DNA from: Eledone cirrhosa
Taxonomy: Eukaryota
DNA: 64,000 bases
Assembly: GCA_964016885.1 (NCBI GenBank)
Contig: OZ024741.1
Location: 361,274,001 to 361,338,000, forward strand
Direction of reading: 5' to 3'
The first letter of the stretch is position 1. The number at the start of each line of letters is the position of its first letter. Below the pieces are notes generated by a model. It was not told the DNA's origin. It did no database searches and saw only the letters and a list, made by a program, of their open reading frames with translations. A program made the translations under genes and the position numbers. Shown here in pieces: positions 1-64,000 of the stretch.

Positions 1-494
1 GCAGTTGAAGGATGCAGTGATTTCTAGTAAATGTCAATTTATATAACCACACGACTATAACTAACTCCAGGGTCACCAAAGTAGTCAATGTGACTACCGG
101 GGGGGGGGGGGGGTCAAAACTTGAAACATTTCTATAAAAAAGGAAAATACATGAAATAAAACAACAAAATACAACTTTATACAGAATTCTGATTTACATT
201 TATTTTACATTCTCTTTACTGATGTATTTATTAACTTATTTATTTTTGTACATGCCTGGGGTTGAAAGGGTCAAGGATTCCATAAAAGAGGTAACTGGTC
301 TGAAACTGTTTAGTGAACCCTGACTTATTCCAATTACCTCCCCTTGAATTATTTGATTCATCCCTCTCACACAGCAGTTTAGTCATTCCATTTGGCACCT
401 AATGGGGGTGAAGGCAGCATACATTGCTGACACATCAACAATGTATTTGCTTAGAGATAAGAAGTTGAAGTCTTGACTTATTTCTACTTCCTGA

Positions 495-623
495 GTAGTA
501 AGTATGCATGTATGTGCACATATGTACATGTGTGTGTCTGTGTTTGCATGCGTGCTTGTGTGCATGTGTGTTTGTGTGCATGTGTGTGTGTGTGTGTGTG
601 TGTGTGCCTGTGTGTGTGTGTGT
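495..623. repeat. Degenerate (TG)n microsatellite
   Basis: Directly visible. Confidence 0.9.
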
Positions 624-781
624 GGAGGTCTTTAAAATGTCTTATCTCCTACATAAAACAATGTTGATTGTTCACAAGTTTTTTGTGGGGGTTTTTATCA
701 ATGTTAAATAAAGAATATTTTAAAATCTTTTCTTCCCACACCACCATCACCACACACCCAGTAAGCTCTCAGCTACTATTT

Positions 782-784
<3 letters not shown>

Positions 785-829
<45 letters not shown>

Positions 830-925
830 AAAAAAATGTATGTTAAATGATGATGATAATGATCTGTGTATGTACATATATATATATATGTATGTACATA
901 TATATATATATATGTATGTACATAT

Positions 926-1009
<84 letters not shown>

Positions 1010-1040
1010 ATGTATATGTATATATATAAATATGTATGTA
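785..1040. repeat. (TA)n/(TATG)n compound microsatellite
   Basis: Directly visible. Confidence 0.95.
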
Positions 1041-1850
1041 TCAAGAAGCACATCAACACCAGGGCCTCGTCTTTCCAGAAACACATAACCAAATGCGGAA
1101 ACAAAGACAGAAGGCCCATTGTCACAGTGCTAGCGACAGAACGCAACGTCGGCACGTTACGAATCAAGGAAGCACTTTGGATCAAACGCCTAGGGCCACA
1201 AATAAATAACCGATCTGAGAGAAGCAAGACGAGGTGGCTGGTTTAAAGAAACAAAACAACAAGACGCACACACACACACAGTGGCATTGGAATGATTGTT
1301 ATTGTGTGTATAGCGCGCCCACCATCCACCGACCAATAAACAACAACCAGGCAGACTACTACACTGCCAGTATCAAAGACTGAATATAGGTAGTATAATG
1401 GATTGACAGGTAGCACCATCCCACTCCTACAATAAAGAGGAGCTGCCTCGACCTTTGCTTGGCCGCACCTATTCCGCGCACATGCGCGCTCTACAGAATA
1501 CCTCAGTTACACACAACCAGCGGGCAACAGAGGCCATGTACCGTTCATCTCCAACAGATAACTTTCCCCTAGGAAAAACCCCCTGTTGATGAATGTGAAA
1601 TCCGAAATATAGGGACAATTAAATCTCTCCCAAGGTAACTCTATCTCGTGTTATTATTTTTATTTTTACACTCTTTCCTACATTCCTCTACACACTATAC
1701 ATCTCATTCTACATTCCCTTACATCTCTCTTCACCACCGGATTCTGTTACCCGGAGATTTACCCATCTGCATTGTTAAGGCTTCCAAAACGACCAAATTT
1801 TTTATTATTCCATAATGCTTCAAGCAAACTTCAATACTCTCATATATATG
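1040..1850 (+). mobile_element. Penelope-like element 3' fragment (GIY-YIG endonuclease C-terminus plus 3' region)
   Basis: [10 protein letters not shown]...[29 protein letters not shown] resembles the PLE endonuclease end (H...L.I.EAL.I....P.IN). Bounded by TA microsatellites on both sides. Confidence 0.8.
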
Positions 1851-1854
1851 TATG

Positions 1855-1917
<63 letters not shown>

Positions 1918-1972
1918 ATGGTGGAAACCTTTTCCCTTCTAACTCACTATCTGATTATCTTATTCTAAAAAG

Positions 1973-3330
1973 TGGGCTGAGTGCAAAAACTGTCCCTGAA
2001 AGTTCGGGCGGATTTGGCGAACACTTATATAGCGTCCGTCATCTACTACCGCCTGACCATCATGCCTTGCCCAAGGGAAATGCTCGCTAAAATGGAGCGC
2101 ACACTCTTCCAATACCTTTAGAAGAAGCGGGCTCCTATGGTGAGGAGATCCATCTGCTGTCAACACCCTTCGAAAGGAGGGCTGGGGATGCCATGGCTGA
2201 TGATGCGTAAACAGGCATTAAGGCTACGGCACCTCCAGGTATTCCTCACTGGTCAACCGGTGTGGGCCCCGTTTGTGAGGCGAGCCTTTCCCAGACTTGT
2301 CTCGCTCACCAAGCTGCAATCCTGGGTCAAGCAAAGACCAAGAAAACTGGGCGCCTGGCACACCGAGTGTGCCCAGGCGCTCACGGCTCTCTGGCAGGTG
2401 GACCCGGCTGTCAGTGGAGAATCCACCTCGTCATTCTATAGAGGGCTGGTGGTTAGCAGGTGCGACGACGCCCTCGGAGAAGCCCTAGGCATGGAGGAAA
2501 ACGAACTGGCCAACCTGTTCGGTAGGACATTCAGCCGGGACCTATGGATAACTTCCAGAGGTCCCTGGCCTGGCAGTGCTACCGAGGGGCTCTGCCCGTT
2601 CGAGAAAGGCTCTACAGACACGGGCGCCCGGGTAGGGACCCCTCGAAAAAGATCTGTCCCAGATGCATGTGCAACGAGGAAACCGTTGCACACGCATTGG
2701 TACACTGCTCGGGCATTGCCGATCTGTGGGGCTATGTCGAATGACTGCTGTCACGGGTGGGACCGATCCGGTTGACCACCGAGTCTATTGTAACGATCAA
2801 GCCACCACCCTCTTCAAAAATGAAGGAGAGGCGGTGTTTCTGTGCGTAATAGCCATGGCGAAAGAGGTTGTATGGTGGACGCGTCTGAAAGGACTGAGGT
2901 CAGACACCATTCTCTTTGACCAACAACTGATCCGTTTCTTCCGATATCATTTCGGAAGAAGGATCAGGATGGAAAGAGAGGTGCTGCGCCCCAGCCGTTT
3001 TTATGAAAGATGGGTGAAAGTGGCGAGAATGGCCCGTGTGAATGGGCCTTCACTCTACATCAGACTGTAAGTGAGAAAGATCAAGGGAGCACCCTCTCTC
3101 TGTGCTCCTGAGGAGAAGGGTTGCACACTTTTTCGGGGGTGTGTGCGACCCCCCAAGGCGCCTCCTCCCTATTGAGGATTTTGTTATTCAATTTATTTTT
3201 GTTATATTTTATATTTTATATTTTTATATTTTGTTATTGCCTCCTCCTTATTGAGGACGCCTTTTTATGTAAACTTCCCCCATTGTACTTGTCCCACTCT
3301 TTGATGCCCTGGTAGCAAATAAAAAGAAAG
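1973..3330 (+). mobile_element. 5'-truncated L1/Tx1-clade LINE with 18-bp target-site duplication
   Basis: GC-rich. Decayed ORF2 end (LSLKVRADLANTYIAS, KGGLGMP, zinc finger CPRC..EETVAHALVHC) with a stop and frameshifts, AATAAA near 3318. TSD TTATCTTATTCTAAAAAG at 1955-1972 and 3331-3348. Confidence 0.92.
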
Positions 3331-3534
3331 TTATCTTATTCTAAAAAGGTTTCTGTCTACAGACAAACATACTGATATCTTGTTATAATCCAGTAATATG
3401 TGACGTTGTTAAGGAGTGACTAAATTGTAAGTATGTTGTTATCACTGTTGTTGTTTATCCCTAGGTCAGCTCTGATCAAACAGAAAACAAAAGGTAAAGG
3501 GCCCTTAACTCTTGATAGAGCTACTCTGGCACAT

Positions 3535-3763
3535 TTAACCTTTTAGCATTTAAACCGGCCATATACGGCCAGAACTCTCTCAGCTCTTTCTGTTCAAACC
3601 GGCTGTAATTAACCACTCATACTGATGTTAAGGTATTGTTCTCAAAATAAATAATTTCAAAATCCCATAGATTCGATATTATGTGAGATAATTATGTGAG
3701 GTAAAGCCTTCACCATGAACATATAATAGTAAATATAGAGTAATGTAAATGCTAAAGGTTTAA
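3535..3763 (+). mobile_element. piggyBac-like MITE, family A
   Basis: TTAA flanks with CC(C)TTTAGCATTTA...TAAATGCTAAAGG terminal inverted repeats. Four more copies in the window. Confidence 0.8.
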
Positions 3764-4234
3764 AACCTGGAGGAGCCCATCCCTCTCCAGGTCTGAACAT
3801 AGCTGATTTATTCTAGAGACAAGGAGAGAGAAAATGAGAAAGAAAAAAAAATGATGAATCAGCTCCACTACTGAACTAGTACTTTATTTATCAACCTCAA
3901 AAGGTGGAAAAGCATAATTGGTCTCCGTAGGATTTGAACCCAGAGTGCAATGAGCAGAAATAAATGCTGAGGCATTTAATTAACTCCAGCAGCAATTTAA
4001 GTAGACCTATGATCCAAGACATTCCAGTCTTGACCATCTCACTTTTTTCTTATATACAGTGAACCCACAACCACATTATCCAACATGTCATTTTTCAAAA
4101 TGGTAGGATGTGACTTGAGAAAGTTTGGCTGCTATTTTTAGCAGGTCAATTGACTTTGTAGAGGCTCTTTCACTGACTCTTGTAGTTGTAGTATTCATTG
4201 TAGGTGTATTAGTATTGTCATAAACCTGTGCAAT

Positions 4235-4460
4235 GCAGAGAAATGAAAGATAACTAAATACCAGGCATTGCATGAGTGTGCTTTTTTATGCCAGTTACCA
4301 TTAAGTCCTTAAGTGCACTTGGTCCCCAGATTATCATTTTCCTCTGCCAAATCAAGATAAGAGCATTACACCTAAGAAAGAAGCCCTGCGAGAGGGAATG
4401 GCTGATGTAGCTGGTATATCAGTGGCTTTTCTCCAGAGCAATGTTTTTGCCAGCTTGTCT
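4235..4460 (+). mobile_element. Decayed RLE-type (CRE-like) non-LTR retrotransposon C-terminus
   Basis: Across frameshifts reads KITKYQAL..FFMPVTIKSLSALGP...EREWL..ISVAFLQSNVFASL, similar to the K..KY..L...F.P.A.ETLG.WG...QRISVAIQRGN pattern. Confidence 0.55.
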
Positions 4461-4809
4461 CATGATATAATAATAGAAGTACATTACTACCATTTCTACA
4501 GCTGTATGTTGTCTATCAAAGCATGTAAGAAATAGGTGTAATGTTATAGGGCTATTAATAATAATATTAATAATAATTATGTTGATAATAATTTGTTACA
4601 TTGGCAGAGAGCCAGAAAGCCATTTTGGAATGAAGAGTAATTTAATCTGTCCCAGTACTTGATTGGTACTTATTTTATCAACATTCCCTACTCCCCCATC
4701 CTATCCAGAAGGGCGAAAAGCAAAGTTGATTCAGAAGAGGGATAGGCAGGAATAGAAATATCACACCTACAATATATTTGTTATGACACTAATTTTTATA
4801 CCATTCCAC

Positions 4810-5228
4810 AGTAGCAGCAGTAGCAGCAGCAACAGTAGTAGTAGCAGCAGCAGCAGTATTATTAGTAGTAGTAGTAGTAGTAGTAGTAGCAGCAGCAGCA
4901 GCAGCAGCAGCAGCATTAGTAGTAGTAGTAGTAGTAGTAGTAGCAGCAGCAGCAGTAGTAGCAGCAGTAGTAGTAGGAGCAGCAGTAGTAGTAGTAATAG
5001 CAGCAGCAGCAGTAGTAGTAGTAGTAGTAGTAGTAGCAGCAGCGGCAGCAGCAGCAGCAGCAGTAGCAGCAGTAGTAGCAGCAGTAGTAGTAGGAGCAGC
5101 AGCAGCAGTAGTAGTAGTAATAGCAGCAGTAGTAGTAGTAGTAGTAGTAGTAGTAGCAGCAGCAGCAGCAGCAGCAACAGTAGTAGCAGCAGCAATAGAA
5201 GTAGTAGTAGTAGTATTACTAGTAGTAG
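4810..5228. repeat. Compound (AGT)n/(AGC)n trinucleotide repeat, about 420 bp
   Basis: Directly visible. Source of the poly-S, poly-L and poly-T/A ORFs. Confidence 0.97.
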
Positions 5229-6461
5229 TTTCCAAGCCCCATTCATATATCATCTTCAAAAGGTGCTATAAAACCATGTGGGGGCTATATATATAGAGTT
5301 GTATAAAAACCTGGGGTAGAGTAAGAGACCTTATATGATATATTAAGTTGTATTGATTTTTTTTAAATTGCTAATAATTAAGAGATATAGTTAAAGGTAT
5401 AATTAAGAAATATAGTTAAAGATATAATTAAGAGATATAGTTAAAAAGATACATAGTAATTTTTTTTTAATGTGTAGAAAACTTGCCAAACAGAGGGTCA
5501 AGAAGACTCTCCAGTTATATTAAAGACCTGACAACCTCCCTTGTATTGGTGCTGTGATAAAACGTGTACTGTGTAGAGTGCAGGGATGTATATAAATAAG
5601 ATGTGACCTCTAGCTTATCTGAGAAGTCAGAAGCTCTGATTAAGTATCGGCTTGTTCTATGACAACCCATCCAACCTTTATTGGCAAGGAAAGTGGACAT
5701 TGAATGATGTTGATGATGATGATGATGAATATGTTCATAAAGACACACGACTATAATTAAAATAGATATAATTTTTTAAATACAAGAAACAAATTAGGGC
5801 AACTCACCCAAACAAAGATAAAAAGCTGCCACTGGAGTTTGATCAGAGCACTCAACAACCTTGAGCAACTTCCACTTCCATGCACTCTATATTCAGGTAC
5901 TGTAAATTGTTGGTTGCAAAAAAGCTCATGAGTATTTTGAGTGTCAGAGTGGGTGAGAAAGGACCCACATCCTCTAGATAATTAACTATTACGTTGCTAT
6001 ATTTCTAATGAAAGAAACAACTTATGATTTTGAAAATAATGAAGAATTTGGAGGGATTTAGAAATATAACTAACTTTTCTCATGATGCATCTGGTGTTTG
6101 GAACATAACTTAACAATGGTTCTTACATGAAATTATGATGGAAAGCTATTAGATAAATATAAACACAGTTTTATATATAGTTCCAGTGGTTGTATCAGTC
6201 AGTTTGGTATAAAAAGTGTTAAGGTACTGCAATTTATAACCTTGCAAGATAGTTTTTATCAGCAATCTATTTTTTGTATGCTGTACATGACCAGAGGCCA
6301 TCTCACAAATCAGTATTTTAACTTTTCCTAAAGATTCTTGCAAGTCATTTAGCTCATTTATCAGTTGTTTGTTTGCTATATAAAGCACTGCAAACCTTAT
6401 GTTTCCATGAGGAGATAGGCTCAGCTATTACTCTTATAGCGAAGATACTGGGTTGTATGAA

Positions 6462-6859
6462 TGTAACAAAGAGACATGGTTTGTGTGTATAATATTTAAT
6501 TAACAATGGTAGATAGTATAGAACAGTATAGTTGACATGTCAAAGAAATAGATGAAAGAATGAAACAAAGTTAGTCGTTACCGTTTTGATTGCCAGGCAA
6601 ACGCGGCTGGCAGAGGACGCCTGGCGAAGGCCAGGCGCCGGAAGGGCAAATGAGAGGAAGAGAGTCGAAGGCTATTCGTTTTATAGGGCTCTGACCGGAA
6701 GTTACAGAAAGGGTTCTACTTCCTGTCTAGATGTTAATCTATTGGGGTTGTGAGTCACAACAAGGGAAACAACCGCCACACTCTATTACATGTTCCATCT
6801 GAGAGACTGAGGCCATGCTATGGCACTGCCATCTATGCACATTTTACATGCCTCCCCTT
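6462..6859 (-). mobile_element. LTR retrotransposon 3' LTR with polypurine tract
   Basis: Minus strand reads AAGGGGAGGCA followed by TGTAAAA (6848) and ends TGTTACA (6462), with an internal CTATAAAA and a late ATTAAA. No coding remnant recognised. Confidence 0.5.
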
Positions 6860-7611
6860 AGGATATACTTTTCTTTTTAGGGTCTTTTTCTTTTCTTTAT
6901 TTCTTTTATTTCTGTCCTTTCCATTTCCCCAAACAGACTACCATCCATATTCATCATTACAAAGTGATAGAGTGGTGGTGTTGGTTAAGGCCAGGTAGGT
7001 GGCTACTAACTGTTAACTTCTAGGACTAAGGACGGGTTACCTCTTCCACTATTTCTGGAGCCTCAATTAGCTTTGAGAATTCCAGTTTCTAATGGAGGAG
7101 GAACTAGCACCCCATGCATCAGCCAGAACTACATCAATTTGCTGCTTTGAAAGCATATGGAAAGTCTCTGAGTTTTTAGGGAAGCAGAGATATGTGATCT
7201 CCCAAGCCACCATTATTAAAATAATAATTATGATAAGAATAATAATAGTTTAAAAAATAAATTATCAGTGTAGTTGTCTTAATAACATTTCTAAGCTTTC
7301 ATTATAATTTAAATGATTGATGAATTTTTGGTGCACTGTATCCCACCTACCCATAAATGTTTGCAATATTTTCTGATTTATTTTACTATTTTTAAGTATA
7401 ACCCAAAGTCTTTGGTATAGTTTTGTTTGGGGAATGACTGCTCTACGAGATGCAAGTGATCATAACTATGTAATAGATCAACATAAGAAACACTGGAACT
7501 TTGAGTGTGGATGATGAACATATAATATTTCAATTTGTATCTCTTATATACAGTTTCATTTTTTAGTTTTCGTTGTTTATTTAATATTTGAAATATTATC
7601 CTCATTATTAT

Positions 7612-7920
7612 TATCATTTACCGTCCATTTTCCATGCTATCATGGGTTAGACAGGTTGTCCCATTAGAGGCAAGTTGGGTTGGGTGACCGTGTCTTGCTC
7701 ATATAGGACTGTTTCTGGCTAGGTTTCTATGGTTGGATGTCCTTCTTAATCCCAACCACATTCACAGTGTGGGCTGGGTACTTTTTGTTGTGAGACCTAC
7801 ATGACCACTTTATAGTGTGGGTTGGGTGCTTTTTGTCATGACCCCTACATGACCACTTAACAGTGTGGGTTGGGTGCTTTTTGTCATGACACCCACATGA
7901 CCGCTTTACAGTGTGGGCAT
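7612..7920 (-). mobile_element. RTE LINE 3' tail fragment
   Basis: Shares the tail (AACCCATGxTAGCATGGAAAATGGACG, internal AAAGCACCCAxCCCACACT repeats) with the RTE copies at 34520-35160 and 61587-63170. Confidence 0.75.
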
Positions 7921-8974
7921 GTTTGTTTCTAGATTGTTACTTTGTTTTATAATATAAGAAATATATCAGCATACAATTGTAACCAAGTGGTTTAGGGTGT
8001 GGTTTTCAGTAATATTTCAATGCTAATTGAAACTATTCCAACAGCTACATTGGGAGAAGTAGGTGTGTATGTTGGTAGAGAGGTACGTAGGAGGGCAGGT
8101 TGGTAGGCAGGTGAGTAGGTATGTAATTAATTATTAATAAATCAATTAATTAATCATTGTTTTATTAGCAGCAAATTAGCAAAGTCATTAGAGCATCAGA
8201 TTGTGAGGAGGAGGAGGAGGAGGAGGAGGAGGGTCAATATCTGTTCTGGCTCCGTGCGTTTTGAGTTCAAATCTTGTTGTGGTCAATTTTGTTCAGCAAC
8301 TCTGAAAGAATGAAAGGCAAAGTACCAGTCCAGAACTGTTAAAGTGTCAGATGGGATGCTTTGCAGTATCTGTTCTAGCTTTGTGTGATCTGAGTTCAAA
8401 TTCCACCTCCAGTCACTGAAAAATCACTGAGATTTCTACCAAGAATGGGAAGATCAATGGAAACATGATTTCCTTGGACTGATCTAACAATCAATTCCTC
8501 TCCTTTCTATTCTAATGTTTTATGGGAAGATCAATGGAAACATGATTTCCTTGGACTGATCTAACGATCAGCTCTCCAAATACTTATTTGCTAACGTTGA
8601 AAAGATTATGCTGTTGTGGTTTCCTGGTATTGACCTTCCATAAAATTGATTGAATATGATGATGGGGGCAGTGTGATCATTTTATAATCTTTACACTCTC
8701 CTCTTCACAATCATTTGTTCTTTAAACTTTTTCATTGCCATATTTCTAATGAAAGTCACTGCCTATGATTTTCAAATGATTTTTTAAATAATCAAGAATA
8801 TAGAGGGATTTAGAGATATAACTAACTTCTTTATTTGGTGCTTGGAACATAACTTAACAACAGTTCTTAAATCCAATTATAATAGAGAGGTTCTTAGATA
8901 AAATATAAGCACTTTAAAATAAATAGCTTTGTATTGTATAACCAGAGACGATTTCAGGTGGTTTGGTATGTAAT

Positions 8975-10229
8975 ATAATAATGAAAATATTGTGTACAGT
9001 GCTCAGGTGCACTACAACTCATCAAAAGTGTATGTATAGTACATAGGGTAATGTACAAACGTCAGGAAAATGAACAGAGCATGAGTCATGATATACACAT
9101 GTGTGCATGTATATGGAAGGGGGACATCATGTGTAGTTTTGGCGAATTTTTGGAAGCATGAGGGTTTTAAAGGATGCAGTGTCTCGACAGCTAACAACTG
9201 ACCAGGCAGTTTGTTCCATGCTTCAGCAACTCTGAGCGTGAAAAAATGTCTACGAAAGTCATGGGAACTGTGCTGTTTTCTGATTTTGTAGGCATGTCCA
9301 CGTGTGTTAGACACATGGAGATCAAAAAGGTGCTCAGGGTTGTTGTTGGCGAGATGGTTAATAACTTTGTGGGTGTTTACCAAGTCCATTGCCAGACGTT
9401 GGAGCTTCAATTAATCCATGCCCAGGGAAGCAAGGCATTCAGAGTATGGTAGGTGTCTGATGGAGGGTGTGCGCTTGGTTGCATGTCTCTGAACAGTTTC
9501 CAGGAGGTCAATGTTCTGAGCAAGATAGGGGTTCCAGACTGATGATGCGAATTCTAAGTGTGGTCGTATCATAGCTGTATACAGCTTTAAATAGATGGCT
9601 GGAGAGCAGCTAACAAAGGTCTTGCTGAATGATGCCAAGACACCCTCGGCTTTCTTGACAATTTTAGAGATGTGCTTTGTCCAACACAAATCGCTGCTGA
9701 CGGTAATGCCCAGGTCACGTTCACAAGAGGACTTCTTGATATCAGTGTTGTGGAGGGAGTATGTGGACGCTGGATTTTTCTTCCCCAAATGCATGGTGGT
9801 ACACTTGTCCACAGCCAGCTTCAGTTGCCAGTCTGTGATCCATTGCTGCATTGTGTCCAGGTCTGATTGTAGGAAAGAGTTATAGATTTCAGGATCTGTC
9901 CTTTTGATTTCAAGGTACAGCTTGCTTGATGTCATCTGCATATTTCAGTACTGTGGCATTCTTTAAGTTGGCATCTATGTCATTAAAGTATGCAACAAAC
10001 AAAAAGGGATCAAGAACAGATCCCTGTGGTACACCAGATGACATCTCATATGGTGAAGAATGCTGTCCTAGAACCGTGACTACCTCTTTTCGGCTGAGAA
10101 TGAAGGATTTCAACCAGTTAAAAAGATCATCCTTCACACCCATTGCAGAGAGTTCTACCATAAGTCTTTTGTGTGGCACAGAATTAAAAGCCTTAGCGAA
10201 GTCAAGGTAAACAACATCCACCCATGTCT
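8975..10229 (-). mobile_element. 5'-truncated CR1-clade LINE (RT domain to 3' UTR)
   Basis: VDVVYLDFAKAF, SGVPQGSVL, YADD, ERDLGI, RPHLEFASSVWNP, TRGH, FFTLRVAEAWN motifs with frameshifts. Appears inserted into a MITE end (GGTTTGGTAT...CAAGGAGGTTAA). Confidence 0.95.
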
Positions 10230-11021
10230 TCAAGGAGGTTAACCCTTTCATTAGCATATTTCTAGTAAAGACACTGCCTTTGATTTTCAAATAATTTTGA
10301 AAATAATCTGGATGAATTGGTATCAAAAGAGTTAAACAGTTTCTTATTTTATAATACGTTTATAGCCATTTTACTTTGCGAGTCACAGGACAGGTTTAAT
10401 CATTCTCATTGTGGGGGTCTTTTTGAGGTAATGTTTTATGGTCAATTGCCCATCCTGACACCAAACTCTTTTAGTCACTTATGACATGCAGAGATACAGT
10501 GCACCTATTATAAACTAAATACAAACAGAAAAACAATCCATTTATTTATAGATAGAAATGCACAAGAGTCCCTTGTCACATTATATGCAAATTGAGGTCA
10601 GGTCTGACAGGAAAACGAAGATGAAAAAAAATATAATTATAGACAAATCGTCTCCAATAAAATGTCCCAATGGGAGATGAAATAATATTGGTAGAACTGT
10701 TTGAGCAAATGGAAAATAAGACTGAAATTTCTAATTCCCATCTTTTGGCCTAACATCTGCTCTGGAGACTTTATCATGATTTTATCATGAATTTTGAAAT
10801 ATCAATGACAAATCAATACAATTTAATCCAGTTATATTCCATCATGAATAATTGATCAAGGAAAACTTCTTAGCTGCTTTATTAACTTGTGAGCAATCAA
10901 ACAACAACAATGCCAATAATGATGATGATGGTGATGATGATGATAATGATAACTGATGATGACAATGATGATTTCTAAAATAGATACAAGGCCACAAATC
11001 TTTCGGTGTGTGTGTAGAAGG

Positions 11022-11091
11022 GACTAGAACTGTTTTATTCATATGAAATCATCAGGAATGTCCTTACATTATGAATAAAACAGTTCTAGTC
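11022..11091. repeat. Perfect 22-bp inverted repeat with 26-nt loop
   Basis: GACTAGAACTGTTTTATTCATA (11022-11043) / TATGAATAAAACAGTTCTAGTC (11070-11091). Confidence 0.95.
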
Positions 11092-11357
11092 ATATAGAAG
11101 TCATTTCTTTATATATAATAACGATGCCTGTACTCCACAAATGTATTGAGTACATTTTTTAACTGTGGTTAGGCCCCGACACAGCTTGGCAATCTACATA
11201 TTATATCTATATGTGTGTGAGTGAGTGCATAGGTATTGATATGTTGTCAAGGAGTTCCCCTTGCTACCACAGTGTTTGGGAGTTAGTCCAATTTTCTGCC
11301 AACTTGGGCAAATGCCTTCTACTATACTCTCATGTTGACTAATGCTTTGTAAATCAA

Positions 11358-11395
11358 ATTTGTTAGATGGAGCCCACCATATATATGTGTCTGTG

Positions 11396-11439
<44 letters not shown>

Positions 11440-11477
11440 CACAGACACATATATATGGTGGGCTCCATCTAACAAAT
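11358..11477. repeat. Perfect 120-bp palindrome centred on (AT)n
   Basis: ATTTGTTAGATGGAGCCCACCATATATATGTGTCTGTGTATGT, then (AT)n, then its exact reverse complement. Confidence 0.95.
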
Positions 11478-12720
11478 ATATATATATATATATACAAATA
11501 TAAATTACCAAGAATCGTATTTCGGCTATTGGAAATTAGCGAAAAACAACTTCCGAGATGTGTGGCAAGCGCTCAATAAATTCTAACAAACCAGAGCTAC
11601 AACATACGTTAAAAGGCCAAACACACTGGGACGATGGTTAAACCATTATCCGCACAGCCATAGAAACGACCAAGTAATTCGGGTCAAACAAATTAAAAAA
11701 ATGTGATTGAAAAATTTGATTGAAAATATATATATATTCATTTATTTATTTATTTATTTATTTATTTAGTAATAATAAATACAAAGACCAAAGTCCAGAG
11801 AGAACTCAATAAGGATTATATATATTTATACAGGTGTGAGCTTGAGTCCCACAGATGATGCTATCCAGTTTTTTCTCTCTCTAGGGTCTTATATGCCCAG
11901 CTCGTTTGACTATTTTTCATAGTTAAAAAACCTGTGTTGAAGCACCTTACAAAATTTATAATTTTCTGAATGCTTCATAAATATAATTGATTCTTTAAAT
12001 ATGATGATGATGGACTCCTCTGTCAATCTTGATGTATAAATGTCCAGCAGCTTTAGTTTAGTCTATCTTTGACGCGTCACTTAAATTCTGTCTGTTTGAG
12101 GGACTGTATTATTAGATAACCAGACAGCTGACTGCCAAGTTTGAGAAGTATGCAAGAAATGTTTATAGCTCCCTTTCTGGGCCCCTCCCCAGATTAGAAA
12201 CAGCAGTGTTGTGTCTAAAAAAACCTGCTTTGTCATCATTGGAGGACACAGACAACACAATTGCTCACTGGTTTGTGTTAGAATGGCCATCACCTATACG
12301 TAGAATGCTAGCTAGAAACTTCCAGTAATATTCTTTACTTGTCCCCTTCACGCACGCACACACACACACATCCATCCATGACACAAAAGGCAGTACACAA
12401 CACAATGTGTTGACTTTTCAAGGTAGCTTTTCAAGTGGTGACAAGTCGTGACAATTTTATTGAACTTAGAAATTTAAGAAAAAGATTAAAATAAATGAAG
12501 CAAATTTCCATGGCACAAAACATCTGTTTAGGAAGGTCTTCCACACAGTTTCCATCTACCAAATTTCATTAACATAATTTCAGTTATAACTGTGCCCCAA
12601 ATCCTTATAAACCCCAGATCAATGTATTCAGGACTTGATTAAAGCAATTAGAAGTCCTGAGCTAGAGGTTATTAAAAAAAAACCTGTACCTGCTCACAAG
12701 ACACTTAATGAAAATTAAAT

Positions 12721-12798
12721 GTACTTGAATATACGCTTACGTACTTGAATATATGTTTACGTACTTGAATATATGCTTACGTACTTGAATATATGCTG
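12721..12798. repeat. 20-bp tandem repeat, about 4 copies (GTACTTGAATATATGCTTAC)
   Basis: Units start at 12721, 12741, 12761, 12781. Confidence 0.95.
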
Positions 12799-12902
12799 AG
12801 ATTTCAGCATCAATCCATGCCAGCCTCTAAAATGGAATTGTGCTTAATAATAATTATAATACTTTAAAGTTTTGAAAAAAAATACTGTATTTCATAGCTA
12901 TA

Positions 12903-13246
12903 CAGTGTACCCCCACTATTTGCAGTCACTGCATTTGTGGTCCCGGTTATTCGCAGAATTTTCCTTAGAAGTTAATAATTGTTCGTGGAAGCCACCGCAT
13001 ATCGTAAATCGTAAAATCGGGGAATCGTAAATATCTTCCGCGATTTTTTAACAGCTTTTTTCGTGGCAATAACGCTTTTTAACACTAAATTATTAATAAC
13101 AATATACTGTATTTGTTGGCCTATATTTTACGTTATGTTTTGATGTTTATAGGCATTTTTATGGACTACATCCAATATTAGTGGATTTTCACTCTTCTCG
13201 TGGGTGCTCTAGGAATGTAACCCCTGTGAATACCAGGGGACAACTG
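12903..13246. mobile_element. Tc1/mariner (Tigger/pogo-like) MITE
   Basis: TA|CAGTGTACCCC...GGGGACAACTG|TA ends. Interior is relatively CpG-rich. Confidence 0.75.
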
Positions 13247-13419
13247 TATTTTAATGTATGTTTAGAATTAGATTCCTCTAAACTATGAGGCCTGGGCTAC
13301 AATCATATGTAAATCTGATGCTGTATATGTTACACCAGCTTGTTCACCTAAAAAAACAAATCTCATTCCATGCTGTAGAATCTAAATTTAGCTCAGTCAG
13401 GAAATTACTTTCTGAGTTG

Positions 13420-13499
13420 CTTCCATCTTATGCTAGAAGAACTCTGCTGGAGTATCTCTTCCATCTTATGCTAGAAGAACTCTGCTGGAGTATCTCTTC
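13420..13499. repeat. 38-bp tandem duplication
   Basis: CTTCCATCTTATGCTAGAAGAACTCTGCTGGAGTATCT occurs twice. Confidence 0.9.
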
Positions 13500-15506
13500 A
13501 AATTATAGAATCAGAAATTATAGAAGAGAACATGTACTCAGCAATTCATATAATAAAATTAGAATGATATATAGACAATATGATGATGATGATGATGATG
13601 ATGACAATAACTAAAAAGTTCCAAAATATTTCCATGTGTTCTTATGAGTCAGTGGAGGAGTTTCTACATAGTCACACAACCTACTAGAAATATCAACTAA
13701 ATATTCTTCAAATCACATCCTACTTAAAAAAAAGCATATCGGATAATGTAGTCTTAAATACAATGGGTAAAAAAAAAAGAAAACTGGGATAGCCATGGTT
13801 AGAATGCCTCAGATCATAGATCTGGTCACTTATGGTTGAACTAGGACTAAACAACAACAATGAATCCTGATTTCAAATGCAGACGTTTTGTTATATATTT
13901 GAACAGAGAAATTAATTCTAAATAATTAAACATGCATTTTGGGAAGGTCAAGCTGCCAATCAAAATACATGCATTAGTCGAGTTTCACTTCAGTTTTATT
14001 ATTAATCAGATAATTTATCTATCAAATCAGTCAGTTTAATCAATTAATCAATTAATTGTAACATTCTTTTCATCACAACCTGTGACCTTATCAATGATCA
14101 TTGCCCTCAGTCATCTCTTCATCACCTCTTCCTCCATATTTTCTGCCTGTCTGTCCTCTTTCAACCCTTCGTGTTAAGGAGTAGTGTGCACATGTCTGCA
14201 TGCTTGTACATAGATAGATGTGTGACTTTTGTTGCATTTGTGAAATTTACTAAAATCTTATCTTTGAGAAATCATTCAGTATCAGAATGTCTGGGAATGT
14301 TAACCTTTGATAGACTGGCATACTGTCCAGGGGGAAGATTTATCTCATTTGTTTTAATGCCATGAAACCACAGCTAAACAATCATCAGATTCCATTCTAA
14401 ATGTCTCTTATAGCTTGAGAGCCGTTTATATTTTTACATCACATCCCACTTAGCTTACTTAGATAATAGATAATCTGAGTGACAGCTGACCACTTATCAT
14501 CAATCACTCTATATTTACTTACTGAGGTGTTTACACAGAAAATATATCTACTTCCTCCATCCCCTATCTTTCTAAGAGATTCTAAATATTTAATTGTTAT
14601 TTCACTCCTCCCATAAGGATGTTGGATTGACAGAATTGTTAGAACATCAGACAATAAGCTTTGCAGTATTTGTTCCAGCTCTTTATGTTCTAAGTTCAAG
14701 TCCTACCTAGGTGAACTTTACCTTTCATCCTTCTAGACTCAATAAGATAAAATAGTAGATAAGTACTGAGGCCAATTTAATCAACATTCCCAATTGCCCC
14801 CAAATTGCTGGCCTTGTGCCTGAATTTGAAACTTATTTCATGCTTTCCATACAATTTTGTTTTTGTCTATATATTTTGAATTCATAATGGCAATCATTAG
14901 AGAGTAAGACAAATTGCTTTGCAATATTTGTTTTGATTCTCTGCTCTTGAGTTCAAGTACCACTGAGATCAATTTTGCCTTTCATCCTTTTGGGATTGAT
15001 AACTATAAACCACTACAAGGCAATAGATTAGACAAGTTGCTGAGCAGCATCTCATTGGCTCTTTGTATTCTAAGATCAGCTGTGACAACACTGAGACCAA
15101 GCTGTATCAATCCTTCACTTTCCTGTAGACAACATCAGTGGTGTAGAGAGAGGAGAATTGTATGCATGAGTGACAAGTGGTCTTCTATAAAAAATTAAAA
15201 AACCTTGCCTGGGCTTGTATGTCGGAGAAGAACTTTACTAGTGCAGTTCCATAGTTGCATGAGACACAGGACTAGGATAAAAATTTAATCCTCCTATCCA
15301 GTATTGTTTATATTTTGTGGCACAAACTAACTTACTATATTTAGTTATGAACCTTTACATTGTCTTTATATCCTGTCCAGGTCATCTTTCTTTCAGCCTT
15401 CTGAGGCGGATATATGTATGTGTATGTGAACACTATATGTATATATGTGCATATGTGAATGCTATATGTATATGTGTGTATGTATATATATGTGTGTATG
15501 TAAATA

Positions 15507-16075
15507 TACAACCTGTCTCATGGTCGGGTCGTTGGCGACTAAACTGGCAACCCCACCAAGTTTTCTTGGTGAGGAGGGTGACTTTGAACATTCTGCAGGA
15601 CTAAAAACAAAACCTGTCAAAGGGCAAAGGATCTCTTAAGAGTTAATGGCCATCCAAAATCACCGGGAAAGATGACCCCTTAGCCTTTGTCAAGGCAGAA
15701 TTCTAGGAGAAGGAAAACTCTGATATAACACCTGCAACCCTGAAGGTATCCAATGATGTTGACTTGTTCTTCTTATTGGTAAATATCATCTTGGTTAAGA
15801 GAGTGGGACTGGCTTGGTGCAGTGCCTTTGCTCACTATAAAAGCTTCACAGCACAAGCATTGCTTTATATCTGGAGATCTCTCTGCACTTGTCGTCACAT
15901 GGTACCATGGGCCCAGCACTATGTGTCAATAATTGTCACAAGTGTAGTGTTTGTACCAGAGTTTTCAAGTCACTGGCTGGACTAAAAAGTCACACTCATT
16001 CAGCGCATCGGTAGGGGTTCTCCTACATGGATATAAAGTAGTGGCCGTACTTGAAAACGAGTTGGCAGCCACCAT
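15507..16075 (+). mobile_element. About 570-bp interspersed element, probably an RTE-related non-autonomous retroposon (copy 1)
   Basis: Highly similar inverted copy at 40488-41056. Contains CTAGGAGAAGGAAAACTCTGA, which I recall from RTE 5' regions. Flanked by microsatellites. Confidence 0.8.
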
Positions 16076-16600
16076 GTAAATGGTATATGTATATATGTTT
16101 GTATGTGAATGCTATATGTGTATGTGTGTGTATGTAAATGGTATATGTATATATGAGTGTATGTGAATTATTATGTGTATGTATGTAAATGATATATGTA
16201 TATATGTGTGTGTATGTAAATGGTATATGTATGTGTGTGTATGTAAATGGTATATGTATATATGTGTGTATGTAAATGGTATATGTATATGTGTGTGTAT
16301 GTAAATGGTATATGTATGTGTGTGTATGTAAATGGTATATGTATATATGTGTGTATGTAAATGGTATATGTATATGTGTGTGTATGTAAATGGTATATGT
16401 ATGTGTGTGTATGTAAATGGTATATGTATATATGTGTGTATGTAAATGGTATATGTATATGTGTGTGTATGTAAATGGTATATGTATGTGTGTGTATGTA
16501 ATTGGTATATGTATGTGTGTGCATGTAAATGGTATATGTATGTGTGTGTATGTAAATTGTATATGTATGTGTGTGTGTATGTAAATGGTATATGTGTATG
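16076..16600. repeat. 26-28-bp minisatellite (ATGTAAATGGTATATGTATGTGTGTGT)n, about 19 units
   Basis: Directly visible periodic ATGTAAATGG. Confidence 0.93.
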
Positions 16601-17249
16601 TGAGTATGAAGAACCGGCATCTGGAGCCACACAACTGCTAATTGGTTTTATGAATTGTAGGGGAGGGGTGTTAAGAAGAAATATGTTAAGTTTACTTCAC
16701 TATTACATGGTCTTGAGTTCAATCTCATTGCATGGCACCTTAAGCAAGTGTAATCTACTATAACTTCAGGTTGACAAATACCTTGGTGAGTGAAATGTGA
16801 TAGATGTGTGTACATGTGTGCCCATGTCTGAATTTACCAGCAATGGAAAAAGAAGTAGTCTGGTCAATATATTTAACTAAATCCTTTGAAGGTGGTGGCC
16901 CAGCATGGGCAAATGACTGAAGCCAGTAAAAGAATAAAAGAATAAAAACATGGAAATACTCCAATGTGAGTATATGGAAATTTTCCAGCATCTTAATGGA
17001 AATATGGCAATTTAGCTGGAAAACAAAAAATATCTATTTTATTTTTATTTTTAACAGAAGTCTTCAGAGAATACAAAATATTTGTTTCTATCTAAACCAA
17101 ACTAGGAAATTTATAGACATAGGCCTAGGCATGTAGTTTCAGGTTCAGTCCCATTTGTTACATCTTAGGCAAGTGTCTTTTACTATAACCTTGGGTTGAC
17201 CAATACCTTGTGAGTAGAACTTGGTAGACAGAAAATGTAGAAACCTATA

Positions 17250-17310
<61 letters not shown>

Positions 17311-17470
17311 ATATATACACATATAAAAGTCAAACTTTTTAGACAATTTTTAAGATTAGGTGAATACTACATTTGAAGATACTACTACTTGAAATTCAAG
17401 CTAGAATCCAAAGTAGCAGAAGGCCAAATGATTTTTAAACAAATATAAAAAAACAATGAATTACAATAAT

Positions 17471-17820
17471 TGTTTCTACTTTAGGCACAAGGCCAGCAAT
17501 TACACAGTACATTACTGGTACTTTATTTTATTGACCCCGTAAGGATGAAAGGCAAAGTCAACCTCGGCGGGATTTGAACTCAGATTGTACAGGGACGTAA
17601 CTATGCTGGAAAGCAATGAATTACAATAATTGTTTCTATTTTAGGCACAAGGCCAGCAATTACACAGCGCATTACTGGTACTTTATTTTATCGACCCCGT
17701 AAGGATGAAAGGCAAAGAAAGTTAACCTCGGCGGGATTTGAACTCAGACTGTAAAGGGACGTAACTATGCTAGAAAGCATGGCGTCCAACCCTCTACCGA
17801 TACTGCCAATTCACCGCCCT
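17471..17820 (-). mobile_element. tRNA-derived SINE, truncated copy plus full copy in tandem
   Basis: A/B-box head (GGCGGTGAATTGGCAGTATCGG...GAGTTCAAATCCCGCC on the minus strand). AATGAATTACAATAAT occurs three times (17455, 17615, 17821). Confidence 0.9.
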
Positions 17821-18744
17821 AATGAATTACAATAATATTACCAATTCTATGTACCAAAACACACATCCTAGTAAATAACAAAATGTCCCATAACTTAGCA
17901 GTTTGACAAAAAGAGATTGATAAAATACAGAACAGACCTGAAAAGAATCAGAACTGAGGTCAATATAAATGAAGGTGGTACTCCAGCATAGCTGTAGTCT
18001 AATGACTGAAACAAATAAAAAATATAAAATATCACTTTGAACACATCTTGAAATGTCATTAAATATCTAGGATTGGAGTAGCAAGAAATTCTTGTGTTAG
18101 ATGAATTTCATATATGCAGGAAATGTTATCCCTTGATTCTGTTTAGTCATTTTTCTAGTTATTTATTATCTCTAGTCCTTAAAAAGTTGTACAGAATATT
18201 CAGCTGCTTTTTGATTGTCAGTTAGTCTGTTAGTGACTACTAGTAGTTTCTTCCTGTTTAGTAAACATGATAGCTGCCCTGCCCAAACTTTATTTTTATC
18301 TATCTTCTTATATGAGCAGTGAATGATATATCAACTATCAGCTGGATGTGAAGAATAATTAGTTTTTTAATGACTACATGTAATCAGAAAACAGTTTATT
18401 CAGTAGAGAGCTCACATATAATATACATCTATATTTAAGCTATATTTAGTTTCCATCAATCTAATGTTTTGGATGGCTGAATAGGTAGGGCACTGAATGA
18501 AATGCTTTACCTAATTTAGTTACATCTCTTTAGCTATTGATTTCAAATTCCACCATGGTTCATGTCACTTTTCGTCCATTTCAGGGTTATATGTACCAAT
18601 CAAGTTTAAGGCCAATTTAACCCTTTTGATACCAAACCATCTAAGACTATCCCTCACCCCAACGTCTATGTTCGGCCATGTAGAACTTTAAATGCTCAAA
18701 ACATATCTATATCTATATTCATTTATTATGGCTTAGTGGTGAGC

Positions 18745-18985
18745 CTTGTTAATCTGGAGTTTTACCTTTTTGAATTCCATATGTCTAACACCTGTGGATA
18801 TGCTTACAAAATCAGAAAACTGTACAGCTCCCATGACTTTCAGAAACAATTTTTCATGCTCAGAGTTACTGAAGCATGGAACAAACTACCTGCATCATTT
18901 GTTAGCTGTTGGGACACCACATCCTTCAAAACTTCCATGCTTTCCAAAATTCACCAACACTACACCTGATATTCCCCTCCATACG
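18745..18985 (+). mobile_element. CR1 3' fragment
   Basis: MSNTCGYAYKIRK...FFMLRVTEAWNKLP. Same family as 8975-10229. Confidence 0.85.
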
Positions 18986-19242
18986 TACACATACATACAT
19001 ATACACATATATATATATATATGTGTGTGTGTGTATACTTATACATACAACATACACATATGCATGCACGCACACACACACATACATATATACATATCTA
19101 TCTCTCCTGAAACTATTAAAAGTATCCTGTAATTAATTTGCAGTATAAACATGAAACATACAACAGTCATTACTTTTGACTTTGACAGGTTTTCACTCTG
19201 CCAAAGTTAATGAAAATACTTGACAGTTGTTACATAGGTTTA

Positions 19243-19469
19243 TTAACCCTTTAGCATTTAAACCAGCTATATCTGGCCAGAATTCTCCCACCTCTTTCTG
19301 TTCAAACTGGCTGTAACTGGCCACACATACTGATGTTAAGGTTTTGTTCTCGAAATAAATAATATCAAAACCTCATAGATTCAATATTATGAGATAATTA
19401 TGTGAGGTAAAGCCTTTACCATGAAAATATCATAGTAAATATAGAGTAATGTAAATGTTAAAGGGTTAA
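19243..19469 (+). mobile_element. piggyBac-like MITE, family A
   Basis: TTAACCCTTTAGCATTTA...TAAATGTTAAAGGGTTAA. Confidence 0.85.
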
Positions 19470-19761
19470 AAGAAGGAAAAAAATGGAAAAGGATTCAATT
19501 ATCAGCTTGGATCAAGGAAACAATATTTCCATTTGTCTTTCCATTGCTGATACTCAGAGTTAGCATCTATGTATTGTAGGTTAGCCTTACAATGTATGAC
19601 CCATTTGCCAGCTATGTGCCCTATTATCCTAAAATGTAATAATTTCAACTTACACTTTGGCAAGCTGACAAACCTAGTTTTTGACACCACTTGCTCTACT
19701 ACCCTAAGAAAATTACTAAGCAGTATCTTCTACTACAAAGTCCACACACACACCCATGCCT

Positions 19762-20130
19762 CCATCAGGCATCTACCATACTCTGAATGCCTTGCTTCCC
19801 TGGGCGTGGATAAATTTAAGCTCTGACGTCTGGCAACTGACTTGGTAGACACCCACAAAATTATTTACCATCTTGCCAACAACAACACTGAGCACCTTTT
19901 TGAATTCCATGTCTAACATCTGTGGACATGCTTCCAAAATCAGAAAACAGTACAGCTCCCATGACTTTTAGAAACATTTTTTTCATGCTCAGAGTAGCTG
20001 AAACATGGAACAAACTGCCTGCATCAGTTGTTAGTTGTTGAGACACTGCATCCTTCAAAACTTCCATGCTTCCTGAAATTTGTAGTGCACCTGAGCACTG
20101 TACACAATCATTTTCATTATATTATATATA
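19762..20130 (+). mobile_element. CR1 3' fragment with ATGCCT duplication
   Basis: SIRHLPYSECLASLG through the CR1 3' end. ATGCCT at 19756-19761 and 20131-20136. Confidence 0.88.
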
Positions 20131-22138
20131 ATGCCTGTTAAAAGTCATAACATCATATGATCCTCTCCGTTGTTTTCAATATTTCAACAATGCTGCTACA
20201 CAGCAAAGGTATTTAGTGATATTTTTATTGATCATAGAGAATTATATATTTTTTCTAATTATACAAATGTGTATAATACTGTGATCCTTTAATTTTCAGT
20301 AAGGCACTTCTCTAAAGTTAGCACCCTAGGTGGCTTCCTAGTTGGCTTTAATGATAGCGCCATCCTTGCTGGTCATAGCTCTTGACAGAAAGAGGCAGAA
20401 TTTGAACTCAGAATGCACAGAACGAAATCGGTTATCACAAAGTATCTCATCCAATTTTATAATTACTCTGCCAATCCACAATGGCCTAGATTGGTACTGT
20501 TTTATCAACCCCCAAATTGATGAAAAGCAAAGTTAACCTTGGTGGGATTTGAACTCAGTGTACAAAGAGCCAGTACAAATACCAAGACATTTAATCTGAT
20601 GCTCTAATGACTCAGCCGTTCAACAACTTATGTAACGGAAAATTTAATGTCCTATCAGATACACATGTTGCTGTTGTTGTTTAGCCTCAGGTCACATTAT
20701 CATATGTATCCATTGTTAAGATTAATGGCATCGGGATTTACCAGATCATAGTTTTGCCATTTGCTGCTATTAATATTGTTCTTATCCTTTATCAATTTAA
20801 CTCTTTTGTGACTGTATATTTAATGAAAGACATTCTATTTCAATTAAGTAATGAAGAATTTTGAGGGATTTATTAAAATTATTAATTATTTCCTTACTAA
20901 AACATATTTTATACAAAATTGTTTCCTTACTTAACATATTTTATACAAAATTGTGTTGGAAGATTTTAATTCAAATTGAAGACTTTTAATTTGGGTGGAT
21001 TTGCTTCATAGAATCAGATCCAGTTTAGGCTGGTTTAATATCAAAAAGGTTAAACAGCTGTAATAAAAACCTTAGATGTACTCAGGTCAGGTCTACCTTC
21101 TCTCTATATGTGTTACATTGTATTGGTAGCCAAAGTTTGCTGAGACAGATTTAACTGTTGAGGTACAAACTGTGGTTTACTTATCTGGGATAGACTAACA
21201 TCTGGTGACCTCACAGACACATACTAACATCTGGTGACCTCACAAACACATACTAACATGTTTGTGAACTAATGACTTCACAGACACACATACACATTAA
21301 TAACCACCTAGTGGTAAGGGTGTTGGACTTACAATCATAATGCCATGGGATAGATGCCTGGGCTGGGTTGATTGTTGTGTTGTTGAGCAAAGCACTTCAT
21401 TTCATGTTGCTTCAGTATAATCAGCTAAGGGTTTAACCCTATGATGGACTAGCATCCTGTCCAGTGGAAGTCTTGTACTCTCAGTCACTTCATGCCATGA
21501 AACCGGGATAAGCACCAGTTCAACATGCTGCTTGCAGTGCATGAGGGTGTATATGCGTGCACCCCCACCCACTTGATACATCAACAAGCACAAGCTATAC
21601 AAACACACACACACTAATGACCAACCCACCCATGCACATACACATAAATGACCAACCACACGCACATGCACAAGCATACTGATATCTCCACAGGCTTACT
21701 AATTTGTCAAATGGTACAACAATGAATCTACAAATACATTGATACATCCTTGATACATCCACAGGTATAGTAATGACTTCACAAACACAGATACATTAAT
21801 GTCTCCCCCCCCCCCGCTAACCCACTCATGGATTCACGGGCATGATTATGATTCCTATAACACCAGGTTGAATTCACATGCACAATGACAGAACTACAAA
21901 CTGGCTTCTGCAGTTTCTGTCTACCAAATTTCACTTACAACGCATTGGTTAACCTTAGACTATAGTAGAAGAATCTTGCCCAAGGTGCCATACTGTAGGA
22001 CTGCACCAGAAACCACAAGGTTGTAAAGTGAATTCCTTAACCAAACAGCCATGTCTGCACCTTTATTTAATTTTTCAAATTGTATTTTATTTCATTTTAA
22101 TTTATTCTGTTTGTTTATCATTTTTTTTTCTTTTGTAG

Positions 22139-22208
22139 GAAATTTGTGATGATCCAAAATTCTTTGTTGGTGGTGCATCTCGATTTGATGTTAAACAAGG
22201 AGAACTGG
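22139..22208 (+). CDS. Classical calpain (CalpA/B-like) exon, 70 nt: EICDDPKFFVGGASRFDVKQGELG
   Basis: T-rich tract ending TTTTGTAG, donor G|GTAAGT. Translation matches the calpain PC1 motif QGxLG that precedes the catalytic Cys. Phase 0 to phase 1. Confidence 0.97.
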
Positions 22209-23109
22209 GTAAGTCAGTTTCATTTGCTAACCACAAACTAACTGTTCTAAACTACAGTTGATTTCACTCCTATTTTGGTAATTACTACATGGCTTAGCTT
22301 TAGCTACCAACATATAATTTACTTTCCTCGCCAATTACTCTGCTGGAAATATAATGTTCCTATTTTGGTTTTAACAGCCATTAGTTTACAAACCTACATT
22401 CCAGTGTAATTTTTCTCATTCAGTATCTATTTAGTGCGGATTTAATTAAAATTAATTTGGTGTTTATTATGAGTAATTATATACTACTATAAGGTGTGGT
22501 GAGTTATGTAAGGATTGACAGAATCATTACATATATAAACGTGCCATGGTTTCAAATCATACTTATTGATGTCTTAGCTTTGTAAAGTTTAGTAATTATA
22601 CATTATGTCACATCTTGCTGACCTAACATTGTATATACATAGATAGGAGATATTAGAATTATACTTAACTGGCCATGGTGTGAATTCTTAGATATTTGAC
22701 ATATTATGTCACACTTCACTGTCACAAGAGTGTATGAATCCTTAGATATAAGATATAAGGCAATAAAGTGCGTCAAGTTGTTAGAGCACTGGATTGAATG
22801 CCTCAGTATTTCTTCCAGTTCTCTATACTCTAAGTTCAAATCTTGCCATGGTTAACATTACCTTTCATCCTTTTAGAGTTGATAAATAAAGTACCAGTCC
22901 AGTGGTGGAATTATTAAAGAGTCGGACAAGATGCTTTGCAGTATCTAATCTGGCTCTGTACATCCTGTGTTCAAATTCCATCTTCTTTTGCTAAGAGTTA
23001 CAAGTAAGAGATAGTATCAGCAATGGAAAGACCAATGGAAACATTATTTCCTTGGTATGATGTCACGATTGACTCCTTTTCTTTCCCTTTCCCCCCCCTT
23101 TCATGAAAT

Positions 23110-23380
23110 ACTAGATGAGGGTAACATCTTCTCCCTCTTTCTCTCTCTCTCTCTCAACAAATTACATTCCTTGTCTCTCTCTATTTATGTACATCACTTT
23201 CACTCAGTGTTCCCCCTCTCTCTATATAGATGAGGGCGACGTCATAACTTTCTGTCACCTTGAAAACACACAATGTTCCGTTTTCTCTCTCTATCTATGT
23301 ACATATCTCTCGCTTGGCACTCCCCCTCTCTATATAAAGTGAGCAAGACGTGCAGACAGACAGACAGAGCTCTTATTATA
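23110..23380 (-). mobile_element. Non-autonomous Helitron-like element
   Basis: Minus strand begins TATAATAAGAGCTC(TGTC)n and ends CTAGT. Internal duplicated CT-rich blocks. Confidence 0.45.
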
Positions 23381-23596
23381 ATTGTTTCTACTTTTGGCAC
23401 AAGGCCAGCAATTACCCCAGTGCATTGTCAGGATTTGAACCCAGGCCATAAAGAGCCGTAACTCTATGCTGCAAAGCATGGCATTCAATCCTCTACAGAT
23501 ACTGCCAACCCATTGCAACAGTGTTCTTATTATAATATGGACAAGATGTGTTTCTTATATGTGACATACTATCTCACACTTCACTGTTCCAACAAT

Positions 23597-23820
23597 GTAT
23601 CTATCATTATATGTTACACACTATGTCACACTAGTGTGTCTATCATTATATGTTACACACTATGTCACACTAGTGTGTCTATCAGTATATGTTACACACT
23701 ATGTCACACTAGTGTGTCTATCATTATATGTTACACACTATGTCACACGAGTGTGTCTATCATTATATGTGACACACTATATCACACTAGTGTGTCTATC
23801 ATTATATGTGACACACTATA
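23597..23820. repeat. 39-bp tandem repeat, about 6 copies
   Basis: CTAGTGTGTCTATCATTATATGTTACACACTATGTCACA units. 13-aa periodicity in the ORF track. Confidence 0.95.
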
Positions 23821-26800
23821 TTGTGAGTGGGAGTGACCATGTAAATTGTGAGTGGGAGTGACCATGTAAATTGTGGGGAGAGAGTGACCATGTAAATTGT
23901 GAGTGAGAGTGACCATGTAAATTGTGAGAGAGTGACCATGTAAATTGTGAGTGAGAGTGACCATGTAAATTGTGAGAGAGTGACCATGTAAATTGTGAGT
24001 GAGAGTGACCATGTAAATTGTGCGTGAGAGTGACCATGTAAATTGTGGGGAGAGAGTGACCATGTAATTTGTGGGGAGAGCATGACCATGTAAATTGTGA
24101 GTGAGAGTGACCATGTAAATTGTGAGTGGGAGTGACCATGTAAATTGTGAGTGGGAGTGACCATGTAAATTGTGGGGAGGGAGTGACCATGTAAATTGTG
24201 AGTGAGAGTGACCATGTAAATTGTGAGTGGGAGTGACCATGTAAATTGTGAGTGGGAGTGACCATGTAAATTGTGGGGAGGGAGTGACCATGTAAATTGT
24301 GAGTGAGAGTGACCATGTAAATTGTGAGTTGGAGTGACCATGTAAATTGTGAGTGAGAGTGACCATGTAAATTGTGGGGAGAGAGTGACCATGTAAATTG
24401 TGGGGAGAGAGTGACCATGTAAATTGTGGGGAGAGAGTGACCATGTAAATTGTGAGTGAGAGTGACCATGTAAATTGTGAGTGGGAGTGACCATGTAAAT
24501 TGTGAGTGGAAGTGACCATGTAAATTGTGAGTGGGAGTGACCATGTAAATTGTGGGGAGGGAGTGACCATGTAAATTGTGAGTGAGAGTGACCATGTAAA
24601 TTGTGAGTTGGAGTGACCATGTAAATTGTGGGTGGGAGTGACCATGTAAATTGTGGGGAGAGAGTGACCATGTAAATTGTGGGGAGAGAGTGACCATGTA
24701 AATTGTGGGGAGAGAGTGACCATGTAAATTGTGAGTGAGAGTGACCATGTAAATTGTGAGTGGGAGTGACCATGTAAATTGTGAGTGGAAGTGACCATGT
24801 AAATTGTGAGTGAGAGTGACAATGTAAATTTTGAGTGAGAGTGACCATGTAAATTGTGAGTGGGAGTGACCATGTAAATTGTGAGTGGGAGTGACCATGT
24901 AAATTGTGAGTGAGAGTGACCATGTATATTGTGTGTGGGAGTGACCATGTAAATTGTGAGTGGGAGTGACCATGTAAATTGTGGGGAGAGAGTGACCATG
25001 TAAATTGTGAGTGACAGTGACCATGTAAATTGTGAGTGAGAGTGATCATGTAAATTCTGAGTGAGAGTGACCATGTAAATTGTGAGTGAGAGTGACCATG
25101 TAAATTGTGAGTGGGAGTGACCATGTAAATTGTGGGGAGAGAGTGACCATGTAAATTGTGAGGAGAGAGTGACCATGTAAATTGTAAGTGAGAGGGACCA
25201 TGTAACTTGTGAGTGAGAGTGACCATGTAAATTGTGGGGAGAGAGTGACCATGTAAATTGTGAGTGAGAGTGACCATGTAAATTGTGAGTGAGAGTGACC
25301 ATGTAAATTGTGAGTGAGAGTGACCATGTAAATTGTGAGTGAGAGTGACCATGTAAATTGTGAGTGAGAGTGACCACGTAAATTGTGAGTGGGAGTGACC
25401 ATGTAAATTGTGGGGAGAGAGTGACCATGTAAATTGTGAGTGGGAGTGACCATGTAAATTGTGGGTGAGAGTGATCATGTAAATTGTGGGGAGAGAGTGA
25501 CCATATAAATTGTGGGGAGAGAGTGACCATGTAAATTGTGAGTGAGAGGGACCATGTAACTTGTGAGTGAGAGTGACCATGTAAATTGTGGGGAGAGAGT
25601 GACCATGTAAATTGTGAGTGAGAGTGACCATGTAAATTGTAAGTGAGAGTGACCATGTAAATTGTGAGTGAGAGTGACCATGTAAATTGTGAGTGAGAGT
25701 GACCATGTAAATTGTGAGTGAGAGTGACCATGTAAATTGTGAGTGGGAGTGACCATGTAAATTGTGAGTGAGAGGGACCATGTAAATTGTGAGTGGGAGT
25801 GACCATGTAAATTGTGAGTGAGAGTGACCATGTAAATTGTGAGTGAGAGTGACCATGTAAATTGTGAGTGAGAGTGACCATGTAAATTGTGAGTGAGAGT
25901 GACCATGTAAATTGTGAGTGGGAGTGACCATGTAAATTGTGAGTGAGAGTGACCATGTAAATTGTGAGTGAGAGTGACCATGTAAATTGTGAGTGAGAGT
26001 GACCATGTAAATTGTGAGTGAGAGTGACCATGTAAATTGTGAGTGGGAGTGACCATGTAAATTGTGAGTGAGAGTGACCATGTAAATTGTGAGTGAGAGT
26101 GACCATGTAAATTGTGAGTGAGAGTGACCATGTAAATTGTGAGTAAGAGTGACCATGTAAATTGTGAGTGGGAGTGACCATGTAAATTGTGAGTGGGAGT
26201 GACCATGTAAATTGTGGGGAGAGAGTGACCATGTAAATTGTGAGTGAGAGTGACCATGTAAATTGTGAGTGAGAGTGACCATGTAAATTGTGAGTGAGAG
26301 TGACCATGTAAATTGTGAGTGAGAGTGACCATGTAAATTGTGCGTGAGAGTGACCATGTAAATTGTGGGGAGAGAGTGACCATGTAAATTGTGGGGAGAG
26401 CATGACCATGTAAATTGTGAGTGAGAGTGACCATGTAAATTGTGAGTGGGAGTGACCATGTAAATTGTGAGTGGGAGTGACCATGTAAATTGTGGGGAGG
26501 GAGTGATCATGTAAATTGTGAGTGAGAGTGACCATGTAAATTGTGAGTGAGAGTGACCATGTAAATTGTGAGTGAGAGTAACCATGTAAATTGTGAGTGG
26601 GAGTGACCATGTAAATTGTGAGTGGGGGTGACCATGTAAATTGTGGGGAGAGAGTGACCATGTAAATTGTGAGTGAGAGTGACCATGTAAATTGTGAGTG
26701 AGAGTGATCATGTAAATTGTGAGTGAGAGTGACCATGTAAATTGTGAGTGAGAGTGACCATGTAAATTGTGAGTGGGAGTGACCATGTAAATTGTGAGTG

Positions 26801-26900
26801 AGAGTGACCATGTAAATTGTGAGTGGGAGTGACCATGTAAATTGTGGGGAGAGAGTGACCATGTAAATTGTGGGTGGGAGTGACCATGTAAATTGTGAGG
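23821..26900. repeat. 3.1-kb minisatellite of 25/26-bp units (GAGTGACCATGTAAATTGTGAGTGA), about 120 copies
   Basis: Directly visible. No unique spacers. Degenerate units continue to about 26980. Confidence 0.98.
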
Positions 26901-27194
26901 TCAGAGTGATCTTGAAAATTGTGTGGTCGAGGGACCTCGTAAATTGTCGGGTGGGAGTCAACGGTAAATCATGGGTGGGGAACTTTGTTCATAACCAGAG
27001 TGAAATACAAATGCAGTATAAGTATATGTTGGGGTACAGCAGTGCTAAGAAAAATAAAGAATTGTTAAATTTATAAATTCATTGATATTGTAACTTATAT
27101 TAAATTTGGTTTTAAGGCTTAAAACAGATGACCTCCAAATTGGTCAATACTGATCCCCAGGAGTTTTATAAGAAACAAAAATACATAAAATAAT

Positions 27195-27376
27195 TATTTC
27201 TACTTTTGGCACAAGGCCAGCAATTATCCCAGTGTATTACAGGTACTTTATTTCATCGACCTCGTAAGGATGAAAGGCAAAGTTAACCTCAGCGGGATTT
27301 GAACTCAGACCGTAAAGGGCTGTAACTCTTTGCTGCAAAGCATGGCGTCAGACCCTCTACCGATATTGCCAATGCC
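27195..27376 (-). mobile_element. tRNA-derived SINE with TSD
   Basis: Same family as 17471-17820. AAATACATAAAATAAT on both sides. Confidence 0.88.
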
Positions 27377-28140
27377 AAATACATAAAATAATACAATAAA
27401 ATACATCTTGGCTTATACAGCTTTCTGAGTTGTACACACTATATCCTTGTGTGTCATAAAACATGACTAAAAGTGTTAGTGTCAGGAAGGGCATCAGGCT
27501 GTAAAACATTGCCTCAGTAAGTCCTATCTAACCCACACCAGCACAGAAAAGTCAACCTTAAAGTGATGATATAGCTTCGATCAATTGACAAGATTCCAGA
27601 CCTCATTCGATTGCCGAGTGGAGTGGATCTCATCAAATCAGACCAAGGAAACAATGTTTCTATTGGTCTTTCCATTACTGATACTATCTACTTGTTGCGA
27701 CTCCTGGCAGAAGGAGCAACATGAAATAAAGTGTCTTGCTCAAGGACACAACACATCACCCAGTCTGAGAATTGAACTCACAACCTCATGATTGTGAATC
27801 AAACTCTCTAACCACAAAGCCATGTCCCTTCACAGATAATGATATAATTAGTCTTTATTGTCTGTATATTTTTATAGTCAGCTTACTGATTGATTTATTT
27901 ACATATTTATTTTTGTACATGCTTGGATGAATGCGAGGTAAGGATTTGGTGAAGAAGTTGATGGTCTAATAAAACGTTTAGGGATCCCTGACTTACATAG
28001 AAGTTTTTTGAGACTTTGTCAGTGGATGATTTCATATTCAAATATGAGTGAAATTTCACCCTCAAACAAATGGCTCAGCACCTTTTATATAGTTGTTCAT
28101 TCCTTCATAGGCTTATTGTTTTTTATTCTATTTTTTTCAG

Positions 28141-28393
28141 GTGATTGCTGGTTGTTGGCCGCCGTTGCATCTCTTACCATTGATCAGAAATTACTGTACA
28201 GAGTTGTTCCACTTGGTCAAGACTTTGAGGACAACTACACCGGTTGCTTCCGTTTCCGTTTCTGGCACCAAGGTGACTGGGTAGACGTTGTTGTTGATGA
28301 CAGAATACCAACATCTTATGACCGACTTATTTATATGCATTCTGCTGAGAAGAATGAGTTCTGGAGTGCTTTACTGGAGAAAGCTTATGCTAA
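28141..28393 (+). CDS. Calpain exon with catalytic Cys, 253 nt: (G)[12 protein letters not shown]...DDRIPT...[14 protein letters not shown]
   Basis: TTTTTTTCAG acceptor, AA|GTAAGA donor. [14 protein letters not shown] and [13 protein letters not shown] are diagnostic calpain motifs. Phase matches both neighbouring exons. Confidence 0.98.
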
Positions 28394-28540
28394 GTAAGAA
28401 ACTTTTGTTTGTTATTGGTGTTGTTTTAGATGGTGAATTGCCAGTCATAAAGTTGTCAGATTAAATACTTCTGTATTTACTTGGCTCAATGTATGTACTA
28501 TTTCAAATCCCACCAAAATCAACCTCATTATTTTGGGGTC

Positions 28541-28722
28541 ACTGGCAGTATCAGTAGAGTATCAGACACCATGCTTTGCAGCATAGACTTACGGCCCTTT
28601 ACGTTCTGGGTTAAATCCCGCCAAGGTAAACTTTGCATTTCATCCTTACGGGGTTGATAAAATAAAGTACCAGTATTGCACTGGGATAATTGTTGGCCTT
28701 GTGCCAAAAGTAGAAACAATTA
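28541..28722 (+). mobile_element. tRNA-derived SINE
   Basis: Same family, opposite orientation to 27195-27376. Confidence 0.85.
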
Positions 28723-30548
28723 TTTTGGGTTTGGTAAATAAAATACCAGTCCAGAAGTAATAGATAGACAGAATTGTTAAGAACTCAGACAGAATGCTTT
28801 CTAATATCTGATCTGGCATTCTGAATCCAAATCCTTCTACCAAGAGTTGTAACTACAGATATTATCAACAATGGAAAGATCAAATGAAACATTGTTTCCT
28901 TTGTCCAATCTGATGATCAGGCCCTTTTTACTTTTTATTGTTTTTACTTGGTTTCTATTCATACTGGCATTATTATTTATTTATTTATTTGATGAGCATG
29001 TCTGGAGCGAGGATTTGTGCCTTTATTCTTTGTAAACACTCCAAGACTGATGATGTTGATGTTGTTAACATTCCTTCTGATGGCTACCAAAAATACATGT
29101 GCAGGAAAGGAATTTTAGAAGGTCAAAGTTCTGAGGAGGTAGGACTGTATACAGTGGTTAGTGCAAGGCCTTAAAGTGGAGGAAACTTGAGGCTGGAGTG
29201 TTGTATTTTTGGGGCATATTGAATGCTGAAATTGATTTCTTTCACATTCACCTGAGAATACTATAGAAAACGTTCTTGTTATTGTTGTTGTTCAAGCCCA
29301 GGTGAGACTTGTTAGAGTAGACATATGCTCAAAGGCATTTTAGACATGACCTTTTCATTTTTTTCTTAAGTCATAGCGCTTCTAGAACTCCTCTATCCAA
29401 TGTACCTTTTTTTTATAAAAACAATAGGGTACGATATGAGGGAGTTTTGGGTTGCTATTTCTTGCAGCTCATGAGACCCTGTAGTGGTTTCCTCATTGCC
29501 TCCAACTGAACTCATCCTATCTTCTTGTCAGACTTATCTAGAATTATCCAATCCGTCATTCATTTCCTTTTTTAGAGGGAAATTTGTTTACTCCCTCTAG
29601 CAAGTCAACTTATCACATAAAAGATTCAATTTGATAATGTTGCTCATATTTTACCCTTTTTAATTTTATGGAAAGGTCATGAACCTCACAACATCTCCTG
29701 ATGTCTTAACCCTATTCAAAATAAATCAGTAAAGGAAAACATGCTTTATAAATGGATAAAAATGTATATTAATGATCACAAGGTGTTGAGTTTGATCCTA
29801 GTGCATGGTGTCTTTTACCAAAGCATTGGGTTTACACAAGCCTAGTAAGTAAAATTGGCAAGATGGAAATTGCATGGAAGCCTGTTTATTGAATTATACC
29901 TGTAATTCAATGGTCCATCTTTGTCACATATTTCATTCAGTGTCATCATTCTTGTTGTTTAATGCCAGGTCAACCCTGATCAAGTTGACCTATGACTAAA
30001 AGCTTTCCAGCCATGACCATCCTGTATTTTACTTAAGAATTATATTATCTAGAATTACATTATCTAATGTGACTTTTCTCTTTCTAAGACTGTAAACAGG
30101 TATTTTATGGAGACTTAAACTACTATATCTAGCAGAATGAAACACTTAGTTTCTTTGACTCAAAGTGTTGTTGTTTAGTCCCAGGTCAGCTCTGATGTAG
30201 AAGACATGTAATCAAAGGTGTTCTATGACCAATCCAGTTTTTCTTTTATTCAAACATCTAGGAGTTTTGTGAGTTTTCTGGGATGAGAAGGGATTAAGCA
30301 ATAGGGTGTGATTTGGGGAGAGATTTGACTGCTATTTCTAGCAGGTCAAATGAATGTGTGCAGGCTACCTTGTTGGCTTCTTTCATTCAGTGTTGGTTCC
30401 TGTTGTAATAAGTTTTAACCCCTTTGATACCATACTGCATGAAACCGCCCCTGGTTAAACAAAACTGTTTATTTTAAAGTGTTTATATTTAGCTAAAAAC
30501 CTTCTATCATAATTTTATGTAAGAGCATTTATTATGTTCTAAATGCCA

Positions 30549-30734
30549 AGGGCGGTGGATTGGCAGTATCAGTGGAGGGTTGGAGGCCATGCTTTCCAGC
30601 ATAGTTACGTCCCTTTACGATCTGAGTTCAAATCCCGCCGAGGTTGACTTTTCCTTTCATCCTTACGGGGTCGATAAAATAAAGTACCAGTAATGCACTG
30701 GGTAATTGCTGGCCTTGTGCCTAAAGTAGAAACA
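30549..30734 (+). mobile_element. Full-length tRNA-derived SINE with 18-bp TSD, nested in a TTAA MITE (about 30415-30872)
   Basis: ATTATGTTCTAAATGCCA at 30531-30548 and 30735-30752. A and B boxes intact. Confidence 0.92.
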
Positions 30735-31324
30735 ATTATGTTCTAAATGCCAGCTTAATAAAGAGAAATTTAGTTATTTTACTAAATCCCTCAAAATTTT
30801 TTAATATTTTCAAAATAATTTCAAAACGATGGGTAGTGTCTTTCATTAGAAATATATTGACAAAAAGGTAACTGATTCAATTCTGCTAGCTGTCTTTTAA
30901 ATCTTGATCAGAGAGAAGGGGTAAGTCTGGGGAGATAAGGATATATTTCAACTGTACTTACTGACATAAATCATGTTATAGAACCAAAAGGTTTTCACAC
31001 AGCACCCAGATACAGTCAGTGTAATGTTACTAAGCAACTATTGAAGTGTTACGGGGGGGGGGGGGGGTGCTGTTCTGTGTTACTTTTTTTCATGAATATC
31101 TAATTACAGCCATTTTAACAGGTCACCACCTCTAATGATTAATTGTTTCAGTATATGTCTACTTTAGTGTGTGTCTGACTGAACTCAGTATATACTGGGA
31201 GGAAGTGGGATGAAACAGAATTAAATATTATAAATAACTCTTTTGATACCAACCCACCTGCCTGAGACCCCAGCCCCACCCCCATTTAAAGCATGACAGA
31301 CCTTACAATACTTCGCCATCATAT

Positions 31325-31710
31325 TCATCATCATTTTTCCTGCCATTTTTCCAAGCTTTCATGGGTTGGACTGGTCCTTCTCAGCACAACATCTCTCCAC
31401 TTGTGTTTCTTCATCATCTCCTCTGTGAAATATCAGAGGTCATGATTTGAGGTCTTTCTTGGTCTAGTTCTACTGTGACTACCTTCCACTGACATTTCCT
31501 GGCACTTCTTCATCCATCGGTCATGATCAATGTGCATTACATGTCCATACCAATGCAGTCTTCTCTCCTGCACATCACCTTGAATTCCTCTTAAACCCAG
31601 TTTCTCTCCCAGTTCATCCAAGCTCTGCCTTTCTCTCAGTTGACAACAAAAGGTTTATCCCTACATACAAAAGTACGACTGTATGATGGCTGTGTGCGAA
31701 GTGTGATGAT
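31325..31710 (-). mobile_element. RTE LINE 3' fragment with an inverted 5' segment
   Basis: Minus strand LGLRGI..VQERRLHWYGHVM. The adjoining plus-strand piece TTKGLSLHTKVRLYDGCVRS is the upstream part of the same ORF. Confidence 0.75.
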
Positions 31711-32164
31711 GCATGATAATGAAACTATATCTCTTTCTCAGTTCCTCTCTCTCATTTTCTATCTTTCTCTGGAAGAAATCTGCTGTACTCAGGCCTGCAG
31801 AAGGATGGGCTCCACCAAGCTTAAAATGCCCAAGAAATACCATATGTCAATACAGCACCCCTACGACTCTATCAGGAGTTACGGGACCATATATACATAT
31901 ATGTATTTAAGTGCATACATACATGTACATATACATGTGCATGTATGTATACACTCATACATAGGAGCTTTTTGAATAAATCTGGTGGAATAAGCCACTA
32001 AAAATGAGATTTGCTGTCCTAATCATCCCAATATGTGTTTACAAATTTGACTCTATTACATGTATTTCAATTGATTAATGAAACATTTTGAGAGCTCTAG
32101 TAAAATTATTAATTATTTCATTACTAAGATACTTAACATATGGTTCTTATGTAAAATTATGATA

Positions 32165-32657
32165 ATTGTTTCTACTTTTGGCACAAGGCTAACAATTATC
32201 CCAGTGCATTACTGTTACTTTATTTTATCGACCCCATGAAAGGCAAAGTTAACCTTGGCGGTATTTGAACTCAGAATGTAAAGGGCCATAATTCTATGCT
32301 GCAAAGCATGGTGTCTGACACTCTACTGATACTGCCAAACCACCAAAATTATTGTGTACAGTGCTTAGGTGCACTACTCATCAAAAGTGAATGTACAGTA
32401 CATAAAATAATATATAAATGTCAGAAAAGTGAACAGTGTATGAGTCATGATATACACACAGACACACACATATGCATGTGTATGGGGGTGGGATATCAAG
32501 TGTTGTGTAGGCAAATTCAGGAAGCATGGAAATTTTAAAGGATGCAGTGTCCTGACAGTTAACAACTGATGCAGGTAATTTGTTCCATGCTTCAGCAACT
32601 CTGAGCGTGAAAGAATGTTTCCAAAACTCATGGGAGCCGTACTGTTTTCTGATTTTG
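32165..32657 (-). mobile_element. SINE (32165-32345) abutting a CR1 3' fragment (32346-32657)
   Basis: Matches other window copies of both families. Confidence 0.85.
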
Positions 32658-33337
32658 TGTTGAAATATTTTAATTTAAATAGGAACTCTTTAAAGTAGGT
32701 GGTTTTGTTTCATAGGACCAGAGCTAGATTTGGGCCAGATTGGTATTAAAAGGGTTAATCAGTAAATGTGTGTTATTATTTATAATTATATATTTTTAAC
32801 AACCCCAACATTAACATTAGTTTAAATATACATGCAATATATATTCATGTAACAATCAAATTTTTAGATGAAATTATAGGATTAACTATTACATGGCTAC
32901 TACTTTCAAAGTACTGAAAGTCACACAACAATCCAATAAACCAGTAATGTACTGGGATAATTGCTGGCCTTGTGCCAAAAAGTAGAAACAATTTTTTTTT
33001 TTCAAATTTTTGGTTGTCAAAATTAGGGTGTGTCCTCAAGGATGAAGTGTCTTCGGTGCTGGGAAATACAGTATGTTCAAGATAATACATTGATTCACAA
33101 ATGTTGTTGCCCTGTTATCCATGAAAAAATAGGGATGAATTTTATATGAGATACATGGAAAAATCCAAATTTGGGTGGGCATGGGGGGGGGGGGGATAGG
33201 TGGTTGACTTTTACATAGGATCGGCTTTTATATAAAGTGGTTTATATATAACAGGTGCTTGTGTTTTTATTGGCAACATGACCCTCTCAAAGTATAACAG
33301 TTTATATATATTCTTCCTTTGTTCCTTTCTTTCTCAG

Positions 33338-33506
33338 GCTCAATGGTTGTTATGAGGCACTTAAAGGTGGAAATAGCTCAGAAGCTATGGAAGACTTTAC
33401 TGGAGGTGTTACAGAAATGTTTACCCTCCAAGAAGCACCAAAGAACCTGTTCCAGATTATGTTGAAAGCTTTCCAGAGGTCTTCTCTCATGGGATGTTCA
33501 CTTGAT
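33338..33506 (+). CDS. Calpain exon, 169 nt: [23 protein letters not shown]...SLMGCSLD
   Basis: TTCTTTCTCAG acceptor, GAT|GTAAGT donor, conserved [20 protein letters not shown] motifs. Phase 2 to phase 0. Confidence 0.98.
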
Positions 33507-34149
33507 GTAAGTATTTACAACTATATACAATTGATGTAATATTGTAATTATTTAATGACTAACTAACATAGTTAAATGATTGTCAAACAAACTAATGGTT
33601 TGTAGAGATAGATAACTGATGGACAAGGGAGTTACCTAAATGTTTTATTCTTAAGACATATGGCCGAATACAATGTTATCTTTATGTCCAATTAATACTA
33701 TTGTTAAATCCTACAGAAAGAGACACAGAAGGAGAGGCAGAAAGAGAGAGATACAATTAAAGTTTTAGATATTCAGAGAGAGAGTGATGTCCCACAAAAG
33801 TATCGGTTGAAGGTTTAACAATATTGCGTTAGCTTTTATAAAGTAGTTTTACAGTCTTTGATTTTACAGAACAAAGAAAAATTGATACTATTTGAAATTA
33901 ATCTACCCTCCAGCTTTTATCCATATACTACTTACAGTTCATACTAAATAAGCAACACTTCGGAAGCAATGCTATGCGGTATATTGCTGTGTTTCAGATG
34001 ACGTCCTTTGGAACTGAAAAAGATCATACGGACTATGGTTATTTCACAACATTTAAAATCCAAGGCCAATGCTACCATTTAATCAGCAGTTTCTTCCCCC
34101 ACCCTAATAAGGAAGTTTTATGATTGTTTTTTTTTTATGTCTCTCTCAC

Positions 34150-34270
34150 ACACTCACACACACATCACAGTCTCACCTCATACCAGATAACACATCCAAT
34201 GCAGTTGTTTTCTCTTTTATCCGTCTTTTCTTTACTGTTCTCCTGAGCGAAGCTGGGTACCTCAGCTAGT
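34150..34270 (+). mobile_element. Helitron-like 3' terminus
   Basis: GAGCGAAGCTGGGTACCTCAGCTAG|T: short GC hairpin followed by CTAG-T. 5' boundary not determined. Confidence 0.5.
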
Positions 34271-34519
34271 GTGTTGATAAAATAAAGTAACTCTCAAGCT
34301 CTAAGGTCAATTTAGTAAAAATATTCTCTCAAAAAATCCTCTTGGCTTGTAAGAAATTGTTATTAATGGTGGATTGACAGAGTCATTAGAACATTGGACA
34401 AATGCTTAGCAGTATTTGTTCTGGCTCTTTACATTTTGAGTTCAAATTTTCCAAAGTTAACTTTGCCTTTCATCCTTCTGAGGTCAGTAAGTACTGGTTA
34501 AGTACTGGAGTTGATATTA

Positions 34520-35160
34520 TCATCAGATGGATGTGTAACAGTAATATACGTGAACGACAAAGCATAAATGAATTGAGAGAGAGACTGAGCATAAGAGGAA
34601 TCAAATGCTGTGTGCAGGAGAGGCGGTTGCGCTGGTATGGACATGTGATGCGTATGAAGGATGACAGCTGCATAAAAAGGTGCAGAGCACTAGAAGTTGA
34701 TGGAAACCGCGGAGTGGGGAAACCCAAGATGACCTGGTATGAGGTGATAAAAGCCGACCTTACCAAATTACACCTCTCAAAGGCAATGACACACGACCGT
34801 GACTTCTGGTGTCACGCAGTAATACAGAGTACCCGACCTCCCATGGGTACAAGCTGAAGCATATAGACAATATGCCCCCACACCCCCCACCGCAAGGTGG
34901 TCGTGGAGGTGCCACTGCAAAAAAGCACCCAGCCCACACTGTAAAGTGGACGTGTAGGCGCCACGGAAAAGCACCCAGCCCACACTGTAAATGAGGTTGG
35001 TGTTAGGAAGGGCATCCAGCTGTAGATATCAAGCCAAATCAGTTCCTGTATGAGCAAGGCATGGTCAGCCGACCAGACACTGCCCACAACAGGACAACCC
35101 GTCTAACCCATGCTAGCGTGGAAGAACGGACGTAAAACGGTGATGATGATGATGATGATG
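34520..35160 (+). mobile_element. 5'-truncated RTE LINE with (GAT)n tail, nested in an older SINE
   Basis: RWMCNSNIRERQSINELRERLSIRGI..VQERRLRWYGHVMR, then 3' UTR and GATGAT tail. Confidence 0.9.
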
Positions 35161-35215
35161 ATTCCCTCCTCCTCCAAAATGGCTGGCCTTGTACCAAAAT
35201 TAAAAACCATTATTA

Positions 35216-35390
35216 AGGCGGTGGATTGGCAGTATCGGTAGAGGGTCAGACGACATGCTTTGATGCATAGAGTTACGGCCCTTGCCATTCTGAGTTCAAA
35301 TCCTTGCCTTTCATGCTTACGGGGTCGATAAAATAAAGTACCAGTAATGCACTGGGTAATTGTGGCCTTGTGCCAAAAGTAGAAACAATT
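35216..35390 (+). mobile_element. tRNA-derived SINE
   Basis: GGCGGTGGATTGGCAGTATCGG head. Same family as above. Confidence 0.88.
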
Positions 35391-37606
35391 ATTAAGTTGG
35401 TATCTGGAGCATAACAAAACAAAAGTTTTTACATTAAATTAATCATGAATGTTTTTTAGATAGATATAAACACTTTAAAATAAACAGTTTTGTATCATTG
35501 AACCAGGAGTGATTTCTGGCAATTTGGTATCAGAAGGATTAAAGGATGGTGGATAGGTAGAATCATTGAAGCATTCAACAAATTTACTTTACAGTATTTT
35601 GTTACAACACTTTACATTCTGAGTTCAAATCCCACCAAGTCGATTTTGCCTTTTATCTTTCCAAGGTCAATATTTAAAGTACCAGTCAAATACTGGATCT
35701 ATATGATCAACTTTTCCCTGTCTTTGACCTAACTTCTTACTTTCTGCATTCAAACTGCACCAAGGTCAACTTTCATCCTCCTGAGAGATCAATAAAAGTA
35801 CTGATCAACTATTGGGATTGATTTAATTGACTAACACCTTCCCACAAATTTCTGGCCTTGTGTCAATATTAGAAACAAATACAGCTGTTGCTGTTGTTGT
35901 CTGCTGAATAAAGTGCCAGTGGTATTTAGTTACTAGTGAATTAAGTACCAGTAGTATGATATGCTCCCCATTAATTGAATCAATAATAACCTTTTCCTTC
36001 TAAATATATGGCCTTGTCACAATGCATTGGTTTGTTTTGTTTTGTTCGGTATATTTTTAGTATATTAAAAGTATTCTGTATATTATATGGTTGTGTATGT
36101 TGTATATATGTAGGTAAAAATCATAGCTGTTTGGTTAAAATGTTTGCTTCACAACCATGCAATTTCAGGTTCAATCCCACTATGTCATCTTGGGCATTTA
36201 TCTTCTACTGCAGTCTTGTGAGTGAAATTTAGTTGATGAAAACTGTATAAAAGCCCATTGCATGTACATATGTATACATCTGTGTCTATGTTTATTGTTT
36301 GTGTATGTCCTATAACATAGCAGTTCCACAAAATAATCAAATTTGAAATAAGAAGTAATAGGATGGATATGATTAACTAAATCCTTCAAGAAGGTGCCTC
36401 AGCATGGCTGCAGTCTAATGAGTGAAGCAATAAAAGAGTAAGACCTGGGATTGTGGTTCGATTTTTTAAATTGATATTGGTACTGGTGTATTGCTGAAGA
36501 CTGTGTCGTTGGATTCACCTCTATCCACCTTGTTAGCAATAACCTCTGTAAATTCCTTATAAGCTTTCTTTTAACTCCTAACATCATGTACTGGTTTAAT
36601 AGAAAATATATAAAAACTGATTTGTTAATTCAAATGTTTATAGTATCTTTACTGATGGACAAGGCACTGTGGAAATTTGCAATAAACTAAAGTGAAGTTA
36701 ATTATAGGTAGGCTTTCTAAAGTAATGAGAGGGTTCTTTTTTGTTCTGTTTTGTTTTTCTGCCAGAGTATGAAGGCATTGTGAGAGGTATCAAAAAAGAG
36801 AAGGGCCCACTTTTGGTCATGACTGACCATGGGCTTAGCACCCATGACTGATTGACCTTGGGTTTGTCTTTCCAAGATATAAGCCTGGGCAAAGTGTTTT
36901 TGTGGAAGATCAGCAGTTGGCCATGTAAGGCAGTCTCTTTTCCTCACATCATCAAAATTGTCCAAGGAAAAGGCAAAAGCTAATACAGCTAACACCAATC
37001 TCATTGCAACTTATTTTTTCCAGCTGAGTGAACTGGAGCAGTGGGAGATAGTGTCTTACTCAAGGACACAATACACTGCCCAGCCTGGGAATCAAACTCA
37101 TAATCTTACAATGATGAGCCCAGCGCCCTAGGCCATGCATCTTTACAAGGGAAATGTCAAATGCTTATAAAATTATATTTGAAATCAAATATTAATCTGT
37201 AACAACACAGAAAAATAAAACAACATAATTCTGAAATGCTGAGAAAAATTATGCTGTTGTCTTTGTTTTATTTTTGCTGTTATTTTTTGTTTGGTTGGTT
37301 TTTTTCTTTGTGATATATGAAAATAGCTGAATTTCCTTTGGTATGAGAACACAGGGTAATAAAAATTGTAAGCTTCATTACTGTTGCCATAGAAACCAAA
37401 TAAATAGGTGTAGTTTACTCCCACATAAGTTCTTCTTCTTGCCTTCATTATTCTAGTACTAGTCCCTGTTTTAAGGTTTTTTCTGTAAAGTAATTCCGTG
37501 AGTGACACTTTATCTTTATATCATAATTCCACCAGAAATGAAAATAAATCTACATTCTTCTTTCATCAGTATTTCTTATTTTCATTATTTCATTCTTCTC
37601 TTACAG

Positions 37607-37618
37607 GACAGTGATTTG
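37607..37618 (+). CDS. Candidate calpain microexon, 12 nt (DSDL)
   Basis: Long pyrimidine tract ending CTTCTCTTACAG, weaker TTG|GTATTA donor. In frame in a phase-0 intron. Confidence 0.35.
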
Positions 37619-38828
37619 GTATTATGCCAAATGTTTTTACTGTTCTGTTATATTCTGTTATATTATGCTATTTTAGTGAAGCTGCATGGCTTAGTGGTTA
37701 GGGCGCTTGACTCATAAACTTGAATCCCAGCAGTGCATTGTGTTCTTGAGCAAGACATGTTATTTCACATTGCTCCAGTATACACAGCTGGCAAAAATGA
37801 GGTGCACATTTTTTTCAAAGGGCCAGCATTGCCACAAACTGTGTCTGTATCTCCTTAAGAACTATGTTAAGAGTACACTTGTCAGTAGAATACTCAGCTC
37901 CTTGTAGGTTACTTTCAGGAGCAATATGTTCCATTGATTGAACAACTGGAATACTCAATGGCAATCCAACAAGCATCATGCTGTTCTGCTATAGTTTACT
38001 GTATTCTGCTATATTCTACTATTCTGCTATTCTACCCATTCCTTCTAAGTGTCATGTGTTTGATTCCTGACCCAGATGGTCCATTGTGTCTTAGAGCAAA
38101 ATGCTTCTGTCCAAATTGCTCTCATCCACTCAGCTGAAAAAAGAATGAGTAGTATTGTCAGCTGGAAAGAGGGTTTAACACCTGCAATGCATTGCCATCT
38201 AACTCGGGGGGGGGGGGGGGGGGTCATGAGGTCCTATTATTAAAACACTTGGGAGACTTCCTATAAGATGCAATCTCATTGGAGGAGGCCTAGGAACCAC
38301 ATAACTAAAAGCTGTAACAACTTCTAGATCAATAAAGATTAACAAAGTAGTTTGACTGTCCAAAACATAAATTTTCAATAATTATGCTTCGTTCCTCACT
38401 AATATTTACTCTAAAAGAAAAGAAGCCAATCATAAAATTGGACCAAGGAATCTGTTTCATAACAGAACACAGAGACAGATCAGACACTGCAAAGCATACT
38501 GCCCAACACTTTAACAATTCTGCAAATCCACTGCTCCTAGAATGGTACTTTATTTACCAACCCCCAAAAAATGAAAAGCAAAGTCGACCAAGGCAAGATT
38601 TCAATTCAAAGCACAGAAATTATTTAATCAATCTTGCCTATTTGTCATCTTATATATAATATAAACTATGCAGGGAGAGAGAAGTAGCATAGGCATTTCA
38701 TTGATCAAATTATGTGGCACTGTTAGTAGAGGGTGACCTAAATCAAGAGAAAGGGGAAGAGACAGGTTAGTCATTGGCATGGGCATACAATTTTGAGAGG
38801 AAATCTAAAAAAAAAAATGTATGTTGTA

Positions 38829-38830
<2 letters not shown>

Positions 38831-38899
<69 letters not shown>
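38831..38899. repeat. (TG)n microsatellite
   Basis: Directly visible. Confidence 0.97.
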
Positions 38900-38900
<1 letters not shown>

Positions 38901-39435
38901 CTTAGTTCAAATCCCACTTAAGTTGATTTCATCTTTCATCCTTTCAAAGGTCAACAAAATAAGAAACCATTGATCAAGTATTAGGAAGAGGATGTCAATT
39001 AAAACTGATTACAGGCCCCTCCCTCCAACCCTAAAAGATTTATGCCTCAGTATAACCAATGTCAAACAACTGAAGCCACTAAACCCATAAAAATGGAATG
39101 TGTCATGGTTTAAATTTTCTGGAGTATCTTTTAATTTTTTTTTTTATAAGTGGCTGCTAGTTAAACAGAAACAATACTGGGTAGAGAGGACTCTTCAATC
39201 AGCTGCGCATATGACAACCTTTCTAGTGTTGGTATCATAATAAAATGCATCCAGTACCTAAAGTGGTGAGCATTAGGAAGGGCATTTAATCATAGAAACC
39301 ATATCAAATATGGATGATATGAGCAAGATGTGGTCCCTCCCCACCAACCTTTCTAGTCTCAGATCATGATTGCCCATTCAACCCATACCAACATATAAAA
39401 ATGGTGATGTCTTTTTTTTTTTTTTCCTTTTTCAG

Positions 39436-39516
39436 GCAGATCCAAATGAGTTAGAAGCTAAACTAACAAATGGACTTGTATGTGGCCATGCTTACAGTAT
39501 CACGTGTTGCAAATAT
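39436..39516 (+). CDS. Calpain exon with catalytic His, 81 nt: ADPNELEAKLTNGLVCGHAYSITCCKY
   Basis: Long poly-T tract + TTCAG, donor TAT|GTAAGT, GLVxGHAYSIT motif. Phase 0/0. Confidence 0.98.
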
Positions 39517-39629
39517 GTAAGTATTCTCCAACTATTATGATTAACTTATTATTGTCATTATTGTTTCTTTATTCATTATTATTTTTATAAATATTATTGA
39601 TTTTCACAATAACTATTATAATTACTGGA

Positions 39630-39735
39630 TCTTTTTCCACAGCCTGTCAAGTCTCCCCAAGGACCTTAGACAGCACTTTTCTGAGTATACATGCAGCTAT
39701 ATCCAACAAAGCAGTCTTTTGTAGGAGACCAATTT
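39630..39735 (-). mobile_element. R4/Dong-like non-LTR 3' remnant in TAA-rich repeats
   Basis: Minus strand reads LQKTALLDIAACILRKVL, similar to the QKxALLGTAxILRKVL C-terminus. Flanked by (TTA)n-like sequence. Confidence 0.6.
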
Positions 39736-39972
39736 GTGTTTAAACATATTATTATAATTATTATTATTATTATTATTATTGTTAGTTATTAAAACTATTA
39801 TTATTATTATTGTTAGTTATTAACACTATTATTATCAGTATTGTTAAGAATAGTTGGGAAATTTTCCAGGTTATTTGCTCTTGCTTGTATATAATTTTTT
39901 TTTATTTAATCATTTGTGCAGTAACAAAGATGGTTATTATTTCAGAATTTCCACTGAATAAACAAATGTAAT

Positions 39973-40002
39973 GTATATATACATACACATATTATTCATG
40001 TA

Positions 40003-40071
<69 letters not shown>

Positions 40072-40290
40072 TTATATACATACATACATATCTATATATA
40101 TACATGCACACATACATGCATATATATAAATGCATGTATACATACATATATATATATGTATACATGCACACATACATACATATATATATGCATATATATA
40201 CACGCATACATACATGCATATATATATATATATATGCACATATACATACATATATATATGCATACATGCACACATACATACATATATTTA

Positions 40291-40327
<37 letters not shown>

Positions 40328-40405
40328 ATATGTGCCTATATATATACATCCATATATATGCATATATATATATATACATATATATATATGCATATATACA
40401 TACTT

Positions 40406-40448
<43 letters not shown>

Positions 40449-40487
40449 TATATATATTTATATTTATATATATATTTATATATATAT
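39973..40487. repeat. (TA)n/(TACA)n compound microsatellite
   Basis: Directly visible. Confidence 0.95.
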
Positions 40488-41097
40488 ATGGTGGCTGCCA
40501 ACTCGTTTTCGAGTATGGCCACTACTTTATATCCATGTAGGAGAACCCCTACCGATGCGCTGAACGACTGTGACTTTTTAGTCCAGCCAGCGACTTGAAA
40601 ACTCTGGTACAAACACTACACTTGTGACAATTATTGACAGATAGTGCTGGGCCCATGGTACCATGTGACGACAAGTGCAGAGAGATCTCCAGATATAAAG
40701 CAATGCCTGTACCGTGAAGCTTTTATAGTGAGCAAAGGCACTGCACAAAGCCAGTCCCACTCTCTTAACCAAGATGATATTTACCAAAAAGAAGAACAAG
40801 TCAACATCATTGGATACCATCAGGGTTGCAGGTGTTATATCAGAGTTTTCCTTCTCCTAGAATTCTGCCTTGACAAAGGCTAAGGGGTCATCTCTCCCGG
40901 TGATTTTGGATGGCCATTGACTCTTAAGAGCTCCTTTGCCCTTTGACAGGTTTTGTATTTAGTCCTGCAGGATGTCCAAAGTCACCCTCCTCACCAAGAA
41001 ACCTTGGTGGGGTTGCCAGTTTAGTCGCCAACGACCCGACCATGAGACAGGTTGTACTGGGATACATGTTACCAGTAGCACCAACTGGTGACCTGAC
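40488..41097 (-). mobile_element. About 570-610-bp interspersed element (copy 2, inverted relative to 15507-16075)
   Basis: Reverse complement aligns by eye along its length with few differences. The ORF-track peptides (LVNIILVKRVGLA.CSAFAHYKSFT.QALLYIWRSLCTCRHMVPWAQHY) are near-identical in both copies. Confidence 0.85.
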
Positions 41098-43446
41098 ATA
41101 TATATATATACACGCACACATGCATGCATATTTTTGCTCATATTGTTATTCTGTGTGTATATGTACACATGTGTGTATAATCAGCAAATATCTAGGAGTG
41201 AATACCATTTAATATTTTAATACTTATGTATAATTTATCGCCTGCTTTTTTTATAACAACAACAATAATAATAATAATGATAATAATAATAATAGCTTAA
41301 TGTAGGGTTTTAATCCTAATGATAGTGATACTGCCACTACTACTGCTACTATTACTAAATATTTCTATTAACTTTATTAATGATAATGCTATTCATGGTA
41401 TGTCGTTTTGATAGGTTTATATAGTATTATAAACATTTATAGATAAAGTGTTATGTAGAAATACCATTTGTTATGTCTAACTAGCTTGCTTTTAAAGTTA
41501 TTTACAGAATTGGCAGTCTTTAGAATGTTGGATGATATGCTTCCTTATTTGTTCTGACTGACTGTACTGAGTTCAACTCATGCCAAAGTCAACTTACTCT
41601 TTCATCCTTCCAGAATCAGTACATCAAGTGTCAATCCAGTAGCAGTAAATTGGTCAGAAATATTAGAATATCAGACAGAATGCTTTGTAGGGTCTGGTCT
41701 GGTGCTTTGCATTCTGAGTTCAAATCCCACCTTCTTCTGCTAAGAAGTGTGACCAGCAAATAGTATCTGCATTAGAAAGACTGATCGAAACATAGTTTCC
41801 TTGGTCTGATCTGATGATTAACTCCTTTCCTAATCAAAGGAGAAGAGAATCAGTACACATGACCTTTTCAGATTCTCCCTTACTGCTTAGATTAATGTAG
41901 ATGATATTAAGTATGAACTTCTTGTAGATCAATGTCTGTAGAAAACACTGGATTGAATTCCATAGAAATATAGTTCAGAGTAAGAACTGAGAAAAGTATT
42001 TAGTATTGGGTTGGTAAAGTGATGAGGCAGAATAGAGGTAGTTGATGGGAAGAGTTATTACAAACGTGTCAGGTAAACTTAGATAGAAATAGGTATGTAG
42101 ACCAAAGGAGAAATGCCATTGTAATTGAGGTGGTGGTAGGAGAGACATACAAAAGAAACAGCACATCTGTGTTGAGTTAGTGTCGCTAGGAACAAGATAT
42201 GGTAGAGAAAGATTTATAACATAAACTATCTACATGTGGAACATCACATACTCTCAGGTCTCAAATAATAGAGGGGGAGGGTAGATGATATATATAATCC
42301 ATATTTTTATTTAAAATAGGCAGTATGGCAAACGAAAAAATTAATAGGCAATATTATTATAATTTATAATTTTTCAGACTATTAACTCCAAGTTCAAAGG
42401 TAAAAAATGTTTTAATATTTACATCTACACTAGGTTTTGATTGATAATTATCAAATCAATCAAAATATAATGTAGATGCAAGGCTGGTGTTATCATTAGC
42501 CCAACTAGGCAACCACTTAGGGTACAGACCTCAGAGAGGAGTATTACTGCTCACAATGTTTATACAAAGCGTATTATTAAATTAAATATATAATAATTTG
42601 CTTTGATCAATAAATAGATAATTAAACATCTTTGCAATGTGGCAGCATTATGGAAATATATAAAGTCATGGAGAGGATCATATGATGTTATGACCTCTAA
42701 CAGGCATGGGTGAGTGTGGACTGTGTTGTAGAAAATGCAGCTTAGTAATTTTCTTAGTGTTGTCAGAGCAAGAATTCTAAAAAAATAGGTTTGTCAGCTT
42801 GCCAAACTGTAGAAATTATTTTATTTGGAAGAATGAGGCACATAACTACCTATATAGCCAGGTAAGGGTGTTGAACTTACAATCATAATGTTGTGAGTTT
42901 GATTCCTGGGTTGGGTTGCATGTTATGTTCTTGAGCAAAACACTTCATTTCACGTTGCTCCAGTATAATCAGCTGAAAATGAGTGCCAGCAATAGCTGGG
43001 GGTTTAACGCTACAATGCACTGGCGTCCTGTCCAGGGCAGAGTCTTGTACTCTCAGTCACTTCACACCATAAAACCGGGATAAGCACTGGCTTAATGAGC
43101 CTTCTGGCTTAAGACAGACTATTAAATAGGTTAATAATTCAATAAGTCCTCTTTAACATGTAACTAACAAACAATTTTTTAAATTCTGAAGAGAAATTGC
43201 ATAAACACAGAAAGTGGTTCAATTCCATATGTTGTCTAAAATATATTATATATTTACTCTCTGCATTAATATATAACCAGTTGATTGTTGTATTTAAGAT
43301 GTCTTAATTGTTATCCTGATGCTCAAAGATTCACATATTGGGTTCTACTTCTTACTGTTGCATTACAATTCTAACTGAGTTTCAGTCTACATTTCAATCT
43401 TCAATAATTCTCTCTCTATTTTTATCTCTGCTACTTATTCTCAAAG

Positions 43447-43464
43447 GCTGAAATTCCTAGCTAT
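43447..43464 (+). CDS. Candidate calpain microexon, 18 nt (AEIPSY)
   Basis: TTCTAAC branch-like motif near 43370, long pyrimidine tract containing TGC, AAG acceptor, TAT|GTAAGC donor. Multiple of 3 and stop-free in phase 0. Confidence 0.5.
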
Positions 43465-44344
43465 GTAAGCCAAATTACTTTGTTTTTGTATTTAGCATTC
43501 AAAATGCTCACACTGCTTTCTTTCCACCTGCAACATAGCAATTTTTATTTACCACAAACACGGTCACATACACACACTTATTAGCATATATACACATATA
43601 TATATTTTGTACAATGGTGGTTATTATTCTAGCTGTCTTTATTATTTTGATTTTAAAAATTGATGGGGCTAAAAGTTCCTATGATTATTGTCCATGTTGG
43701 TTTACTTTGAAATAGCAATATCTGTACATAAATGATGCTTTAAGCTATATATATTTAGCAGTAGATGAAAAATAAAAACTTCTACACCCACTAAAGATGT
43801 CATGGAGTCAATGAAAATTGAGCTTTGCTACTGATGCTTTCTATGTGCACAAAACCCTATATATGTTACTGGTAGTCAATGTAGTGATTTGTAATAGCTT
43901 CGCCATAGTCTGCTGCACATAAATGCACTAAACATTTTGGAGATAAGATGATTAAATGCAAATAATTTGTTACAGGTAAAAACAAAACACATTGTTTTGT
44001 GAATTCGTTTTTTGGGGAAGTTTCTAGAAAAAGTCACCTTTTTCTTTCTTTTCTTTTCTTTTCTTTTCTTTTTTTTTTGCATGATGGGTATTTCACATGC
44101 AAAACTGGTGTAATTTGAGTAGACTAAGCCCAAAAATATATTGTGTAGAGCTGTTTCAAAATAGATGTTATATAACAATGTTGAATGAGGGCAATCTGTT
44201 TGTTCCAGTTATGTTCCAATTTATATCATCACTGTTTGATGATATAGTATAGTTAGAGGTGGTGGGTAAAGAAGCTGTCCATTCTTGTCAGCACTTTTAG
44301 TCTACTGCATAGTGTTTCTTATATAGGGGAGAATTACCCTTGCC

Positions 44345-44475
44345 ACTGCTATCACCACCATCACCAACACCACCATCGCCACCATAACCAATACCACCAT
44401 CACCAACATCACCATCACCACCATCACCAACACCACCATCACCAATATCACCATCACCACCATCACCAACACTAC
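44345..44475. repeat. (CACCAT/CACCAA)n repeat
   Basis: Directly visible. Confidence 0.9.
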
Positions 44476-44494
44476 AACCTCTAAAACTGCTGTA

Positions 44495-44910
44495 TGGGCA
44501 ACACAAACTCTAATTATGACTGGGAGAACTCAAGAATAACCCAGGGTAGCACAAACTGTAGTTATGGGGAGGATGACTCAATGATCACCCCGGGTCAGTA
44601 CATATTCTAGCTATAGGGGGGATTTAAGAATCACCCCAGAGTAGCACAAACTATGGGAGGGATGACTGGAGAATCCCTCCAGAGTAGCAGAAACTCTGAG
44701 GGAGAGAGGACTGGGGAATAACCCCAGAGCAGCACAAACTCTAGCTATGGGAGGAGAGGACTGAAGAATCCCTCAGGGCAGCACCAACTCTAGCTATGGG
44801 AGGGAGTACTCAGGAATCACCCCAGGGCAACACAAACTCTAGCTATGGGAGGAGATGACTGAAGAATCCCTCAGCGCAGCACAAACTCTAGCTACGGGAG
44901 GAGAGGAGTC
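44495..44910. repeat. Diverged minisatellite of about 44-50 bp, about 9 copies (GCACAAACTCTAGCTATGGGAGGAGAGGACTGAAGAATCCCTCAG)
   Basis: ACAAACT-like anchor recurs near 44503, 44551, 44601, 44646, 44690, 44734, 44784, 44833, 44881. Confidence 0.9.
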
Positions 44911-46046
44911 ATTGTTGTTAGACAAGGTGAGTAAGGCTGGAACACATTTGATTGTATGTCTCCTTGATCAGGACTGACATGATAAACAACAATATACAAC
45001 AATACAATCATCACCCATGTCTGGCCTCCACAAATCATGGCACCTTTCCACAGTTTCAGCTACACTTCCCTCCTCATTTACATGCCATTCAGTTTCTAGA
45101 ACTTATTCCATGTACATCTCACTCAAGAGTCAGATCCACCTTCTGCATTCAACATATCTCCTAGGTAACAAAATGTTTTCCCATTTTCCATCTTCATACT
45201 ATTCCCAAGATCCAGTACAAGATCCTCCCCATCAGTAGCTCCCCACATACACACTTCTCACTTAAATGTAGCTGCCATATTATTTCATAATCTTGTCACA
45301 CCGTTATATGTTCAACGTACCTACCCAGTACATATTGTATAACCCCTACAAATAAATCATTCGGAAGTCATTAGTCCTCATTCAACATAGAAAGAGAAAG
45401 TATATTTTTGTAAGATTCTCAACTGGAATCTTTCCAGTTCCAATTACTGAATTAGTTCACATGTTTTTCCCATTTTAATTTTCATTTTAAGTTCACAAAG
45501 TCACATGACAAAATTTTTCAAATGTTTTATATTGGAACAGTCTTTATTCTTCATATTTTTTTTGTATCCTTCTATTTCTTTAAAGATTGTGAGATTTATG
45601 TTTTGGATGATAATACTAAAATGTCTCTCTGTCTGTCTGTCTGTCTGTCTGTATGTATGTGTGTGAATAATCATTTTAATACTATTTTTTAATATATTGA
45701 AATAAGTGTTGATTTATGTTTACAAATATTGATGAAAACTGTATTCCCTTTGTCAATAATTGCTAAAAATGGTATTGTTTTTATCTTTATTTACTATTTA
45801 CACACACTATTTAATATTCACACATATTATTTACTATTTATGTAATTTATTTACTATCTACTCATACTATTTACATGCACTATTTACTATTTACATCTAG
45901 CCATACTGTTCTAGCAAGAGTTATTTTATCTTTACAGTTGGATACCCCCTCTAAGTATTGATATGTCTATATAGAGGAATTAGAAAGAATATTAAATATT
46001 TAATAGCAAATGTCCATTTTGTCTTTCTCCTCCAGTGCCTTTATAT

Positions 46047-46274
46047 TTAACCCTTTAGCATTTAAACCGCCTGTATCTCGTCAGAATTCTCTCACCTCTT
46101 TCTGTTCAAATTGCCATAACCAGTCACTCATACTGATGTTAAGGTATTGTTCTCAAAATAAATAATATCAAAATCTTATAGATTCGATATTATGTGAGAT
46201 AATTATGTGAGGTAAAGCCTTTACCGTGAAAATACAATAGTATATATAGAATAATGTAAATGCTAAAGGGTTAA
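46047..46274 (+). mobile_element. piggyBac-like MITE, family A
   Basis: Perfect TTAACCCTTTAGCATTTA / TAAATGCTAAAGGGTTAA ends. Confidence 0.88.
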
Positions 46275-47989
46275 TATATTCTTTTAATGTGAAACCCATC
46301 TCAGATATCTACCAAAATGTGGAATTATTTAGAGATATCTTTAAATGGTAGTGCTGGTGCTACAATAAAATGCACCCAATGCACTCAGTAAAATGGTTGG
46401 TATTAGGAAGATTAGGAAGAGCATCCAATCATAGAAATTATGCCAAAATGGATTGTATGAGCAAAGCCATGGTCCTCAGATCTGTCTAATCATAGAACAT
46501 GACAACACACCCAACCTATGCCAGTACAGAAAAACAGATATATAAGGATGATGATGTCTGGTTCCAGATTGCTGTTATTATAGTGACAAATTAATGTTAG
46601 AGAAGGCATCCAACTGTAAATCTCACTGCTTGTGTCCAAACATGCCTTCAGCCATACAATTTACTATATAGCATGATAGAACATATCTAGGACTTCTGTG
46701 ATGTATGTCTGCTCATCTAGATAGACAGTTGCTATGTTGATGTGTTTGCTTCAAGCTAATAATGTAGATTTGAAGCTTTTACAATATGAAAATCTGGTGC
46801 TTCTCCATGGTAAATATAATTCGAACTAATTTATTACAAATTATAAAATTCCACTATAGGTTTTATTGAATTTTTAAATGGAGGATTCCAAATTGCTGTC
46901 TCCACATAAACTCAACAAGATAGTAGTCCACTATTTGTTGATGAGTCCCATACTTACATTTGTTTCATTGCTTTGCTTCTTGCCATCTTTTCAATAGATT
47001 TGTTATTACTCCAGTATCTGGGTCCACAAAATTGTATTTATGATTGACAGTTAGATGGTTATATCATTCTTTGTCTATCATATGCATACCAACAGTTAGA
47101 AATAATGATGGAGCCAGGGCAGATAAATTGACATCACTTGACGCTAAAATCCACTAGTTGCAAACTGCGCATCAGCATGAGATATTTTTCTCCACAAAGT
47201 TCGATCACCAATAGCAGAGTTTAAAGAGCAAAGATCAAGTCCAGTCCATAGGTTGACATTATCAAGCCATCGTTTTGACTGCCAGCCTCTGCTTCTCTTA
47301 CCAGCCAGCCTTCCTTCCAGCTATAACCTACTCACACCGCGAGTTGATCTTTTTAGATGACTGTACAGTTTGAGTACTCTTGACTTGACAATTGATGTAA
47401 TTGGTCTAAGTGTGGTAATGTTCAGTAGCTCACTGATACATATTTAATATTATATTAAAGTCCTAGCATCTCTTGAGAGAACAGTGACAAAAATCCTGTT
47501 TTCATTTGCTGCTGGTAACCTTCAAAAACCTACAACTGCTTTACTTTTCTACCTTGGTTACTTTTCCATCTAACAAATAGGCTTTCATTAATTCAAACAA
47601 CACAGCCTTTGATGTGAATTTGTTGTTTAAGAGCATATTTGATACTCATGTTCAGCATTTTTCAGACAAGCCATTTGATATTTGCCCATTTTTTCTACAG
47701 ATTTAGGAAATCTTCTGTCATGGCAATTCAAATTACTACTCAGTAAACATTATTTTAATGAAGGCTCAAAAATATGTATTTATTCTGGAGAAGAACCAAA
47801 TGTCTTTGTAATAATTATAATATTGGAGATGAAAAAAAAAAAGTGGATATGTGTATGTGTGTGTGTGTGTGTGCGTGTATATATCTTTCAGCTTTCACAT
47901 TTATTTTGTTTTTTGAAACAACCTTTAGAAATATTTTTTGTTTATCAAAATTATAAAATATGTTATGAATTAAAATTCTAAAATTTTAA

Positions 47990-48210
47990 TTAACCCTTTT
48001 GATACCAAACCATATGAAACCATCCCTGGTTCTAAAAAATGTTTATTTTAAAGTGTTTACATGTATCTGAAAACATTTCATCAAAATTTTATATGAGCTT
48101 AATAATGAGAAAGTTATTTTACTAAATTCCTCCAAATTCTTGATTATTTTCAAAATAATTTGAAAATCATAGGCAGTGTCATTAGAAATATGGTTTAAAA
48201 AAAGGGTTAA
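47990..48210 (+). mobile_element. TTAA-flanked MITE, family B
   Basis: TTAACCCTTTTGATACC...AAAAGGGTTAA. Related copies near 30415, 49773 and 59217. Confidence 0.7.
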
Positions 48211-48417
48211 TGTAAATGATATGTGAGACATTTTAAACATCTATTTTAAACAGAAAAGAGAAACGTGTCCATATGTGCCATCATGGCTGAGTGGTTAAGG
48301 TGTTCACTTTACAACCACATAATTTCAGGTTCAGTCCCACTGTAGGACACCTTGAGCAAGTGTCTTCTACTATAATCTTGAGGTGATCAATGTGAGTAAA
48401 AATTGGCAGACAGTAAA

Positions 48418-48644
48418 TTAACCCTTTAGCATTCAAACTGACTGTATCTGGCCAGAATTGTCTCACCTCTTTCTGTTCGAAGCGGCTGTAACCGTCCACT
48501 CATACTGACGTTAAGGTATTTTTCTCAAAATAAATAATATCAAAATCATAGATTCGATATTATGTGAGATAATTATGTAAGATAAAGACTCTACTGTGAA
48601 AATAAAATAGTAAATATAGAGTAATGTAAATGCTAAAAGTTTAA
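48418..48644 (+). mobile_element. piggyBac-like MITE, family A, interrupting a SINE (48283-48415)
   Basis: Same termini and interior as the 46047 copy. Confidence 0.85.
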
Positions 48645-49103
48645 TGGTTCAACAAAAAGAAATCATAATAAACATACCATGCTTGAAAACATATGTTTAT
48701 TATGTCTATATGATTAATTAAATCCCTATAAGACAGTACTCCAGAATGGCCACAAGAAAAGCCAAATAAAAGAGAAGAATAATGTTGCATCAGTTGTCCT
48801 GTCTCTTCTTCTGCTTCTTACTAATGCTTATAATGTCTCATATCATCATGAAATATAGATTTCACATATAAAAAAAAAATTAATATTTTTACATATTTAC
48901 TATTTGTTACTTTCTGTCTATCTCCATGTACATCTGCTCACTCTCCTCTATCTTTTTATTTCTTCTTTAATTTCTCGTTCTATTTTATGGTGAAGGACTA
49001 TTGTCCAAAACGTTATGCCTTTTCCTACTATATCAAGTGTGAAACTAATATATATCTTCCTTATACTTCATTGTCTGTTGTGTTTTATCTGTTTACTTTT
49101 TGA

Positions 49104-49170
<67 letters not shown>

Positions 49171-49642
49171 TATACATAAATTATTGTATATCAATCTAAA
49201 TTATTGTTATATCACTCTTTCTCTCCTTCTAGGCCATTTGAATCATAAATGCTACTTTCATTTAATTATTATAATTAAACATTATTTTTGTTTTCTTTTT
49301 CCATATTTTCTTTTTTCTTGCAGCTTTCCTCCCCGCCTCCTTTCTATTTTCCCCAAACATACAGTAATATTGTGGAAAAGTCAATTTAACCATTTGGGGT
49401 AGTAGACATAATCTATCACTCAGTTTAACATTACTACCTGGCCCATGAGTGCCTTTAGCAAAATGTGCTCTGTTGTAAACATTCATACTAGGTTTCCAGT
49501 TTAAGGAAACTTCCCTCCTACAAGTCTTGATGGCCTTGAAAAAGGTTATAAGCACCACCCTTTCCACCTTGACTAAATAGTAGAAAAAAACATAAAACCC
49601 ACAAAAACTGTTAAATTTATTTTCATTTATTTATTAATAGTA

Positions 49643-49766
49643 CAGTCTACTATGAAGTGTCAAAAGTTTCATCGCACTTCTCCAACCTGGGTAGTTTCAG
49701 TGGAATTACGTCAATGACCAGGCCTCAAAAGTGTAGTGAAACTTTTTGTCACTTCATAATAGACTG
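49643..49766. mobile_element. 124-bp fold-back MITE with TA flanks
   Basis: TA|CAGTCTACTATGAAGTGTCAAAAGTTTCA...TGAAACTTTTTGTCACTTCATAATAGACTG|TA. Confidence 0.8.
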
Positions 49767-50379
49767 TACTATAAACCCTTTCAATACTAAACCATGCTTG
49801 GTTCTTTGATATGAAATTGTTCGTTTTAAAATCTTTATATTTATATTTACCTAAAAACTTTCTATTATAATTTTATTTAAGAACATTTGTTTTGTTATAT
49901 TGCAAATTCCTGCCTAATAATGAAAAAGTGAGTTAATTTGCTAAGTCCATCTAAAGTCTTCATCATGTTCAAAACTATTTTAAAATTACAGATTTTTCAG
50001 TAGAAATATGGTAATGAAAAGGCTAAGAAATTAATGAAAAGTGAAAATAGCAATTTTTGTGTTTTTAGATGACTAAAATAACTTTTCCACAATGTAATTG
50101 TTTCAATTTCAGCGCACAGTCTCAAATTTAATAATTATATAAGTAACCATAATACAAAACATTTACATAAATGTGTAACAGAACAAAAAACTGTAACTGG
50201 CCTATGACAGAATAATCAAATAATAATGTAGCATAAAATACTATTATAGAATAACAGAATAACAGTTAAACATGAAATATTATTACAGAATAACAATGTT
50301 ACACACACACACATACATATACATATGTATATATATATATATATATAGTAATAATAAATGTGAAGACTAAAATCTGAAG

Positions 50380-50700
50380 AAGGCTCAACAAGGATTATAT
50401 ATATATAAAATGTATATATATATATAAAAACCTGTATTATATGTACAGATTAAAGTTTAAGCAAAGAATTGCTGCCTTCACCCTTTTATAGGATCTTCTG
50501 AGTTTCATATAATAATTATATATATATACTTACAACAGTGACATATGCAGGCACTTAAGTTTCGTTGGGTTATACACCCCAACTCATTCAGCCTGTTATA
50601 TAAAGAAAAATGGCCACTACCACGGTTGAATGTAATTTCTTTTGGAAAAAATATATGGGAGCTCTTCAAGAGCAGGTCGAGCGTGGAAGAATCGATGTAA
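50380..50700 (-). mobile_element. Penelope-like 3' remnant
   Basis: Minus strand reads ARPALEEL/HI.../TFNRGSG across frameshifts (PLE endonuclease end), immediately followed by a hammerhead motif. Confidence 0.55.
50548..50595 (-). ncRNA. Minimal type I hammerhead ribozyme-like motif with a variant core
   Basis: cagg-CUGAAUGA-guuggg-guguauaa-cccaac-GAAAC-uuaa-GUG-ccug. Stems I and II pair perfectly and stem III is palindromic. Confidence 0.65.
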
Positions 50701-50729
50701 AACAGTGATAATAATAATAATAATAATAA

Positions 50730-50935
50730 TGAAATTATTGTGTAAAGTGCTCAGGTGCACTACAACTCGTCAATATAGTACATAGAATAATACACAAATG
50801 CCAGGGAAGTACATGTTTGTATGTGTTAGCTGTAGTGTTGGCGGATCTCGGGAAGCATGGAGGCCTTAAAGGATGCAGTGTCTCGACAGCTAACAACTGA
50901 TGCAGGTAGTTTGTTCCATGCTTCAGCAACTCTGA
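50730..50935 (-). mobile_element. CR1 3' fragment
   Basis: Matches the 3' end of 8975-10229. Confidence 0.85.
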
Positions 50936-51733
50936 TATATATATCAAAACGGTTTGGAAGTCTATATTTAAAAGGCTACTTGTAATTAACTTTATAAATA
51001 TTTTGAATAGGGTTAATCTTCCAACAGTTGTCTTTTTGTTAAACTAAACGGCTAAAGACTGACCTCTGATCCATCAAAGCTATATAACAGAGTAAATCTC
51101 TGAGATGTTATTCTTAATAGAGGTATGTATGAAGGCATATACAATATGTTTATGTATAATAAATATATAAAGTCTTGCTATGACTGTTTTAAGTTGCAAC
51201 ATATCACAGTTATCCCTTTGAGACTATTAACACCGCATCTTTATAGATGAGTGTTAATAGTTAGAAAATTTATAATCGTATTAAATAATAGGCATTTAAA
51301 CCAATTCTTTTGGCAGCCTTACATCATGTGATTTAATATGTATTTTATTTGAGAACTTTGAGAAGTGGTACATTGCCAGAATTATTAGAGCATCAGACAA
51401 TATGCTCTGTAGCATTTAATTATGGTTCTTTGAGTTCTGAGTTCAAATCCCAGTAAGGTCAGATTAACCTTTCAGCATTGATAAAATCAAGTACTGGAGC
51501 CAATATAGTTGGCTTTTGCCTCCTTCAAATTGTTGGCTTTGTGCCTAAATTAGAAGCCATATTTGAACCTTTAGAAGTTTATCTAAAATATTAGTGATTA
51601 AATGATAAATAACAATTTTAATGACATTGATAATTTATAATAAAAATTTATAAAATGGTTTTTATATAAAAACTATTCATTAATTCTTCTTTTGATAACG
51701 TGAATTTCTAATCTCATTTTTTTTCCTTCCTAG

Positions 51734-51745
51734 CTTCATTTGAAG
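51734..51745 (+). CDS. Candidate calpain microexon, 12 nt (LHLK)
   Basis: TTCTAAT branch-like motif, TTTTTTTTCCTTCCTAG acceptor, AAG|GTAAAT donor. In frame. Confidence 0.5.
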
Positions 51746-52639
51746 GTAAATTTGCCAAAGTCTTTTGACAATTCCCCTCAAAATTTACCATGTTTTTGAA
51801 ATTCTTGGAATGTCAAGTTTGCTATAATTTATTTATGTCCCACCCTCCCACCAACCAAACCCATTTTTCAGCCTAACTCTGAAAGTATTTTCTCTCCATT
51901 TCACTGCTGCTGCCCCTTTCTTGTCCCCCACCCCCCACTGTTTTTAACCCAATTTTAGTATGCTGTGTAGCACTGGTGTTATTCAGAACTAAGACACAGT
52001 GTTCCTTATGTGTTCTTCTTGTATATCTTCCAAACTATAAATGGTTATTTTCTTATATATTTTTCTTGTCTGATTTCTTCTTCTTTCTCAGTGAAATTCT
52101 TTGTTACCATTCTTCCCACTGTGTGCAGAAAACTGAGTGCTACCATCCTGCACTATATTCTGACAATTCTTTGTGTCAGCTTGAACTTATTAAACATGCA
52201 AATATTTAACAAGTCAGTATTATGAAATATAATTTAAGAGAGCTGTTATAGGTGGTCAATTTGGTAGAATCATTAGAGTGTTGGATATTTGTTCTGAATC
52301 TCTACGTTTTGAGTTCAAATCCCACCAAGGTCCACTCTGCCTTTCAGCATTTCGAAGTCAATAAAGAGAGTACCAGGCCAGTACTGGTACAGCCCTCTCA
52401 CCTTTGAACTGTTGCATCCTAGATATTCTACTAGACCAAAAGAGAATGGGTTAAGGGGGCGTCAATGTCTGCTCATGACTCATGGGCTCCAAAAACCCCT
52501 AGCAAAAGCATGGTACATGTGAGTGACAGCTGTAGTTTTATGAGGGAGCTATGGATGAAAAGTTGATACAGTGCCAGACTGTCAACTGAAAGGTTGTTGA
52601 TTCATATTGTATCACTGCCCATGAATGTGTTTATTGACA

Positions 52640-53190
52640 AAGCCCTTTATTTATTTATTAGGATTGTAAGGTGGGGTTGTGTCCATGACAATGGCAGGCT
52701 CTCTGAGACCAATGAAATTGATACTTTTGATGCTTAGCTTGAATTACTGCAGGCCAACGCCTGCAAGAAGGACTGAACATAGCTGTTACTGTGGGCCGGG
52801 AGGGTTGGACACAATATGATTGATGAAAGGAAAAGAGATGAGTGAGACTGGAGTGCCTGAGGGGAAATGGAACAAGGTCAGCAAACTCTGAGAAGCAGAA
52901 GCCATTGTAATAGCCATAGAAAAGACAGAAAGAGGAGAAAGAATGTCTGTGGGCCAGAGGCTGGAGCTTGTCTGTCAGTAACTTTAAGCTAATCAGATGA
53001 TTGATCTTTTTCTGGATGTAGTCGAAGATGTCTATGTGTGTGGTAACAACACTGTCTATCCCAGATGTAGGAACAGTTTTCTATTATGGATCTTACCTGA
53101 GGTTTATAGTGGGTCAGATCACCTAACTGTAAGTAGGTGCCACAGGATAATGTAGTTTTCCAAAATTGGTAGCAGCCAAACTGTAAAATA
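52640..53190 (-). mobile_element. Decayed Jockey/CR1-group LINE 3' fragment
   Basis: LTHYKPQVRSIIENCSYIWD resembles LYKAQVRP.MEYCS.IW. Confidence 0.55.
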
Positions 53191-54234
53191 CACAAGTGTT
53201 TTGTCATCTTGCTGTGCTGAGTTTATTCCAATCTTCTTGTTGATAATATAGGCAACAAATCAGCTGAGTAGTTTGAGCATTGAATTTAATAATGCCTCAA
53301 AATTTGTTCCAGCTCTCTCCATGCTGAGTTCAAATCCTGCTGATGTCAACTTTGTCTTTCATCTTTTCTGGGTCGATAAATAAAGTACCAATCCAACAGT
53401 AGTGAATTAGGGGAATATTTTTAAAGTCAGTGTCTGATCTGACTCTGTGTTTCATTATTTTCCTTTTTGTTTTCTTTTTTTATGATATGGACCCTCTTCG
53501 AAGTTAAACATTTTCAACTGAAAACTTTTTCCTTCCAAAACACACAGATTTACAAAGTCCAATGACAAACTTGATGTGTGAAATTGAATAAACGGGGACT
53601 GTTTGGTAGCTTGTCAGATGAACCATACCCTGTAATTCAAAGGGCTACTACATCTGAATCTCCCTGAGAATTATCTTAAAGGTGCACGTGTCTGTGGAAT
53701 ACTCAGCCACTTACATATTAATTTCATGAGCAAGCTACTTCATTGAATAAACAATTGGAACACACATTGTTGAAATCAATGTGCATCCATTTCAGTTATG
53801 TTAGTGTTAACATATTTATTGCAATGAGTTTAAAAAACAATAACTGGAAATAATTATGCTTTTTCAACACATTTTTCTCATTATCCTCTGGAGTAATGCA
53901 TTCGCAATTCTGTCCACTGGGACCATGAAGCAACATCCACCTACTAGTTAATTATTCACTGTGTTAAACTTTAGAACTATATCTATAAGTATCAGTTAGT
54001 AATTCTAATTGTTATTTTCACTTACAGCAGTTTATAAAACATCAAGAACATATTTCTGTATTTGAGAATGTTCATGAACACTTTTTTTTAAATATATATT
54101 TTTTTAGGCAAATTACTTCTCATGTGAAGCCAGCCTGCTGGGAAAGTATCCGTTAGTGTTATCACGCTGTTTCTATATTTGAAATAAAATTTTGATATCA
54201 GAGGGATTATGTATTTACAAATATATTTAATACA

Positions 54235-54553
54235 GAAGACCCAACTTCTAATGGGTACAAGCTGAAGCTGAAGCATATAGACAGTAGGCCTTCACCCCTT
54301 CCCACTGTAAAGTGGTCGTATAGGTGTCACGACAAAAGGCAACCAGTCCACACTGTAAAGTGGTCGTGTAGGCGCCACAGTAAAAAGCACCCCGTACTCA
54401 CTGTAAATGAGGTTGGTGTTAGGAATCAAGCCAAAATCAGTTCTGTATGAGCAAGACATAGTCACCTGACCTGGCATTGCCCACAACAGGACAACCCGTC
54501 TAACCCATGCTAGCATGGTAGAATGAACATAAAATGGTGATGATGATGATGAT
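54235..54553 (+). mobile_element. RTE 3' tail fragment with (GAT)n
   Basis: Aligns by eye with 34830-35160. Confidence 0.85.
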
Positions 54554-54644
54554 ACTAATACAGTGGAATTCTGATCGCAACAATTATGCTTTGATGAAAA
54601 GACAGTATTAATTAGTCTTTGACTAATATTGTTAAATATTAATA

Positions 54645-54823
54645 ATTGTTTCTACTTTAGGCACAAGGCCAGCAATTACCCAGTACATTACTGGTACTTT
54701 ATTTTATCGACCCCGTAAGATGAAAAGCAAAGTTAACCTCGGCGGGATTTGAACTCAGACTGTAAAGGGACGTAACTATGCTAGAAAGCATGGCGTCCAA
54801 CCCTCTACCGATACTGCCAATTC
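54645..54823 (-). mobile_element. tRNA-derived SINE
   Basis: Near-identical to the copy at 17631-17820. Confidence 0.9.
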
Positions 54824-55327
54824 AATTAATAATAACGTTAACATTGTTAACTGCTGTTTTTTCAAGCAGATGGCATCTCAAAGTAATTTCTCTGAGTAAT
54901 TTATTCTCCAAAAATAAGGTTGTATGTATATATATATTAAGATGTTGCCTGAGAAGAAGGTTTGTCATTTTTACCTACTCTACAAGCATCTATCATTACA
55001 AGTGCAATGGTGGTGGTGAGGATGGAGGGATGTGTCAAGTTCCACCAAACGTTTTTCTCTTCTTCATTCTGAATAAGGCAGTTCTTATTCTTAGGAGTAT
55101 GAATATTTATATTTATATAATGTGTATATGATATATATATATATATATATATACATATGTGCGTGAGTGTGTGTGTGTATTGTATTAAAAACATGATTAT
55201 ATTCTACTTTCAGCTTTAATTTTTTTAATTTCCTTTCATATGTTAGAATGAACTATTTAATAAGTTTAATAAACCCCTCCAAATTCTTAATTAATTCAAA
55301 TACAGTGTATTTCATTACAAATATAAT

Positions 55328-55700
55328 TGTTTCTACCTTTGGCACAAGGCCAGCAATTACCCAGTGCATTACTGGTACTTTATTTTATCGATCCCATACG
55401 GATGAAAGGCAAAGTTAACCTCGGCGGGATTTGAACTGAAATCATAACGAGAGGTAACTCTATTCTCCAAAGCATGGCATCCGACCCTCTACCGATACTG
55501 CCAACCCACCGCCTGAGTTTCTACTTTTGGCACAAGGCCAGCGATTACCCCAGTGCACCACTGGTACTTTATTTTATCGACCTCGTAAGGATGAAAGGCA
55601 AAGTTAACCTCGGCGGATTTGAACTCAGAATGCAAAGGACCATAACTATGCTGCAAAGCATGGCGTCTGATGCTCTACCGATACTGCCAAACCACCGCCC
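55328..55700 (-). mobile_element. Head-to-tail SINE dimer inside one 18-bp TSD
   Basis: TTTCATTACAAATATAAT at 55310-55327 and 55701-55718. Confidence 0.9.
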
Positions 55701-56306
55701 TTTCATTACAAATATAATAATGAAAAGATTAAAATAGTTGGCTTTTCAACAATACTTGAACCTTGTGTCTATTGCATTCTGAGTAATTCTGTTACTGATC
55801 ACACCACAAACCCTCTGCCTGTCTTTTGTTAAGTATTACTCCAACTACTTGAAAGTGCATAGCTTTGTGGTTTGAGTGTTGGACTCAAAATTGTAAAGTC
55901 ATAAATTTAATTTCTGGATGAGATAGTACACACTTTATTTCATATTGTTCCAGTCTACTCAGCTGGGGAAATTAGATGGGACAGCACTGATGCCAAGCTG
56001 TACTGGCCTTTAACTTTCTCTTAGACATCGTTGAGTCTCACCCTTGCAAGCAGGGAAAAGCAGACGTAAAATGATGATGATGATGATCGTTGATGGTGTG
56101 TAGAAAGAAGACTGGCATGCCTGGGCAACAGCTAGTCTTCCACAAAACACCCTGCCCAGGTTTGTGCCTTGAAGAATAACTTTCTAGTTGCAAATCCATC
56201 GGTCACTCATGACAAATGAGGACTGTTAAAAAACACTCCAACTACACAGTTAAGCTTGTATCTAGATGTCTATTTTCTAGATAAGCAAGGAATATACCAC
56301 CACAGC

Positions 56307-56535
56307 TTAACCCTTTAGCATTTACATTACTCTATATTTACTATTATATTTTCATGGTAAATGCTTTACCTCACATAATTATCTCACATAATATTGAATC
56401 TATGAGATTTTTATATTATTTATTTTGAGAACAATACCTTAACATCAGTATGAGTAGCCAGTTATGGCCAGTTTGAATAGAAAATGGTGAGAGAATTCTG
56501 ACCAGATACGGCTGGTTTAAATGTTAAAGGATGAA
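56307..56535 (-). mobile_element. piggyBac-like MITE, family A (inverted)
   Basis: Reverse complement of the 46047 and 48418 copies. Confidence 0.87.
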
Positions 56536-57054
56536 GCATATCCTAGTTGTTCTACCATAAATTATTCTTGTTTTTGTTTTTGTTTTTTTGGTGGGTGTGT
56601 GAAACAATTTAAGTGGTCATTCAAAAAGTGAGATTAGAACTAGTTTACTTGCAAAGTTTCAGTGCTTTAAAAGTAATATATTAGAATGGCCTACAATAGA
56701 TTATAATTAATTGTCCAATATTTATGTCAAGTGTCTAAGGAAGAAAAACATGCCAATTGTTTTCTTAACCCAATGTAGACTGATACATAATTAGGCAAGA
56801 ACCAATATAGAATTTTATACACATGCACACACAGAGATTATGTATGTATATATGCATGCATGCATGTATGTGTGTGTGTGTTTGCGTGTATGTTTTATTA
56901 AAACAGTGAATCCAATAAAAGACATTTTGTTTTGTTTTAGATAAAACATGTTCACACTCAGTATTGACACTTTGACTACTCTATTCTAAGTAGTCTTATC
57001 GTGTTCCCCTGAGCAAGTAACACTAGGCCATATATATATGTGTGTGTGTGTGTG

Positions 57055-57385
57055 AAGGTACATGGCTTAGTAGTTAGAGCATTGGGCTTGCAACCGAGAG
57101 GTTGTGAGTTCAATTCTCGGACCAAGTGATGCATTGTGTCCTTGAGCAAGACACTTTATTTCACGTTCCTCCAGTTCAATCAGCTGTAGAAATGAGTTAT
57201 GATGTCACTGGTGCCAAGCTGTATTGGTCATAGTCTTTCTCTTGGACAAGATCAGTGGTGTGAAGAGGAGAGGCTGGTATGCATGGCGACTGGTTGTCCT
57301 CCACAAATAACCTTGCCCTTACTTGTGCTTTGGAAAGAAACTTTCTTGCAAATCCCATGAACATTCGTGACTGAAGGGGGTCTTT
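57055..57385 (+). mobile_element. Second tRNA-derived SINE family (CORE/V-like centre)
   Basis: ATGGCTTAGTAGTTAGAGC...GAGTTCAATTCTC head and TGTGTCCTTGAGCAAGACACTT centre. Related copies near 21305, 37680, 42860, 60638. Confidence 0.8.
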
Positions 57386-57427
57386 TCTCTTTATATATAT
57401 ATGTGTGTGTGTAGATATATACATATA

Positions 57428-57790
57428 CAGGGTGGGTAGAAAGAAACTCCCTATTTAATAACTTTATTAATTAGCAGTACAGTACAGTGTTCAAATTCGA
57501 CATAGGCATCAGCAATGCCCACCAGTGTTTGTAATCTTCTGGGTACATCCTCAACTGACTTCATCAGGAACTCAGGTGGTATGTTGATCAGTACATAATG
57601 AATGCATTCCTCCAATTCAGTCAGAGTTTTTGGTTTTGAGCTATAAACTTCTTCCTTTACCCACTCCCACAGAAAAAATTGTATGGCGCTAAGTCAGGAT
57701 TTCTTGCTGGCCATTCATGTGGACCTCGACAACTCAGACAATGTCCTGGAAATTGAAGATCAAACCACTTATGAACAGGACATACTAATA
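57428..57790 (-). mobile_element. Tc1/mariner transposase relic with one terminus
   Basis: WFDLQFPGH...RGPHEWPARNPDLAPYNFF resembles WPARSPDLTP.DFFLWG. TA|CAGGGTG end at 57428. Confidence 0.8.
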
Positions 57791-58613
57791 AAGCCCTGAT
57801 AAATACAACTGCCATGAAGAGTAAAGAATCTAATATTTTGGACACTTTGTCATTCCTTCATCTCGGTTGGAGGAAGAGGGAGAAAATCATGTTGTCATTT
57901 AGGAAGCTGTGGGCATATCAACTTTTCTATGAACTCTTATATCGATTAATCATTGTCAATGCTAACCACAAGCAGATTTTTCAGAGTCCAGGTTTTATCT
58001 TACAGTTAAAGTCAGTCATGTGCTGAGAAAAAAGTGAAATAATTTCATTGTAAGATCATTGCTCTCTTCTTTGTAACCTCCAGATTTTTCACCCACTTCT
58101 TTCTTTTCCAGTTATTTCATTTTTCTCCTCTCCTCTCCCTTCTCCCCTCCTTCTAGCTAATGCTCACTTTTCTTCATTTTCAGAATTAATAATTCTTCTA
58201 TTCTTTCTGTCATCCAGTGTTGTTGCCACCTTTCACATAAATAACTGTGTATTAATTATTGTTGACCATGTATTGATGTCCATTTTAGTACAGCAATTCA
58301 TTTATATATACATACAATACAGACACACAAATACACATACACACACACACGTACGTATGTACGTAAGCCCTACAGTCAAGCCAAAACTATTTAAGCTTGA
58401 CTGTTCGGTTTGCATGTATCAAATAATATCTACACTCTACTTTCTTTAAAGTATGGCATACTAAATTAAATAATGGTCTTACCAGGTTTGAAATTAGTAA
58501 CAACTTATCCATGTATATATATATACAGTTCCCATATGGGCAAGACATGGTCACCCGACCTGGCATTGCTCACAACAGTGTTGTAAAACGGTGTTGATAA
58601 TGATGATGATAAT

Positions 58614-58615
<2 letters not shown>

Positions 58616-58704
<89 letters not shown>
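58616..58704. repeat. (CA)n microsatellite
   Basis: Directly visible. Confidence 0.97.
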
Positions 58705-58705
<1 letters not shown>

Positions 58706-59094
58706 CGATTCTTTGCTTAAACTTTAATCTGTTATTTAATAAATATATATATATTATATATATATATATATATTATGGTGTGCTTTTTTTTTATTGTTGT
58801 TATATATGTTGTTGGTTTCATAATCTTATTTCTATAGTTTCTGTGTCCAACCAAATACAATGTTTTCATTTTCAAGTCTTTCAGATATCTCTGCAGCTGA
58901 AAATTAAAAAATTGTTTAAATTCTGAAAATGTTTTCCTGTTTAATTCTTCCAAAATATTGTCTTATTAACTTACTATTTCAAAGAACTTCTTTTGCATGT
59001 TCCACATCTATGCAGGTTCTTTCTTTTTGTCCCCTACACTCTCTGTGTTGCTTTTTTTTTGTTTGTTTTTTGTTTTTTGTTTTTTTTTTCTTAG

Positions 59095-59103
59095 GGAGGG
59101 ATG
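59095..59103 (+). CDS. Candidate calpain microexon, 9 nt (GGM)
   Basis: About 40-nt T tract ending TTCTTAG, weaker ATG|GTATAT donor. In frame. Confidence 0.25.
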
Positions 59104-60031
59104 GTATATGTAAATATATATGATTATATAATAAAATTATTTATTTATTTCTAAACATTTCAAATTATATAATTTTGTTTAATGTCCTCTCTCTATGCAC
59201 AAACATTTTCAACTTTTAACCCTTTTGACACCAAAAACCATCTTGGTTCTACAGTACTAAGTGGCATATATTAATATACATATCTACAAACCTTTTAACA
59301 TAATTTTATCTATGGACCTTTATTAAGTTATGTTCTAACACCAACTGAATAATGAGAAATTTTGTTATATTACTAGAACCATCCAAATTCTTGATTATAT
59401 TCAAACTCATAAACAGTGTCTTTACTTAGAAATATAGTAACAAAAGGGTTAAAGATTATTGCACATATTTTGTTTGGTTTCTTCCTCTCCATATTTTTAG
59501 CATCAGGGCAATGGATTGGCAGAATTGTTAGAGCGCCAAACAAAATACTTTGCAGTATTTGGCTAAGGCTCTGAGGTCAACTTTGCCTTTCATCCTCCAA
59601 AGGTTGATAAAATAAAGTACCAGCCAAGTGCTGGGGTCAATTTAATTCACCTTCCTCTCCCCTCAAATTGCTGGCCTTTTGCCTAAATTAGAAGTTATAT
59701 TCTTGTCATCAAGAGATTCTACTTTATACGCTCTAATTTTAAAAATGCTAAGTAATCTGAAAAATATTAAATTTTATAATAATTTTTTCGATTTTGAAAA
59801 ATACGTCTTCCTCATTATATATATTTTGATATAAATTTTTTTCAAAAAATGTAATTTTATTAAATTATATTTGAATAATCAGAAAGTAAAATAAGTTTAA
59901 TAAAACGCAGATAAAGAAAATGTTAAAAATAGCTCTAATCTAGATTATCTTTTAATAACTAAAGTTACGCACATTAACTTAAATTATATTTTCAATTATA
60001 TTTGCAATGTATTTTATTGAAAATCTGTTAT

Positions 60032-60047
60032 TGTATATATATATATG

Positions 60048-60100
<53 letters not shown>

Positions 60101-60127
60101 GTATATATATGTATGTATATATATATG

Positions 60128-60165
<38 letters not shown>

Positions 60166-60216
60166 TATATATATATACATATATGTATGTATATATATAT
60201 ATATATACATATATGC

Positions 60217-60288
<72 letters not shown>

Positions 60289-60289
60289 G

Positions 60290-60327
<38 letters not shown>

Positions 60328-60347
60328 TGTATATATATATGTATATG

Positions 60348-60404
<57 letters not shown>
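60032..60404. repeat. (TA)n/(TATG)n/(TG)n microsatellite about 35 nt upstream of the Asn exon acceptor
   Basis: Directly visible. Confidence 0.96.
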
Positions 60405-60437
60405 ACATATATTACATCCATGTTTCCTGAATCATAG

Positions 60438-60535
60438 GTTGAAATTGAAACACCAAACAAGACAGGCAAAATACCAATGGTGAGGATCCGTAATCCATGG
60501 GGAGAAAGTGAATGGAATGGTGCATGGAGTGACAA
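60438..60535 (+). CDS. Calpain exon with catalytic Asn, 98 nt: [33 protein letters not shown]
   Basis: ATCATAG acceptor, AA|GTAAGT donor, RIRNPWG and EWNGAWSD motifs. In frame with the His exon. Confidence 0.97.
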
Positions 60536-60637
60536 GTAAGTTTATGCCTGCTTTTCTTTGCACCATTGTTATTATAGGTCATGTGTGTTTGTATATATAT
60601 TTATATATATATCTGTAACTCTTTAAAATTTACACAT

Positions 60638-60976
60638 GGAGGCACATGGCTTAGTGGTTAGAGCATTGGCCTTGCAATCGAAAGGTTGTGAGTTCAATTC
60701 TCAGACCGGGTGATGTGTTGTTTCCTTGAGCAAGACACTTTATTTCACATTGCTCCATTACTCAGCTGTAGAAATGAGATGATAAGGACTGGGGTCCATA
60801 TCCCACTGCAAAGTGGTCGTGGAGGTACCACGGCAAAAAAGCACCCAGCACTCACTGTAAATGAGGTTGGTGTTAGGAAGGGCATCCAGCTGTAGAAATA
60901 AAGCCAAAATCAGTTTCCGTCCCACCCTTGCAAGCAGGGAAAAAGCTGACGTAAAATGAAATGATGATGATGATGA
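60638..60976 (+). mobile_element. tRNA-head SINE joined to an RTE-type 3' tail
   Basis: Head like 57055, tail like 34905-35160, ends in (GAT)n. Confidence 0.8.
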
Positions 60977-61586
60977 CATACATACATACACAAAATGCAT
61001 TTCCTATCTCAATCATATTGCTACAATAAGAAGTTTGCTGTTCAGTCACAAAGTCCTGGATTCTAGCCCTACATTTATCCATGTTAATACTTATTTCTCC
61101 AAAGTTACTCATAGATTTAACCATGTATGTCATTTGTACATATATATTGAACACTTATGTAATTATATCCTAGAAATAAATTATTAAAATGTAATTCTTA
61201 TTTTTAATCACTTCTACATGTCAATAATCAAAATAAACTATTGGGTTTCTTATGCAAACCTTTAACTTACCAGAATGCAAATATCCCAGTTTATATGATT
61301 GTTCATATATCTAGTAATGCTGATATATATGGCATACCAATACTGGACTCCATAAACTAAATACTTTTAACACTATTGCCATCAATATTTAGAGGGCCCA
61401 ATAGTATATATAATCCACAAGTATATATATATTTGTGTGTCCAGGCCTAAATAGCAAGGAAAACAAACATGAAATGATTATATATATATGTGTGTGTGTG
61501 TGTATCGGGTCATCGAGTATGAAATTTGTAGATATTTGTAGAAATAAAAAAATTTCTACAAATTTCATACTTGACAATCCAATATA

Positions 61587-63170
61587 TATCATCATCATCA
61601 TCATCATTTAACGTCCATCTTCCATGCTAGCATGGGTTTAGACGGGAATTGTCCCACATGAGACAACATTGGTCGTCTCGCTCGTATAGGACTGTCTGGC
61701 AGGTTTTCTACGGCTGGATGCCCTTCCTAACACCAACCATGTTTACAGTGTGGACTGGGAGGTTTTTACCGTGTTACCTACACGGCCACATTACAGCGTG
61801 GACTGTGTTCTTTTGTCGTGACACCTACATGACCTCATTTATTTAGGACTGGATGTTGTGGTACCAACATAACTTTACAGAGAAAGGGGTGGTGTTGATG
61901 GGGGTGGGGTGCCTAATGACTGTAGGTTTCGCTTTGTACTTAGGCAAGGCGGGTTTTCTGTATTACTGCGTAGCTCCAAAGATCTCGGTCCAGTGACCTC
62001 TTGGAGAGGTGTAAGTGTGTAAGGTTGGAATTTATCAAATCGACCCAGGTTTTTCTAGGTGTGCCTACTCCGTAACTTCCGTCTATTTTGATTGCCCTGC
62101 ACTTTTTTAATACAGCTGTCGTCTTTCATGCGCATGACGTGACCATACCAACGTAGTCTTCTCTCAAGTAAACAGCATCTGATCCCTCTTATACCTAATT
62201 TCTCACTTAGTTCATTTATGCTTTGCTGTTCACGTATATTACTATTACACTTCCAGCGGAGCATGCATGCTTCATTCCTCTCCAGTCTGCGCAGATCCTC
62301 TGCACACAATGCCCATGTCTCACTGCCATGTAACATTGCTGTTCGTATGCAGGCATCATACAGTCTGTCTTTCATTTTTAGAGAGAAACCTTTAGCAGCC
62401 AATAGTGGTATAAGCTCTCTGAACTTTTTCCATCTCGTTCTGACTCTGGCTACTGTACTTTCTGAGCACCCTCCACCACTGCTGATTTTGTCACCCAGGT
62501 AACGGAAGGTGTCCACTATTTCTATAGAGCCATCTGGGCAATAGAAGGAGCTAGTATCCTGTGGGTACTTGCTACTTATTGCACCTGAGCACCGGCCACA
62601 TATAAAATCTACGTTCTTAGATAGCTTACTTGTGATCCCACTACATCTTTTATGTACCCATACTTTGCATTTGGGACATAAAATGGAATTTCTGCCTACT
62701 CCTTTCCTACACACTGAGCATGGCCAAGTTCCCAGGGAGGACCTGTGTCCTATTTTCCTTCCTACATACTAGAACTTTAGTCTTAGACAAGTTAACTTTA
62801 AGGCCTTTTGACTCTAGGCCATGCTTCCATGTTTGGAATTTCTTCTCTAGTTCAGCCATTGATTCGGCTATGAGCGTTAGCTCATCTGCATAGAGAAGTT
62901 CCCATGGGCAGCCAGTCTTGAACTCCTCTGTTATAGCCTGAAGGGCAATAATAAATAGGAGGGGGCTAAGGACAGAGCCCTGATGAACACCAACTTTTAC
63001 GCTAAATTCTTCACTATATTTGTTGTTAATTCTAACTTTGCTGACTGTTTCTTTATACATGGCTTGTATAGCTCTCACAAGCCATTCATCAACCCTTAGT
63101 TTTCTAATGGCCCACCAGATAATGGCATGGGAGACTCTGTCAACTGTTTTCTCCAAGTCAACAAAAGCTA
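61587..63170 (-). mobile_element. 5'-truncated RTE-clade LINE
   Basis: VGVHQGSVLSPLLF, LLYADEL, GLKVNLSKTK, C..CK.WVHKRC finger, FRYLGD, ERRLRWYGHVMR, 3' UTR and (GAT)n tail. Frameshifted. Confidence 0.95.
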
Positions 63171-64000
63171 AGTATATATATATATATGAATATGTGCGTC
63201 TGTGTATGTGTGTATGTGTGTGTATTCACACAGATAGAGAAAGAGAGAGAGAGAAAGTGAGGAGATAGACAGTATTGTTGAGAGAAAGTATTTGTTTTCT
63301 AGTATGAATGAAAGTATTTTTAGAACATTTGCTCCCCTCTCTTCTCTCTGGCCCTTTTTTTTCTTACATTTGTGATCCATGAAATCTAAATTTAAAAAAT
63401 TTAGAACGTTTTTGACAGATCAGGGTAGTGTGCATGTGGGACAAATGAACAAAAAGCTGTGCAGCTATTATCAGCAAAAATTTAAAATTATTGTTATGGT
63501 TATTTGGTTATCTAGTTCATGGCCCAATTCTATTCAAGATTTCATGCGTAGGTAGGCTTTGAGTTATGTACAAAACAGAGAAAATAAAAGGCAATAGAAA
63601 TGCACTCACACATAGATGTATAGATTGATAGATGACAATAGAATTACTTTTAAACATTGCTGGATATAATAGTAGTGTCGACTACTCACAACCTATCGTT
63701 GTCATCTTCTTTAATGTCTATTTGCCATGCTTATATGGATTATACATATCACATTCTGAGGCTGGTTTAAATACTAAAGGGTTAATGGTATGGGCCCAAG
63801 AGCTATCATGAAGAGCAACATGAAATGAAGCGACTTGCTCAAGAACACAATGTACTGCCTGTCCCAAGGAATTGAACACACAACCTAACTACTAAGCCAC
63901 ATATGTTCACAATTGTGTGTAATAATAGTTGTGTAATATAGATTGAAATATTGACCATATATGTAGAAAGTAATACATTCACATCACATAGAAACATAGC

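What the first reader, a model, noticed from the sequence alone, without database searches (positions are those of the whole stretch)
39517..60437. Candidate array of frame-preserving microexons between the catalytic His and Asn exons of calpain
Seen: this 21-kb phase-0 intron holds several tiny segments in non-TE sequence bounded by a pyrimidine tract + AG and a GT. They are 43447-43464 (18 nt, AEIPSY, GTAAGC), 51734-51745 (12 nt, LHLK, GTAAAT), 59095-59103 (9 nt, GGM) and 45586-45588 (3 nt, ATT, GTGAGA). All are multiples of 3 and stop-free. Established: 3-27-nt frame-preserving microexons are regulated by SRRM/eMIC proteins in bilaterian neurons, often via upstream UGC (one precedes 43447). 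Inference: combinatorial inclusion could remodel the segment between two triad residues and tune protease activity. Standard annotation would miss these. Caveat: AT-rich introns yield such motifs by chance, and I picked them by eye.
Basis: partly seen in the sequence, partly recalled or inferred. Interest (0 to 1): 0.75.

Follow-up and report, generated by a model that had tools for sequence, protein, structure and literature searches.

The report
Microexon switch in octopus calpain loop
One of the four proposed tiny exons is real: an 18-base optional exon, also present in gene models of three Octopus species, adds six residues to a surface loop of a calcium-activated protease, is likely switched on in neurons and may tune the enzyme's activity; the other three look like chance motifs.

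Summary
There is one microexon here, not an array. The 20.9-kb phase-0 intron and all four motifs are at the stated coordinates. The 18-nt exon 43447-43464 (AEIPSY) is real and optional: the identical peptide sits at this junction in 10 of 16 octopod isoform models, from three Octopus species. A spliced contig of this organism skips it. It carries the full eMIC/SRRM neural cis-signature, so neural inclusion is likely but not shown. LHLK, GGM and ATT occur in 0 of 331 homologous segments and at the background rate for such motifs (3 sites against 2.2 expected). The insert falls in the PC2L2 hairpin, which remotely tunes turnover in human CAPN5 (PMC7001764), and lengthens the His-Asn spacing from 28 to 34 (CAPN5: 32). 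Abalones have an optional 8-residue insert at the same junction. Both inserts resemble the start of the downstream exon, which suggests two separate origins by partial duplication. RefSeq already models the exon; my searches found no paper on it. The scan earlier noted calpain microexons at a different site in a sea urchin.

The parts
22139..22208 (+). calpain coding exon (PC1, ends just before the catalytic-Cys exon)
   Evidence: tblastn with Octopus isoforms, AG/GT ends
28141..28393 (+). exon with the catalytic Cys (GDCW)
   Evidence: Pfam PF00648 E 1.4e-34; 92% identical to Octopus calpain-B/A
33338..33506 (+). calpain coding exon (PC1/PC2)
   Evidence: covered exactly by spliced contig X4, record bases 712-881
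39436..39516 (+). exon with the catalytic His (GHAY), 81 nt, phase 0 at both ends
43371..43446 (+). eMIC-type 3' splice-site region: CUAAY branch point at -76, AG-free zone of 59 nt, UCUC run at -38 to -33, UGC at -18, weak AAG acceptor
   Evidence: signature from PMC8797185 section 10; 1 of 103 intronic candidates has all four features
43447..43464 (+). 18-nt alternative cassette microexon encoding AEIPSY; donor GTAAGC
   Evidence: identical insert in 6 of 8 O. sinensis, 2 of 5 O. vulgaris and 2 of 2 O. bimaculoides models; skipped in own contig
45586..45588 (+). proposed 3-nt exon ATT: unsupported, probably chance
   Evidence: no +1 insert in 331 segments; weak donor, no eMIC features
51734..51745 (+). 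proposed 12-nt exon LHLK: unsupported; best-scoring of the three doubtful ones (about 0.1 chance of being real)
   Evidence: 0 of 331 segments; strong acceptor 12.7, donor 6.2 bits, CUAAY at -26, no UGC; unique sequence
59095..59103 (+). proposed 9-nt exon GGM: unsupported, probably chance
   Evidence: 0 of 331 segments; donor 3.3 bits; acceptor is a simple repeat
60438..60535 (+). exon with the catalytic Asn (IRNPWG); its first codons resemble the microexon

Best explanation
This intron holds one optional 18-nt microexon (AEIPSY), shared with Octopus gene models, which is likely included in neurons through the eMIC/SRRM pathway and is predicted to lengthen and loosen the PC2L2 surface hairpin between the catalytic His and Asn strands of a classical calpain, likely tuning turnover or partner binding without breaking the triad. 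Shown: the exon exists, is optional, and is conserved in peptide sequence; skipping occurs in this organism; the cis-motifs are present; the genome has an SRRM_C (eMIC-type) exon. Inferred: neural inclusion (about 0.7), remote effect on activity (about 0.45), origin by partial duplication of the acceptor and first codons of the Asn exon (about 0.55). The other three motifs are probably background.
For: Exact AEIPSY insert at the K-[FY]|V-E junction in 10 of 16 octopod models, with skip forms in O. sinensis and O. vulgaris. The peptide is 6/6 identical while the flanking exons are 22/27 and 30/32. Own contig X4 joins His to Asn exon directly: record base 962 = 60438, loose end = His-exon letters. 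AG-free zone 59 nt, UGC -18, UCUC run, CUAAY -76, weak acceptor match the published eMIC code (PMC8797185); none of 16 constitutive acceptors has TGC within 40 nt. SRRM_C match above the Pfam cut-off on G000 C22. AlphaFold2 of O. sinensis stand-ins: skip form has a long hairpin (strands 315-327 and 332-341); the included form keeps the His and Asn strands but residues 327-336 fall below pLDDT 50. The included segment's best PDB sequence match is CAPN5, whose PC2L2 loop (260-275) joins the His252 and Asn284 strands; G267S there raises turnover, also when the loop is grafted into rat CAPN1 (PMC7001764 passages).
Against: No read or contig from this organism shows inclusion: the single contig laid skips it, its tissue is not on record, and contigs drop rare forms. 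No tissue-resolved data were seen, so 'neural' rests on motifs alone. Isoform counts in RefSeq are model combinations, not expression levels, and both O. bimaculoides models lack the His exon. The loop varies naturally from 20 to 36 residues across calpains (107 segments from 150 representatives), so the insert may be tolerated with no effect. The CAPN5 effect was called subtle by its authors and concerns a point mutation, not loop length. Only 4 of 40 alignment rows for the included model carried a junction insert, which alone can lower pLDDT.
Confidence: 0.66

Rival explanations
1. The exon is real and regulated but does not change catalysis: it adds a surface tag (binding, phosphorylation or autolysis site) or is near-neutral in a loop that tolerates insertions.
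For: The loop is solvent-exposed and far from the active site; its length varies widely across calpains; core strands are kept in the model.
Against: The peptide is 6/6 conserved, which argues against neutrality though not against a binding role; the same loop alters CAPN5 turnover.
Confidence: 0.2
2. The exon is optional but not neural or eMIC-driven, for example muscle- or broadly included.
For: No tissue data were seen; the gene's other 12-nt microexon lacks UGC and UCUC, so other regulators act on this gene.
Against: All four eMIC features coincide, in 1 of 103 candidates.
Confidence: 0.09
3. One reading: three or four microexons are combined to give many loop variants.
For: All are in frame and stop-free; LHLK has a strong acceptor and a branch-point motif; exons of 3-9 nt and species-specific exons can be missed by gene models.
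Against: 0 of 331 homologous segments, including 14 from octopods; background rate; weak donors; no eMIC signature; own contig skips them.
Confidence: 0.05

Closest known systems
RefSeq/GenBank isoforms of Octopus calpain-A/B-like (O. sinensis XP_029642542.1-XP_029642546.1, XP_036363010.1-XP_036363013.1; O. vulgaris CAI9729722.1, QHX41521.1; O. bimaculoides XP_052827960.1)
   Same: Same gene, same six residues, same junction, present or absent by isoform.
   Different: Automated models without comment on regulation or function; none has the three other candidates.
Human CAPN5 PC2L2 loop (PMC7001764; passages read)
   Same: Same structural position between the His and Asn strands; similar spacing once the exon is included (34 against 32); precedent for remote control of turnover.
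   Different: CAPN5's long loop is constitutive in a non-classical calpain; here the length is switched by splicing in a PEF-type classical calpain, and the sequences are unrelated.
Aplysia AplCCal1 splice cassettes a, b (DCFE), c (PMC5650170; passages and section 17 read)
   Same: Molluscan classical calpain with short optional cassettes, cloned from nervous system; the octopus gene has a comparable 12-nt cassette near the PEF start.
   Different: All Aplysia cassettes lie after the C2L domain; none was reported in the catalytic domain. Orthology to AplCCal1 is inferred, not tested by a tree.
eMIC/SRRM3/4-dependent neural microexons (PMC8797185; passages and section 10 read)
   Same: Length 3-27 nt, in frame, weak acceptor, AG-free zone, UGC, UCUC, CUAAY.
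   Different: Flanking introns are long (3.9 and 17 kb) and the donor is strong, unlike fly targets and closer to the mammalian pattern; dependence not tested. The paper's tables list fly CalpA only with a 45-nt low-inclusion exon.
Haliotis calpain-B-like isoforms with MDIVLPRR (e.g. XP_046375985.1 against XP_046375983.1)
   Same: Optional short insert at the very same junction, resembling the start of the Asn exon.
   Different: 8 residues, different sequence; DNA not seen; absent in the other gastropods and bivalves examined, so probably a separate origin.

Membership tests
Classical (PEF-containing) calpain, MEROPS C2 | CysPc core with Cys, His, Asn triad | tested here: met
   GDCW, GHAY, IRNPWG in exons; PF00648
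Classical (PEF-containing) calpain, MEROPS C2 | C2-like and penta-EF domains downstream in the same gene | tested here: met
   exons mapped over the next 80 kb; stand-in model matches m-calpain 3bow, E 5e-72
Classical calpain family A (AplCCal1, Drosophila CalpA/B) | Falls in that clade in a catalytic-domain tree | not tested
   no tree built; closest named hits are mollusc and arthropod calpain-A/B-like proteins
Alternative cassette microexon | 3-27 nt, AG/GT bounded, frame-preserving | tested here: met
   18 nt, aag|...|gtaagc
Alternative cassette microexon | Both included and skipped forms exist | tested here: met
   both in O. sinensis and O. vulgaris models; in this organism only skipping was seen
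eMIC/SRRM-dependent neural microexon | UGC near the acceptor, UCUC tract, long AG-free zone, CUAAY, weak 3' site | tested here: met
   for 43447 only
eMIC/SRRM-dependent neural microexon | Genome encodes an eMIC-bearing SRRM protein | tested here: met
   PF15230 match 29.3 bits (cut-off 27), G000:C22:28167743-28167880; one exon only
eMIC/SRRM-dependent neural microexon | Neural-enriched inclusion that depends on eMIC | not testable with these tools
   only one spliced contig of unrecorded tissue was available
Combinatorial microexon array | Two or more used microexons in the same intron | tested here: not met
   only one supported; rare or species-specific use not excluded
CAPN5/6-type PC2L2 loop | Elongated loop between the His and Asn strands that alters activity | tested here: inconclusive
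   position and length match; activity not testable

The most novel reading that the evidence does not exclude
A neuron-specific six-residue splice switch turns a classical calpain's PC2L2 hairpin into a CAPN5-length allosteric loop and resets the protease's turnover; the same switch arose twice, in octopods and in abalones, each time by duplicating the start of the downstream exon.
Probability: 0.25. Interest if true: 0.72.

Novelty: new variant of a known kind. Interest (0 to 1): 0.5.

Why it matters
The probable Aplysia counterpart of this calpain cuts PKC into PKM during synaptic plasticity (PMC5650170). A likely neural exon inside its catalytic domain, in the one loop shown to tune calpain turnover from a distance, gives a natural pair of isoforms to test whether PC2L2 length is a physiological control, which the CAPN5 work proposed only from a patient mutation and a chimera. 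The matching abalone insert makes it a test case for repeated birth of microexons by partial exon duplication. It is not a new kind of system, and the exon already sits unremarked in databases.

Tried and rejected
Run search: no holder was on record as RNA; X4 proved spliced only when laid. DNA run X1 laid nothing on 60405-60585, which is uninformative. A search for more inserts with a five-sequence profile and 30 cluster look-ups (large clusters listed only in part, e.g. 15 of 22 Haliotis, 15 of 49 oyster, 15 of 26 Biomphalaria) found none outside Octopus and Haliotis, apart from one unnamed cluster (P0051) whose six listed members all have a loop 4 residues longer. One ancestral exon for all molluscs is considered less likely: no insert in Patella (11), Biomphalaria (15), Physella (6), Pomacea (3), H. 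asinina (4), cuttlefish-type (8), chiton or bivalve sequences, though models can miss it. An alternative splice site as the source of the Haliotis insert is unlikely: in no phase would it start with GT or end with AG (reasoned from the peptide). Literature: searches for calpain+microexon, microexon+octopus, calpain+octopus+isoform, calpain+microexon+mollusc, the QHX4152 accessions and calpain alternative exon in the catalytic domain (listings only) found no description of this exon. bioRxiv 10.64898/2026.09.05.749416 covers O. bimaculoides tissue-specific exons; its main text has no 'calpain' (passages) but its supplements were closed and may list this exon. No complex prediction was run.
Full report
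Observation. The window lies in an octopod classical calpain gene on the + strand. The exon with the catalytic Cys is 92% identical to Octopus calpain-A/B-like proteins, and the C2-like and penta-EF exons follow over the next 80 kb. The His exon is 39436-39516, the Asn exon starts at 60438, and the intron is phase 0. All four motifs are present as described.

One exon is real. Homologous isoforms carry exactly AEIPSY between ...CCKF and VEIETP...: 6 of 8 O. sinensis models, 2 of 5 O. vulgaris entries, and 2 of 2 O. bimaculoides models, the last lacking the His exon; the single Argonauta isoform lacks it. Skip forms exist in O. sinensis and O. vulgaris, so it is a cassette exon. The expected number of AG-N18-GT sites in this intron encoding that peptide by chance is 6e-7. 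The peptide is 6/6 identical to Octopus, while the flanking exons are 22/27 and 30/32. In this organism, one spliced contig of run X4 (1730 nt) covers exon 33338-33507 at record bases 712-881 and reaches 60438 at base 962, with His-exon letters as the loose end: a direct His-to-Asn junction. Its tissue is not on record and contigs drop rare forms, so inclusion in this species is inferred from conservation.

The other three are unsupported. Of 342 proteins held, 317 gave 331 His-to-NPWG segments. None had LHLK, GGM or a single extra residue; the only segments longer than the invertebrate norm were AEIPSY (8), an abalone insert (12) and one unnamed cluster 4 residues longer (6). A splice-site matrix from 16 exons of this gene, with thresholds set to admit the three, gives 3 in-frame sites here and 2.2 per equal length in the other 14 introns; 4 of 14 candidates here are in frame, about the third expected. 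ATT and GGM have weak donors, and the GGM acceptor is a simple T/G repeat. LHLK is the best of the three (strong acceptor, branch-point motif, unique sequence), and I leave it about a 0.1 chance. Species-specific or very short exons can escape gene models, so these are unsupported rather than disproved.

Regulation (inferred). Upstream of 43447 lie a CUAAY at -76, an AG-free zone of 59 nt, a UCUC run at -38 to -33, UGC at -18 and a weak AAG acceptor. This is the architecture described for eMIC-dependent exons in flies and mammals (PMC8797185, section 10). Of 103 small-exon-like candidates in 117 kb of this gene's introns, only this one has all four features when two or more UCUC/CUCU words are required; one out-of-frame site passes with a single word. 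The three doubtful motifs and the 16 constitutive acceptors have no TGC within 40 nt. The genome holds an SRRM_C (eMIC-type) exon above the Pfam cut-off. Neural inclusion is therefore likely (about 0.7) but was not observed.

Protein effect (predicted). AlphaFold2 models of two O. sinensis isoforms, 770 and 764 residues, with and without the insert, were used as stand-ins. Without the exon, the His strand and Asn strand form a long hairpin (315-327, 332-341). With it, the His strand ends at 324, residues 327-336 drop below pLDDT 50, and the Asn strand is kept. Only 4 of 40 alignment rows carried a junction insert, so low confidence there is weak evidence. The included segment matches human CAPN5 best among solved structures. 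In CAPN5 this is the PC2L2 loop (260-275), which links the His252 and Asn284 strands; the patient mutation G267S raises turnover, and the effect transfers to rat CAPN1 across about 43 A (PMC7001764, passages). His-to-Asn spacing is 24 in the commonest calpain type (49 of 107 segments from 150 representatives, 45 of which gave no match), 28 in the skip form, 34 with the exon and 32 in CAPN5; 9 of 107 exceed 28. The loop thus tolerates insertions and has a record of remote control. My committed mechanism is a likely neural switch that lengthens PC2L2 and adjusts turnover or partner binding while leaving the triad intact; a measurable catalytic effect is about 0.45.

Origin (inferred). The microexon's acceptor and first nine bases match those of the Asn exon at 13 of 15 positions (noticed after the fact, and the AG is shared by necessity). 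Three of four Haliotis species have an optional MDIVLPRR at the same junction (12 of 15 listed members of a 22-member cluster; 0 of 4 in H. asinina). Scored against the first residues of the Asn exon in 63 insert-free segments, MDIVLPRR gives P = 5e-5, AEIPSY 0.024 and LHLK 0.39. Both inserts look like truncated duplicates of the downstream exon's start, or were selected to keep the strand pattern. No insert was seen in the other gastropods, bivalves, chiton or cuttlefish-type sequences, nor among the cassettes reported for Aplysia CCal1 cloned from nervous tissue (PMC5650170, passages), which favours two origins over one ancestral exon.

Comparison. Short cassettes in molluscan classical calpain are known after the C2-like domain (Aplysia inserts a, b, c). 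This gene also has a 12-nt cassette near the start of the penta-EF domain (G000:C2:361373476-361373487), matched in oysters, limpets, abalones and cuttlefish. The catalytic-domain exon is present in RefSeq but was not found described in six literature searches (listings only); closed supplements of one 2026 preprint may list it. Earlier scan notes on a sea urchin calpain microexon at the EF-hand site and on an octopus myosin-II microexon describe similar patterns; I did not test them.

Verdict. Observation partly confirmed: one real, conserved, optional microexon with a neural signature in a regulatory loop, and no array. New variant of a known kind; interest 0.5.

Noticed in passing
G000:C2:361373476-361373487 (L004), downstream of the window: Second 12-nt microexon of this gene (reads GTFV; GSFV in Octopus, GSAV in cuttlefish, DDFL in abalone), near the start of the penta-EF domain, comparable to Aplysia insert b; strong donor, no UGC or UCUC.
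   Followed up: partly
Haliotis proteins P0184, P0186, P0163: A further optional 4-residue insert (FPHC) after the C2-like domain and several alternative linker exons.
   Followed up: no
about G000:C2:361357025-361357200 (L002): Optional C2L-PEF linker exon (MEMINICRLQAQP...) conserved with Octopus and cuttlefish isoforms; the short PAEGE linker exon of Octopus was not found in this genome's intron.
   Followed up: partly
P0051 cluster (6 unnamed proteins): Calpain 66% identical to the Octopus protein with a PC2L2 loop 4 residues longer in all six listed members, and its own optional penta-EF insert (DSLL).
   Followed up: no
window 23820-26923: Intronic satellite of 123 copies of a 25-bp unit, 92% matches.
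   Followed up: no
window 1-22138 and 30 kb upstream: No N-terminal calpain exon was found in 52 kb upstream of exon 22139, so the preceding intron is probably longer than that.
   Followed up: partly
window 2122-3067 and 34390-34854: Open frames that look like LINE retrotransposon fragments (by recalled resemblance, not tested).
   Followed up: no
O. bimaculoides models P0022, P0130: Both lack the catalytic His exon and have filler sequence in its place, probably an assembly or annotation defect.
   Followed up: no
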